Numbered from the whole stretch's first letter, positions 1 to 63,973 are shown. The stretch: DNA of 63,973 bases, filler included, from Licmophora abbreviata (GCA_900291995.1; 18 parts of 18 records of this genome joined end to end with filler, not necessarily neighbours in it); one strand, 5' to 3'. Program-made: numbers and translations. The notes: generated from the letters alone by a model not told the origin.

Positions 1-338
1 ATCTCGCAACATACTTACGGCTCGACAGTCGGTGTCTGTGAAGGCAACCAGCGCGGGAAAATGCGTTTGAATGTCGATGGAACTGCCGGCGCTGGAATAT
101 ACGCATGTATTTATATATAAATATATAATAGTTCGCAAAGTCCGAACTCCACCCCATCCACGAACGAGTGGGTCTCCTCGCGGGAATCAATCGACCACAT
201 CATCGAAAGAGACGCCTACTCAGTACGACCTAGCTAGTATGATACGACACACGATCACACAGAGACGAAAGTGAATGATATGTTGTAGAGAGAGAGAGCG
301 AGGGTAAGACACAAAGCAGTGATACTGTCCTTTGGAAT

Positions 339-1997
339 ATGCTCAAGCGAGTTACACACAAAGGCTCAAAACAAATACGAAGGTCGCAATCGCCACGAAC
401 GACGACGCCGATGGAAGAGCCATCCGACAGCGAGAGCCCGGAGCGGGGTGCCAATACGATCGACGTGGCAGGACGATCGTTACACCTTTCAGCATCATCG
501 TCATCGCCTTCATCCGTTACACCCGCGACTTCTCCTGTCAATCTTATACCGAGCGACTCGGAGCAGGGCCTTTCCGAACTCGAAGATGACGAGGACGATC
601 CCATTGTCATACTTCGTCACCTCCGCACCGCCCGCATCAGCATGAAGAAGAGTCTGAAAGGTGCCAAAAAGAGCGCCAAAAAGGCTGTGATCGGAACGCA
701 AAAGAAGCTAGCGGGGGGTACGCACAAGGTCGTCAAGAGGACGCAGCAGGCGCTGAGACAGTCGACTACTCACGTGAAGCAAAGTAGCGAGGAGCGAGAT
801 CTAGAGGCATCACCCCTCGTCCAGCATGAATCCAGTCCCTTGATACCGCAAGCTACAGTCGGCCAGCACCTATGGGGGAAAGCGCGTCAGCACCTTGATT
901 CGATCGTTCTCAGTCAGCACACTGGATCCGCCCTGCTCCTTAAGGACGGAGGTGACACTGGAAACAAGCAGCTCTTGGCGGAAGAGGCCAAGACTCGAAT
1001 TCGACGGGGCGTTGAATTCTCCCTGCTCCAGTGCGTCATTGCAATTGGAGTATACTTGCTTATCGCAGTCGGAGTCTACTCGTTTGTTTTGGAAAAGTGG
1101 TCCGTAATTGACTCTCTGTACTTTGCCGTCGTCACCTTTACGACCATCGGGTACGGCGATTTGGTACCTTCCACCGATGCATCGCGTATCTTTACGTGTG
1201 TATTTGCTCTGTTTGGAGTGGCCATTCTGGGAGTGGCGCTTGGAGTGTTAGGCAGCAACCTTATTGACGCACAAGACAAGGCAGTCGAACATGCACGGCA
1301 GTTCAGTCAATACCGTGTCATCACGTTGTTTGATTCCATTAGTCCAAAGAGCAGGCCTACGCAAACCTCGGGCTTGGTTCCTCGCGAAGTTCCATCGTCG
1401 CAGAGACGGCGTTGGTATCAGTCTGCATTCGTGGTCAAGGTTCTCCCATTGCTCACCGTGATGCTCGCGTTTTCGGTAGTACTGACGTCTACATCCAACT
1501 TTACGGCAGTGGAGACTCTCTACTTTTGCACCATTACGGCTGCGACGATTGGCTTTGGAGACTTTACGCCAGAAACAGAGCGAGACAGACTGTTGGCCGT
1601 CTTCTTCATCTTGCTGGCCGTGGGCGCCATGGGAAAGTGGATGAGTCTGGCGGCTAGTTTTATCATTGACTCACGGCAAGCGTCCTTTCAGAGAAAGTTT
1701 GAGAATCATGAGCTCACCATGGGGGAAATGGAAGCCATGGATGACGATGGAGATGGTAAGGTGACAAGAGCTGAGTTTTTGGAATTCATGCTGGTGGCCA
1801 TGAACAAGGTAGATCAGGACGTGATTGACGAACTTCGTCGACAGTTCAGTCGTCTGGACGTGGATGGGACGGGTGAATTGGAGAAAGAGGACTTGATAAT
1901 TGTGGCAAAGCGCAAGATGAAGAGCACGAAACGCAAGCTTCAACTAGCTGAGTACAAGCAGAAGCTGCTTCTGGCGTCATCCATCGACTATAGCTAG
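339..1997 (+). CDS. Two-pore K+ channel (TPK/K2P-like, 4TM/2P) with C-terminal EF-hands
   Basis: Pore motifs TTIGYGD and ATIGFGD, each flanked by TM helices; EF-hand loops DDDGDGKVTRAEF and DVDGTGELEKEDL; intronless ORF; start may be a later Met. Confidence 0.92.
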   Translation: MLKRVTHKGSKQIRRSQSPRTTTPMEEPSDSESPERGANTIDVAGRSLHLSASSSSPSSVTPATSPVNLIPSDSEQGLSELEDDEDDPIVILRHLRTARISMKKSLKGAKKSAKKAVIGTQKKLAGGTHKVVKRTQQALRQSTTHVKQSSEERDLEASPLVQHESSPLIPQATVGQHLWGKARQHLDSIVLSQHTGSALLLKDGGDTGNKQLLAEEAKTRIRRGVEFSLLQCVIAIGVYLLIAVGVYSFVLEKWSVIDSLYFAVVTFTTIGYGDLVPSTDASRIFTCVFALFGVAILGVALGVLGSNLIDAQDKAVEHARQFSQYRVITLFDSISPKSRPTQTSGLVPREVPSSQRRRWYQSAFVVKVLPLLTVMLAFSVVLTSTSNFTAVETLYFCTITAATIGFGDFTPETERDRLLAVFFILLAVGAMGKWMSLAASFIIDSRQASFQRKFENHELTMGEMEAMDDDGDGKVTRAEFLEFMLVAMNKVDQDVIDELRRQFSRLDVDGTGELEKEDLIIVAKRKMKSTKRKLQLAEYKQKLLLASSIDYS

Positions 1998-2348
1998 CGA
2001 TGCGTCAGCGGACGACACTATCCAATCTCTCAGAGGGGAAACTCTAGCTAAACTGTTTTTCCTAAGGATGTATTTCACAGTACGACAATCTATTAGTGGT
2101 ATGCAATGCGACCAGTGAGGCTGTCAGGGCACACTCTAGACTAACGTTATCGGCGATTGCTATGTCGACGAACCACAGTTTCAAGTTTCGATTCGATTCG
2201 ATTCACCCAGATTTATCCTGACGTCGCTATATTTAAAGCCGTAGCCGTGTGCTATTTATTGCATAGGGTGCATTGGAATGACATTTTTATTATCAAAATG
2301 ACCCCACTATTGCACCCAACGCAATATCTCGCATCTATTGTGTCGACC

Positions 2349-5300
2349 ATGTCAACGTCCAGGTCGGGAAATGTTCGGTGCTATCTCCGCATACGGCCTC
2401 GTCCAGACTGCAGAGAAGAGGAATGCCTGGATGTGAATCCGGAGAGGCGCCGAGTTACTGTCGTCGATTCACGGGGCGAAACGCATCGTTTCTCATTCGA
2501 TCGGGTATGTGTGTGTTGCGGCGCATCGGTTTTTAAAGGATTCTCGGCTGCGTCAGAGTCTTCGTTCAGCTTCTCGTCGCAATGGTAGCCTAACATCGTC
2601 ATCTCGCATATCGTTTACAGGTGTTTAGTGCAAAAGACTCTCAGAAGTCTGTATATACCAAGTCGGTGGCTCCGCTTGTTGCCGATTTCGTGTCGGGGCG
2701 AAATTGCGCAGTCTTCTCGTATGGCGAGAAGGGGAGCGGCAAGTCCCATACTATTCTTGGAAAGCATAGTTCCGGAGAGGCGAATACAAGTCACACAGAT
2801 GATAGGAGTGCGGTGAGCTCTTTGAGCGGCGGCGGTATCAGCGAGGTAGTTAAACCGAGTTCTGGATCTTCTCCGTCGTCGCCCGTTTCTCTACGTGGCA
2901 CACAGGATCCTCCAGACCAAGTGTTTGCATCAAAACGGACGTCGCACCCTTCATTTTCTAATGGGAGATATAACAAACTCGAGAAATACAGCCCGACAAT
3001 AGATGAAATTGAGGGGGAGCAAAATCAATTCTTGCTAAACGACGATTCAGGGACTGCGCTCCGTGCCGCGAAACAGATTTTTGAGCTAATGGAACGAAAG
3101 AGACAACGAGGGGGGACAGCTGAGAACCCAATTTTACGATGTTGTATTGCACAAGTGTATTGTGAGACTGTCATTGATTTGCTTGACGATCAAAGTCGAG
3201 ACATTCAGTCGATAGACGATGCACAACAAAGAGAGAGCGCGCGCGGCGGCGTCGACGTAGGAAGGTTAGAAGATACCGTCTGTGAGTGCGTAGCGGATGT
3301 ATCTCAATGTATTGAACACGGCTTGGCATGTCAAAGAGATATTTTGAGAGCCATACAGGCAGGTGCGTTGTTGAAGCATAGTCTCAGTAGTGTGTATGGC
3401 GACTTCCGTTTGCTCAACGATTTCTTTTTTCTCCGAGACAGACTCCACCATGGTGCACCTGCTCATCATTCTTAAACTGGAACGTTTTAGCAAATCACGA
3501 GGCAAGAGAACGACTTCGCATTTCTTCATTGGTGATCTGGCCGACGCGGAGCTAGTGCGAATGCCTCCCGGGAACGAGTCGACCAAAACGGCTCAAGAAG
3601 CAAAGTCGATAAAACGCGCACTTGGTTCGTTGCGGAAGTGCATGCACACTCTGGCAATGAATGGTCATTCCACTTCAGTACCGTACATGGACACGGCCCT
3701 GACAAAGCTTTTGAGAGGTGTCCTCGTTCGTGGATCGGGGTTCTCTATTTTCGTTGCAGCTCGTTCTGACGCTTCAAACGTGGAGGCAACGCTGTCGGCA
3801 TTGCGTTATGGAACTTACGCTTGTGGGAGACAGGAAACGAACAACCCAAGAACTGGTAACGATGCCAACAGTAGCCAGATGACTAGGTCAACGGCTTCAT
3901 CGGAGGGCCGAAGACGCCATGGGACGACCACCAAAAGCCGTGGACATGGCAGTGAATCGGCATCGCATGCCAAATCCATCAGTTCAGACCTCCAGCGCGA
4001 AGCGAGTAGCCTTCGGAAGAAGCTGCAAGAGCTCAAAGATCAAAACCGCGAGCTGCAACGCATCAAAAATATGCAAGCCGACGATCTCGATCAAGCACGG
4101 CGTGAGATAGAATGTAAGTTTTCACGAGAGTGCTGCACAGTATGCTCGGAAAATTGCTCACCATCATCCTTCCTCGGTGAATCTCCCTCTGAATGGGGCC
4201 AGCATTGTCCTTGGCAGGTCGCGACCACAGAACAAGTGGGACATCTACCACACTCGGTATGGATGAGAGCACGGGGACTGTCAATACTGGCAACCAAAGC
4301 CAGGCAGAGGCCCAGACTGGTGTAGACAGCAATATTCATCAATGCTTTGAGAATCTCGAGCTTGGACCGACGCTGATTCGTGTCTGCCTTCGACTGCGTC
4401 CTTTGACAAAGCTAGAAACGAGCCGACGCAGCCGCAGCTGCATTGAAGTGCATGAAGGCTCTAGAGAATTCACCGTCGATTCCCCGCTTGATGGCGAGTA
4501 TGACTTTTGTTTCGACAGGGTACGTTCCTTCCCAACCAGCAACAGGGAAAGTTCCTCGGACCATATGGAAATGGGTCTTCTCACTTTCGTTTATTCCCCA
4601 GGTCTTTGGTAGCAACATATCACAGAGCGATGTGTATCAGTCAATGGGTGCCCCCATTGTGTCGGATGTTGTGGCAGGTATAAATAGCTCTCTCGTAGTT
4701 TATGGGCTGAGTGGAACAGGGAAAAAGCACACTCTTTTGGGGACAATGCCCTCGGGGACTGACAATGATGATGCTTCCAACACGGCAAATCAGTGGTCGC
4801 ATGACAATGACGGCCCCGGAATATCCCCCAGGATGATTACGAATCTATTCAAGGAGATGGCAGACGCCCCGGAGACAATCGAGTTCACTGTCACATGCTC
4901 GTTCGTTGCTATTTTCCTTGAAAAGATGTACGATCTCATTGAACCACGACATGATCGTACACTGCTGACAACCGATCGGGAAGGTGGAGTGTATATAGAG
5001 GGCGCTAGTGAAGCGTTCTGTTTCGATTCGGACGACGCGCTATCACTTCTAAAGAGGGGATATGCCTGCCAAGCAGTAATTGGAAACAAGCTTGACATCG
5101 ACGCCAAACGATCGCACAGCATCTTTGTGATCAATGTTGAGCAGAAGAACAGGAGGACACGAGAAGTGAGAAGGTCATATCTTCAGGTCTGTCAGCTAGC
5201 AGGATTCGAAGTTGCATCTAAACCAAAGGGTTCGGGAGCGCAGGAAACGAAGATTCAACATAGGTCGTTTGCTGCCCTGGGTAGCGTTATAAAGTCGCTT

Positions 5301-7300
5301 TCGGAAGGGACCCCATGCACTGCATACAATGAATCGAAATTGACGACCATCCTGAAAGACGCAGTAGGCGGAAATTGCAAGACCACTTTTCTCGTTACTG
5401 CATCGCCCAGCTCATATCATATATCAGAAACGATCAACACGATTCGTTTGGGACAACGGATTCGAAGAGTCACGAACTACCCTCATTCCAACCGAGAGTC
5501 AACAAAAGAGAGTATCAGCAACAGATACAGGAGCTACGGACCAGAAATTCCGAGTTCTCACGGCTATTCCGACTTCTGGACGAAGAGATGACGCAAAGCA
5601 GTCGCAGTCGATTCGACGGTCAAGGGCCAAGACTCTGGGAGTCGATAAGGAATCTTGTTGGACAGGTTGAATCTGAAAAAATGGGTGGCAGTGAGTTTGA
5701 CAAGGGTTCTTTGGATTCGGCGAAACGCCGGATCCACACTGAGAGTCTGCTGGCGGATATTCAAAGCGAAGCCGTTGTGCTTCGACGGCAAAATGATCTT
5801 CTTGTGCAAGACAAACGACGCAAAGACAATGATTTGGCTGAAATCATTCGCGAAAACAAGCTCCTTGAGATGCAAAATTCACAGTTGGAGAGCAAACTTG
5901 GCTTGGCGGAGAGTCGTGCTCGCGAATCGATTGAATTCCTCCGATACATGCGTTCTCTATGCTGGAGGCTTCGAAAGGATATCTGGAAAGGAAGACCCAT
6001 CGAGTTGGCGGACATTACTTCCGGCCTCAGCGGAGCCCCGGACCTCAGTGGACTTGTCGATCTCGATCGGATGATGGTCGATGCCGGTTTCATCGTGACG
6101 ACCGATATGCCACTCGAAGCCATTGAAGACGAGTTCTTCAATTATCTTCTCGATACTGGCCTGATTATTGACGAATCTAGGGCAACAGAAGAAGAGGAGT
6201 TCGATGAGCTTTCGGGGTTGGACGATGGCATCCGTAGCGAAAGACAGAGGGATGTAGGAGAGAAGGTAAGAGAATGTGGCTTGCCTGCCATGCCACATGA
6301 TGTGTCCAGTACTCAAATGCCTGCCTCATGTTTTTCGATCTAGTCGCGATGGCAAGGCATGCGGCCTCCGCAATATCCTCGGCGTGCCATTACCAATGTA
6401 TCATCAGCTTCGACGGTAGAAGGACCACTGACGAAGGCTCCATTTCGACTGCAGGTGAATGTAGTCCCCTGGCTCCGGGCCTCCATCGGCGCAGGCGATA
6501 AAAGCACACAGCAGCGCGAGACGAATACAAGCGTGTCGCGATACACAAGCAGAGAATGGGAGCTTCAGTGCGATCTTCACAACATGTCGGACAAATGTGT
6601 GGGACTTCAGTTGATGCTGAACGAGCAGACTCAGCTCGTCGAGAGTCTCATGAACAAAAGTGGCTCACTCCAGAGGAAACGTCTGGCCAAAGACGCTGTT
6701 GATCTTCGAAAGGAGAGAGATCGTATGGTGCACAACATAAAAGCAGCGACATGGAAACTGCAGGAGGTGAGTTCAATATCGGCTAGCACCATGTGCTTTG
6801 GGTGTCCTCGTGTCGTTCCTAATCCACTCTTTCTGCCTCCAGCTTCATGTCGTAAATAAACTTTTGACCAAGCAAGTGGAGGAGTCAAAGCAGCAAGTTG
6901 CTTTTCTAGAAGAAGGATTCCAGAAGCTGCAAGACTCGCTTCGCTCATCAGTTCACGAGTCACTTGAAACTGAAACGCAGCTCCAAGATCGCGTTGCCGC
7001 CCTTCAAACCATTGCGGACTCCTTGACAGGGTTCAACGTTGAAGACAAGGGATCTGACGAAGGCAAGAAGAAGACTCGTCTCTTCCTACCGATTCGCGGA
7101 GAGACGATCGATCCATCCGCGGGTGCAAGGACCCTCATCGACCCTAGTAGCTCGGAATCTATGGCGAGAAGCTTGACGGCAAAACCAACAACGATGAAGG
7201 CTGACGGGAAAACACCCGTGTTCTTTGTTCGGTCGAATGGAAATCACACTCGTCGGTCCAAACGGACGGGAACGGCGATTGCGGGACTGAATAGAACATC
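2349..7300 (+). CDS. Kinesin (kinesin-1-like) with two tandem degenerate motor domains and coiled-coil tail; 3' truncated by spacer
   Basis: Motor 1: VRCYLRIRP, FSFDRVF, P-loop GEKGSGKSHT. Motor 2: IRVCLRLRP, FCFDRVF, GLSGTGKKHT, LKDAVGGNCKTT, ETINTIRLGQR. GT-AG introns at 2505-2620, 3363-3441, 4114-4217, 4520-4601, ~6266-6343, ~6767-6842; one probable 1-bp error near 5505. Confidence 0.8.
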
Positions 7301-7724
7301 NNNNNNNNNNNNNNNNNNNNNNNNNNNNNNNNNNNNNNNNNNNNTTAATTAATTAANNNNNNNNNNNNNNNNNNNNNNNNNNNNNNNNNNNNNNNNNNNN
7401 GCTTAGTAGGAAGCGTATTCTTAGTATTATAAGTAATATTGGTTAGCAAAGAAACATGAAGCTGTACCTTTGAAAAATGGAGTGAGCAAGATGTGCGTGT
7501 GCTTTTAAGTTCGCAACGAACGACAAGAAAGACAGCCCGAGGACATACCATCCTCTGCACCACATGCTAGTCATCATAAGAACAACGGTATCGTTGGTAT
7601 ACTTGTGCTTCGTCGTAGGACCGTCTGTCTGTCCGCTTGTACTTTCATAAAAAAGAAAAAGTGTAACAACACACCCAAAAAGTAAAACACACACACACAC
7701 ACACACGACATCAAGACGACCACC

Positions 7725-9203
7725 ATGGCGCCGAATACGCCGTCTCCTCCTTCCTCCCCGCGGTACAATACGACTCCTACAACTAGTAGTTCAGTAGGAA
7801 GACCCGGTCGTAGCCAAAAGCAGCATGTTCGAACACGATCTATGCCTGTTCCAACCGCACAAATGCAAATTTTGGGACGAGACGGACGGGACTTGCCTCT
7901 ACAAACTATTAGTAATAGTAGTAGTAAAGCAGCAGCAGCAGCAGCAGACGAAAGAGTGCCCTCCAATAACAGCACCCGACCGAATCGTAGCGCTTCTTGG
8001 GGTCAACAAGAGGGAGAAAACACAAACGGGAAATCCTGGTGGGACGGAATGACCACGACTGCGACGCGATGGAACTGGAGGAAACGTCCAATACGACGTC
8101 AACAACAACAACAACAACAAGACAGTCGTCGTTCCACCGCCGACGAGACCAGTATGGCATCGGAAGCTGCCTACCACTACTATTATAATAGTAGTACTAT
8201 GAATGCGAGACTGGAAGACTCCAAGGGGGATGGTCAACGACGCCATGTCGGGAATCCGAGTGAGGATGGTGTGACAACTATTAGTACTCCCAGTCGAACG
8301 AGGATGCCCTCGTCACAGAATCGTGACAATCGCAAAACCACTACAGTCGCGTCTTCTCCACACCCACTGGAAGAACAATTGATCCAGTTCAACAATCGAA
8401 ATACTGCAAGTACATCATCATCATCATCACGACTAATACTGTCGAGCCACAAAAAGTCTGTCGAAGAACAAGTGCGAGACGACTGTTCCTTTTTTTATCG
8501 CGACATGGACGATGACAATCTCCTCCTATCATCCAACAAACATGCACGTTCGCTGGGTCACTCGAGACGACGTTCGATTGGTGAACTCCTCCTTCCAGAT
8601 CGACATCGTGCCGATTACCGTGCTCGTTACCAACAATTGAATCAAGACGCGGATGCGTCGGTCTTGCACGAGTATGATTTGGAATTGATGATGGAGGATG
8701 ATCTTATTGTATCGCCCGGCTTTCCTAGAGTTGCTGCCTTTACCAATTCATCCTTGTCCTACTTCAGTCAGGATGGTCGATTGTTAATGACGTTGCCGAA
8801 CGACAAGGTACGACTTGTCATGGACGAAGACTTGGAGCCCGGAATTCTGAGTGCGTACATGAGCAAGACTACTAGTACTACTACTACAAGTACTGGGGAG
8901 AATGCGACAGGAAGAGACTCGTCCTTTCCATCCGCACCATCGTTGTCCGTGGCCAATGAGGATACTATTTCTGCCAAGCAAAACGGCAAAGAGGAGGAAG
9001 AGCATTTGCGATACGTCTTGACCGTCCCGACGGACTTGTATCGTCGCGTCGTGAAAGAAATTTCCGATGCCCAGACTTCTTCGTTTGGATTGTACAATTG
9101 TGGCAGCTCGGACGAGCACGTGTCTATCTGGGTGGCGATTGGCTTTCTGGCAATCATTTTGATCTTTTTGGGTGTCAATACCATCATTTTCCCCTTGGAC
9201 TGA
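7725..9203 (+). CDS. Hypothetical low-complexity protein with a C-terminal TM helix (tail-anchored)
   Basis: 492-aa ORF with good ATG context; ends VSIWVAIGFLAIILIFLGVNTIIFPLD. Confidence 0.7.
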   Translation: MAPNTPSPPSSPRYNTTPTTSSSVGRPGRSQKQHVRTRSMPVPTAQMQILGRDGRDLPLQTISNSSSKAAAAAADERVPSNNSTRPNRSASWGQQEGENTNGKSWWDGMTTTATRWNWRKRPIRRQQQQQQQDSRRSTADETSMASEAAYHYYYNSSTMNARLEDSKGDGQRRHVGNPSEDGVTTISTPSRTRMPSSQNRDNRKTTTVASSPHPLEEQLIQFNNRNTASTSSSSSRLILSSHKKSVEEQVRDDCSFFYRDMDDDNLLLSSNKHARSLGHSRRRSIGELLLPDRHRADYRARYQQLNQDADASVLHEYDLELMMEDDLIVSPGFPRVAAFTNSSLSYFSQDGRLLMTLPNDKVRLVMDEDLEPGILSAYMSKTTSTTTTSTGENATGRDSSFPSAPSLSVANEDTISAKQNGKEEEEHLRYVLTVPTDLYRRVVKEISDAQTSSFGLYNCGSSDEHVSIWVAIGFLAIILIFLGVNTIIFPLD

Positions 9204-9386
9204 TCCTTCTGATAGTAAATACAGTATCAGTATCACGGTAGTACATTGTAATTGCAAAGATGCATTAGAGAGAGTTTGTGATGTACTACTAGTAGTCGCA
9301 GACTACAACACCAAACCGCACGCAACATTGAGCCACCTCATCGCCCACTCGCTCTCATTGCTCACTCTCGCATTCTTTCAGTTCCT

Positions 9387-10472
9387 CTACATTTGAGTAT
9401 CCGTCTCCTTGTTGTACTCGAGGACACGATCAATAAGTCCATACTCCTGCGCATCGTAGGCTCCCATAAAGTTATCACGGTCCAAATCCTTGACAATCTG
9501 TTGGGTCGTTTGTCCCGTAAACATGGAATACATTTTGACAAGATTGTCCCGGATCCTCATAACTTGCGCCGCCTCAACCTTGATGTCTTCCGCCTGCCCC
9601 TGCGCTCCACCCATGGGCTGATGGATCATGGTCCGACTGGAGGGGAGGGCGAGCCGCTTGCCCTTGCTGCCGGCGGCGAGGATGAAACTGGCCATACTGG
9701 CGGCGAGTCCCAAGTTGATGGTAATGACTTCGCTCTTAATGTGCTGCATGCAATCGTAAATTGCCAGTCCGCTAATGACACTGCCTCCGGGGGAGTTGAT
9801 GTAGAGGTAGATGGGCTTGGAGGTGTCCTCGCTGTCGAGGTAGAGCATGACGCCGATGATTTGATTGGCGAGTTCGTCGTCAATTTCGGAACCCAAAAAG
9901 ATGATGCGCTCTCGGTAGAGACGATTGTAAATGTCCACCCAGTCGGCGCTTTGACTTCCCGGCACGCGGTATGCGACCTTGGGCACCCCGATGGGCATCA
10001 TTCGGATGGTGTTACTAGTACTACTGGCGCGAGAAGAAGAAGAAGAAGAAGAAGACGTAATGGTGGTATGCAAGGTGCGGATACTCTTGGGAATACTGGA
10101 AACGGCATGGTTGCGGGGGACAAAGGAGGGGGCTGTTGGGAGGGACGATTCACAAGAGAGATAGAGGAACACATCATGATGATGATTGGATGAGTTTTGA
10201 TAGTACAAAAAAAACAAACAAAAAATTAGCTTCCCATTCCGTCATCGTCCTGTTGTGAACTATGCTGCTTGCTTTGCTTCTACACTCAACCATTACATCG
10301 GTGTGTGTGTGTGTTGTTGGTGTTTGTATTGGTATAGTATCGCTTCTACAACAGGTTTCGGAAGACTGATTTCATGTTGATTTACATTGTTCTTACCATA
10401 GCCCAACACGGGTGTTGTTGTTGCTGTTGTCAGTGCCGTAGCGACGACAGCTAGACACGACGAAAGTCTCAT
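9387..10472 (-). CDS. clpP: Nucleus-encoded plastid ATP-dependent Clp protease proteolytic subunit
   Basis: MPIGVPKV...[22 protein letters not shown], catalytic S (AASMAS), H (MIHQP), D (DRD). Exon 1 (10472-10397) encodes signal peptide [11 protein letters not shown]...VLG/YAP; phase-1 intron 10133-10396 restores frame. Confidence 0.93.
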
Positions 10473-10894
10473 TGTTGAATTCTTAGTACACTGCAAAGAA
10501 ACGCAACTAGTAGTAAATAGACTGTGGATGATGAGTCTCGGTGTTGTGTGTGTGAAGCAGCTGCATCCGAGAGAACGCGATGATGCGACGACGACGGACG
10601 GCGCCGATGACGATACGAGAAGAGAGACCACGAACTTTTCACACGTGGAACTCGAACAGGACGGACGACAGCGGGACGGTCGCGCGTCACACTCGATCGA
10701 TCCTAGTTTCAAATTCAATTTGGATGGATACAGCCGCGGCACATCCGATCACACACCATGAGGATACTGGCTGTACTAACGATGAACNNNNNNNNNNNNN
10801 NNNNNNNNNNNNNNNNNNNNNNNNNNNNNNNTTAATTAATTAANNNNNNNNNNNNNNNNNNNNNNNNNNNNNNNNNNNNNNNNNNNNACTAACG

Positions 10895-12409
10895 ATGAAC
10901 AGAAGCAGCAGAAGCAGCAGAAGCAGCAGTCTACACTCTCTTCCACTCTCGTGGGGTTTCGTAGTATCCAGTCGTTTCGTACGACTTGTCGATGCTCTGA
11001 TTGTTAGTTACTTGGCGGTAATAGTAGTATTTTCTTCCTCCTCCGTTTCGCACTGTGATGCCGCCTTTTCCAATGTCGTTTGCACTACAAGAAGCAGCAG
11101 CAGCAAGCTTGTATCCATGTCATCACAGACAATGCCGCGGCATACTGGTATAAGACGACCTCCTGTTCCTACAGGTACTCCCATTCGACGACGTCGCTTT
11201 ATACTACTATCCGCCGAGAAAGATCGTCATATCACCACTTTTGAATCATCATCATCATCAACAAACACAAACAGTAATACTACTGCTAGTACTAATTCGT
11301 CGTCTTACAACGACCTGCAACGCTATCAAAATCGAGCCGCCTTGGCCGAGGGAATCTTGAAGGAAAAGGTTCGTGAGCTCCGACTGGTGCAAGGCAAACT
11401 GCAATTATTGGAACAGGTCGTATTGAAACTCAAAGAGGATCCATCCAATACGACAACCACAACAAATCAACAAGATAATCCCGACTCTCACGATGCGGAG
11501 CGGATTGTCGCACTGGAGACAATGTTGAAAGAGACAACCCTACAATTGCAACAGGAGAAACAGCAACATCAGCGCTTGAAGGAAACATTGCAGTCCGTGG
11601 AACGGGAGTATGAGCGTCAGCGGATGGTTCAAACAAGGAGTGAGTCCAAATCACGACAACTCGAAACTAGTTTAACTGCGACACGGCAGGAAGTCTTGAG
11701 ACTGGATGGGGCGCTGGAGGAAAGTCAAAGTGAGGTGATGCACTTGCAGAAGCGGCTTGCTCATGAACAAGAGGAACTACGAAACGTCGCTACTCGAGAA
11801 CAAAAGAGACGGGAACGACTGGAAGCCGAGCTGGAGGCAGCGAAAAAGAAACTAGAAGAAAAGGATCTGCAGTTGGCAAACAACAACAACAACACACAAT
11901 CTCAGCAGCAGCAGCAACAACAGCAACAACAACAAAAAGACGAAGAGCAACGAACTAGTGAAGCCGTGGAGATTGCCACGGCTGCCGTACGGGCTGCTGA
12001 GAAGCGAGAGAGGTCTCTCCAGAAACAGTACGATGACACGCTGGTGGAACTACAGTCACTGCAAGGTGACCACGAAAGGCTGATGGCCAAAGTTGGCAGG
12101 CTGCGCTCGGAACGAGAGATTCTTGAGGAACGAGAGAATAGCGATAGCCCCAAGTTTGATCGAGAAATCGAGAGGCTCCGGACACAAATGAAAGCGGAGC
12201 GTCATCAGTTTGAAGGACAGTTGAAATTACTAACATCAATATCAGCAAGGAGAGCCAAGCAAGAGAAAGAACAGAGACTTCAGGAGCAAGAAGTAGAAGA
12301 AAAAGATGTGGATCACGCGGAGAATCATGGTGGTAATATCAAAGGGGAGAGAGGGCTATGGTCGTTTCTCCGATCGCGTGTACTAAGACGGCGGCGGCGC
12401 AGGAAATAG
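10895..12409 (+). CDS. Hypothetical coiled-coil protein, probably plastid-targeted
   Basis: Hydrophobic N-terminal segment ending CDAA/F followed by an S/T/R-rich transit-like region; long E/Q/R/K/L heptad region with polyQ. Confidence 0.65.
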   Translation: MNRSSRSSRSSSLHSLPLSWGFVVSSRFVRLVDALIVSYLAVIVVFSSSSVSHCDAAFSNVVCTTRSSSSKLVSMSSQTMPRHTGIRRPPVPTGTPIRRRRFILLSAEKDRHITTFESSSSSTNTNSNTTASTNSSSYNDLQRYQNRAALAEGILKEKVRELRLVQGKLQLLEQVVLKLKEDPSNTTTTTNQQDNPDSHDAERIVALETMLKETTLQLQQEKQQHQRLKETLQSVEREYERQRMVQTRSESKSRQLETSLTATRQEVLRLDGALEESQSEVMHLQKRLAHEQEELRNVATREQKRRERLEAELEAAKKKLEEKDLQLANNNNNTQSQQQQQQQQQQQKDEEQRTSEAVEIATAAVRAAEKRERSLQKQYDDTLVELQSLQGDHERLMAKVGRLRSEREILEERENSDSPKFDREIERLRTQMKAERHQFEGQLKLLTSISARRAKQEKEQRLQEQEVEEKDVDHAENHGGNIKGERGLWSFLRSRVLRRRRRRK

Positions 12410-12578
12410 TGCAGCTCGTTGACAAGAGTGATTGGTAGGTCCCAGTTGCTTGAATGGTCGAGCTTAACCTTCTGTAGACTACTATCTAGAAATCTTGTCT
12501 AAAGAGCCTTGTAGACAGATGATGCAAAAGGTGATAGGTGCGTTGCGTTCGAGCGACTACTGTGTACAGACGTCAAAA

Positions 12579-12586
12579 TGACGTCA
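12579..12586. promoter_or_regulatory. CRE/bZIP-type palindrome TGACGTCA about 65 bp upstream of the uL11 start
   Basis: Perfect TGACGTCA plus a nearby GACGTCA at ~12569; function is inferred only. Confidence 0.25.
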
Positions 12587-12649
12587 CAATAGTCGAGCTG
12601 TAACACAAACACACACAAACTCCATCGACGCGGCCACACTCTCATCACC

Positions 12650-13093
12650 ATGTCGTTCGTCCGCCAAGTCAAATTGCGCGTCCCCGCCGGCGCCGCACGT
12701 CCCGGTCCCGCCATCGGTCAAGCCCTGGGTCCACTCGGAATCAATATGGCCGAGTTCTGCAAACAATTCAACGAGAAAACAGCAGAATCCTACGAACGCG
12801 ACACGCCGCTCGGCGTCTTGCTCACGGCCATGTCCGACCGCAGTTTTACCTTTGCAGTTCGATCCCCGCCCACGTCGTATTTAGTCAAGAAGGCTGCGGG
12901 TGTTGAGAAAGGACCGGAACATCCGAGTCTGGATACAGAGTCTGGATTTATTAGTCCGGAAGCAGTGTATGAGATTGCCAAGCTTAAGCAGCAGGACGAA
13001 ATGAGATGGCACTTGCCACTGGAGGGGATAGCGCAGAGTGTCATTGGGACTGCCAGAAGCATTGGAATTCAAGTCAAAGAGGTGGAGGAGTAG
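12650..13093 (+). CDS. MRPL11: Mitochondrial ribosomal protein uL11m
   Basis: VKLRVPAGAARPGPAIGQALGPLGINMAEFCKQFN, DRSFTF...PPTSYL, GTARSIGI. Confidence 0.95.
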   Translation: MSFVRQVKLRVPAGAARPGPAIGQALGPLGINMAEFCKQFNEKTAESYERDTPLGVLLTAMSDRSFTFAVRSPPTSYLVKKAAGVEKGPEHPSLDTESGFISPEAVYEIAKLKQQDEMRWHLPLEGIAQSVIGTARSIGIQVKEVEE

Positions 13094-13129
13094 TTTCGGT
13101 GGTTCTCTGATTTAAAACGCTAGTTTACT

Positions 13130-13464
13130 TTAATACTTTCCCATCATGAAGGCTCGCATGACATTTCGTTTCGCTTCCTTTTGTCGTTGAACCATGCTGC
13201 TGCTATTGCTGGTTGTTGTTGTTGTTGCTATGGTAGACAAGTCATCATCTTGCTCCTTCTCAGATGTCGTTGTGATGTCCATTGGCACTGATGTATTCGC
13301 ACCACTAGTAGTAGTTGTGTCGTCAACACTACTTTGCCATATTTCTGAATGATTCTGTTGTTGTTGTTGTTGCTGCTGCTGCCTCCATTCCTTCAAATTC
13401 GTAATGGACCATGCTTGCAACTCCGACGTGAGCGATTCCACCATGTTTTCTGCCGAGACTAAGG
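13130..13464 (-). CDS. 3' fragment of a hypothetical low-complexity protein (5' lost in spacer)
   Basis: Open frame running from the spacer to a stop at 13130; polyQ/polyT; ends KRNVMRAFMMGKY. Confidence 0.45.
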
Positions 13465-14069
13465 NNNNNNNNNNNNNNNNNNNNNNNNNNNNNNNNNNNN
13501 NNNNNNNNTTAATTAATTAANNNNNNNNNNNNNNNNNNNNNNNNNNNNNNNNNNNNNNNNNNNNTCGTTTGTGATTGTGTTTCTTCTCTTGTTCCATGAG
13601 TACTAATGACTACTACTAATAAGCCGTCGACAACAACAGATACTATTACAGATCAGGAAAATGGCAAACGGATTGATTCGACGACTATAGAGTGCTTGTT
13701 CTTGCTGTCGTTGAATCTAAAACAGTGTCATGATCGAATAAGCGCGCCTTTTTTCGAGATGATGAGCCGCGGTATCTGATCCGGGTTCTCCACAGTACGA
13801 GCTCGTATATCTTATGTCACTCCGACACTCACTGACATTTCTATACTTATGCCCGAGTAGAGGAGAGAAGGACAGAGCCAATAAGTCGGAACGCGAGATG
13901 CAGTGTTGAATGTGTGACGATGATATTCGTAGTAGGACGACGACAAAGAGAGAGCGGCACTGTTATTTCATCACTATATCCACGACGGGACGACGACCAG
14001 CGAGGACAGCCTTCTAAACTATGATAGAACGGAGGAGGATGTTATAATAACATATACAAAGCCACAAGG

Positions 14070-16199
14070 ATGAAGGCCTCTTCCAACCACAAAACAAGAA
14101 CGAAACACGACAACAACAATTCGATTCGCTTGTGCGGTACATCCCGCGGCAGTTGCGGCTACTGCGGCGGCACACGTGGTTTCCTTGTACAATCCTCCAG
14201 CACTACACACGTACAAACAACAACGACTGCTGCAGCAAGAGTTACGGCATTCTGGCCTCGACCTTGCGTCCCGCCGACTATGAAGTCTTGCTATGTCGAG
14301 GCTGGCGTCGATCGGGCTTGCACGTCTACCGTCCCTCCAATTTCGATACGTGCTGTCCCGCACTCACGATTCGATTGCCGGTGTCGCACTTTGTACGGAC
14401 CAAGTCGCAACGCCGGAACGTGTGGAATCGAATGCACAAGGCGTGTCGGTCATTTGACACAGGGAGTAGTTCAACGGAACCAAAGACAACTACTGTGAGT
14501 AGTAGCAGTGTCGATGGAGGACTACCATCATCCGTGATGAACACTGCGAATAACAAAAAGAGAGCACGAGGAAGGGCACGTCGGAACTCACCTGAAACGA
14601 TACGAGCGCGTCATCCTCCTCTCCAGACGACATCTTCCTCCTCCTCAACAGCAGCAGCCGCAGCAGTAAGAGTGGACCCTATACTGTTGGAGGACTTGAA
14701 ACAACAAACCTGTCGTATTCTTCGACGCATGATGACAGAGGAAGAGTCGCAACGCTTGGTATCGCAACTCCTCGACAACAACAATGTCACATTCAAACCA
14801 GTGCATCCAAAAAAGAAGCAACAACAACGTTCTAGTAGTATCACACTGACTACATCGATATGTGCGAAACTTGCAGGCATCACGACGTCTCGACATGGTA
14901 CACAACAACAACGACCATTGGATCGAGGTCCCTTGGCAACGGAATTGGCGGCGGAATTGCAGCAGCATTATGCAGCATCCGGCAAGGCAGTGGAAACTGT
15001 GCGTGCGCACGTACCGAGTGGACAAGTTTTGGTGACCTATCAAACAAACAATTATCATGGTGATTGTGATACTGCTGTTGGTGTACCCATGGATACGGAT
15101 CATCATGACGACAACCACGACGACAAGATTGGACACTGGCTCGAGACGCATCACGGTATACCACGGCAGACTATGTCATCGTCGTCTCCAAGAGAGTATT
15201 CGCTTCAAGTCACGACTGTACCGGCATTGGAGAGTGCATTGCAACCAGACGTACATGAGTTGTACTTTCGCTATCAGCATAGAGTTCATGGAGATCCCGA
15301 TGTGTTGAAAAAGTCTCCTTCCGTCGACGACAACGATACTACTACTTTTACTCCAACTGCTGCTGCTGCTACAGTGTCTACTGACACAGGAGGAAGACTG
15401 GGGAGAGGCGTCGAAGAACTGGATTGCACGCGCACAAGTCATGTTGACGGAGCAGTATGGAGCCAATCGTGCTCCCGTGACGGAATTTACATCCTTTTAC
15501 AAGTTTCTCGTGGAATCGCCATTTCCGTCCGTGACGTCCAAGAAGTCTTTTTCTCACAAGCACCACCACCACCAGCAGCAGCAACAACAACACCTTCCGA
15601 CTGGAACCTACCATCAGCAGTACCGAGTAGAGGGCATGTTGATTGCGGTCGGTGTGGTGGACATTTTGCCGGGTGGTTTGTCGTCGGTCTATGCCTTTTA
15701 CGATCCCGATTTTGCTCATGACATTTGTGCCCTGGGCAAGTATACGACCTTGTATGAAATCGAAGTGGTGAAAGAGTTGGGGCTCTCGCATTACTACATG
15801 GGATATTATATTGAGAGTTGCCCCAAAATGACGTACAAGGCTGACTACCATCCCAGTCAGTTGCTGTGTCCGACGCATCATGTATGGGTCGATGCGACCG
15901 AGGCGCTATCGACGTTGCGAAAGTACAGTCCTGAGCGACATTGTTGTACTCTCTATCGACATCCTTCTAGTAACGAGGAGGAACAAGAGATATTGGAGGA
16001 GGATGTCGACAGGCAAACGAAACGAGCAAAGGAGACAGCGATACTCCAGCGCATCCCGCTCAACGTCGGTGGCAACTCGCTAGTGACTTTGAACATGCTT
16101 CACGAGCGTGGACAGGAGATTGTACGACCGTTGCTGGAGGAGTTTCTGAATCATGTCGGACCACAAGTCAGTCCGCACTGCACCATTGTTCTTGTGTAG
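14070..16199 (+). CDS. ATE1: Arginyl-tRNA--protein transferase (two apparent 1-bp frameshifts)
   Basis: N-terminal CGYC, SYG, LLCRGWRRSG, TCCP; C-terminal GTYHQQYR...IAVGVVDILPGGLSSVYAFYDPD, YYMGYYIESCPKMTYKADY. Frame changes at ~14180-14220 and ~15390. Confidence 0.9.
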
Positions 16200-16320
16200 A
16201 GTAGTCTATCTGGGGCGTTGGAAAGGGCTTAGGCTTAGTACGTCTACAGAATGCAGTCGAGTAGTACATTCCAGTAGTTCTATCTCTAGTAGTTCGACTC
16301 TGTTGCTCATTCACGTCATT

Positions 16321-18115
16321 CTACTCCTCCGGTACGATACGAATCAACGGTACATTTTGCTGCGCCACCACCCTGTCTCGAAGAATCTCGGCCGATTTGG
16401 TACCGTCCGCTTTGTAGATGGCAATATAAATGTCCTCAAAGACGATACCCGCAAGCCCGACGACATCGAGATCATTCGGATCATCGCCAAACGGATCTGC
16501 TCCATGTAACATGGAATGATGATACACATAAAAACGTGAGAGAGTGTGATATGCACACTACGACACGACCTCCATTCAATACAAATACAATATATACATC
16601 GACAACACACACGACGCACCGTCCAGTTCCATACTAACATACTCGAGTCCCAAAAAGCCGTAGGTAATAAAGAACATGATAATCATGAGATGTACCAGAT
16701 GGTCCATCTGATTGACCAACGCAAGGGGCAAACTAAAGACCCAAAAGAAGAGAAAGGTCCTTGTCATTTGCACCAGTGGAAAGGGAAAGGGCGTCGTAAC
16801 TAACTTTTGCAATCCATGAAAGGCCGTCATGAATTCCGACACGAAACTAAGAATCTTGAGTTCTTCATTGACATGCATGGCAAATGGCAAGGTCTGTCCA
16901 TTGCGCTGTTTCAATATCGTTTCTCTCAAGTTGTAGGCCAAGACAATGGGTGCCCGTAAGTTTTCATCTTGAACGGTTCGTACTCCATGAGCCCATTGGG
17001 AGAGCCGTTCCGTTTGGGGTGTCGCACGAGGCATTGTCGTCGTCGTTGTAGTAGTAGTATTATTTTGTTGTTGTTGTGTAGTGGCAGTTTGTCGCTTGCG
17101 TACCAATGATGGCAAGGAAGAAGTCCTTCTGGGCAAGGATGACGATGTTCCTGACGCCGCAGATATGCCAGCTTCGCTTCGTGGAGTCAAGACTTCCAGA
17201 TTCTCTTGCTCCGGAACAACATCCCATGTATTGACTTTACTCGTGCGGTACTTGACAGGAGCAAGAGAGAGAGAGAGAGAGAGAGAGAAAGTGCGATGAA
17301 TTTCTCTTCCACTGAGGCCTTTGTATACTGTCACACCCAGTCTCGTTCGTACTAGTATGCATCTCACGTACCTCAATCGCTGCCATGGTAACCCGCAACA
17401 ACAGTATCGTTCGATAGGCCACTTGCCGTCTCCACTCTTGCGCGGCTGATGCTGCATCCAAACTAGTGTTCGAAGCAGTAGTAGTAGTAGTATCCTGTTG
17501 GACGGTGAGTAGACAGGTGTACTGCACAATTTCCCTGGACGCTCGAAAGCACGTACTGAGACAATCCCTTGCCTCCATGAATCGTTGGTAGGTAATGTTG
17601 GCCCTCGTCACGACCAAGAAGGATACCATGATGGACATGAAGGTATGACCACTGGTGTTGGGAAAGGCAATGGAACCAAGAAAGGAAGACTGTTTGAAGC
17701 AGAATAAGAGCATCGTCAAGAGGACATTGACGAGGCAGTAGGGAAAGACGTGGGGCCACACGCTTCCGTACATTTGAAACAAGACGGCGAGATGAGAATT
17801 GCTGTTGTATTCCAATCGACGAATCGTATTGTTGTTGGTACGAACATAGGATGGTGATGGTGGTTCTTGTTCTTGAGGTGTGGGTGAATTGACGGCATTC
17901 TTGGGAGTGTCGTCCAGTGATGCTGGTACCACCAATAAGGGAGTTTTCTCATCGTTCGTCGTGTCCAGGACATTGACGGATAAAGACGTGGCAGCAGAAG
18001 TAGTTTTCACAGTGCTGTCTTGTCTACTGGGTGTTGGAAAAGAGCTTGGAATCGTAGCATTTGGAAAAGTAGAAGGAGGAGAGTCCGGTCCCTGTTCGAG
18101 GTCGTTCGTCGTCAT
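16321..18115 (-). CDS. Bestrophin-like anion channel (UPF0187/YneE type), copy A, 2 introns
   Basis: YGSVWPHV, SFLVVTRAN..YQRFMEAR, TTPFPFPLVQM, GFLGLEYVSMELDDPFGDDPNDLD; introns 17251-17371 and 16497-16619. Confidence 0.9.
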
Positions 18116-18724
18116 GGCGGCGGCGGGATGCAGAGGAGGACGAAGTCGAGGTTCGATTCTGGCATTCCCATGACTGCTGGAATCCAATAACGGATAGAGG
18201 AGGAGGGTCGTTCCGTCAGCTCGTTNNNNNNNNNNNNNNNNNNNNNNNNNNNNNNNNNNNNNNNNNNNNTTAATTAATTAANNNNNNNNNNNNNNNNNNN
18301 NNNNNNNNNNNNNNNNNNNNNNNNNAGGAGGGTCGTTCTGTCAGCTCGTTTTTAGTTCCATTCATGCTGGCGTTGGAGGAATAGAAAGAGAAGACCGGAC
18401 GAAAGAGATATTTGCCAATGGTGCTGTGTCCAAGCACGACAAAAAGTTTAGAGGTCTTAGTTTTCCCCTCCACCAACTCATTCCCACTTGAGAGGAATAT
18501 ATACTTAAGCTGTGTATACTATATATGATAATGTGTTCTCTCACTGTGACAAAAGTCACATCATTACACTCTTTGGCGTGATTGAAAGCTTGGATTGGAC
18601 TTGACTGTCTCTCGTCATTCTCGCGTGCTGTCGATGCTGTGCTGTGCTGTGCTGTACTGTACTGTGCTGCTGAGGATCTCTTGTCTTGTCTGTCGACTGA
18701 TGCTGACACCAAGAATAAGCAAAA

Positions 18725-20191
18725 ATGCCCCCGACACGACAAGCCGTCCGCAGCGCTCATCGACGCCTCGGCAGTGTCGATACATCTGTCGCAGTAGAGT
18801 CCTATTCGACATTCACCACTACACCAGTATCATCCTCATCCTCGCCGCCACCCCCCGACTACTCCATCAGCCATCATCGTTCCTCGTTTGACCGCGACGC
18901 GTGCGGACCGATTCGTCGCGTCTACTACGACGACACCAACCACTGGTCCGTCCTCACCCAACTCTACGGCAGTGTCTGGCCGCGCGTCTTGCCCTACTGC
19001 CTCACTACCATGCTCTTGACACTCCTCGTGTGGTACTTTAGTAGGATACACCTTGTTGTATCCATCACAGACGACCCGGTGGGACACAAGTTCATGGCCA
19101 CCATTCTCAGTTTCTTGGTAGTTACACGCGCCAACATCATGTACCAACGTTTCATGGAAGCAAGGGCCTACTTGAATGGATGTTACAAGAGTTGTCGAGA
19201 ATTGGTGCAACATGCCTGTCTATTGACACAACACCACACTGACAATCATCATCCTCATCATGCTGTCATTTGGCGTCACAATGTCGCCTATCGGACGATA
19301 CTCTTACTAAGAGTCACCATGGCGGCAGTGGAGTATGAATCGCAACACAAGAGTGCATGGGAAATACCAGAGTTGCTCGAACATGATAAGAAGGATCTTG
19401 TGCGGGATATGATCTTTATGACGACTAGAAAAGAGGATCCTCGAACTACCACTGCAACTACTACTGATACTACTACAACACCGACATCATCATCATCGTC
19501 GTCGTCGCCCTCGTCAGTGTCAACGGATCTTCCTCCATTGCCCTCATCATCACCATCATCGCCACATATCGACGCAACTACTACTCGCACTCTTCACGAA
19601 GAATCCCTCCGCGCACCTCTCATTCTAGCCTACAATCTTCGAAACGAAATCATGCAGCAACGATCCGATCGTGACGGCGGCTACTTTCGACACGTCAATG
19701 AAGAATTGAAATTGTTGGATTGCGTGGGAGATTTTTTGACTGCCTTTGAAGGATTGCAAAAGTTAGTCACGACACCCTATCCCTTCCCACTCGTGCAAAT
19801 GACACGGACCTTTCTATTTGTCTTTGTCTTTACACTGCCCTTTGTATTGTGTCATACGCCACCACGTGACAATGACCATACTACTACTGCACCATTGCTG
19901 GAAGCATTGTCCATTATGTTTCTGATTGCCTTTGGATTTCTTGGTCTGGAACTTGTATGTATGGAATTGAATGATCCCTTTGGGGATGACAGCAATGATT
20001 TGGATTGCAAGGGATACGCGCAGCTGGTCTATGAAGATATATACATTGCCATTTACAAAGCGGATGGGGAAGAAGCGGCGCATCATTTGAGACGCAAGAT
20101 TGTCAAGCGCATCCAAGACGGACCGGCGTTGGAGAACTTTCAAGAAGAAGAAGAAGAAGAAGAGTATCGTCGTCCACGGCGCGGCCACTAG
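18725..20191 (+). CDS. Bestrophin-like anion channel, copy B, intronless
   Basis: YGSVWPRV, SFLVVTRANIMYQRFMEAR, TTPYPFPLVQM, GLELVCMELNDPFGDDSNDLD. Confidence 0.92.
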   Translation: MPPTRQAVRSAHRRLGSVDTSVAVESYSTFTTTPVSSSSSPPPPDYSISHHRSSFDRDACGPIRRVYYDDTNHWSVLTQLYGSVWPRVLPYCLTTMLLTLLVWYFSRIHLVVSITDDPVGHKFMATILSFLVVTRANIMYQRFMEARAYLNGCYKSCRELVQHACLLTQHHTDNHHPHHAVIWRHNVAYRTILLLRVTMAAVEYESQHKSAWEIPELLEHDKKDLVRDMIFMTTRKEDPRTTTATTTDTTTTPTSSSSSSSPSSVSTDLPPLPSSSPSSPHIDATTTRTLHEESLRAPLILAYNLRNEIMQQRSDRDGGYFRHVNEELKLLDCVGDFLTAFEGLQKLVTTPYPFPLVQMTRTFLFVFVFTLPFVLCHTPPRDNDHTTTAPLLEALSIMFLIAFGFLGLELVCMELNDPFGDDSNDLDCKGYAQLVYEDIYIAIYKADGEEAAHHLRRKIVKRIQDGPALENFQEEEEEEEYRRPRRGH

Positions 20192-20479
20192 TACGGTGTC
20201 AATGATTGTTCGCCGACTGGTAGACTACACTCTCAAAGACGGAGGATTGAAACAAGCAAGATGCGTGTTTGGGGGCGACAAGTGTATGACGTGAATTGCA
20301 GCAGCTATACAATTATCTTCTAATCTTGGACCGGCATACACGTTCGTCGCGTCGCTACTTCTGTTTACAATGTCAACTTCGCTACAAAGGTCTATATGAT
20401 ACCGTGTCTGCCTATCCCCAATCTCTCTCTCTCGTGCACTCCATTACTTGAGTCGCACGCAACAGTATTGGCTCTCTCC

Positions 20480-21357
20480 TCACGCTTTATATTTCAATGA
20501 CTCCCGCTCCAAGGCCATCGTCACTCGATCGACTGCCGCACAGAACGGATGAGAGGGAGAGGCCTCCTTGAGCTCCTCCAAGAGTAGTGCCGTAGTATTG
20601 TTAGTAGAATCACTCTTGGACGGCAGTTGTTCGTGACAGACCAGCAGGTTGATAATGGTATCCGCTCGTTGCGCACTGCTCATGGCATCACTGAATTCCG
20701 CACGACACTCATTGAGGGCTTGCTCGGCGGCAGAGTAGTTTCCCGAAACCAAGTAACTGGCACTGGTGAGATTCAGAAGATAGGGAGACGGGCCGTACTG
20801 CTCCGAGAGGGACTGGAGGATGTGAACGGCATCGCTGCTCTTACTACTTCCCGTTGCAATCATGCAGTAGACGTTTCCGAGCTGGGTGAGGATGCTGTCT
20901 TCGTCGGCTTGTTGGAGCATCTGGAGGGACTGTTGGGCGAGGTCGAGGCGGTCCATTTTGAGGTAAATCTGCAGGCTCACAAGGATGTGTTCCATGGTGA
21001 TTCCCAAGTGCACGCACTGGAGGGCGTCCTTGGTCGACGATGCGTTCATCAAGAAGACGTGGGCGGCCGTGAGTTGGACCGACGTGCTAGTGGGGTGCGA
21101 GGCGAGGAGGGTCTTGAGGTCGTCGAGGATCGAGTTCTTGGCGTCGTCGCTGCCGGCGGTCTCGTATTTCGCGCGAAGGACAAGGGCGTGGATGCCTGTG
21201 CGAGAGAAGTAATACGAAACCGACAAGGATGAGTGCCTGCGATGATTGCAGACGATGATACTATACAATCGACCCTCTTCGCGGTCATTGTCTGTCTCTC
21301 GCCATCACGTAAAGGTACTACCAGAGTCTACACACACGCACCGGGCTCGTCGCTGCC
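20480..21357 (-). CDS. COPE: Coatomer epsilon subunit (5' truncated)
   Basis: TPR-like LQIYLKMDRLDLAQ...DEDSILTQL, LLN...GNYSAAE..L, DTIINLLVC, SPSHPF; probable intron ~21198-21341. Confidence 0.8.
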
Positions 21358-21654
21358 NNNNNNNNNNNNNNNNNNNNNNNNNNNNNNNNNNNNNNNNNNN
21401 NTTAATTAATTAANNNNNNNNNNNNNNNNNNNNNNNNNNNNNNNNNNNNNNNNNNNNGAGATTCACTCGACTCAACCTTCTTTGTGGTTTTTGCGTTATC
21501 AATTGGAAATTCTTTCTGTCACTTTCTTGATTCTCTCAGACACGAGTGCATAAGTGCAATCCCTCGTGATGTACACGTTCACGTTTCAAAGTGGAAACAC
21601 CCACACTTCGGCGGCTCACAATTTTCTATTCCTCTTGCAGCGCAAGAAAACGCC

Positions 21655-23010
21655 ATGATGTCCCCCCAACGTCTGTCATCGGCGTTGTTGCTCCTTCTTG
21701 TCAGTCCTTCTTTTAACGTTGTTGTCAACGGAAGTTGCTGTGAGGTGTCTGGTGGTCTCAGTGCCTCTGTCGTGGACGATAATGTCGCAATCGATGTGGA
21801 ATGTCCTGCGTCGTACCCCTACGCTCGATGCGTTCGCAACTGCGAGTTTACAGGAATCGCTGGAAGCGAGATCACTCAGCAATCTGCCAAGAACCTTCCG
21901 CCTTACTGTACGAATTCTACTGCCAACACATTCGCGGCACTTGCAAAAACCAACAATGGTACCTACGACTCGGTCAAAGTGAATCTTCTTGGACTGTGCT
22001 GTCAGCAGGCGACTCCACCCATTCGTCCAGCAACGCCCGACCCCAACTTTGTCTTTCGTACATGTCCCGGCTTCGAAGCTCCCGTCACCACTCCACTCTG
22101 CAGTACGACACCCGAACTTTGTTCCAGTGATGACAACACATGCGTGACTGGAAGTTGCGACGCTGCTACGGACACATGCCAGTATACTGTTACTCCAGGT
22201 TACGTTCTCGTGAATGGTGAATGTATGCAAGATGAAACATTGCAGTGCACCAGTGACACTCCTCCGTGTCCCAGTGGTCAAAGGGAAGCGTCTGAGGGAT
22301 GTTGCGAACCGTGTCCAAGCGGAACCTACGAGATGTCTGGAGCTTGCATCGACTGCCCACCCAACACCTCGAACGAAGAAGGGTCGTCAGGCGAAGACAG
22401 TTGTGTGGAAGTTACAGGTGGATTTTGTCCCACGGGAGCGCCGACTGGCTTCCAGCGCGGTCGTCAATTGGGCTTCTGCGATGACGAGTGCCCCACTCTT
22501 AATGCAAACCGCAAAATGGCATTGGAAGGAATCGCATTGAAGAACTTCTTCTCGCCTGTCAGTCCCGGGGCAGTGGCAGATCTTGCAGGGGCCGTGGAGG
22601 CTCTCGGTTTGTTGGGGAACATTGCCAATGTAGGCAATATTGCTGCAGGCGCCGCACAGGGAGCCAGTGCGGCGTTATTGGAGGCATCCAAGGCCTTTAT
22701 TGACTCCAACACTAGCGGCAATCTGGCGACGGCGGTTCTCAATGCGGCATTGGCACTGGAACCTCTCTTGCAACGTCGTAATGGTGCCGCCATCTGGATC
22801 AAGCTGAGTGCAGACTGTTGCCTGTCGACGTCGTGCTGTATCATCTTTGACAACAATGAATGGGTCAAGACGGAAAAGTGGCACAAGTGTTCGGCGACTC
22901 CAAAAGGAGGCATCAAAGGCTTAGGATTCATGCCCGGCGATGCGAATGGAATCAAGAATGCTCTTCCCGGCTGTATTGTCGAAGCGGTCCGTGCCTTCAA
23001 GTGCCCATAG
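21655..23010 (+). CDS. Secreted cysteine-rich protein with GCC2/GCC3 (ephrin-receptor-like) repeat and unknown C-terminal domain
   Basis: Signal peptide MMSPQRLSSALLLLLVS; many Cys residues; CEPCPSGTY...CIDCPPNTSNEEGSSGEDSC. Confidence 0.7.
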   Translation: MMSPQRLSSALLLLLVSPSFNVVVNGSCCEVSGGLSASVVDDNVAIDVECPASYPYARCVRNCEFTGIAGSEITQQSAKNLPPYCTNSTANTFAALAKTNNGTYDSVKVNLLGLCCQQATPPIRPATPDPNFVFRTCPGFEAPVTTPLCSTTPELCSSDDNTCVTGSCDAATDTCQYTVTPGYVLVNGECMQDETLQCTSDTPPCPSGQREASEGCCEPCPSGTYEMSGACIDCPPNTSNEEGSSGEDSCVEVTGGFCPTGAPTGFQRGRQLGFCDDECPTLNANRKMALEGIALKNFFSPVSPGAVADLAGAVEALGLLGNIANVGNIAAGAAQGASAALLEASKAFIDSNTSGNLATAVLNAALALEPLLQRRNGAAIWIKLSADCCLSTSCCIIFDNNEWVKTEKWHKCSATPKGGIKGLGFMPGDANGIKNALPGCIVEAVRAFKCP

Positions 23011-23584
23011 GTAGCAGTATAGCCAAAGTGAGCCGCTTACGGTGCTTGCTTGGTAGCTTGCGGACAAGCAAGAGGTGGCAAGTTGTGTGTTGCATTCATT
23101 GTGTGATGATCGTCACGGAAGATGGGTTCACAGCGTGAGGCGATGATGACGATAGCTTAAGTATCAAAACATGTAACAATAGAGATAGCTAGCTATAACG
23201 AACTGGCTTCGCGCCTACTCCTCTCTATCCGTGTGTTCCGTTTACGTCGTTTGAGAACAAGTTACTACATCGCAGACTATGCGAGGTACGAACATTGCTT
23301 GCTAAATATTTCGCACCACCCAAGACCGAAAAAGCGCGAGCCGATCTTCTCACGTCATCTCAAAAGAGGAGAGGAGTTGGGCGCGGACGGTACGCCGCGA
23401 GACGTAGCTCGACTCACTCACCAAGTCGCGGGATGACGACACAAGGTGAACCACAGCACGGCAGCATCGTTCTACAGCATATAGCTTTCTATGCCTTTAT
23501 AAGAAAAAGAGCACAGCAAACCAGCTGCGTGCTCTCTCTTTCGCTTCTAGAGCATCGTCATGTCCAGAACGGCGACCAAGAATC

Positions 23585-23965
23585 ATGGAGGAAATACGAA
23601 AGCGACTGAGTAAGGGGGAAATTCGACGAAACGAGCATCTCACAATGGTGGAGTCTGCTCCCGAAAGAATGACGCCCTCCGACAGTTCCCAAGACGACGT
23701 GAACCAGACTGCTCAAAATATGAAGAAGGCAACCCTGAACGGACAGCCAGCTGTCGAGGTGGTCTTTTCGAGGCAGAAACGAACTACTGGCGCGCCATCG
23801 ACGGACGCCAACCCTGCTGCCCTCGTGCCGAATATCTTTCTACAGCACCGATCTGGCATGGAAGCGACGAGAAAACAGTACCAGAAAACTGATATGGCAG
23901 TAGATCAAGCAGTTCGCTCCACAGGAGCGAGATCTTTGGAGAACAGTAGCGGCTTAGTGTCGGCG
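23585..23965 (+). CDS. 5' fragment of a hypothetical protein (runs into spacer; may continue as 24066-25826)
   Basis: Open frame to the gap on the same strand as the next ORF; upstream TATAA-like sequence. Confidence 0.4.
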
Positions 23966-24065
23966 NNNNNNNNNNNNNNNNNNNNNNNNNNNNNNNNNNN
24001 NNNNNNNNNTTAATTAATTAANNNNNNNNNNNNNNNNNNNNNNNNNNNNNNNNNNNNNNNNNNNN

Positions 24066-25826
24066 TTGAGACCATCTTTATCGCAGGACGAACGACTCGC
24101 GTGGGAAGTGGCTAGGCAGCTCGAATCAGAGGATCTGAAGCATCTCGAAGAAACACTAACGAGAGATCAACAGTTGGCCTTGGAGTTATCGCAGCACGAG
24201 CTGGATGAAGAGTTAGCGTTGGAGCTGTCCAAACAGGCAAGAGACGAGGAGTTGGCGTTGGAATTGTCGAAGAAGGACCAAGCCGATAGCGAGGCATTGG
24301 CGTTGAAGTTGTCGGAACCAGTCAGGAACGATGACCAATTAGACTTGCTGGAGCGCATTCGTCGAGAACAGGATGCTCTTCGTACGGCAGGCGCTGTGCC
24401 AAAACAGATCGAGCCTCCGCCAGGACCTTCGCCAACGGAGGCCGTTGGAGCAGACATTCTCTTGTCGCAGCAGATTGCAATGGAAGAAATTCAGAAGAGT
24501 CAAAAGCGCCAACAGCCAGTGTCGTTGGAACAGAGATCACATCCGGCGCCACATGTCGAAATTGACGGCAGAGGGTCAGCGCAGATACCGAAGGTCAGAC
24601 ACGGTCTGGATAGTAGCCAGGCACATCGACCGCAAATGACGAGAATCGACCCTCCATATCCGTCAGCCGAAAGTTCCGACGGCGCTTATTTGGCGGGCGC
24701 TAGACCCGGTCGACCTTTGCAAGAGAGCAATACCGGGGGCGCGTCTGGTCCGCGGGACGCGCCACGAGCGTCGATTCCGTATGAAGTACCTCCTCTGGGA
24801 TTGCCAAGCCGTAGGCAGCAGCAGGATGGGCAAGCGCCTGTCATCCAACGTGATGATGGGGATCTGCCTCGCTTTCGTAGCTTCCGTGAGTATCAAGACC
24901 ACCCTGAAGGCGCCCCTGCAGAGTATCCTCGTAGCTCTGGCCGTTTTGGCGAAGGCGGGCCGCACGGAGACCGTCTCGTGGGAGCAGGCTTGCCGCCCGC
25001 GCGGGAAGGCTTATCACCCAGTAGGAGAACTGCAGCAGCAATGAATCATCGAAGGCAGGGCCTTCCTGTACGTCCGCCGCCGGACACCAGACCAGAGAGT
25101 TGGACACCTCGGTCGGATGGACATTTGCTAGCGCCGCGACAGGACCCGTTGATGGCCGGAAGGCGTTCAGGAGAGCCAATGTCGGAGAGAACTCTGGGTT
25201 TTCGTCAGAGAAAAGAACCTGCTCGGACTAGAGAAAGAGATCGTCGGCAACGTGAGCGTAATGGTGCCATTCCATCGCAGGTGGCCATTCCTATCCCTGG
25301 AAGTGGTGGTCGCCGAACGAATGACACCGCAGTATCTGTGGCTAGTGACCTGACCTCTATGGATGGTATTGGTCGCAATCGAAACCAGTATCGGCGACAA
25401 CGCAATCAGGACGATCTCAACATGGCAAATGAGTTCGATCACTTGGAATTGCTCCGAAGACCGCAACACGAGGAGGAACAGAGAGACACAAGGCCAGGCG
25501 AGCCACGAGAGGCTGCCGTGCACGTTTCAGAAGCGTATTATACTCCACATAATACCTTGGACACACGTCCCCCGCGACATCCTCCCGATGCGGTACTTCG
25601 AACACCATCGGATGAACAACGTGCTCTCATGCAGGTTGGGCAACGAGAGACTGCGAATGCGATTGAAATGGGACAGGCTCATGTAGTCCAGTGTCGAAAC
25701 TGTCGAGGACGTCTGAAAGCACCCATCGCGTATGCATTGGTCTTTTGCCCCAACTGCCATACTACTTCGCCGAACGAATCGTTGCATGAACAGCCTACGG
25801 GGAGGCCGGGTCGAGGACGGCGGTAA
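24066..25826 (+). CDS. Protein with UIM/MIU-like repeats and a C-terminal LSD1-type zinc ribbon (5' truncated)
   Basis: Repeats DERLAWEVA, DQQLALELS, DEELALELS x2, DSEALALKLS; C-terminal CRNCRGRLKAPIAYALVFCPNC. Confidence 0.65.
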   Translation: MRPSLSQDERLAWEVARQLESEDLKHLEETLTRDQQLALELSQHELDEELALELSKQARDEELALELSKKDQADSEALALKLSEPVRNDDQLDLLERIRREQDALRTAGAVPKQIEPPPGPSPTEAVGADILLSQQIAMEEIQKSQKRQQPVSLEQRSHPAPHVEIDGRGSAQIPKVRHGLDSSQAHRPQMTRIDPPYPSAESSDGAYLAGARPGRPLQESNTGGASGPRDAPRASIPYEVPPLGLPSRRQQQDGQAPVIQRDDGDLPRFRSFREYQDHPEGAPAEYPRSSGRFGEGGPHGDRLVGAGLPPAREGLSPSRRTAAAMNHRRQGLPVRPPPDTRPESWTPRSDGHLLAPRQDPLMAGRRSGEPMSERTLGFRQRKEPARTRERDRRQRERNGAIPSQVAIPIPGSGGRRTNDTAVSVASDLTSMDGIGRNRNQYRRQRNQDDLNMANEFDHLELLRRPQHEEEQRDTRPGEPREAAVHVSEAYYTPHNTLDTRPPRHPPDAVLRTPSDEQRALMQVGQRETANAIEMGQAHVVQCRNCRGRLKAPIAYALVFCPNCHTTSPNESLHEQPTGRPGRGRR

Positions 25827-25961
25827 TCAGTAAATAGTAGTTTCTTGCTTATTTATGTCGCATGCGCTGTGTAGCGTATCAGATTAAGTGAGTTAGTTGG
25901 GATGTGCAAACGGACCTACAATTTTTATGTCGACTTGGCGTTACTATAGTGTCGTAGTTGT

Positions 25962-26889
25962 TTAGTAGCCGTCGATGGGGTCCAACAAGAGTCCCGCCAC
26001 GAGAGCGCCGACGGCCAGCACACCAAAACCGACTGCGGCAATCAACGTGTTTCGCTGTTCCTCCGCCGTCTGGACTTCCACCAAACACTGACAGATATCG
26101 TTTTCCGACCCATCGTTGTCGCACTCCGAGATGCGGTAGACCCACCCTCCGGGGGCAATAGTGGTATCCAAATAGCGATAGACTCCTCCGTCGGTACCCT
26201 TGGACTGGAGCGGTCCCCAGTCTTCAAAGGACGCAATGACAGAAAAGTCTTCCGTCTTGGCAGGACGACGTTTGACAATGAACCCCTTGGTATTCTGCTC
26301 TGACATGGTCGCCCACTCCAGCTCGACACTCTCCTCATCCAGGACTTTGGCATTCAACCCCGTTCCACTGAGCTCCTGAAACGCACTGTCCAGATAGAGA
26401 GTCCCCGTAACTTGCTGTTCTTCTTCCTTACGCTTGCGACGCGCTTCCGCCTTTTCCTTCATGATTTTTCGAATGCGGTCCTCGTCGTCGTCCGAAATAT
26501 TCATCCAAGGAGCATACTGCTGACCATCGGCAGTCTTCAGTCGCGAGGCCTTGCGTGTCTTGGCCATCTCCTGCTGCACGAGAGCTTCGACTTCTTCGTC
26601 AAACGACATTTCGTCAGGGCTCTTGGTGGCGTCCTGCTCGGACATGAACAAGGCCACAACGCGGTGATGAGTCGTCGCTACTGATTTCGTAGTCGGGAGA
26701 CGAACGAGTGAGTGAGGGATGCGATTGTTTTCCAATAGAGTTAGTTCAAGGATCGAGTGAAGGGACATACGCACACGTACCTGGACGCAGCTTGGACATG
26801 ACAAAAGCCTTGTTTTGGGCTACAGGGGCAAAGGCGGCTACAGACGACGTTGCCAACGCCATCGCAGCGAGAGGGCAAAAGAACTTCAT
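25962..26889 (-). CDS. Plastid-targeted hypothetical membrane protein (FN3-like beta domain plus C-terminal TM)
   Basis: Exon 1 MKFFCPLAAMALATSSVAA/FAP (ASAFAP motif); phase-1 intron 26681-26780; LEWAT..E.NTKGF.V.R, Y.YLD...PG.WVYRISECD; C-terminal TM. Confidence 0.75.
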
Positions 26890-27247
26890 GATTTACAGTG
26901 AAACTAGCGTTCCCAGATACAATTCTATTCAGAAATGTGGCAGTGCTGCTGAGATTTCAACAAGAACGGCAATAACAACACTGATTTTATGATGAGACAT
27001 CATACGGATGATGCGGTGGAGTTTCAGGTTGAAAACACGCACTTCCCACAACTTTCCCGCCACACCACGCGATGACGTGGACGAAAGGAGACCCGGAAAG
27101 AATCTCTTCACGTTCCGATTTTATTCTCCGGGTTAGCCTATCAAAGTGTCTTGCGTCGTGTATTCGTCCCAACAGTCTAACAAACGTTCAAACGAAAGCT
27201 AACACGCTAACGCACACTCTACAAACACCGCTCGCGCTAATATAGTA

Positions 27248-27600
27248 TTACACATCCTCTGTTGCGTTCTCCGTCATGGATATAACATGAGCCAGCTTGT
27301 TCCTACTCTTGCCTTTGCAGCTGTGACCTTCGGAGCACTGTCCCTGCAAGTTGTCGTTCGCAATCTCCACCAAATTCGATCGAATGTACTGGTTGGTTTG
27401 CAGGACTGCTGCCTTAGAAATTTGAAAGGCCTCTTTGAGAATTTTCCATAGTTCTGCCTGTCGATCGGGGGAAAGCTCACTGTCCGGTATCGGCGAACCG
27501 CCCGCAACGAGATTCCCCATGCCCGCCGACGTGATCGTGCGAGATCGGATCGCGGATATCACCGAGTCATTCAGTACTTGAAGACACGACGACTTGGTAA

Positions 27601-27631
<31 letters not shown>

Positions 27632-29405
27632 GCTGTGAAGTGAGCAGTTGTTTTCCTTCATGTACTTTGCCAGTACGTTATGGGCGTAAATGGGAACGCT
27701 AGTAGTTCCAACATTGTATCCAATCGTCAACCCCGCTGTAGAACAACTCGACAAATTCGGGGGGGACCGAACATTCAGAATTCCTTCCCTTGGGTCGGCG
27801 GGTGTTACAGTAGCACTCAACGCAGCATGCCATTCAACAAGATTCTGTACACACCAGTACATCCATTGTTTGGCGGATTCAGACGATTGATCGAACACGG
27901 AAGCTGCGTCCTTTTGAATCTTGTCAATAAAGCCAGTGTTCAGACCATCGTCGGCATCCAATATAGTTTCCAACACTGGCACATCGTTCCTCCAATCGTA
28001 GGCGCGCTGCAATAACGTGCGATCCCCAGAATGGATGGAGTCGGGGTTCAGTTGTCTCAAGAGCTCTTCCCCCTCTTCACCGCCTCTCCATGAGCCTTCA
28101 AGACGGGCAAGTCTGTTGGTAAGCCGCTCATTGTAGTTGTTGAGAGAGTCGACGAGAAAGAAACGTGGGTGGGGCCGCAGTAAATCGACAAGTTCCGCAC
28201 GAGCACTTGCGTCCAAATTTGGATCCGACTTTATGATCCAAAGAAAGTTAGATGAGTTCTGATGAAGGATGGATGGGAAGCAGACTGACTTGAATTGCTC
28301 GAGTCGTGCTCGTGTCAAAAATCGCAAGTGCCCTTGGTGTTGCATAAATCGGGTGTGCACAATGTGTATAAGTTGTGGTAACAGAGCCGGTTCACCCATC
28401 ACGGATGTCTCTCCTTCAACGATATTCTTCAAGAGCTTCTTTGTGCTTGATTTACAAGAGTGAGAGGCTGTGCACTGTCCAGCGAGATTGTCCTTTGCTA
28501 TTTGAGCAAGATTCCGCTCAATGTAGTTTCCAACAAATACGGAAGCTTGTTTCGATATATTGAACTTCTCGTCCAACGCAAGCCAGAGTTCATCTTGACC
28601 GGGCGGGAGCATTTCCGCTGTGGTATTCAACCAGACATGTGACATTCCCGCACTGGTGGGAGTTCTTGGACGAATTGCTGCAATGGGCGCCAGATCACTC
28701 AGCAGTCGGACACATACTGTCGCGTTCGTGTCGATTGTAGATCCGCAGCCTCCTTGCTTTCTCACACCTTTGTACAATTTGTGGTGGGGATATCGTGGAA
28801 CCTCGCTCGTTCCAACATTGTACCCAACTGTTATTCCCGCCGAAACACAATATGCCTCATGACGTTCGACATTCAAGATACCTTCCCTAGGCAGATGCGT
28901 AGCATTATCGGAAGTGATCGCACCATGCCACTCGGCATGACTCTCCACACACCAGTACATCCAATCTTTTCGATCCGAACTCTGTTGACTTCTCTGATCT
29001 TTGAGCAGTTGAAACTCCGATAGGGCTTGTTCCTGTACAGTCTGAATGAAGTCTGTATGCAATCCGTCGTCCGCATCTAGCCGTGTTTCAAGTACAGCCA
29101 CGTCGTTTCGAATATCGTACGCATGTTTCAGTAATGTACGATTCCCCGAGTAAACTAACTCTGGTCCCAGTTGTTCCAACAGCTCTCGTCCCTCGACTCC
29201 ACTCCGCCAAGATCGATCGCCCTTGCACACTAGATTTTGTTGGTTGGATGCTGCCAAGAAGAAGTGTGGGTACGGTTTGAGCAAAGCAACGAGTTCCTCT
29301 CGGACCGACTCCTCCAAGTCTGGGTCTGTCTTTATGATCCACAGGAAGTTTGACGAGCTCTGATGAGTGAGCGATGGAAGACAAAATGTTTTAAACAGTT
29401 CTAGT
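27248..29405 (-). CDS. Putative glycosyltransferase (rhamnosyltransferase-like) with two tandem domain copies (5' truncated)
   Basis: Two ~330-aa repeats, each with F..CLPS..HQ.SSNFLWIIK.DP.L, LET.LDADDGL, W.YWC, AG.T.GYNVG, IR.RT.TSAGM and C...HSCK. Confidence 0.7.
27600..27631. repeat. (TTG)n microsatellite encoding poly-Asn
   Basis: About 10 tandem TGT/TTG units inside the CDS. Confidence 0.85.
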
Positions 29406-29834
29406 NNNNNNNNNNNNNNNNNNNNNNNNNNNNNNNNNNNNNNNNNNNNTTAATTAATTAANNNNNNNNNNNNNNNNNNNNNNNNNNNNNNNNNNNNNNN
29501 NNNNNCTAGAAAGGTACCGTACAGGCCTCTGTCCTAGCGTTAACAGCGATAGCGATACACCCGCCCAGACATCACACTGTGTCCATAGCCCCACTTCTCG
29601 TCAAGATGCCTGTCGCAAATGGATTTAGTTCCCCTTATGCTGGAAAGCCTAATCATTCAGGCTAGTATAGGACAATGGGATCTACCACGACAAACAATTG
29701 TAGCGAACTTAGATCTCTTCTAACAGAGGCGGCGCTCCCGCTGTGTTTTGCCTCCTTGAAAGCTCGTGACCAAAGATACCCAACTTGAACTTGTGATCGG
29801 AGGCGCACTTTTTTGCGGTGTTGGCGCTGCGACC

Positions 29835-30848
29835 ATGGCGAAGGCGGCACCGAGGATGATCACGAATCGCCGTCGCGGCTCACAACTGAGATGTGTTCTC
29901 TTGGCCTACTTCTTTTGCCTACAATCATGTGTGGCATTCACATTTGAAACAAGGCGGTGGCACGGACATCCTGGATTGACAACATCCAGGATATCTAGGT
30001 GCCGACCGCTGTGGGGGCATCGAGTCGAAGACGATGACTCAACTATCATATCGCCGTCGTCACGGCGACATCTATTGATCAACACAATCACGTCTTCGCT
30101 TATCATTGGATCGTCAACACTGATGCTTCCTACTGCCCCTGCACTCGCCGACGTCGATGCAACCTTGGCCGCTACAATCACCGACAAGATATATCTGGAT
30201 CTGAAACTAACCCCCGATAGTACTGTTCCGGAACGACTTGTAATTGGACTCTTCGGCAACGACAGTCCAGAGGCATCCCGTATTTTAAAGCAGCTCGTGT
30301 CGGTCAGTGGCTTACCCGCTCCCTGTAAGCCAAGGGTCGAAAGGCAGCTTCAAAGGGAGCAACTGGAGGCAAACAAGGTATACAATGCTTGCATCGAAAA
30401 CGAAAGCAAGGGCGTCAATTACGACCTAGGAACCGTTTGGAGAGTCGTCAAGGATGATCGGATCGACTTGGGCAGTGTCAGTGGCAAATATGTCTCGAGG
30501 GAGTTTGTCAATTGGACGGGTGACAACCAGTTGCGTCACGACAGTCTTGGCATCGTGTCGGTGCGGAAGGGCAACGAGAGTGGCTTTGGATTTACGATCA
30601 ACACCAATCCATCCGTCAATCAATCTCTTGATAAGACTCATTTAGTGGTGGGACGGGTGATAGAAAACATGGACTTGGTCAGGAGACTCAATGAGGTTCC
30701 TGTCGTTACCAGTGCCAAGCTGCCGTCGACATCTGACCAGCTGCCGCCGGCGCCATCTCGGTCGTGTCGATATGGCGGGTCGAGCTTGTACTGCAGTGAA
30801 TTCAAGCCATTGCAGAAAGCAAGTATCGTACAGAGCGGAGTGTTGTGA
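29835..30848 (+). CDS. Divergent cyclophilin-like protein, probably thylakoid lumen
   Basis: Signal peptide ending SCVA/F, transit region, SRRHLL plus hydrophobic stretch plus ALA (Tat-like); ITDKIYLD, RLVIGLFG, F.I, LDKTHLVVGRVIENMD. Confidence 0.72.
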   Translation: MAKAAPRMITNRRRGSQLRCVLLAYFFCLQSCVAFTFETRRWHGHPGLTTSRISRCRPLWGHRVEDDDSTIISPSSRRHLLINTITSSLIIGSSTLMLPTAPALADVDATLAATITDKIYLDLKLTPDSTVPERLVIGLFGNDSPEASRILKQLVSVSGLPAPCKPRVERQLQREQLEANKVYNACIENESKGVNYDLGTVWRVVKDDRIDLGSVSGKYVSREFVNWTGDNQLRHDSLGIVSVRKGNESGFGFTINTNPSVNQSLDKTHLVVGRVIENMDLVRRLNEVPVVTSAKLPSTSDQLPPAPSRSCRYGGSSLYCSEFKPLQKASIVQSGVL

Positions 30849-31412
30849 GGCAGAGGCGAATGCAGCTTACAGACGTCATCTCGTAGTCGCAGCTATTGCT
30901 AACTAGTCGAGTAAGTCATGCTATCGGTGGGGCAGCAAAAGGAGTCTTCTGGTCGTTCCTCCCATTCCATTGCCATCAATCATAGTCGGATATATTTTCA
31001 GTGCACTGCATCAGTATCAGGTATCATACTTGAAGTCAGTGGGGGTAAAATGTAGCTTCTTCGAATGAAATCAATTCAAGTAATCTTAAATCAGGGTCTG
31101 CAGTCTTCGGCTCTCAGGAACTCCGGAGAATGTTGAAGAGGACATCAAAAGAACAAGTTTTGATGCTTTTTCAATCACTGTACTTAACGCTCCGACATCA
31201 GTTCATCCGACGGACTCGGAGAAACAAACGTTCTGAAACTACGATCACACGCATGACAGAAAGCACACCATCGACCGGACTGTGTCACAACGACGCCGTC
31301 CTTCTGTTCATCGACATCAAACGACTATCGCAGCGACACGCAAGACCCCAAGGACCGGGCCACCTCCCTGAGCACTGAAAAGCAATCGCTTCGTCCCGTA
31401 CCCCATCAAATA

Positions 31413-32728
31413 ATGAAGCCAACCAATCGAGCATATGTCGTCCCCTCGAGGGAGCTCTATTCCCGTATTACAGCGGTGACGAGTAGGTTCCCCAGGCATC
31501 AAGACCAGACGACAAAACACGGTCTTCATTCCACCCGCAGATACACTTCCGTCGAGCAAGGCTCATCCCCTTTCAACCATCGTTATTCCGAGGTATGTCA
31601 TGACTATCACGACTTCGCTGCTGAGACCGATTCCATCAATGACTCTGCTGATGGGCAAACCCGAGTCCACCATCGCCATGGTCACCCCGGGGGTGTAAAG
31701 ATACCGTTTCCAGAAAAGCTCCACATGATGCTCACAAGCGTCGAAGAAGACGGCCTGGCACACATTGTGTCGTGGCAGCCCCATGGACGGTGCTTTCTAG
31801 TCCACAAACCGATGCTCTTCGTCGAGCTCGTAGTTCAACGCTACTTTCGACAGAGCAAGATCACTTCCTTTCAGCGCCAGTTGAATCTTTATGGATTTCG
31901 TCGTCTCACAGGACCCGGGAATGACCACGGTGCTTATGTAAGTATGCAGTGAATACGAAAGCTCGGCAATCTATCGTGAAGGGCGGTACAGTCTATACTC
32001 ACCTGTCAACGCTTCCACGTCTCTCGCTTTAGTACCACGAGCTGTTCCTGCGTGGCAAAGGATTTCTTTGTGAACGAATGTTCCGCACCCGCGTTAAGGG
32101 GATGGGCTACAAGAAAGGATCCACCCCAGAAGAAGAACCTGACTTTTATGCGATGCCGTCGGTGGAAGACGTGATGAATCTCGCGACCGACATCAGGAGT
32201 GTATCCTCTTCTGATAACGAGAAGGATGACGAACGCGATGCCACGTTTCACACCATGACTAGCCCACGTGTGATCCTCAGCACAAGCAGACCGGCTCCAC
32301 CGCCTCCCCCCGATCTTGCTTTGTCGTTTGACGATGTCCCCGAAGAGGTTACCGCGGACTTGGTCAAGAGGCTCAGCGACGCATCAGTAAATGCAGTGGG
32401 TGCAGCCTCTCAGGGTCTCGGTAAAATTGACAAGTCCTTCGAAAAGCACTCGTCTTTCCACACCACTAATCAGACGAAGGATACCGCGCCGGGTTTCAAG
32501 TTCGAATTTGAGCGACCCCGTTCGCCAATACGGAAGCTTGTGACTCCTCCCAGCAGTCCACCTACGTCTCAGCCCACCGTGTCCTTGGAAGGCTCCCTCT
32601 TTCCGACCTTTTGCCTAGACGACCCCGGACCACTGTTGTTTGAGGGACAACCATTTCATTACCTAGACTCTTCGTCATATGACGTTGCAATTGACTTTCT
32701 TGCTGAGATGGACGGAGACTTTTTGTGA
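31413..32728 (+). CDS. Heat-shock factor (HSF-type DNA-binding) transcription factor
   Basis: PFPEKLHMML...IVSWQPHGRCFLVH...YFRQSKITSFQRQLNLYGFRR...GAY|YHELFLRG; intron 31938-32032. Confidence 0.93.
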
Positions 32729-32852
32729 TCTTGATCGATCTGCTTGCGCAGAAAAGGTGCAAAGCAGAGCGAGCACACACGGCACCTCACAAAACTGATC
32801 CTGCCTGTCAAGTATCTAATGATATCACGTTAAGAGCTTTAAAGAATATGTT

Positions 32853-34546
32853 CTAAGTCCGCTTGACCTTCCCATGATTCTTTCGTCGTCTCGGCGCAAG
32901 TACAACAACGAGCAATACTGCCCCCAGCGTCAGTATCGATAGTAGCGTTGCGATCCCGATTCTCGCGTAGGGTAGTAGATGCCCATCGACACAAGGTGCC
33001 ACACGTGCCAGTTCTTCTTCAGTCAAGGCTTCCATGGCATCGATGCCTCTCCAATCCGTCGACAAAACCACACTCTTTTCTTCATTGTACACTTGAATTC
33101 GCCACGCCCGTGTAGTCCAGTCAACGTGCAATCCTCCAAAGTTAATTCCCACATAGTAGTTCGAGCTTCTTGCATCAGTGTTGTTCTTGATGTTCTTGTT
33201 AGCTCGACGATGCCCATGAAAGGTTTGCAAGAGTGGTTCGCAAACAACACCGTAGAATGGCTTTTGACACGAGTGTGTCAACCCGCTGCTGGTAATTTCC
33301 AAAAATGATTGCTTATGCTGGATGCTGTTGTTGTTGAGGATGGACGCTGCCGCCAAGGGATCCAACACTTCGGCATGATGAACATCACCACTCAAAACGA
33401 CAATCGANNNNNNNNNNNNNNNNNNNNNNNNNNNNNNNNNNNNNNNNNNNNTTAATTAATTAANNNNNNNNNNNNNNNNNNNNNNNNNNNNNNNNNNNNN
33501 NNNNNNNATTGTTGATTTCCCAATAAAGAAGAAGAATCACTGCTACTGCTTGTAGCGGTACACCACTTCATACCTGCGGTCAACCATCGAGTGAGACACG
33601 AGATACCGGTCCCGAAGAGTGGTACAGTGGATGCAATGGAGGGAATACAGTGCGCTTGTCGATTCCATCGTGTATCGAGCAAGAGCAGTAACGTCTTATT
33701 GGGAAAGCTTCCGAACTCCACAGAATGATACAAGCCAGGCCGGTCATGATGTTGATCCAAAACGATGCTATCGCTGTTGTTGTTGTAGCCCAAGAAGTAT
33801 TCGAGAAAGAGTCGTCGTCTGTCCTCCTTGTCGGGCATTTCGACTCCTAAATCGTTGCCACCATAGTCATGATCGTCCCAAGTACCAAAGACGCGTTGTG
33901 TTGAAGTAGTCGACGGAAATGCATTCTGGAGAAACTGTCGATAGCCAAGACTCTCATTTTGCAGCAACTGTCGATACTCCTCTTGTAATTCCGCCACAGA
34001 CGCCACTCCTCGTGATGGCGGATACACGGCGTCTCCTGTCCACACAAAGGCGTCTAATGGAGTGTCGCTGTTGACGTCTTGGATGGTCTTCCAGATGCTG
34101 CTGTTAGTCTTGCTGCTACTAGCTGCATACTTGCGCTTATGACAGGAACCAAAGGCCAAATTGGAAATGGAATGGGGAAGCGAAATATCCGAAGACGACG
34201 ACGATGAGGAACAGGACCACGCCATCAGAACCAACCATCCACCGACGAGTAGCGACCGTTGGATCATCATTGTCATATGCCAAGGACGAGATTCTTGATA
34301 ATATAGGAGCGCGTCGTCGTCGTTGTTATTGTCGTCCTCTCTCGAAGTTTGTGGTCGTGTCGCGTCGTCGTCATTGGTCTGACGCGAGGTTTGAGCTCCT
34401 GTACTATCGCGGGTGGCGCCGTCATCGGCGTCGCTTCGTCCCATGGAACGAGGTGCTCTTGATAGATAGACCTGACTGTCTACCGGTATTGCAGTTGGGT
34501 CACGTGCCTTTGAGCATGAAACTTGCATGCGCATCGTATTGACCAT
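32853..34546 (-). CDS. phoD: PhoD-family alkaline phosphatase with C-terminal TM anchor (interrupted by spacer 33408-33507)
   Basis: LAFGSCH, WTGDAVY, WDDHDYG, LLDTR, SLLGNQQ, then after the gap LSGDVHHAE, EITSSGLTHS, NFG; start uncertain (34276, 34444 or 34546). Confidence 0.88.
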
Positions 34547-34656
34547 TGCTTAAAACATACATTCCTTTCTCTACTACAAGGTAGAGAGAGAGAGCTAGCT
34601 ACGAAGTTAATCTGTAGTAATTCGAACAGAGAAGTCTTACTATTGAAAGAGAAAAA

Positions 34657-34958
34657 TTAGGCAGCGACGGCTTCCAGCTGATCCACCCTCGCGGCCTTGG
34701 CAAGGTAGTCCTCCGGCATGACAGAAGAATGGTGGTAAGAGACCTTCTATTCGCCATCTTCAAAGCCGTAAACGAAACTGTACCGGGCCTTGACCTTGTC
34801 GCCCGTGGATCCCATGGTGAACTTTAAGATACAGACATCCTGGCACCAGTCACCTCCCTTGGTGACATACGACTCCAAGATGGTTCCCTGGAGTTTCTTC
34901 TCCAAAAAGTCAACAAAGTAAGACTTGATTCCTGCGTAGTCGGAGCGGGGGGTGTCGC
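34657..34958 (-). pseudogene. 5'-truncated iota-class carbonic anhydrase (LCIP63/COG4875 domain) fragment with premature stop
   Basis: Reads DTPRSDYAGIKSYFVDFL.KKLQG.ILES...WCQDV...FTMGSTGDKVKARYSFVY..EDGE*KVSYHHSSVMPE; Trp replaced by TAG at 34747-34749 and HHHSS altered to YHHSS. Confidence 0.8.
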
Positions 34959-35375
34959 ACATAGTTCTCGATGCCATCGCGATCGAGCCAATCGAGTCAG
35001 TCCGTCTGTCCCCCGTTGCCAACGGGATCCGGGAATGGGAGGACTGACAGACGTTGAAATCTTTGTGAAATCTGAAATCTGAAATCTTGGGNNNNNNNNN
35101 NNNNNNNNNNNNNNNNNNNNNNNNNNNNNNNNNNNTTAATTAATTAANNNNNNNNNNNNNNNNNNNNNNNNNNNNNNNNNNNNNNNNNNNNAAATCTTTG
35201 TGAAATCTGAAATCTGAAATCTTGGGAGCTTTGTAATCACATGCACCGACCATGCGATACATGGCGATGACAACGACGCCAGCAAACGCTGCTGTTTTGT
35301 TCTGATCTCTGTTGGTTCGATATTATCACTCGGCTGCAAACGGAGTTACACACGCACCAAGATACCGTCTGAAAC

Positions 35376-38300
35376 ATGCCTACACCTGCAGAACTGGCCA
35401 TGACGCAGCTAGACGCGGACGAAGCCACTCCACTCTTGTCATCATCGAGAGCGGAGGATGCAATCGTCACTTCTTCATCATCACGCCGCCAAGCTCTGTT
35501 TGACTTTCTCGAAGCCAAAACAGACGCTGGCAGACTGTACGAATCATTCACCGTCATCCTGATTCTCGTCAACATTGCAGCTTTCATTTTGGCTTCCCTC
35601 TTTGTCGAAGACTACAATGGCCATGTCACGTGGGCATCTCGTGAACATGGCATTTGTCAAAAGACATGCGATGCTCTTTGGTTTGGAAACTACAGTGACA
35701 ACGGCCTTGAATTTCTTAATTTGGGAACCACGAGTCTTTTGGAAATTCTCACGGTCTTCATCTTTACGATCGACTACCTGCTCCGCGTCTACACGGCCGA
35801 CTTGTTGGATAGCAACTACGCGGGTATAGTCGGTCGCATCCTCTTTCTCCCCACCTTTTATTCCCTCGTGGATCTCGCTTCGACAGTACCATTCTACATT
35901 GACGCTTTTGTCTTGCGCACTCGGACCTCTTCGCTTCCCAGTTTCTCCGTATGTTTCGACTCTTTAGAATGATGCGCGTTGAGGGTCGATACGATACGGC
36001 CCTTCCATGTTTGACGATATCATTGTCCGGCAGAAAGGGATTTTGGGAACGGCACTCTTTGTCGGAGTCACTACATGGATGACCGTATCCGCACTCTATT
36101 ATCTAGTGGAACGACGCAATACCAGCATGATTTATTGTGGAGCTGCTCCTGACTATTGTGGTGGAGGCGATGACATTGACGTATCTCTCTGTACGTTGGA
36201 TGCGTGGGGACTTGCCGACTGCAGTGCGGCGGGATGCCCCTCCACGGCCGACTTTCCAGAGCCGTGCTACAACCTGTTTCAGAGTATCCCCATGGCATCC
36301 TACTATGCACTCTTGAATCTCTTTGGAGAATTTCCCTTGATTGACCAACACAATGTCGGAGGCAAGATTGTGGGGACGCTCACGGCAGTTGTGGCAGTGG
36401 CGGTCTTTGCACTGCCAGCAGGCATTATTGGAAACGGCTTTGAAGATTTGATTGAAGAACGACGGGAACTAGAAGGCAACAACTCCACACAAGAAGAAGA
36501 AGAACAACAACAACAGGAGGGCGGCATGACGCCCATGCATGTGGGCGACACTGGGACGCGGCGGGGCAGGTGGTATAACTTTCTGCATCAACAAACGGCA
36601 TTTGGGAGTATAACGTTCGATCTCTTCATCAATGGNNNNNNNNNNNNNNNNNNNNNNNNNNNNNNNNNNNNNNNNNNNNTTAATTAATTAANNNNNNNNN
36701 NNNNNNNNNNNNNNNNNNNNNNNNNNNNNNNNNNNCGACATTTGGGAGTATAACGTTCGACTCTTCATCAATGGATTGATTTTGGGAACTGCGTTGACCT
36801 TCATGTTGGATACCGTGAGTCTGGTGGGTCCTGCAGTCCACGTCGTATTGGATGCCTTTGAGTTTGTCGCCGTTTGCATCTTTACGGTTGAATACGTTTC
36901 CCGCGTCTACGCCGCCACGGAGGATCCCAAATACAGTGGGCCGGGAGGCTATATACGGTACATGGGAACTTTTCTACCGATTGTCGATGCGTTGACGGTG
37001 GCTCCCTATTGGATGTACGTTCTGTGGACGGGTACAATTGTATCTAGCATGGCGGATACATCCAATGCGTTTGGAACGATTGTCAAGTGTCTGCGACTTC
37101 TTCGTCTGTTGCGTTTTGAGCGATACACGCACGCCTTTACATCATTTGACGATGTCATTCGACGCAATGTGGATGTCCTGGCTGTGACGGGTTTTACGGC
37201 ACTCTTGTTTTGGGTATTCTTCGGAGCTCTCTTGTACTTTACGGAACGGGACAACCCCGATTCGGAAATGGCTAGCAACTACAACACGGTACCCAACAGC
37301 ATGTGGATTACATTGTTGAACCTCACGGGGGAGTGTCCACTGTCGCAGTACAGCCTGTGGGGCAAGATAACGACCGGTCTTCTCGGACTTTTTGCAACGG
37401 GATTGTTTGGTATACCGATCGGTGTGTTGGGTGCTGGTTTCGAAGAGATTGTCGAAGAAGAAACAGAAGATACTCCAGACGAAGTCGACGCTGTGCAGGA
37501 AAGAACGAGAGTGTCGAGCTTCCGGGGACGTCTATGGAACAGAAAGCGTATCGGTTTGTCAATGGGCTTGGAGGGCGGCCCTCTGTCATTTTCGAATTTA
37601 CCATCTACGGTCTCATTATGCTTTCCGTAGCAATCGGTATTTGGCAGACGGTCGAAGGGCAAGAAGAGACGCTGCACGAAGTGGAGTGGATCGCTGTGGT
37701 AGTATTCACTGCTGAGTACTTGATTCGCTTCGTTGGAGCTGGTGCCGATCCTGCCTTTCGAAAGGCGAACAGCGGCTTCTCCAGTCGCTTGCGCTACGTT
37801 GCGTCTTTCTACTCCATTATTGATCTCTTGGCCATCCTTCCCTTCTACGTGGCCTACGCTTTACCAAACTCGTGGGTTAACGAGTACGATGAGTATCTCC
37901 GCATGTTGCGACTCTTGCGTCTTTTCAAATTGGACAAGTATATTCCCAGTATTTCTCTTATCGACGATGTCCTTCGGCTCAAGAAGAATGCCCTAATTGT
38001 AGCCTGTTTTGCAGCTGCAACCCTGTGGGTTCTCTTTTCAGGGCTTATATTCTTGACGGAGCACAAGGACAACGTGAATGGAATCGACAATGTACCACTA
38101 TACGGGTGCAACTCGGATTGTACAATGATGGATCGATTCCAGAATTTCTTTGACAGTTCCGTCTACACGGGCATCCATTTGACGGGAGACTTTCCCATCA
38201 CGACGTACACGTGGCCAGCTCGCTTTGTTTGCTTCTTCATGGTCATTGCAGCTGTCGGTGTCATGGCAGTTCCTTCCGGTCTGATCGCGAATGGCTTTGT

Positions 38301-39514
38301 TACCATTGTCCAGAGCAAACAAAAGGTCAAACGAGGACTCCCTCCCGGAAGTCGCGAGGGAGACGACTGGTACGAGATTTCATTTCGGGAGCTGGAAGGG
38401 CAGGACGCGCCGCTCTCTCCATTCGGACCGACGGTGGATAGGTGGCAAGAAGCTGTGAACATCTTTCTCAATGGTACCGAGGACGAACATGGCGTCACAC
38501 ATTGGACGATCTTCTCCAAGACGGGTCGAATTTTTATCTTTACCGTCATTATCTCCAATATTGTGGCTGTCCTGGCCGAAAGCATCCCGACCGTCGATCG
38601 CGCGATTGGCAACGAACGCGGAAACATCTTTGACACCTTTGAGGCATTCAGCGTGTCGGTCTTTCTCGTGGAGTACATTCTGCGTTTGTTTTGCGCTCCC
38701 AAGAACCGCCAGGCTCTCTACTCCACCTTTACGTACGCAACGACATTCTTTGGCATTGTCGACTTTCTATCGACCGCCCCGTGGTTTATCGAAAAGGGTC
38801 TAATCATGGCGGGTCTATTGGACGAGCGCGGCGATGCCATCACCATCTTTCGCATGTTCCGTATATTCCGTATCTTGCAACTGGAAGACTTTGTCGTTGC
38901 CTTTAGCAAACTGGACAATGTCTTTCGGGCCTCCAAGGATGTGTTGAAGGCAACGGGTTTGATGGCAGCCATTATCTGGATCGGGTGCGGTGCCTTGTTT
39001 TTCATCGTGGAACAAGACAATCCCAACTGGCGCTCGTGTGACTTGTCGGTTCCATTGTATTCGGACGACGATGTGCCGGGATGCTACGAGTTTACCAGTA
39101 CCGCTGCTTGCAACGATGTCTATCCCGGACTGTGCGAACAGAGGGCGTTCACGAGTATGCCGAATGCATTGTGTAAGTGGAACATGTTGTTGTTGTTGTT
39201 GTTGTCCTGTAGTGATATGGATGGAAGCAATTTCGGCTTGTTTTGAAATTGTATTCTCACAGTATGATTCGTCGTTTTGTATATATTATGATTCTCCTGC
39301 TATAGACTACGTGGCCGTCTTTCTCGGTGGTGAATGGGGCCTTGTCGATTTCACATGGCCTGGACGGATGGTATGCTTGTTCTTGTGCGTGGCGGGCATT
39401 GCCATTTACGCCATTCCAATTGGTACACTCTTTGATAGCTTCGGAGCCGTCTTGGGAATGGGAGATGACGAAGAAGAAGAAGAAGAGACTACGAAGGTTG
39501 AAAGTAAGCAATAA
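35376..39514 (+). CDS. Four-repeat (4x6TM) voltage-gated-like cation channel with Kv-like repeats and non-GYG acidic filters
   Basis: Four S1-S6 units. S4: RMFRLFRMMR, RLLRLLRFER, RMLRLLRLFK, RMFRIFRILQ. Pore loops: LNLFGEFP, LNLTGECP, IHLTGDFP, VFLGGEWG. Intron 39173-39305; 1-bp shifts at ~35919, ~36004, ~37501; overlapping flanks bridge spacer 36636-36735. Confidence 0.82.
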
Positions 39515-39963
39515 TAAGGTGGGAGGGTACTATAGTCTTGTTTGTCAGGGTGGACGGGGTGGGATCCATCATCATGTGGTGATGTATGTAGTAAGTAGTA
39601 ATGACGTGCCCTCCCCTCCCCCTTCCTGTAAAGCTATTGAAACTAGCATCAGTAAAGGTTTGTAGGATCCAATAGAATCGGAGCGCAAAGTATGAAAGTG
39701 TTGCGACGAGACGACAAAGAACGAAACTAACTAGGAGCAGTTGTTTAGAATCGGTGTTTCCCAGGAACACTCGTGTGACAAACACACGCGAGCTCTCTGC
39801 GTTTCTGCGACCGCTTGAAACACACGGTGGCGTCAAGACATCATCGCATCGCAGCACCACACCATCCCAGAACGCCTATACAAACACACGGAGAGGCAAC
39901 GATGAAACCTTGCAGAGCGGCCGCCACCACCACATAGGAGACGCACCACCAGCCCCTACCAGG

Positions 39964-41874
39964 ATGACTCTCAATGCCCCCACTCTGGCCTCGTCTTCTT
40001 CTTCTTCTTCTTCTTCCGTCGCAGTGCTGTACATTGCCTGGCGCGTCGCCTGGTCCAATCGAATGCCATTCTTGGACTGCGACGAAGTGTACAATTACTG
40101 GGAGCCGCTGCACTACCTTCATTACTCGAGTGGCATGCAAACGTGGGAGTATGCTCCCGACTTTGCCCTTCGAACCTACGCTTACCTGCTCCCAATGAGG
40201 ATACTGTCGGGACTCTACGAGTGGCTTGTTGCAACACTGCTATCATCATTTTCAAAGGGCAACCACAGCAGCTGCACACTCCTATTGCGACTCCTATATA
40301 CCTCACTGATGCCCCTCACGACGACCGCAGAAGCAGCTACTACTTCAATCCTACACGACGACAACACTCACAAGCTCCTTGTCTTTGGAATGCTCCGAGG
40401 GACACTTGCGGCGCTCTGCGCCATTTCCGAATTGCGTTTCATCCGAGCCATTGATCGTACCACCACCACCAATAACAAGAACGGTAACACATCAACAACA
40501 ACTACTCCTAGTGCCATGTCTGTGGCACTGCACTTGGTCTTTTTGACGTGCACTGGCATGACGCATGCGGCAGGTGCCTACTTGCCCAGCAGCTCGGTCA
40601 TGATGGTCTACATGCTCTGCGTCGATGCCTATCTGAACACTGCCGTGTGGAGATTTGTCCTACTGGCGATTCTTGCAACCTTGGCAATTGGATGGCCCTT
40701 TGGAGTGATTGTCTTTGTACCCATGGGACTTCATATTGTGTACTTGGTGTCGTGTGCCAAGAATCCATACTTGCCTCTGTGGAAGCTGTTGAGTGGTATA
40801 CTGCTAATGACGGTCGCTGTGCAGAGCATGGTCATGTGTGTGGATCGTCATTACTACAATGACGACACTTCCAATCCTCCTCCTGCTCCGCCGAGATGGC
40901 TCTCTCCCACGCTCCATATCTTTCTCTACAATGCCAAGAGCGGGGGAGACGAACTCTATGGGGTCGAACCACTCTCCTATTACATCAAGAACATTCTACT
41001 CAATTTCAATTACCTTGGCATCATTGGAATTGGACTCGGATTGCCCGTGGCCTTCGTGTTGCGGCTCTTGCCCACAAAGAATGGGGCACCCTACACTACA
41101 CACTACCTCGTGAGCATTGTCGCACCGCTCTACCTGTGGTGGAGCGTGGTGGGACCCAGACCTCACAAGGAAGAGCGATTCCTCTTTCCCATTTATCCTG
41201 CCATTCTGACGAGTGCAACATTTACTGTGCGGGCATTGTGGGAAATGATAATGACCGTGGCGATGGGAGGAACGGCGACTGTGACGACGCGTCGTGCAAA
41301 CAACAGATATGCTTTGCTTCGCAAGTACGGATGGATACTCTTGTTGCTGCCATCGTGTGGTATATCCCTACTTCGATCCATGGCATTGTCCAAGTATTAT
41401 ACCGCTCCGTTGCTCGTGTATGCCCAATTGCCACCACGGACGACAGAGTTGATGGAGAAGACCACCACCCAAACCACACTGCTGGTCTGTACGTGCGGTG
41501 AATGGTATCGATTCCCATCGAGTTATGCGCTTCCGGACAACAAGTACGAACTTGGCTTTCTCCCATCGAGCTTTCGAGGACAATTGCCCAAGTCGTTTGG
41601 ACGACCCGGCACCTTCAACGATGAGAATCGCGAAGAAGTTGATCGTTACGTGAACTACAGCGACTGCGACTATATGGTGCGACTGGACAGTGCCGAGGAT
41701 TGTGCGGCGCCCTTGTCGGACTGGAAGGTACTAGCACAAGAGGCCTTTTTGGATGCATCGCGCACAACGTCGACCCTGCATCGCATCCTGTATGTGCCGT
41801 ATTTTCACGAGCGAGCGGTAGAACGAGGGGATGTAACGTACGACTCGTACGTTCTTCTGGAACGTAAGCGATAG
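39964..41874 (+). CDS. ALG9: Dol-P-Man alpha-1,2-mannosyltransferase (GT22)
   Basis: DCDEVYNYWEPLH, QTWEYAPDFALR, LPSS, PHKEERFLFPIYP, EWYRFPSSY, FRGQLP, FNDEN.EE.DRY. Confidence 0.92.
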   Translation: MTLNAPTLASSSSSSSSSVAVLYIAWRVAWSNRMPFLDCDEVYNYWEPLHYLHYSSGMQTWEYAPDFALRTYAYLLPMRILSGLYEWLVATLLSSFSKGNHSSCTLLLRLLYTSLMPLTTTAEAATTSILHDDNTHKLLVFGMLRGTLAALCAISELRFIRAIDRTTTTNNKNGNTSTTTTPSAMSVALHLVFLTCTGMTHAAGAYLPSSSVMMVYMLCVDAYLNTAVWRFVLLAILATLAIGWPFGVIVFVPMGLHIVYLVSCAKNPYLPLWKLLSGILLMTVAVQSMVMCVDRHYYNDDTSNPPPAPPRWLSPTLHIFLYNAKSGGDELYGVEPLSYYIKNILLNFNYLGIIGIGLGLPVAFVLRLLPTKNGAPYTTHYLVSIVAPLYLWWSVVGPRPHKEERFLFPIYPAILTSATFTVRALWEMIMTVAMGGTATVTTRRANNRYALLRKYGWILLLLPSCGISLLRSMALSKYYTAPLLVYAQLPPRTTELMEKTTTQTTLLVCTCGEWYRFPSSYALPDNKYELGFLPSSFRGQLPKSFGRPGTFNDENREEVDRYVNYSDCDYMVRLDSAEDCAAPLSDWKVLAQEAFLDASRTTSTLHRILYVPYFHERAVERGDVTYDSYVLLERKR

Positions 41875-41990
41875 CAGTTCCGTAAGACTACTACTACTAG
41901 TGTGTTGTGATCCTAGAATAATAGAGAACTCAATGAATGGTAATAGTAGGACTACAGCACTACATGTCCGTAAAGTGTCTACCCTTTCAT

Positions 41991-43463
41991 TCAACTCCAC
42001 AGTGCCGAATTGGTAGCGTCTTGCTCGTCGTCAACATTATCGTTCGCAGGCGCATTCCCAAGGTTAAGTATACTCGAAAGCATCACCATCCCACTGCTGT
42101 CTTGTTTCGCGTCGGGCTGCACCTCCATATCACGGCCTGTACCGTCCACGGAGGGACTCTCTTGCTCGACCGGAGAAGACGACTCTACGAAAGGTTCCTC
42201 CTCACTCGTCTGATCCTCGTCCTCCTCCTCCTGAGTCAACTTGAGACTTTCCCGTCGCCCCACTTCCAGCATGTAATCCAAGCCTTCTTCCGTCACCAGC
42301 CCTCCACGTCCTCGTTCGATATACTCCTTATCCCATTCACGTTCCAACCGCCGTCGTTTCGAAATCTTCAGCATGCCAAACCACAAGACAAGAGTCAATG
42401 CCAACATGACAACCCCCGCCACACGCAAGGCATGCAAGGGATCAGGATCCAATTCTTGCGTGTAACCGCTTTGCACACCATCTTCTTGTTCATTTCCCAT
42501 TGCCCCGTAGGTTTCGACTTCTCGTCCGACTGGACTGCTCTCGTACGGTTCCGGCCAGTCGGCGTGAAGCGTGGCATCTTGAATTTCCGCCGACAATGCC
42601 AACTGTGCGACACTCTGAAACATCCTCAAACCCTCGTCTGTCAATTCCTCTTCTGACATAGTACCACCGCCATTCTGCAATGCCGTCTGCCAATAGACCT
42701 CTCCCACTTGCAAGACTGGATAATAGACCGTCCATTCGGTCCATGTCAACAATTCGCTGTTGTTGTCTACTACAGTGAGTCGTGCAGTCGATAGGACAAT
42801 GCTGTCTTCTTGAAAGACATTGAGACGGCGCCGTGCCGTGCAATAGTTGGGAGCGTTCGGATCGGCGTCCGTCACGACGCGAACATTCATTTCCTTGCAC
42901 AGCATGGCCACAAGACTTCCCAAGACGGCTTGCGTCACGGCGGGAGCACGGCCTTCGAGAATGTCAGCAGCAGTAGTAGTAGCAGTAGTAGTAGAAGAAG
43001 AAGAGGTATCGACAACACTGAGAGTAAGAATCAAGTTTCCAACGCTTCCTGGGAGTGGACCGAAGGAGGGGGCGTTCGTGGGAGCGCTGGTGGAAGGAGG
43101 CATTGTGAGCGTAGGAGTCAGACTGGGTTGATCTGTCGAAGGGCTCAGACTGGGTTGTTCTGTCGGTGCTGTGGAAGGAGCCTTGGTCGGGGCTCGAGTA
43201 GAAGGAGAGAAGGACGGAGTGGAAGATGGGGCAGTGGTGGGAGAGTCGGGTTGGTTCTTGCCGTCTTCCTTGTCCTGTCCCAATCTTCGTCTTCTTGTGC
43301 GTGACGGTGTTGATGGGGCTGGCATTACCATCCGTCTTGGGTTCAAGGGATCTCCTGTTATAGCTGCTGCTGCCGTACAAGATACCGAACTGAAACACAG
43401 TAGCAAGAGTAGGAGCATGGACGAAACTGCGGATGCACTTCCAATCGTCGTCTTGCATAGCAT
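41991..43463 (-). CDS. Type I membrane/cell-surface protein with P/T/S-rich (PTxAPS) stalk
   Basis: Signal peptide (MLLLLLLCFSSVSC), PTTAPSSTPSFSPST-type repeats, single TM VAGVVMLALTLVLWFGML, acidic tail. Confidence 0.75.
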   Translation of the reverse strand: MLCKTTIGSASAVSSMLLLLLLCFSSVSCTAAAAITGDPLNPRRMVMPAPSTPSRTRRRRLGQDKEDGKNQPDSPTTAPSSTPSFSPSTRAPTKAPSTAPTEQPSLSPSTDQPSLTPTLTMPPSTSAPTNAPSFGPLPGSVGNLILTLSVVDTSSSSTTTATTTAADILEGRAPAVTQAVLGSLVAMLCKEMNVRVVTDADPNAPNYCTARRRLNVFQEDSIVLSTARLTVVDNNSELLTWTEWTVYYPVLQVGEVYWQTALQNGGGTMSEEELTDEGLRMFQSVAQLALSAEIQDATLHADWPEPYESSPVGREVETYGAMGNEQEDGVQSGYTQELDPDPLHALRVAGVVMLALTLVLWFGMLKISKRRRLEREWDKEYIERGRGGLVTEEGLDYMLEVGRRESLKLTQEEEDEDQTSEEEPFVESSSPVEQESPSVDGTGRDMEVQPDAKQDSSGMVMLSSILNLGNAPANDNVDDEQDATNSALWS

Positions 43464-44927
43464 GCCTGCTGTTGCTCTCGATGATGGCTCTCGCCTCCGT
43501 CCAGGCCGACATTCCGAATACACGCGCGGCATTTCTGGAAGACTGCGATGAATTTATCGATAGACACAGAAAGGACGACGACGACGACAACACCAACAGT
43601 CTCTCTCAATGTCGTGCCTATAGGGTATGATATAAGAAAATAACAGATCCACGGCTTCGCGTTGTTGTTGTGATGATGGTGCTGGAAAACCCAATCCACC
43701 TAAATCTCATCTCGAGAATGTATGTTCGGCACACTTGCTTTCGACCGTTGAGAAGATGAAATATGTGGTCAGACATGAGGAGGAGGATACTGGATGCGGA
43801 CGCGCGCCTGCGCAGAATGACATTCCTGTGTTTAGAAAGAGTGAGTCGAATGATTCCTGAGATTCAGTCGATTNNNNNNNNNNNNNNNNNNNNNNNNNNN
43901 NNNNNNNNNNNNNNNNNTTAATTAATTAANNNNNNNNNNNNNNNNNNNNNNNNNNNNNNNNNNNNNNNNNNNNCCATCCTCTTCTATCTCTATACGATCA
44001 ATTATGACAGTCATCTTGTATTCATGCCATGGTCGAGTCGCATACGGCCGTCTCATGCTCACCTTGGTGATGTTGTGTCGCGGTGTGTGCGGCTGCAGTG
44101 CGCACGCAACCTTCGTAGTAACGCGGTAATCAGTAATCGTCTGTCTGGCCTCGTTGAGGAAGGTTGCCCGGCTCTCTCCCTACAAATTGAACGCGTCCTC
44201 ACGCGTAGAAATTTGGATAAAATGTATAGCGTTTTGTGTGGCGCGCGCTTTCCGACTGTGTTGATCACGGCTGCGTCGATCCATCTAAATCGCGGTCACA
44301 CTGCCACTCGTCGCAGACCAGCTTGTTGGGGACATTACTCGTGGAGACATAACACGGCAATGTATTGGAGTCATGACAGCAAACGCATTAGGTATTCCAC
44401 AAGGAGGACTGCGGTTGGCGACGGTATTTTCATTTCGATCAAACGATTTTCTGAAATTATGAACCAGTCCGTCGCCTGTTTTCTGTGTTGGATCGCTCGC
44501 TATCTTTGCCACATTTCTCGTCGTACGATGCCGGTATATTATCACAGCGCGCTCTGAAAATGCAGTTTTGCTACAGAAGGTCAAGGATATAGTCCTTTCG
44601 TGTCAAGGAACTACCACTTCAGAATGAGTTTCTTTTGGCGGAAGTCGAAATGTATCGCTGCGAGAAGTTCCAAAAAGTACAAATAGAAGCAGTGTCTCGG
44701 CTTCAGCTACAAGTGATGCGATAGCAACAAAAGCGCATAGGGAGGATAATGTCGGACAAGACGTCTTTATGCGATCAGGAAATGGAGTGAGTGATGTTTC
44801 GTTTGTGATGGATATGTTCACTGATGATGGGATGATGGATCGAACGCGATAAGCTCACCCGCCCTTCTTTCTGTGTACCAATACACCTTTCCGAAACTGC
44901 CGTCACATTGTCACGTTTGCACTACAG

Positions 44928-45359
44928 GTCGCATCCCCTTTGCTGCACTTGGAATATGCAAGGTACGTCGTTGGAAACTTGTCCCTGGCCTATTGGGGGC
45001 CCGCTTTGGCACCGGTCGTTGGAGCGACTCAGACTGCGGCGGATCAAACGGCATGGGTCGATTGTCACGCGCCGGTGACTTGTACTGCCTTTTCGAATGC
45101 TGCTACAACGCTACCGAACGACGACTTGTTGGTCGCGGCCGGGTGCACGGACGGATCGGTACATTGGATTGGATACGGACGTGTCGTCGCGACACTACTC
45201 CACGGCGGCAGGTTCGCACAAGGGTTTCCGGAAGCCCTTCAATGCGTGATTGTGTGGATGAGCTTTTGCCATCTGCTGTTGCCCTTGGAACAGCGACGTA
45301 AGCGAGTGGCCGCGTTGGTGAGCTTCTTGAACCAGCCGCGACGTCCTCCGGTCACCTAG
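44928..45359 (+). CDS. Possible terminal exon of a WD40-like protein
   Basis: Acceptor-like CACTACAG at ~44927; HAPVTCTAFS...LLVAAGCTDGSVHWI resembles one WD40 blade; upstream exons not resolved. Confidence 0.3.
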   Translation, partial: VASPLLHLEYARYVVGNLSLAYWGPALAPVVGATQTAADQTAWVDCHAPVTCTAFSNAATTLPNDDLLVAAGCTDGSVHWIGYGRVVATLLHGGRFAQGFPEALQCVIVWMSFCHLLLPLEQRRKRVAALVSFLNQPRRPPVT

Positions 45360-45977
45360 AGAGAGTAGACATCCGTGGCATATGAGATATCAGCACCCGC
45401 ATTCGCTTCACTATCACTCTCTCTCTCTCTCTGGTAATAGCACGCGGTCTTTTTGTATTGCCTTCTTTAGTCTTCTTTTGGACTCTAGATATCATAGTGG
45501 ACTTGTATCTTCGACAGTCCTGTTGGCTCTGACCGTCCATGGGACCTCCACAGGTAGTAGCTAGAAAGAACAAGTACTTATGTACAATTGTTCGGCGGTG
45601 CAAGGTAAAGCATAGTCTTTATCAACTGTTGTCAACATCGCAGCACTGCACTACGGTCCTCGCCGACCATTGCCGTATCCAATGATGCCTATAGTTGCTA
45701 GCGAGACGTGGTTATCATCCCCTCTTATAATTAGAGTAATAAAGAGATTCGCATGTTACGACCAGCACGGTCGCTTCCAGCCTCCCACAGCACTAAAAGT
45801 ATAGTTAGGCGATACGGTATGTATACCTCTGTATAAGGAGCACCGCTGGTCGCATTCCTCTCCACTCTCTTTAGTTCATAGTGTACTCCGATTAGTTTGG
45901 TAGCATATCGCTTACATATTATAAATGGCTCGGCGCATATATCCATCTTATGTGTACATGCACATCATCTCGATCTC

Positions 45978-46459
45978 TCAGGCGTCCTCTTTTTTCCGTT
46001 TCGCTTTCGGAATCATATGTTGTGGACTATAGCGCGGCGGCGGGGGTGGCAAGACACCGAATTTTCCCAATATCCAGCCGACTCGGTCCGACGGCTGCGC
46101 CCCCACGCTGATCCAATACTTCAGTCGATCCGTCTTGAGCCGTATTTCCTTGATACCGTGCTTGTTGGCAATGGGATTGTACGTTCCAAGCTGCAAGAAG
46201 AAGAATGAGGGGCGAGAGGACTGGAGTGATGAGAACAGAGCACGCGACGACGACGAGAGTACAGGAACGACATCCGGGTCATCATGATCTGCAGTGCGGG
46301 CAATCAACACAGAGACGACGCGCGTCGACGCTCTCTCATCCGTTCGCTTACAATTTCTAAAAACTTTCCATCTCTCGGTGCCCGCGAATCGGCAGCTACC
46401 ATTCGATAGAATGGAGAATGCGTCCGTCCGAATCGCTGCAGTCGTAATCGAACCACCAT
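45978..46459 (-). CDS. MRPS16: Mitochondrial ribosomal protein bS16m
   Basis: [42 protein letters not shown]...[13 protein letters not shown]; intron 46191-46351. Confidence 0.93.
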
Positions 46460-46831
46460 GGTCGTCGTGTTTTGTTGTCGTGAGAGATAAAAAAGTGCGA
46501 CATGCAGCGCAGTCGATTTGGAACATTCGTTTCGGTTTCAACATTCCAGATTCCNNNNNNNNNNNNNNNNNNNNNNNNNNNNNNNNNNNNNNNNNNNNTT
46601 AATTAATTAANNNNNNNNNNNNNNNNNNNNNNNNNNNNNNNNNNNNNNNNNNNNATCGAACACCATGGTCGTCGTGTTTTGTTGTCGTGAGAGATAAAAA
46701 AGTGCGACATGTAGCGCCCTCGATTTTCAAATTTGGAACATTCGTGTCGGTTTCAACATTCCAGATTCCATCCAGGATTTTCAGTTTCCCTTCTGCGTTT
46801 TGCTTTCTGGATTTTGAGACGGCCAACGACC

Positions 46832-47892
46832 ATGGTGAAGATGACACGCTGCTCTCTTGTTTCGGCGTCTCTCCTACTCATCGCGGGCCTGGATGGCGTT
46901 TCTGGATTCAATGTCAACAACGGGTAGGTCGGATCCAAGCAAAGCTAATGACGATTGGTGCGCTGTTTATGATGTGTGAATAAGGCGCGCCGCCGTCGCG
47001 ATCTCATTCCAAATCTGTGTCCAATTCGTACTCATCGCATCTTCCCTTGCCGTGATTGTAGCAAATCGCAGTCCGCATCTTCCAGAACTCTCAATAGAAT
47101 CACTCGGCTATATGTAGGAGATGCGCGAGGCGAATACTATGGCGAGAGTGGGGGTTCCTTCATGGTGAAAGAGTTCAGGTACCGTTCTAGTTACTACAAC
47201 AGTGCATGCATGCATGCATATGAGTACTCGGCAGGATCGCTCGGTGCATGGATTTGTGTATACACTTATGACGACGCAATATACTCACTATCTCTACTCC
47301 CCATCATTACAGTTTGTATGAACAGCTGAAGGAGATTGTCGACTTGTCATCCAAAGCTCTCCCCGAACGTCCCGACGGCATTGTCTGCGTCGCCAAGTAT
47401 TCCTCCCAGTCGCGGACGGACTGTCGCGCCACCGAAGCAGAATACGAAAGACTGGCACGCTCCAATCCTGCCACCTTGTTCCTCCGATGCTTTGAAGAAT
47501 ATCAAGATGCCCCCATCCTCCTCGCACAGGCCAGTGTCCAAACCTACCCCACCTACGATATATTCTATGGTGGGAACCGTGTAGCGCGTGTAGAAGGCGG
47601 TGGTGGACATGTCGAACTGCAAGAGTTGATTGAGAACTATCAATTTCAAAATTCACAACTGGACTTGTTTAGTGAAGAGGCGGACAATGAGAAGCGACTG
47701 AAATGGGGGGATGGGAAACTGAAGGATCCGACCAAGACGCCTCGAACGACCAATCGATTCATTCCAGGATACGATTGGAACAAGGATAGAGGATTCTTCG
47801 ATGACTTGGGAGACAAGTTTCAAGAAGACTTTGATAAGATCTATGGGAATTGGGTACCGAACGTCGAAGACGATGAGCCCAATAACAAGTAG
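46832..47892 (+). CDS. Plastid-targeted thioredoxin-fold protein lacking CxxC
   Basis: Signal peptide ending VSG/F; introns 46924-47061 and 47179-47312; VAKYSSQSRTDCRA...YERLA...FLRC...VQTYPTYDIFYGGNRVARVEG. Confidence 0.7.
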
Positions 47893-48663
47893 CAATAGTA
47901 GCAACAAGACATTATTGCAGCAACAAGTCATAGCATAATCTAGTCGCCTCGTACACTTCTTCTTGATCCTCCTCGTCATTCTCTGGCGATGATTTGGTAG
48001 CGCAACCAAAAATATCGATTCTATTACGAAGCAACTTGTGGGTCAGGTCATACACCCGTAGCTGGTTGCCGTTTGCCAAGACGTGCGGACGGGGTCCGTC
48101 GGGACTCCGCTTCATGTGAAGGACCACAGTATCCGTGTCCAAGGCCCTCCGCTGGCCTCTGGATGAAATTGGACACTGAAGAATGGCTTTTCGGTACCGG
48201 TATGCACAATACCCTCATTCGACCGGACAGCTTCTTACCGGTATGAGTATAATGCACACTACGTTGTCGTATCTTCGGCTTAAACTGATCATAAACCGGT
48301 ACGCTTGGTTCCCTCTACCCTACTAAAACGGCAACTAGAAATGATCGAGCAGAGTGCTTGGGGGATACTCTTTCATATACTTCACAACACCCGCGGCTCG
48401 TCAAACTTACTGTATGTTGCACCATCGTCATCATTGACAAAATCTTAGCTCAAAATCCAAACTCACGAGTTCAGATTTCATCCGCGCGCGGCGGTCGACA
48501 CAACCCGAGGCTGACCATGGCGTCGTCGCAGTTTAGAACGTTCAGAAAAAGCTTAGTGTCGACGATGCGTGTCCTTAATCCTTTCACTGTCGATGCTGCA
48601 GTGTGCTTATACGAACGTGACTAATACTGAAGGAATAACAGCAAAAGAAGCAACGACAACGAG

Positions 48664-50029
48664 ATGAACGCACATCCTTCGCATCGACCTCGTCCTTTCA
48701 CAAAGAGTTTGCCTTGTCGTCCATGGACGATTCTGCTCTTAGTTTCTGTGGGACTGACCCTCTTCCAACAGTTTCGCACTCTGGTGGATACTACTGCGAA
48801 GGCTTCAAGTGGTGAAGGGGCCGTGGGCTTGATCCCAAGCGGCCATCATCCACAACAACTCTTGCGACGACAACGACCACTGACGGGACATCGCTACATT
48901 CCTCCCGTGCCTGTGAGCAAGACAACAACGACGAATCAATCCTCTGTCAAGACACTGCCCCTCTTGGTGTACTCGGAAACTCGCACGGACAGCGGCCGCG
49001 ACGATTGTATCTGTGACTTGGTATCAGTCGACTGTTTGCACATACTTCAGTGCGATGCACAAATCTACACGGCAACAGAATCAACAAAAACAGAATTGGC
49101 ACGATCCATTCGGCAAGTTATGCGAGAGTCATACTACAAAGCAGATGAAACGGCAATGCTCAATACGCTCGGTTGGGCTCCTGTCGGAAAGACCTTGCAG
49201 TACCAAGCGATTGAAACGTACAAGACATGGACGAAGAATGGTAGGCTACCCGTGGGTATGGATACCCAGGAAGATTCCTTCTTTTGTAATTATACATGGT
49301 ATGAGGAGTGTGCAAAACTTGGTATAAAGGGCAAGGCGTGCTTCTTTCAAAGCGTCAATGTGAGTGCTGAAGTGGTGGAGGGAGAGAATGAGCCGAACAG
49401 TGTCACTTCCACTACTGCTGATTCTGCTACAATACTTCCGACGAGTTCCAACATTCAAGAGGATCTGGAACGGTTTCGACGAAAGGCTACTGCCACGAGA
49501 GGTGGATACGGTCAATATTCCCCACAAGTACCACCGATCTCGTATCTCTTGACGTTTGCCCACCTGCTTCGACTCCGCTTTGAGCTGCGTCCCTTTCTAC
49601 ATCGCATATACCAACAGCGTGTTGTACGAGTCATTCATCATGATACCAGCAGTTCCTCATCGGTACCAGTATCGTCGCTCCGAGTCAGTTTGCATCTACG
49701 ACGAGCCGATGCGTGTCATCACGAGCAAGAAGGATACGAGACGAGTGGGTCTCCATTGGACAGTCCATCACAAACGACGAATCGACGCAAGTGTTACGCC
49801 ACATCGGTCTACATGGATGCGCTCCAACGGGTCCAATCCATGGTGGGAAATGCAACAGTCCTACACGTCTACTTGTCGACGGACCACGCGGGGTCCGTCA
49901 TGGACGAAATTCAAACGCATCATGCAGAATTGTACCGACAAATGAACTGGTACTACTTGAACTACGGCGATTCCAATACGTTTGACTATCAAGGTGTGAT
50001 TGAAATTAACGCCGGCAGTGAAAAGCAAG
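48664..50029 (+). CDS. Type II membrane fucosyltransferase-like protein (GT23/FUT8-like motifs), 3' truncated
   Basis: N-terminal TM; VSLHLRRAD and VYLSTD match the GDP-fucose-binding motifs (HxRRxD, vylaTD) of alpha-1,2/alpha-1,6/O-fucosyltransferases. Confidence 0.6.
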
Positions 50030-50558
50030 NNNNNNNNNNNNNNNNNNNNNNNNNNNNNNNNNNNNNNNNNNNNTTAATTAATTAANNNNNNNNNNNNNNN
50101 NNNNNNNNNNNNNNNNNNNNNNNNNNNNNAAGCCGTGCGTTTTGCTGCTTTGTGTGCGCAACGGGAAGGGGAAGGGGGACGATGATGAGAGGTCTTGTTG
50201 AAATTCCTTTGCCCCGTAGAACAATACCACATTATGTGTATGTAGGTGCTAAACAAACTGATAGTACAATCTTGAGCGCGCCTCGATAAGTCGAGTGAGT
50301 CGGATTGTAACTCTCGCCTCCGCGCCTGCCCTGCCTTCCTCTCTCACATTTTTCAGCGATGCGCTGTGCACTGCCATCCCTTCGCCAACTCTATCGTCAT
50401 TGTTGTTGTTGAGTTTGCTGTTGTCGTCGTCGCCCTTTGCCCACGCGAATGCAAGCTGGATGAGTCGATAGAAACCAAACTTCTATTTCTTTTATTCTAG
50501 AGCTATTTAACGAACAGATCCGTCCTGAACGACCGCAAGACAAAGTTTTGCCCCCATC

Positions 50559-51659
50559 ATGCCGATTTCCAAGCATGCCACGGATGTCGGCCTGGCAGTG
50601 TTGGCGGGATCGGCCGTGCTCGGAACCCTAATCGCGTACCTCACCCCGTCTCCTGCTCCGCCTCCGGCGATTGACGTCGCCTTTGTCGGAAACTCCATGC
50701 TCTTTGTCAATGATATGCCTCGCTTCTTGGAAGAGCTGTCGCAGGGCTCCATTTATCAAGATTCGTGTTTCCACGGATCTCTTACGTTCAAGAGACTGCT
50801 ACAAAAGGGCAATGGCATGTACCACAAGTGGACAACGAAGAATGCCGAAATCGAGGAAGGAATCTATGACTATGGCGCATGTTCCGTCCCCCAGTTGCTG
50901 CTGGGCTCCGATGAAAACCTCAGTATGGAAAACTGGAATGGAGCATTCACGGACGATGGCAAGAATCCATGCTTTCAAGACAATGATTACTTTCGCTATC
51001 GATATTACCAAACGGATCAGACAACGTGGGACTTTGTCGTATTGAACGATCAGTCGAGACAGCCTGCCGTTGAGTCTGCGCGGGAGTACTCTCTGGAAGT
51101 GCTCGGGTCGACTTATGTGAATTACTTTCTTCAAAATGGCGCCACTCCCGTATTGGTGGCGACGCATGGTTACGAGGCTGTCAATGAGAATACGACGGCA
51201 AGCATGGGTGATGTTGCCACGTTTACATCCAATGTGTACGAAGGCTATCGTCAATACGCCTCGTTATTGGCGCAGTATCTTCCCAGCTCGCAAGCGCCTC
51301 GCATTGCTCCCACCGGTCTGGCGTTTCTCTATATCTACGAAGACGATCCGGACATGTGGAAGAGACTCTTCTACATCGACGGCTTTCACCCCTCTCCACA
51401 CGGCTCGTACTTGATGGGACTGGTTCTGTATGCGACTCTGTATGGAAAGATGCCTCCTCCGCACAGCGCCTTTGCCTTGAACCGATTGTGGAGTCGGGCA
51501 CGGAAAATGGAAATCGGGAGCAAGGCTCACATGGCCCGACCGACCTACAAGGAAGCCAGCTACTTGTTCAGTGTGGCGCAAAAGATTGCCTTGAAAGGAA
51601 AACTTCCATCCACTCTTGTACTGTACAATGATTATGATGATGACGGCAGTACATCGTGA
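50559..51659 (+). CDS. Membrane-anchored SGNH/GDSL-fold hydrolase (esterase/acyltransferase-like)
   Basis: N-terminal TM; FVGNS block I, WDFVVLNDQS, DGFHPSPHGSYL (DxxH block V). Confidence 0.72.
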   Translation: MPISKHATDVGLAVLAGSAVLGTLIAYLTPSPAPPPAIDVAFVGNSMLFVNDMPRFLEELSQGSIYQDSCFHGSLTFKRLLQKGNGMYHKWTTKNAEIEEGIYDYGACSVPQLLLGSDENLSMENWNGAFTDDGKNPCFQDNDYFRYRYYQTDQTTWDFVVLNDQSRQPAVESAREYSLEVLGSTYVNYFLQNGATPVLVATHGYEAVNENTTASMGDVATFTSNVYEGYRQYASLLAQYLPSSQAPRIAPTGLAFLYIYEDDPDMWKRLFYIDGFHPSPHGSYLMGLVLYATLYGKMPPPHSAFALNRLWSRARKMEIGSKAHMARPTYKEASYLFSVAQKIALKGKLPSTLVLYNDYDDDGSTS

Positions 51660-51766
51660 TGGTTCTTTTTTTCCCTATTCATTTGCAAGTAGTGTTCTGA
51701 AGTTTCATTTTAGAGTTTGTGTCCCACAAATTACTCGGTTTGTTTCTAGAGTAGTTATATCATACA

Positions 51767-52975
51767 TCAACAAAGGACAATGGAGTACGCCTGTTCCACA
51801 TCCTTGACGACTTGCTCAAAGTAGCGCTGAGCCGTCTCGTACACAATTGCGTCTTGGTCTGTCAAGGATGCCACCCGCTCCATCTGCTCTGGACTGAGTT
51901 GGAACGAATCGCCATGATGAATGGTTCCGTGATCAATCCGAAATGATGCAATTGTGGAATTGACATCCACCCGACGCTCCAACGACTGCATACTACTACT
52001 ACAGTCGCATCGAGCTGGTACTTTCCCCAAGAGCTTGATGGAAATGAGACATATCGATCGATCCAATTGGGAAGTGAGTCCAATGACATCGAATCTGGAC
52101 GTGAGACTGTCGATTCCTCCGAGCATAGAGCTTTGCAGGTTGATGGGCTTGTAGCAGTCAAAGGTATAGAGAAGAGGATAGTTGCTGGTCGTGGCGTCTG
52201 CAGTCCCATTATTCCGTACGTCAACCCAGTAGTCTATACAATGAACGTGGAGTATCAACCGAAACACGAGGCGGGGTGTGAGATGAGATGGGCCGATTGC
52301 AAGCTGCAAAATCATTCAAAGGAGTAATACATACACAGCATTACACGTACCAAGCCAATCTGTCATTTCTGGCATTTCCGTGTACGTCGGCTTCCGCCAT
52401 TCCGACTCGGTGCAGTGAAAGTATTGAGAGATGACGTGATGCGTGGGATCCCGTACAATCGTAAAGTGTCGTTCGGCGTGCGGAAAGTAAGGACTCTCCG
52501 ACATGTGCGCGGTGCAATTCCACCCCATCCGCATCCACTGGTCCCACCTCCGTTCATCTAACTGTTCGATGGCGTGGTTGCAAACATCTGCATAATTCTG
52601 GCGAGGACAAATCTCTTTCATGTCCTCCCTAAGCCGTTCGGCGGCCGAGTTTCCACCGGCCTTTGGAATATGAACAATGAAATTAGGGAGATTTCCCCTC
52701 ACGGGACAGGATGCTTCTTCTATCCTCGTGAGGCTGTCTGCGGGGACAAAAAAGTCGTTGTAGGTTCCATCGTTGTAGGCACCGCGGAGGCGCGCTTGGG
52801 TCTTGCGCACCACGGTCTTGGGGTCTGACAGCAGCGGATGCGCCTGGACGAGCCCGAGAACTAGGCACACAGCTATCAGCATCCTTCCGACGACAGATCT
52901 AAGGAACTGACGACGAGGAGGCAATTTCGGTCGAACTAGAGCGACTTTGTGCGATACACATGAACACAAAGGCAT
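51767..52975 (-). CDS. Golgi-type carbohydrate sulfotransferase
   Basis: TM near N-terminus; 5'PSB HIPKAGGNS, 3'PB TIVRDP..HVISQY, VIGLT, D..VY; intron 52234-52350. Confidence 0.82.
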
Positions 52976-53311
52976 CGCGGCGTGTCGGCTGTCGTGGTCG
53001 AGATCAGGATTTTGAGAAAAAGACACATCGCTCGACTCGCTCGAATCAATCTCGCTGAATGCCGTTTGGCGTCCGTATCATGTATCATGACAAACGTCCA
53101 TGACATTTCTATCATATCCAAAACCAACGTCCTTTAGGATTAGAATCGAGAGCTCACAAATTCAAAAGCGATTTTTGAAAAAGGTAGAGGAACGTTCACA
53201 TGAGATGACCGACCACACTGCGTTCCAGAAAGAGAGAAGACAATACTTCCACTATAACGCATAATTATCACAAGAATCTAGCTGTCTCCAACAAATAATC
53301 GAAAAGGGTGG

Positions 53312-55297
53312 ATGACGATGATGAACCATGGAAATGCACTTGCTATCTTTTCCGTGGCGATGCTCGTCTTTGGGTCCCTTGTATCCTTTCAACTGGCATC
53401 AACGGACTTTCTTCGCAACCACCAAGCCGCATTCGTCACGACGACACTAGAGGATGTTTCGAATCAGAAGGATGAGCAGGGTCGAATCCTTCTTCCCGAT
53501 TGGCGTCTTTCGGTCGACTGCTCGGTCTTCAGTCGCGACTGCCCGTTGGCCAAGATGAGGACTCATCGGTATGCGGAATATCCCTTTCGTCTTGGAGAAA
53601 GTGATCAGTACGACTGGGAAACAGATCTTCCACAAGGGTGGAATGTAAGTCTGGCGGTTAGTCCCACGCAAGAACGACACTCTGTGCTGGATCTCGATCT
53701 TCCAAATGGTGTCAATGCATGCGTCGAGGCGGCGTTAAAAAAGTCTGTCGACCAGCAGCTGGACGAACTTCTGTCTCATCTTCGACGAGGCCATGTGACT
53801 ACTACTACTTCAGGAGAAAGGGCGATTGCATTTACAATCTCAGACTTTTCGTACGCGCAAGACATGTTGCAAGATGTCTTAGAAATGTCCCGTGAGATTG
53901 TGTTGGGATACGACGGACTCTTCATGGTGGCTATGGACCGAGAAACCATGCAGCTTGCGTGTAAGCACGACGTTCCATTCCTTGCATGGCCTCTCCCATC
54001 TACTGATGATCGAGCGCAGAATAGTGCATTGAAAGAGACCGTAGCCAACACCAAATTTGATGTTTCCTACAAACTCGTTCAGCGAAACCAGTCCTTCTTC
54101 TTTTTTGAGATGGACGTTTGGTTTGTGCAGTCGCCTCAAGCCATTATACAACGACAAACGGCCGACCTCATCTTTTCCGGTCATCAAGACAATCCGAACG
54201 CCGTCAACATTGGCGTTTACTCGGCTCTAGCAAACGATGCGACTCGTGAATTCTTCCGGATCTGTATCGACGTGCTTCGTGCGTCTCCAGAATCGCACGA
54301 CCAACGTGTCATGCAACAAGTTGTTTGGTGGGCTGGCGAAGCCAGGGCAGGAAAGAATCTGGTTGACGGCGGATGGCTTCGCCCCTTCAAGCCAACACTT
54401 CCCACCATTACGCACCCAGTGAGTGTGGACCTTTTCACCGCTCACGAGATTGCCTCCAGCGTCTGGCCTATCGCAACAGAAGAAACTCTAGCGATCCATA
54501 CTCTTTGCGGAGTTCCCTTGCGAACGCCGCATGGAAAGAAAGCAATCGCAAAGGAACTCGGTGGCTGGTATGGGAGTGGTTCTTATTACCAAAATGCCGA
54601 GAATCGCTATTTATGGTTTGATGGGCATGTCGTGAATGGATACTCGACCGTCATGAACTGGCCCGGATTCTATCATCGATGGGATCTCTTGCAATGGATG
54701 GTAGCGGCGACAATCGCGTTGGCACGAAGAACGAACCGCATCTGGGTCACGCCCAAGGTAATTCATGACTACGGAATCCACTTTCTCTGGGTCTTTCTCG
54801 ATATGGAGTCTGTGGAGGCCTTGGTCGACGTGAGGGAGACCAACTTCCCGAACAATGCAAAAGCCTGGCACAACGCGTCAGTTCCTTTCCATCCTATAGC
54901 GCGGACTGCTCTGGCAGGGGATGGTCGACTCTTCGTGCAGTCGGATGCTTCTCAAGGTATCTCGTCGACCGACAAGACCCATAAGAACAACGTGAGGGCG
55001 TGGAAGCTACACATGCAAACCAGCTTTGACGCGTGGTTCTCCATTCACAATGTCATTCCGGAACTTCACGATGCACAAGTACTCTTGTCTGGATTACCGG
55101 CTGCCGTTCCGCTCTTTGACGAACTGACAAGCAAACTACGCAACAAGGAAGATCTCAGTGTTGCCGAAAAGGAAATTCGAGATGTGTGGCGCAAGCTTCG
55201 ATGGTGCGGTGCAGGCATCGAACATGAGACCTTCGTCGGGAGAGCGAACGCGGATATGGACTGTTATGGCAAAGGGAAGGCTCTGCATGGGTTTTAG
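53312..55297 (+). CDS. Nucleotide-diphospho-sugar transferase (GT77-like) with additional C-terminal domain
   Basis: N-terminal signal anchor; FMVAMD, TK, FFFEMDVWF (DxD variant ExD), NIGVY, HDQ. Confidence 0.72.
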   Translation: MTMMNHGNALAIFSVAMLVFGSLVSFQLASTDFLRNHQAAFVTTTLEDVSNQKDEQGRILLPDWRLSVDCSVFSRDCPLAKMRTHRYAEYPFRLGESDQYDWETDLPQGWNVSLAVSPTQERHSVLDLDLPNGVNACVEAALKKSVDQQLDELLSHLRRGHVTTTTSGERAIAFTISDFSYAQDMLQDVLEMSREIVLGYDGLFMVAMDRETMQLACKHDVPFLAWPLPSTDDRAQNSALKETVANTKFDVSYKLVQRNQSFFFFEMDVWFVQSPQAIIQRQTADLIFSGHQDNPNAVNIGVYSALANDATREFFRICIDVLRASPESHDQRVMQQVVWWAGEARAGKNLVDGGWLRPFKPTLPTITHPVSVDLFTAHEIASSVWPIATEETLAIHTLCGVPLRTPHGKKAIAKELGGWYGSGSYYQNAENRYLWFDGHVVNGYSTVMNWPGFYHRWDLLQWMVAATIALARRTNRIWVTPKVIHDYGIHFLWVFLDMESVEALVDVRETNFPNNAKAWHNASVPFHPIARTALAGDGRLFVQSDASQGISSTDKTHKNNVRAWKLHMQTSFDAWFSIHNVIPELHDAQVLLSGLPAAVPLFDELTSKLRNKEDLSVAEKEIRDVWRKLRWCGAGIEHETFVGRANADMDCYGKGKALHGF

Positions 55298-56386
55298 AGC
55301 TGCGAGGGGATGACAGGACGACTATGAGTGTCGTGGAGGTGCCCTTACGTCTGTATTCATCATTGTGGAATGAGTAAGAGTGAGTGATCGTCCCTGTCAA
55401 ACATGCCGTCACGCTTCTACCATGCACGTACCTTTGTGAGAACGTGTACATTGTGACGGTGGCCAACTCCCAGCTCTCCATTTATGCTGACCCCATTTAC
55501 GCCAAGACAGTTTTTCAGGGGCCTCAAGTTCGTCCGGAAGTTCGCGTTGAATATTGCACAAGAGAATCATGCGGCGAATGAAGCCATGATGGACGCGTCA
55601 GAAGAAGAAAAGAGACGAAAAAGAGAACACGCAGCGGGCGCTGCGGCAGCTTCTGCCTTTGCCAAAGTCGAACCGCTATTGACGGTACCGAAAAGTACGA
55701 CGACAAATACCGGCTGCAGCATCATTTGAAAGCGAAGTATTGTAGCAGGAGACAGCGGGAGAGTTATAGTTGGTGATCGGTTAGTGCTGTGCGTGTTGTG
55801 AAGATGTTGTTCGGAAAGAGACGATCGATTGACCTAAAGATAGTGTACACAGGATCGATTGTTTGTGTGACGAGGTTTAGTATGTAAGGTGCTACTGGGC
55901 GCTGGATGGGTATGCTCCGAGTACAAGAGACACAATCGCCGTGGCGTCGTGTAATTTAGCTTGATCTTAGAGAAGACTTTCGTTGAACTCTTCACTTGCC
56001 GATGCTGCTAAGCGCTTGCTTGAATACGGCTCTAGGTCGTCTCTTGGATAGGTAGTGTCTCTTATCCATATACGAGTAGCTCTGTTTGCTAGCATGCCCG
56101 TGGACCCTAGCGATAGTACGAGCTCTCGTACATACTCAAAGTGTGACGAGTGTGAGTCATGGGTTCGACTCATCGGACTCAATAGAAATGACTTCAATTT
56201 GAAAAAAATTGGAAAATTAACTGATGAATCAAATCATCGCTTGCTTCATGCGTTGTCGTCATCATGCATCAGGATCGTCGCATGTACGCATCAACCATCG
56301 GTTCGCCTCCTTGTCATTTCAGAGTGTTCTTGACTGCATTATCCTTGGCTACTGATTCGTAGTATTAAATTTGAGTTTGGAGAGAC

Positions 56387-56656
56387 ATGGCGGTCGACAG
56401 GAACGAATTTCCAACGCGCGGAGCGTTTGGAATTGTGGTCATTGTTTTGATTGCGTTCGTGACCGTGTTTCAACAGAATCGAGAGTTGACCTCGGGGTTT
56501 ACAAAGCAGCTCGTTACGGCGGCTCGTTCGGAGGAAACAGTTGCAGCCGCTGTCGTGGATCCAAACGCTCAAACGACTGCTAGTGCTAGCAGCAGTACTA
56601 CTTCTGCTCCTTCTCGAAGTCCCAAGGACGACCAGCATGACTCGCCACCGCCGCAG
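56387..56656 (+). CDS. 5' fragment of a type II membrane (Golgi-like) protein
   Basis: Short cytosolic tail, TM GAFGIVVIVLIAFVTVF, S/T/P/A-rich stem running into the spacer. Confidence 0.55.
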
Positions 56657-56756
56657 NNNNNNNNNNNNNNNNNNNNNNNNNNNNNNNNNNNNNNNNNNNN
56701 TTAATTAATTAANNNNNNNNNNNNNNNNNNNNNNNNNNNNNNNNNNNNNNNNNNNN

Positions 56757-57849
56757 ATTGGTATGGGACATTCGTTGCTGCCAGAGCTTCCTGGCGAGCA
56801 ACGACCTATTGGGGCTCTAGGTGGCTTGCCTTTGAACCGTGCGTCCAGCGGCAGCGACCGCAATCTATATGGTCAGACACATCCAATGGATGCTATGAAA
56901 AGAAGCGTCAGCACTGGCCACCAAGCTAGAGCGGACCTACAAGACCATTCGAGGGGCATGGGAATGATGCAACCTCACCTGCAGCCGACACACCCGACTG
57001 AGGAAGCATTTCTGTCAATGCAGAGAACCCCAAGTCTTCCTGAGCCGAAAATGTCGCACTTGCCAGCGACGCACGCTTCGACGCAACAGCGGCACATGGA
57101 GTACCAGAGGCAGTTTTCGGCACCCGAGCCTGTGGATCATATGCCGCTGGGTCGGAGCGGTCCTGCCCATGGCATGAGGGGACGTATATCGCACCGCCCC
57201 CGGACTTGGCGACAGTGCAAGCGGGCCTGGCTTGTGGGGTCGCACCCATGCGAGAACACCGCAAACTGAACCGCCTCTCCAAGACTCGATCGGACTGGGC
57301 CCCTCTGCAACTTATATGTCGCACCCCCCTCAGTCGAGGCCTGTTCCATCTCTGTCGCAGCCTCCAAATAGCCAGCAGCTGCGTGAAGAAAATCAGCTTG
57401 GTAGTGGCTATCCGCATAGTCGTAGCTCTGAACCAGTGGGCAGCGGTCCATCGGGTCTCCATCTCGGATACCCAGCGCATGTTGTACCTATGGCTGGGGG
57501 CGAAGCTGACTCCAGTTTGGTCGATAGTATGTTTGGGACTTTCGGAGTCGGCGGCGACCAGAATATATTGACCGGTCTAGCTGGTCTTTCTTTGTCCAAC
57601 AGCAGCAGCAACAACAATTCCACACTGGGAAGCAGGGCCGCTGGATGGGGTCAATCGATTTCAGGATGGGGCGAAGGACGCGGCCAAGCGGATCCTCCAG
57701 TGCCACAGCACAATACTGAATCCCTCCTGTCTTCGGAAAGCGGTCTACCACCCTTTCTTGCGGGTCAGTATTCTCAAGAGAGGCCTCCCGGTCATCCGGG
57801 TCAGCAGCCACAACAACAACAACAGCAATCTCGATTCAACTGGAGCTAG
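56757..57849 (+). CDS. 3' part of a low-complexity P/Q/G/S-rich hypothetical protein (one apparent frameshift)
   Basis: Two overlapping ORFs of the same composition join near 57180-57240; ends QQQQSRFNWS. Confidence 0.5.
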
Positions 57850-58303
57850 ACGCAAGCTTCACCTTGAAGTGAAGTGTCGTTACTGGAATATGCGACTTAC
57901 TGCGATGGTTGTTTATTTTGTCTCGATTGTGAACGTACTCGTTCGTCCCTCATCAATCAATGCGTGTTTGATGATGGGTCACTGCCAAACGAGTACAAGT
58001 TCGAGTTCACTTTTGTATTGCTACATTTACTATGTCATTCACTGCGCGTTTGACAAGCAATCACTACAGGGAGCGGCGTCTTACTTAGTTGTTTGAGTCG
58101 ACAGAACGAAGAGAAGATGCATGTGATGAATGGATGAACTATCGGGAATGCCGCGTGTATGGAGAAAATCAAAAGTGCATACGGCTCTTACAAGTGCACT
58201 AGTGACAACGAGACTAGTCGACTTGACTCTGATACTTGCGCGAGTAATCACAGGCACTTTTGAAATTTCTAGTAGCACGGATGATGTGTACTGTACTTGT
58301 GTG

Positions 58304-58912
58304 TTATAATACCGCCGTCGCTTGTTTGAGCGCTTGTCTTTTTGCCAATCGCAAGGCCCGCTTGTTGATTGGAACCGGTCGCAGTAGCGCAGCCTTGACC
58401 CACGAAAAGAGCACCCACAGAATGATAACTTGTCGGTACTTGGAAATCAGTTGCAATATTTTCCGCATCAATGTCGCAACGTACACGACAATCTTGGTCG
58501 TTCCGACGGATCGACGAATGCCCTTGGGGGTGATGCCATGAAAGAATGCCACGAGTCGAGATGCATGAGACTCCGATAGTGGAACTCCTGCCATGGATGC
58601 TAGCTGCTGAACCTGGGAAGGATTGGTGTTTTGTAGGAACTGACAAATCGTGTCTTGCGTCTCTTCTCGTTCCAGTCGTTTGGTGAGCGACAATAGGACA
58701 GCCTTGGCCATGCCACCGCCATTATCTCTATCGCCGCCGCCAAGATTCGACAGCAGCATGCCCGCGAATGGATTACCGCCACCCATGTTTCCAGGGACGC
58801 CGCCAGTTGGACTGCTCTTGTTCAAAAGCGACTCCAGCAGCGACGACGACGACGACGACGATGGTGTCGCCATGGGTGCAATCGACGTCGACTTTCCTCC
58901 TCCAAAGCTGCT
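58304..58912 (-). CDS. 3' part of a hypothetical membrane protein
   Basis: Open frame from the spacer; G/M/N-rich linker, helical segment LQNTNPSQVQQLASMAG, C-terminal hydrophobic and basic segment. Confidence 0.55.
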   Translation of the reverse strand, partial: SSFGGGKSTSIAPMATPSSSSSSSLLESLLNKSSPTGGVPGNMGGGNPFAGMLLSNLGGGDRDNGGGMAKAVLLSLTKRLEREETQDTICQFLQNTNPSQVQQLASMAGVPLSESHASRLVAFFHGITPKGIRRSVGTTKIVVYVATLMRKILQLISKYRQVIILWVLFSWVKAALLRPVPINKRALRLAKRQALKQATAVL

Positions 58913-59012
58913 NNNNNNNNNNNNNNNNNNNNNNNNNNNNNNNNNNNNNNNNNNNNTTAATTAATTAANNNNNNNNNNNNNNNNNNNNNNNNNNNNNNNN
59001 NNNNNNNNNNNN

Positions 59013-60414
59013 ATCACCGACTGCCCATAGAGAGGGCTTTCCTTGGGTCGCTAACAGAATTGAGTAAGTAGAACTCATCATCTGTCTGTGGTGCGAACTC
59101 GTCGCATCTCATTTCCCCTTGCTATCTGGGCGACTGTGCTCGTGCAGGGACCTTGCGGATTGACCTCACTTTGTTTGACAATGACGGTATTCCAACTTAC
59201 ATTGGCCTCCTGACAAATCTGGGTAAGTTCTGTTAATTTCGGGTGATTTTCTTCCACCAAAAGGGCAACTAACAACGAACGTTTCTCGTGTTCATTATTC
59301 AGAGGTGTTTGACTGCGCCTTCGCTTTTTTCGACGGCCGCCTTGACAGCGACATGTGGACCGACATGAAAGCCTTGCGTGAGTGAAAATATTTCCGGTAT
59401 GCAGGCGAATGGTTACTTTGCTTGTGGCGAATCTCACAAGCTCGTTGATTTTATTCGTTGTCAACCTTACAGGAAGTCTAGAAATCAGCGGAAACAATTT
59501 CCAGACAAGTGTCCCCTCGCAACTTTCCACACTGCCGAACCTACGTAAGTATTCTTTGCAACACTGACGCTAGAGGTATAATACGACGATGTGTCTCACG
59601 AAGGTGCTTTGTCATCATTGTCACTCAGAGTTCTTCTACGCGGTGAGCGTCGGGTTGACCGGCGATCTTTCATTCATGCAAGACTTCACAGTGCTTGGTG
59701 AGTATACCAGTGTCTGATTCATGAAATCGCGCCTTATGCTGTTCTCAAAACGTAATGACTTTTTTTCTGATTTTCAGATGAAATTTGGTTGGACGAGAAT
59801 CCGGAGTTGGTCGGGGAGATTCCACCGACCCTGCACGAGATCCCAACACTTTGTAAGTCACGGTGCTTTTTCCTTGTGTGAAGCATCAATTGAAGGCAGA
59901 CGCTGTTTTCCTCACGTTCTTCCTTTCTCGTCCATAGCGAGCGTTTCCTTCATCGACTGCGGCTTTTCGGGAACTTTGCCGTCAGAACTTGGCCTTGTGT
60001 CCAATATGGGTAAGTATCCTCGTATCGAGCAGCTATTTGGCCAAACACTCGATCGCAACTAACAGACGATAACTGCTTCTGTTCTTACTTGCAGTGAATC
60101 TGTGGGTATATGGCAATCCGTCACTGACAGGTCCCGTCCCAACCGAGATTGGGAATCTTCAGCTTCTAGGTAAGCTTGTGCCATGAAACAGAGTACACGC
60201 TCGTCGTTGCGCTTGACGCGTCTCTCACATGATACCCTATTGTCGACTTTTGAAGAGACCTTTACACTGGATGACACGAACATTGGCGGGACGATGCCAG
60301 AAGAAGTGTGCGACCTTTTTGAGACTGGAGTTCTCGAAGAGCTGGTGGCAGATTGCCGCGGAAAGGAACCGGAAGATTGAATGCAGCTGCTGCACGAGGT
60401 GCTTGCGCTCTTGA
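59013..60414 (+). CDS. Intron-rich plant-type LRR protein with Cys-rich C-cap (5' truncated)
   Basis: Exons 59013-59063, 59148-59222, 59303-59377, 59473-59544, 59629-59697, 59778-59852, 59938-60009, 60095-60169 and 60256-60414 encode LRRs (e.g. FSGTLPSELG, LTGPVPTEIGNL); cap LVADC...IECSCCTRC (1-bp shift ~60370). Confidence 0.85.
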
Positions 60415-60732
60415 TTTGGCGTGACACGACAAACAAGCTGTATGAGCAGACATAGTAGATATAAAAGCGGGACGAGCGCATTTCGCTCCCATCCGTATCT
60501 TTAGCGAAAAGTATATAGGCAGTATCCTACGAAGGATTTTATACGTCTAGTGCGGCTTAGGTACGTGACCATCGACGTAAAAGTTTCGTGTCGCCGAAGG
60601 AATCTCCACTTCTGTGCCCGCCATGCCTTGCGNNNNNNNNNNNNNNNNNNNNNNNNNNNNNNNNNNNNNNNNNNNNTTAATTAATTAANNNNNNNNNNNN
60701 NNNNNNNNNNNNNNNNNNNNNNNNNNNNNNNN

Positions 60733-61094
60733 CCAAACGCCATGTCCAGCATGTCTTCCTCGTCTTCAGACGGCTCGGGCAGACTGTCGTACACGCTCAC
60801 CGGCAGTATCACGTGACAAGTCGAACAGGCACACACGCCCTCACACGCGCCTTCCAAATTCCAGTCCTCACTCTGGTATCGATGCGCGAGCTGCAATATC
60901 GTCTCACCCACACGCGCCTCGACAGGAAATCGCTCCTTGTCGCCAGTTTTGACAATTGTGAGAGGCACCGTCGGAGCGTCAGGGCCCGGGCCTCCACCGT
61001 GCCATCGCGCAGAAGCGAGAGCGGATGGCGTGATTTCTAAGGAGCACGGTCGGCCCAATCGCCTACTTCGTAGACAAGAAAGGATTGTCCTCAT
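60733..61094 (-). CDS. Mitochondrial [2Fe-2S] ferredoxin (adrenodoxin/FDX2-like), 3' truncated
   Basis: Arg/Ser-rich presequence; EGACEGVCACSTCH; EEDMLDMAF. Confidence 0.92.
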
Positions 61095-61497
61095 AGCTAT
61101 AGGTGTGTAAACAGATGTAAATTGCACGCAGCCAGCAACAAACGGCGTGGCTTTGGTGCAATACGGAAATCCTCAACTGCACATTGAACATACCATCGGC
61201 GCCGCAGAGCTCTCGTCGCGGGTCCGGTCGTCGTTTAGAATCCACACGTCACCCACGTCAGTATCGGACGCCGCAAGGAATCCCATGACACGTCACAGCA
61301 AACAATTTGATACTGCGCTGCGAGCGATTGACACTTTCTCCTCAAACTCAGTCACACTTTTTCGAACACTGCATGTGACAAATGATGGCAACTCGTGAAT
61401 GACTTGGCTTAAGAGCAACTCAACATTGCGATTCAATCGCACAGCCTCATCACTCCCACACTGTGATTGCCCGATCAATAGCAAGGATCCTGTACGA

Positions 61498-62690
61498 ATG
61501 AGCAAGGACGGAAAGCCCTCGCGGTCGTTGCGTTTCCGAACGCTTGCATATTCGTCGACTGTGGTGCTGCTCGTCGGGGCGCACTATTTCACAATCCTCA
61601 CAAAGTTTCGGCCCTATCAAGCGAACGTGCCAGGATTTTCTGCTGGAACAGTGGATTCGAAGCCTCTCACAGTGGAAATCGGTGATGACTTTACTGTCAC
61701 TGCTCTTCCACTTGTGTGGGACTACAAGCTAGTCGCATCGCAAACAATTGAAGAAGGCACAATCCCGGGACCGTACATTGAGAGATCACTGCACCGATCA
61801 CAAGATAATTACCCAGAAGAGTGCATTCCGCTGAAAGAATGGCATAGTAGCTTGCACCCAGCATGTTCTCTGTTTCACGAGATCGATTTAGTGACGGGAC
61901 TCGCAGACTATGCGAGAAACGAATCGCAAGTGGAGGTTGTCGGACGTGGCATGGTGCGGCACGTTTGGATGGCGCACGATTACAGTGGTGTGCGATTTGC
62001 CTTGAAGACGGTCCGAAAAAGTTTCTCGTCGTATGCAATGTTCAAGCATCGCCAGGATGCCCTTTTACACGAGGCGCTTTCCAGCTCGGAATACATTGCT
62101 CCAATATATGGGTAAGAATGTCGGTGCATGGTCGTGTGGCGTCTGTAGATTGACGCGAGACTCACCCCTTAGCCGCCTTCTCCCGCCCAAAGTTTCTGTG
62201 CGACATCAGCTATTCATGATTTCAGTACTGGCCACCTGGGGCAGCTGCTTGAGAAGAAGGAGCATCCGCCCTCAGACGAAGAACGGCTCAGACTTGCTCA
62301 CAGACTAGTTTCGGCTGTCGCCGATGTGCACAATGAAGACTCCCTTGGACGAGCAACATCAGCCATGACAGATATCAAACCCGACAACTTCTTTCTAGGC
62401 GATGGGGGATACGTCATGAGTGACTTCAATCGTGCCCGCTTCCTGAGATGGAATGTGAAAACGAATGAGCATTGTGGGTTCACGTTCGCAAGCAATAAAG
62501 GACGGGTAAGAATTTTGGCGGTGTTGTGGCGATCCTTTTGAGGATGAGAGATTCTCTAACAGAGTGATTTTTTTGTCTCTGCTGTTGTATCAGTGGAGGT
62601 CACCCGAGGAATATCTCATGCAGAATGAGACTGAGAAAGTTGATCTCTTTTCAACGGGGCTCATGTTGTACTCCCTCTTGACATGGGACG
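61498..62690 (+). CDS. Type II membrane secretory-pathway protein kinase (PKDCC/VLK-like), 3' truncated
   Basis: N-terminal TM; GRG..R.VW, ALK, IYGFC, DIKPDNF, SDFN, WRSPEE, EKVDLFSTG; introns 62112-62192 and 62506-62593. Confidence 0.78.
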
Positions 62691-62790
62691 NNNNNNNNNN
62701 NNNNNNNNNNNNNNNNNNNNNNNNNNNNNNNNNNTTAATTAATTAANNNNNNNNNNNNNNNNNNNNNNNNNNNNNNNNNNNNNNNNNNNN

Positions 62791-63973
62791 TTTTTCTTCT
62801 TGTCACTGTCAATAGCCGCATCGTCCGAGGTCGAGTTACGAGTACGGCGCTCTCCGTCGATCGAGGAGGTTGTCAGGCTTGAAGCGACACTCTCTGGGTC
62901 GGAGCGCGACTCCGATGCAGCTTTGTCTTCTTCCATCTTGCGTTCTTTCTCTTGCAGGTCAGATCTTGCTTTGGCGATAGCCTCCTCTTTCTCCTTCGTA
63001 GATTTGACAAGATGACGGACGTAATCAGCACACCTGAGAGACGAATGAAGGAGGAAATAGAAGTTAGCGCTAAGCCCAGAGCAAAATCCATCGAGTGAAA
63101 TGTACAGCGTAGCCCCACTTACGTTGAAAGAGTGTGATACTTGCTCTTGGTTTCGATTTCCCAACCATCATTCTCCATGCTGGACCGTAGCTCATCGATG
63201 AGCTGTGTGATTTTATGAGCGCGCTTTTGCTCTCGCATATTCCTTTCAAGACCGGCGTACTTCCTTGTATGACGCCCGTCAATAAGCTTTACCGATGGAT
63301 CCAAATGAAATCGCCCAGATTCGATGACAGCGGGAAGACACGATTCTCTGTGGCGTTCAACTGAGGATGAAATCCGTTCACGGCCATGCCGTAGTGAAGT
63401 GAGTTATTGTCTTCCTGTACTGGAAGATTGTACATTCTCTGCGATTGCAGAAAGTTATGACGCAACTCGGTGGGAGCGTCGAACAAATGAAACGGGGGTA
63501 GGGACGTGGCATCACTGCCAGAAGGAAACGTCGATTTTCTCTTCTGTGACGACTTCGTGTTCGGCGCCTGCACTCTTTTCTTGGCACCGGTGATGGGAGC
63601 AGCGGCGGGGCCGCTAGTGCGGCGGACATAGCCGTATTTGTCATCTTGGTGGGTGCTCTTTGGTTGATTTGGGTCGTTGCAGCCGATGCAGCAACGTTCG
63701 AAGACATCAAGGATGCGAGCATCTGTTGCTGATGCATTGCTTGAAACAGCGCCACAAGATCTGGATTCGTTGTGTTTAGGAACGGCTGAGCAGCACCGGT
63801 CATGTTGGCGAACAGAAACGGGTTCGCTCCCATGAGATCGTTGGCCAAAGGAACGTATTGAGGACAGTTGGCAGAGGACTGTATTCCGAGGGGATGCAGT
63901 TGCGGCGTAGTTGCGGGAGCTCGGCCTTGCTGTCCAACGGGCGGAAGCGACGCTTGAGCTTGCTGCTGAGCAG
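62791..63973 (-). CDS. bHLH transcription factor (partial at both ends, with frameshifts)
   Basis: RNMREQKRAHKITQLIDELR...KSKYHTLST|CADYVRHL; intron 63034-63122; Q/A/P/M-rich upstream region. Confidence 0.8.

What the first reader, a model, noticed from the sequence alone, without database searches (positions are those of the whole stretch)
35376..39514. Four-domain channel built from Kv-like repeats with an E/E/D/E acidic filter instead of GYG
Seen: after correcting three 1-bp shifts, one intron and one overlapping gap, a single protein carries four complete S1-S6 units. The scaffold looks like a prokaryotic-type or KCNQ-like Kv channel: S2 FTxEYxxR, S3 IDLLAILPFY, pore entry FxSIP/YNTVP/FTSMP, and S6 ALPAGIIGNGF/GIPIGVLGAGF/AVPSGLIANGF. 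None of the four pore loops has TxGYG; they read LFGEFP, LTGECP, LTGDFP and LGGEWG. Established: Kv channels are tetramers of single domains with TVGYG, whereas single-chain 24-TM channels (Cav/Nav/NALCN) use an acidic ring (Cav repeat II reads ILTGEDW). Inference: this may be an independently evolved pseudo-tetrameric Ca2+/Na+-permeable or non-selective channel derived from the Kv lineage, and so a possibly undescribed stramenopile channel class. The automatic ORF track fragments it into four pieces.
Basis: partly seen in the sequence, partly recalled or inferred. Interest (0 to 1): 0.9.

Follow-up and report, generated by a model that had tools for sequence, protein, structure and literature searches.

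The report
Four-repeat Kv-derived channel with acidic filter
This diatom-type gene encodes a single-chain, four-repeat voltage-gated channel built from potassium-channel-like units whose potassium filter has been replaced by a short acidic one, a conserved algal channel family that surveys of diatom calcium and potassium channels seem to have missed.

Summary
Window 35376-39514 (+) is one gene for a ~1288-aa protein with four complete S1-S6 repeats. The reading is broken only by draft-assembly faults (two missing bases, two surplus bases, one false gap with overlapping ends) and one 133-nt intron.

More than 100 full-length relatives of ~1230-1300 aa exist in pennate and centric diatoms, a brown alga and dinoflagellates. 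Some come from transcriptomes.

Each repeat is Kv-like. PDB sequence hits are only Kv channels, with KCNQ1 best. A single-repeat AlphaFold model matches Kv at 19-26% identity, against 12-17% for Nav/Cav/CatSper/TPC. Bacterial 6TM GYG channels are the nearest outside relatives.

The pore loops are two residues shorter than TTVGYGD and read G-E/D-x-P. This resembles the CNG channel filter TIGETP more than a Cav P-loop. The ring is E/E/D/E in 83 of 94 aligned family members.

All four S4 sensors keep their charges. Repeat kinship is (I,II),(III,IV).

Best reading: an independently evolved, Kv-derived, voltage-gated pseudo-tetramer that is probably a non-selective, Ca2+-permeable cation channel. 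A conserved N-terminal ExTPLL motif hints at vacuolar targeting.

Ion selectivity and location are inferred. No Cav/Nav sequences could be put in the tree. No description of the family was found in eight literature searches.

The parts
35376..39514 (+). Whole gene. ATG at 35376, directly after an in-frame TGA; stop TAA at 39512-39514. About 1288 codons when read through.
35421..35438 (+). N-terminal E-A-T-P-L-L, an acidic di-leucine-type motif.
   Evidence: E-x-[TS]-P-L-[LIVF] or a close form is present in 62 of 92 Met-start family members. It resembles the diatom vacuolar motifs EGTPLL and EASPLL quoted in PMC11085791 (passage).
35484..36459 (+). Repeat I (pre-S1 motif to the end of S6). S4 lies at 35936-35992 and reads in an intermediate frame.
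   Evidence: repeat-I HMM, 516 bits.
35916..35921 (+). Frame break 1: one base missing (..ttg cgc [c]ac tcg..).
   Evidence: Frame 3 changes to frame 2 in tblastn; sequence. Not checked against reads.
36000..36007 (+). Frame break 2: one base missing (..gcc ctt [n]cc atg..).
   Evidence: Frame 2 changes to frame 1; sequence. Not checked against reads.
36328..36330 (+). Filter Glu of repeat I (LFGEFP).
   Evidence: G-E at this site in 94 of 94.
36636..36735 (.). False assembly gap (N run, TTAATTAATTAA linker, N run). About 40 nt are duplicated on both sides.
   Evidence: A contig of run X1 has the pre-gap spelling (T behind 36760) and extends 295 nt upstream. Homologue P0001 is continuous across the gap.
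36562..37459 (+). Repeat II (spans the false gap). S4 at 37079-37132; filter Glu at 37331-37333 (LTGECP).
37507..37508 (+). Frame break 3: two surplus letters in a gagag run in the II-III linker.
   Evidence: The 152-nt contig of run X4 leaves out 2 letters here and has no other differences; this restores the frame.
37537..38316 (+). Repeat III. S4 at 37891-37944; filter Asp at 38188-38190 (LTGDFP).
38443..39460 (+). Repeat IV (interrupted by the intron). S4 at 38839-38892; filter Glu at 39332-39334 (LGGEWG).
39173..39305 (+). Intron of 133 nt, GT..AG, phase 1. Splicing gives ..NAL-Y-YVAVFLGGEWG.
   Evidence: The spliced reading matches the homologues' SLYYTAVFLGGEWG. A DNA contig of run X1 runs through the intron without a joint.

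Best explanation
The locus is one intact gene that the draft assembly has mis-rendered. It encodes a 24-TM, single-chain pseudo-tetrameric voltage-gated cation channel.

The four repeats descend from a Kv-type 6TM potassium channel. Its nearest relatives are bacterial GYG Kv channels and KCNQ. The duplication history is (I,II),(III,IV), so the four-repeat form arose separately from Cav/Nav.

In every repeat the K+ signature TTVGYGD has lost two residues and reads [FTSG]-G-[ED]-x-[PG]. This places one carboxylate per repeat (E/E/D/E) at the mouth of a short filter, as in CNG channels (TIGETPPP).

All four voltage sensors keep the S4 arginines, the S2 F..E..R motif and the S3 Asp. Three of the four S6 helices match the P-x-G stretch seen in the KCNQ1 S6 in the PDB alignments; that this stretch is a gating hinge typical of Kv is recalled, not tested.

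Inferred mechanism: membrane voltage moves the four non-identical sensors and opens the S6 gate. The shortened acidic filter passes Na+, K+ and Ca2+, with Ca2+ binding at and partly blocking the E/E/D/E ring. The channel would therefore be a voltage-gated non-selective, Ca2+-permeable conductance rather than a K+ channel.

A conserved N-terminal ExTPLL motif suggests sorting to the vacuolar or endolysosomal membrane, by analogy with plant TPC1 and diatom TPCL. The plasma membrane is not excluded.

Shown: gene structure, four-repeat family, Kv kinship, filter shortening, conservation of the ring and of the sensor residues. Inferred: ion selectivity, gating polarity, location and physiological role.
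For: Gene continuity
- Colinear tblastn over the whole gene.
- The X4 contig restores the II-III frame, and the X1 contig agrees with the pre-gap copy.
- 121 longer homologues, most ~1230-1300 aa, including MMETSP transcripts marked complete.
- The 119 shorter hits examined mostly begin inside a repeat (for example MFGIPIGVLG, MSGEAPLCQY). The clean III-IV forms begin at the end of S6-II or in the II-III linker. They are therefore fragments.

Kv kinship
- PDB phmmer: repeat III, 51 of 51 hits at E<=1e-3 are Kv, best KCNQ1 at 5e-11. Repeat II, the 60 shown of 71 are all Kv. Whole P0001 at E<=10 gives only 71 distinct sequences, and the 60 shown are all Kv, with KCNQ1 at 74 bits.
- Bacterial ~270-aa GYG channels score 132-161 bits over the full length of the repeat-II HMM.
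- Foldseek's top 50 for the window's own repeat III model (pLDDT 89) are all Kv at 16-23% identity.
- VIA-align against 48,161 chains: Kv4/Kv1/Kv2/Kv3/KCNQ at Z 13-17.4 and 19-26% identity. CatSper, NavAb, NavEh, Nav1.5, Cav1.2, TPC3 and Cav2.2 at Z 10-14 and 12-17%.

Pseudo-tetramer
- AlphaFold2 of P0047 (1169 aa, 62-sequence alignment): pLDDT 85.1, pTM 0.86.
- Each repeat shows one pore helix, about 10 coil residues, then S6.
- The whole chain matches Cav1.2/Nav1.7 at TM 0.54-0.61 but only 12-15% identity.

Filter
- All 80 family repeats aligned are 2 residues shorter than the TTVGYGD of 22 GYG relatives.
- The ring is EEDE in 83, EEDD in 6, truncated in 3 and other in 2 of 94.
- The Glu of the CNG filter TIGETPPP governs Ca2+ block. 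NaK carrying the TVGETPPP filter is non-selective with Ki(Ca) of 59 uM (PMC4555469, passages).

Voltage sensors
- S4 R/K positions are conserved in 79-94 of 94. S2 Phe, acid and Arg are conserved in 82-94 of 94. S3 Asp is conserved in 93-94 of 94, in all four repeats.

Tree
- GYG versus family is one branch (SH-aLRT 99; 100/100).
- Each repeat is one clade: I 100/97, II 90/89, III 100/97, IV 100/99. III+IV is 99/93 and I+II is 92/50.
- Profile-profile scores agree: I-II 443 and III-IV 424, above the other pairs at 342-396.

Motif
- ExTPLL-type motif in 62 of 92 Met-start members.
- The diatom vacuolar motifs EGTPLL and EASPLL are quoted in PMC11085791.
Against: - No electrophysiology exists for any member, so selectivity is argued by analogy with CNG and NaK2CNG filters. 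Those filters are homotetrameric and read ETPPP, not E-F/C/Y-P.
- Repeat IV reads GGEWG, which looks more like a Cav/BacNav '-E-W-' loop.
- I could not read model coordinates, so whether the four carboxylates line the pore is not shown.
- No Cav, Nav, NALCN, TPC, CatSper, EukCat or BacNav sequence could be obtained for the tree. 'Not nested in Cav/Nav' rests on similarity ranking, repeat kinship and pore-loop anatomy.
- The Cav/Nav pattern of I~III and II~IV is recalled, not tested.
- The I+II branch is weak (92/50). In the first tree the repeats of P0127 and P0135 strayed, and these 8 rows were left out of the second tree.
- Two of the three frame breaks are unverified, and no run on record as RNA holds the gene. 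A recently inactivated copy in this organism is therefore not excluded.
- One family member, P0132, has lost the ring (A / Q-D / N / A), so the ring is not universal.
- The di-leucine motif is short, and such motifs also serve endocytosis from the plasma membrane.
- Fux et al. 2018 list 'EEDE' among the filter rings of non-animal 4x6TM channels, citing Verret et al. 2010. That paper is not held, so a member may already have been tabulated there as Cav-like.
Confidence: 0.7

Rival explanations
1. It is a divergent member of the canonical four-domain Cav/Nav/NALCN family. The acidic E/E/D/E ring would then be the ordinary high-field-strength site, and the Kv resemblance would be convergence or retained ancestry.
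For: - It has four 6TM repeats in one chain with one acidic residue per repeat.
- The whole-chain model's best PDB matches are Cav1.2 and Nav1.7 (TM 0.54-0.61).
- It has long Cys-rich S5-P loops in repeats I, III and IV, as Fux 2018 describes for 4x6TM channels (passages).
- Repeat IV reads GGEWG.
- 'EEDE' is listed among non-animal 4x6TM filters.
Against: - No Cav/Nav/NALCN chain is among the PDB phmmer hits shown. At most 11 unlisted of 71 could be one, even at E<=10.
- Identity to Cav/Nav is 12-17%, against 19-26% to Kv.
- The model has a single pore helix and no second one.
- The filter aligns to GYG minus two residues.
- The S6 P-x-G stretch and the pre-S1 motif align with KCNQ1.
- Repeat kinship is (I,II),(III,IV).
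- Precomputed Pfam shows only Ion_trans in nearly all hits, with no Cav/Nav accessory domains.
- Surveys that looked for Cav/Nav report none in pennate diatoms (PMC6509283, PMC11085791; passages). This family is present in Nitzschia, Pseudo-nitzschia, Seminavis and others.
Confidence: 0.06
2. The copy in this organism is a pseudogene. The three frame breaks would be real and the locus would make no channel, although the family is functional elsewhere.
For: There are three frame-disrupting indels within 3.9 kb. No run on record as RNA was available to test expression.
Against: - One of the three breaks is absent from an otherwise identical independent contig.
- The window is a chain of 18 small contigs, and at least three other genes in it are frame-split.
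- There are no in-frame stops once the shifts are allowed, and identity to homologues is 62-91% in every segment, including the 33 codons between breaks 1 and 2 at 91%.
Confidence: 0.08
3. It is a Ca2+-selective, Cav-like channel or an otherwise selective channel (for example Na+ or H+), rather than a non-selective CNG-like one. The scaffold would be the same but the permeation different.
For: - Four carboxylates are the hallmark of Ca2+ selectivity in Cav (recalled). E-to-D strengthens Ca2+ binding in CNG channels (PMC4555469).
- The ring is asymmetric and strictly conserved as E/E/D/E, which suggests tuned selectivity.
Against: - The short K-channel-type filter with one pore helix is the CNG/NaK geometry. 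In the cited work that geometry gives non-selective monovalent conduction with Ca2+ block and slow Ca2+ permeation.
- Nothing tested here distinguishes the two possibilities.
Confidence: 0.15

Closest known systems
Kv channels: KCNQ/Kv7, Kv4, Kv2, Kv1, and bacterial 6TM 'voltage-gated potassium channel' proteins of ~270 aa
   Same: - Best sequence and fold matches for each repeat tested.
- A KCNQ-like pre-S1 motif (x-Y-x-F-L-E/N..).
- S2 F..EY..R, S3 D..P, and S4 with R every third residue.
- One pore helix.
- An S6 P-x-G-I-[IL]-G-x-G-F stretch nearly identical to that of the bacterial relatives.
   Different: - Four repeats in one chain instead of a homotetramer.
- The filter lacks two residues of GYG and carries E/D.
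- No T1 domain and no KCNQ C-terminal domain (only PF00520 in the precomputed Pfam column).
- Long Cys-rich outer loops in repeats I, III and IV.
Four-domain Cav/Nav/NALCN channels
   Same: 24-TM pseudo-tetramer; asymmetric repeats; one acidic residue per repeat at the filter; overall fold match at TM ~0.6.
   Different: - Identity is 12-17%, and none appears among the PDB sequence hits shown.
- No second pore helix in the model.
- Repeat kinship is (I,II),(III,IV).
- No Cav/Nav accessory domains.
- Present in pennate diatoms, which are reported to lack Cav/Nav.
CNG channels (filter TIGETPPP) and the NaK2CNG chimeras
   Same: A K-channel-type pore whose filter is shortened and reads G-E-x-P. 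A ring of four carboxylates is known to bind and pass Ca2+ and to block monovalent current (PMC4555469; PMC7576140 notes the TIGE filter).
   Different: - No cyclic-nucleotide-binding domain.
- Fully charged S4 in all repeats.
- Four different repeats.
- The residue after E/D is aromatic or small rather than Thr.
- Repeat IV has GEWG.
CNGK (four-repeat 6TM-CNBD K+ channel of animal sperm and choanoflagellates)
   Same: A separate case of four K-channel-type repeats fused into one chain (PMC7576140, passages).
   Different: CNGK keeps a K+ filter and a CNBD in each repeat. Its repeats pair I~III and II~IV.
[quoted passage not shown] 2020)
   Same: Kv-like repeats concatenated in SAR protists.
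   Different: Those have two repeats and TVGYG-type filters. That paper states that no tandem channels were identified in diatoms or phaeophytes.
Plant TPC1 (SV channel) and diatom TPCL
   Same: A possible functional analogue: a voltage-dependent, non-selective, Ca2+-permeable cation channel of the vacuole, sorted by an N-terminal di-leucine motif (PMC11085791 passage).
   Different: TPCs have two repeats and dimerise. Their filters differ (VNN/VND). Sequence identity is only 12% (TPC3).
EukCatA (single-domain Na+/Ca2+ channels of diatoms)
   Same: Regarded as the alternative to Cav/Nav for excitability in pennate diatoms (PMC6509283).
   Different: EukCats are BacNav-like single domains. The solved EukCat-type NavEh matches the repeat model at only Z 12.4 and 16% identity.

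Membership tests
Voltage-gated ion channel superfamily (Pfam Ion_trans, PF00520) | 6TM unit: S1-S4 sensor plus S5-P-S6 pore, matching the Pfam model above its cut-off. | tested here: met
   Repeat II scores 61.7 bits and repeats III+IV score 113.2 bits, against a cut-off of 25. The two halves of repeat I score 23.6 and 18.3 because the frame breaks split them.
Kv / KCNQ potassium channels | Closest sequence and fold relatives are Kv channels. | tested here: met
Kv / KCNQ potassium channels | T-x-G-Y/F-G signature filter. | tested here: not met
   No GYG in any of the four loops. All 80 family repeats aligned are 2 residues shorter than the GYG relatives.
Kv / KCNQ potassium channels | One 6TM unit per polypeptide, assembling as a tetramer. 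| tested here: not met
   Four units in one chain in the window and in the full-length homologues, which are about 1230-1300 aa.
Kv / KCNQ potassium channels | KCNQ C-terminal calmodulin-binding and assembly domain. | tested here: not met
   The precomputed Pfam column shows PF00520 only for the named family members. The protein ends about 17 residues after S6-IV in an acidic tail.
Four-domain Cav/Nav/NALCN | Four 6TM repeats in one chain forming a pseudo-tetramer. | tested here: met
Four-domain Cav/Nav/NALCN | Homology: repeats orthologous to Cav/Nav repeats I-IV. | tested here: inconclusive
   No Cav/Nav sequence could be fetched for a tree. Similarity ranking puts Kv well above Cav/Nav. Repeat kinship here is (I,II),(III,IV); the Cav/Nav pattern of I~III and II~IV is recalled.
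Four-domain Cav/Nav/NALCN | P-loop with two pore helices (P1, filter, P2). | tested here: not met
   The AlphaFold2 model has one helix, then 9-11 non-helical residues, then S6 in each repeat. This is a prediction, not a solved structure. That Cav/Nav have a P2 helix is recalled.
Four-domain Cav/Nav/NALCN | One selectivity residue per repeat forming an acidic ring. | tested here: met
   E/E/D/E in the window. EEDE or EEDD in 89 of 94.
CNG channels | Shortened filter T-I-G-E-T-P with a Ca2+-binding Glu. | tested here: met
   [FTS]-G-[ED]-x-P in repeats I-III and G-G-E-W-G in repeat IV, two residues shorter than GYGD. The CNG filter sequence is taken from PMC4555469. No CNG sequence was aligned here.
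CNG channels | C-terminal cyclic-nucleotide-binding domain. | tested here: not met
   No cNMP-binding Pfam hit in the window pieces or in the precomputed Pfam of homologues.
Two-pore channels (TPC) | Two 6TM repeats per chain. | tested here: not met
   Four repeats. The shorter database proteins are fragments that begin inside repeats.

The most novel reading that the evidence does not exclude
Diatoms carry an unrecognised third kind of 24-TM voltage-gated channel. This includes the pennates that are thought to have lost four-domain Ca2+/Na+ channels. Brown algae, dinoflagellates and probably haptophytes carry it too.

The channel was built independently from Kv-type units. All four K+ filters were converted to a CNG-like acidic filter before the family radiated. 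It would give these algae a voltage-gated Ca2+-permeable conductance, possibly on the vacuole. That could bear on their action potentials and on Ca2+ waves that occur without IP3 receptors.
Probability: 0.4. Interest if true: 0.88.

Novelty: new variant of a known kind. Interest (0 to 1): 0.78.

Why it matters
Four-domain voltage-gated channels are usually treated as one invention (Cav/Nav/NALCN), with CNGK as a K+-selective side case. If this family is confirmed, it shows that evolution built the architecture again from Kv units. It also shows that a K+ pore was turned into an acidic cation pore by the same two-residue shortening seen in CNG channels, once in each of four repeats.

For algal physiology the family is a new candidate. 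Recent surveys state that pennate diatoms lack four-domain Cav/Nav channels and ask what replaces them (PMC6509283; PMC11085791). This family is present in those very lineages and was not counted. It can be tested directly by heterologous expression, by localisation and by knock-out in model diatoms.

Tried and rejected
Things that could not be done
- No whole genome is held for the window.
- Run search: no RNA holder is listed. The holders carry only 0.07-0.21 of the sampled words. Cover is sparse contigs, with no joints seen, so neither splicing nor expression could be tested.
- Verret et al. 2010 is not held.
- Supplements of the surveys (protein-ID tables of PMC6509283 and PMC11085791, and the tables of PMC5824947) were not opened. 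They might show whether a family member was ever listed.
- No route to Cav/Nav/TPC/EukCat/BacNav sequences was found, because all three word-index searches and the one exhaustive search return only the best hits.

Things considered and rejected
- True single- or two-repeat relatives with the acidic filter. P0178 (334 aa) ends with the next repeat's pre-S1 motif. The 119 proteins of 301-961 aa start inside repeats or at the end of S6-II. No genuine short form was seen, but this does not prove that none exists.
- P0235 (four TIGYG repeats) as an ancestor. Its repeats are near-copies of each other and sit with bacterial Kv channels, so it is a separate recent concatenation.

Searches that returned nothing
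- Our-findings look-ups returned nothing.
- Atlas search by structure was not possible.

Full report
**What is in the window**

The + strand from 35376 to 39514 carries five overlapping stop-to-stop reading frames. Their translations are all pieces of S1-S6 channel units. The pieces covering repeats I-III and the start of IV match Pfam Ion_trans; the 69-aa last piece did not.

tblastn with the best database homologue (P0001, 1297 aa, 73% identical over repeats III-IV) runs colinearly through the whole stretch. It changes frame three times and skips one segment.

Reading the DNA gives these faults:
- One base is missing near 35919 (..ttg cgc [c]ac tcg..).
- One base is missing near 36003 (..gcc ctt [n]cc atg..).
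- Two letters are surplus at 37507-8, in a gagag run.
- The gap at 36636-36735 (N run, TTAATTAATTAA, N run) has flanks that repeat the same ~40 nt.
- A 133-nt GT..AG intron lies at 39173-39305. Its removal gives ..NAL-Y-YVAVFLGGEWG, as in the homologues.

The start ATG at 35376 directly follows an in-frame TGA. The stop is at 39512-14. Read through with X at the breaks, the product is 1288 aa.

**Are the breaks real?**

The window is 18 small contigs chained by 17 identical linkers.

Three other genes in it are split between overlapping frames in the same way:
- a kinesin at 2594-4325;
- an arginyl-tRNA-protein transferase at 14051-16199;
- a bestrophin-like gene at 16576-18277 (- strand).

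Of four public runs laid on 36737-39514, a 152-nt contig of run X4 is identical to the window except that it lacks the two surplus letters at 37507. This puts repeats II and III in one frame. A 371-nt contig of run X1 has the pre-gap spelling (an extra T behind 36760) and extends 295 nt upstream of the gap.

I therefore read the breaks as draft errors, and put a recent pseudogene at about 8%.

**One chain or several genes?**

The search for longer proteins gave 121 hits (the 120 best listed), most about 1230-1300 aa with Ion_trans only. Named sources include:
- pennate diatoms: Seminavis robusta (auto-named 'gated channel subfamily KQT member 1'), Nitzschia, Pseudo-nitzschia, Cylindrotheca, Mayamaea, Epithemia, Entomoneis, Grammatophora;
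- centric diatoms: Cyclotella cryptica, Skeletonema;
- the brown alga Discosporangium;
- Symbiodinium (auto-named 'Shal').

Several are MMETSP transcripts marked complete (taxonomy; that the named genera are pennate is partly my own knowledge).

The 119 proteins of 301-961 aa from the near-length search are fragments. Most begin inside a repeat, for example at the filter or S6 of repeat II. The 15 with clean III-IV architecture begin at the end of S6-II or in the II-III linker.

An exhaustive HMMER search with repeat III found 3090 representatives at E<=1e-3 and 113 at E<=1e-30. Of the 138 new proteins among the top 150, nearly all are multi-repeat and carry the same loops.

**What the repeats are related to**

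phmmer against all PDB sequences gives Kv channels only:
- Repeat III: 51 of 51 hits at E<=1e-3, best KCNQ1 at 5e-11.
- Repeat II: 71 hits, the 60 shown all Kv.
- Whole P0001 at E<=10: just 71 distinct sequences, the 60 shown all Kv, with KCNQ1 at 74 bits.

At most 11 unlisted sequences could therefore be anything else, although the PDB holds very many Cav, Nav, NALCN, TPC, CatSper and BacNav chains.

An AlphaFold2 model of the window's own repeat III (pLDDT 89.0) was searched in two ways:
- Foldseek's top 50 are all Kv, at 16-23% identity.
- In a Foldseek-independent scan of 48,161 chains, Kv4, Kv1, Kv2, Kv3 and KCNQ lead at Z 13-17.4 and 19-26% identity. CatSper, NavAb, NavEh, Nav1.5, Cav1.2, TPC3 and Cav2.2 follow at Z 10-14 and 12-17%.

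The only GYG-bearing proteins among the 138 were P0224, P0226, P0235 and P0253. P0235's relatives are bacterial ~270-aa 'voltage-gated potassium channel / ion transporter' proteins. These match the family's repeat-II HMM over its full length at 132-161 bits.

**The pseudo-tetramer**

A full-length relative short enough to fold was P0047 (1169 aa). It lacks S1 and part of S2 of repeat I. With a 62-sequence alignment it gave pLDDT 85.1 and pTM 0.86.

Its best PDB matches are whole Cav1.2, Nav1.7, Cav2.x and NavPaS chains at TM 0.54-0.61, but at only 12-15% identity.

In each repeat the model has one pore helix, 9-11 non-helical residues, and then S6. There is no second pore helix. That is the K-channel/CNG pore layout rather than the Cav/Nav one. 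That Cav/Nav have a P2 helix is recalled.

**The filter**

An L-INS-i alignment compared 80 family repeats with 22 GYG relatives. Every family repeat is two residues shorter than ..TLTTVGYGD.. and reads, for example, NLT--GECPL. The exact placement of the gap is ambiguous; the length difference is not.

Across the window protein plus 93 homologues of 1150-1460 aa (93 of the 120 proteins listed), the ring is:
- EEDE in 83;
- EEDD in 6;
- truncated at repeat IV in 3;
- odd or misaligned in 2.

The pattern G-[ED]-x-P is that of CNG channels. PMC4555469 (passages read) gives the CNG filter as TIGETPPP. It states that its Glu is responsible for Ca2+ block, that E-to-D enhances block and E-to-N diminishes it, and that NaK carrying TVGETPPP is non-selective with Ki(Ca) of 59 uM. 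PMC7576140 also notes the TIGE filter of CNG channels as the one clade-wide exception to TVGY/FG.

I also recall, without having seen it here, the classic experiment in which deleting YG from Shaker made it non-selective.

One family member, P0132, has lost the ring (FGAFP / AHQDP / TGNYP / VGAWN).

**Voltage sensors and gate**

In all four repeats the following are conserved:
- S4 R/K positions, in 79-94 of 94. There are four to five in repeat I, five in II, five in III and three in IV.
- The S2 F-x-x-[ED]-Y-x-x-R motif, in 82-94 of 94.
- The S3 Asp, in 93-94 of 94.

S6 carries P-A-G, P-I-G, P-S-G and P-I-G. The first three match the KCNQ1 and bacterial Kv S6 almost residue for residue.

**Repeat history**

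Profile-profile scores pair I with II (443) and III with IV (424). The other pairs score 342-396.

First tree: 80 repeats from 20 family proteins plus 22 GYG rows. The 20 were my choice among the 27 of 36 examined that had exactly four HMM segments. The tree put all GYG rows on one side of a branch (SH-aLRT 99). It recovered III and IV as clades. I and II were clades except for the long-branch proteins P0127 and P0135.

Second tree: with those 8 rows left out, a careful search gave:
- GYG 100/100;
- I 100/97, II 90/89, III 100/97, IV 100/99;
- III+IV 99/93;
- I+II 92/50.

So the four-repeat order was fixed before the family radiated, including in its deep branches (P0237, P0242, P0249, P0258). 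The pairing differs from the I~III, II~IV pairing reported for CNGK and recalled for Cav/Nav.

The tree contains no Cav/Nav, TPC, CatSper, BacNav or EukCat rows because I could not obtain any. This is the main gap.

**Where it might sit**

The N-terminus carries E-A-T-P-L-L. An E-x-[TS]-P-L-[LIVF]-type motif occurs within the first 60 residues in 62 of 92 Met-start members, and several others have EPLL.

PMC11085791 (passage) reports three things:
- EGTPLL is a functional vacuolar di-leucine signal in Phaeodactylum.
- The vacuolar channel TPCL carries a conserved EASPLL.
- Arabidopsis TPC1 needs an N-terminal di-leucine motif to reach the tonoplast.

This is a lead only, which I put at about 35%. 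Such motifs also drive endocytosis.

**Literature**

Eight searches and passages from seven papers found no description of a four-repeat Kv-like channel with an acidic filter.

- Pozdnyakov et al. [quoted passage not shown] They say no tandem channels were identified in diatoms or phaeophytes.
- Helliwell et al. 2019 (PMC6509283, passages) found 4D-Cav/Nav in 6 of 24 diatoms, all centric.
- The 2024 survey (PMC11085791, passages) finds Cav absent from pennates except Seminavis, and raises the possibility of an alternative.
- A brown-algal genomics preprint repeats that pennates lack Nav/Cav.
- Pozdnyakov et al. 2018 (PMC5824947, passages) does not mention diatoms in its text. Its figures and tables were not seen.
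- Fux et al. 2018 (PMC6259924, passages) list 'EEDE' among the rings of non-animal 4x6TM channels, citing Verret et al. 2010. I could not read that paper, so a member may have been tabulated there.

**Verdict**

The family is best filed as a new variant within the voltage-gated channel superfamily. It works like a four-domain cation channel but, on the tests possible here, is a member of neither Cav/Nav nor Kv proper.

Noticed in passing
window 279-1997 (+): ORF with two Ion_trans_2 pore domains and EF-hands (Pfam 6.5e-32), i.e. a two-pore-domain K+ channel with Ca2+-binding hands. It is a second channel gene in the window.
   Followed up: no
window 16576-18277 (-) and 18719-20191 (+): Two divergently oriented bestrophin-like (Bestrophin_2) genes. 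The first is split between two overlapping frames, like the channel gene.
   Followed up: no
window 2594-4325 (+), 4416-5591 (+), 14051-16199 (+): Tandem kinesin motor genes, the first frame-split. An arginyl-tRNA-protein transferase has its ATE_N and ATE_C domains in overlapping frames. These were used as controls showing that the draft has indel errors throughout.
   Followed up: partly
window 39676-41874 (+): An intact 732-codon ORF directly downstream, ALG9-like mannosyltransferase (Glyco_transf_22, 2.2e-61).
   Followed up: no
P0132 (1313 aa, database protein): A family member with all four repeats and sensors whose acidic ring is gone (FGAFP / AHQDP / TGNYP / VGAWN). It may be a paralogue with different permeation, or none.
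   Followed up: partly
P0235 (1493 aa) and P0226 (1748 aa), database proteins: Four-repeat channels that keep GYG in every repeat. P0235 has four near-identical TIGYG repeats nested among bacterial Kv channels. P0226 has four diverged Shaker-like repeats. They appear to be further independent concatenations of Kv units. Their organisms are unknown.
   Followed up: partly
P0098 (1253 aa), P0112 (1153 aa), P0115/P0120 (Symbiodinium): P0098 carries the GGEW loop in its third repeat and the TGDYP loop in its fourth, a swapped order. P0112 has EF-hand domains. P0115 and P0120 are fused to a methyltransferase-type domain in the gene models.
   Followed up: no
window repeats I, III, IV outer loops (about 36120-36290, 38100-38130, 39030-39150): Cys-rich S5-P loops (6, 2 and 4 Cys), plus a C-x-x-x-C in the S1-S2 loop of repeat I. 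Repeat II has none. This asymmetry is reminiscent of the turrets of four-domain channels.
   Followed up: no
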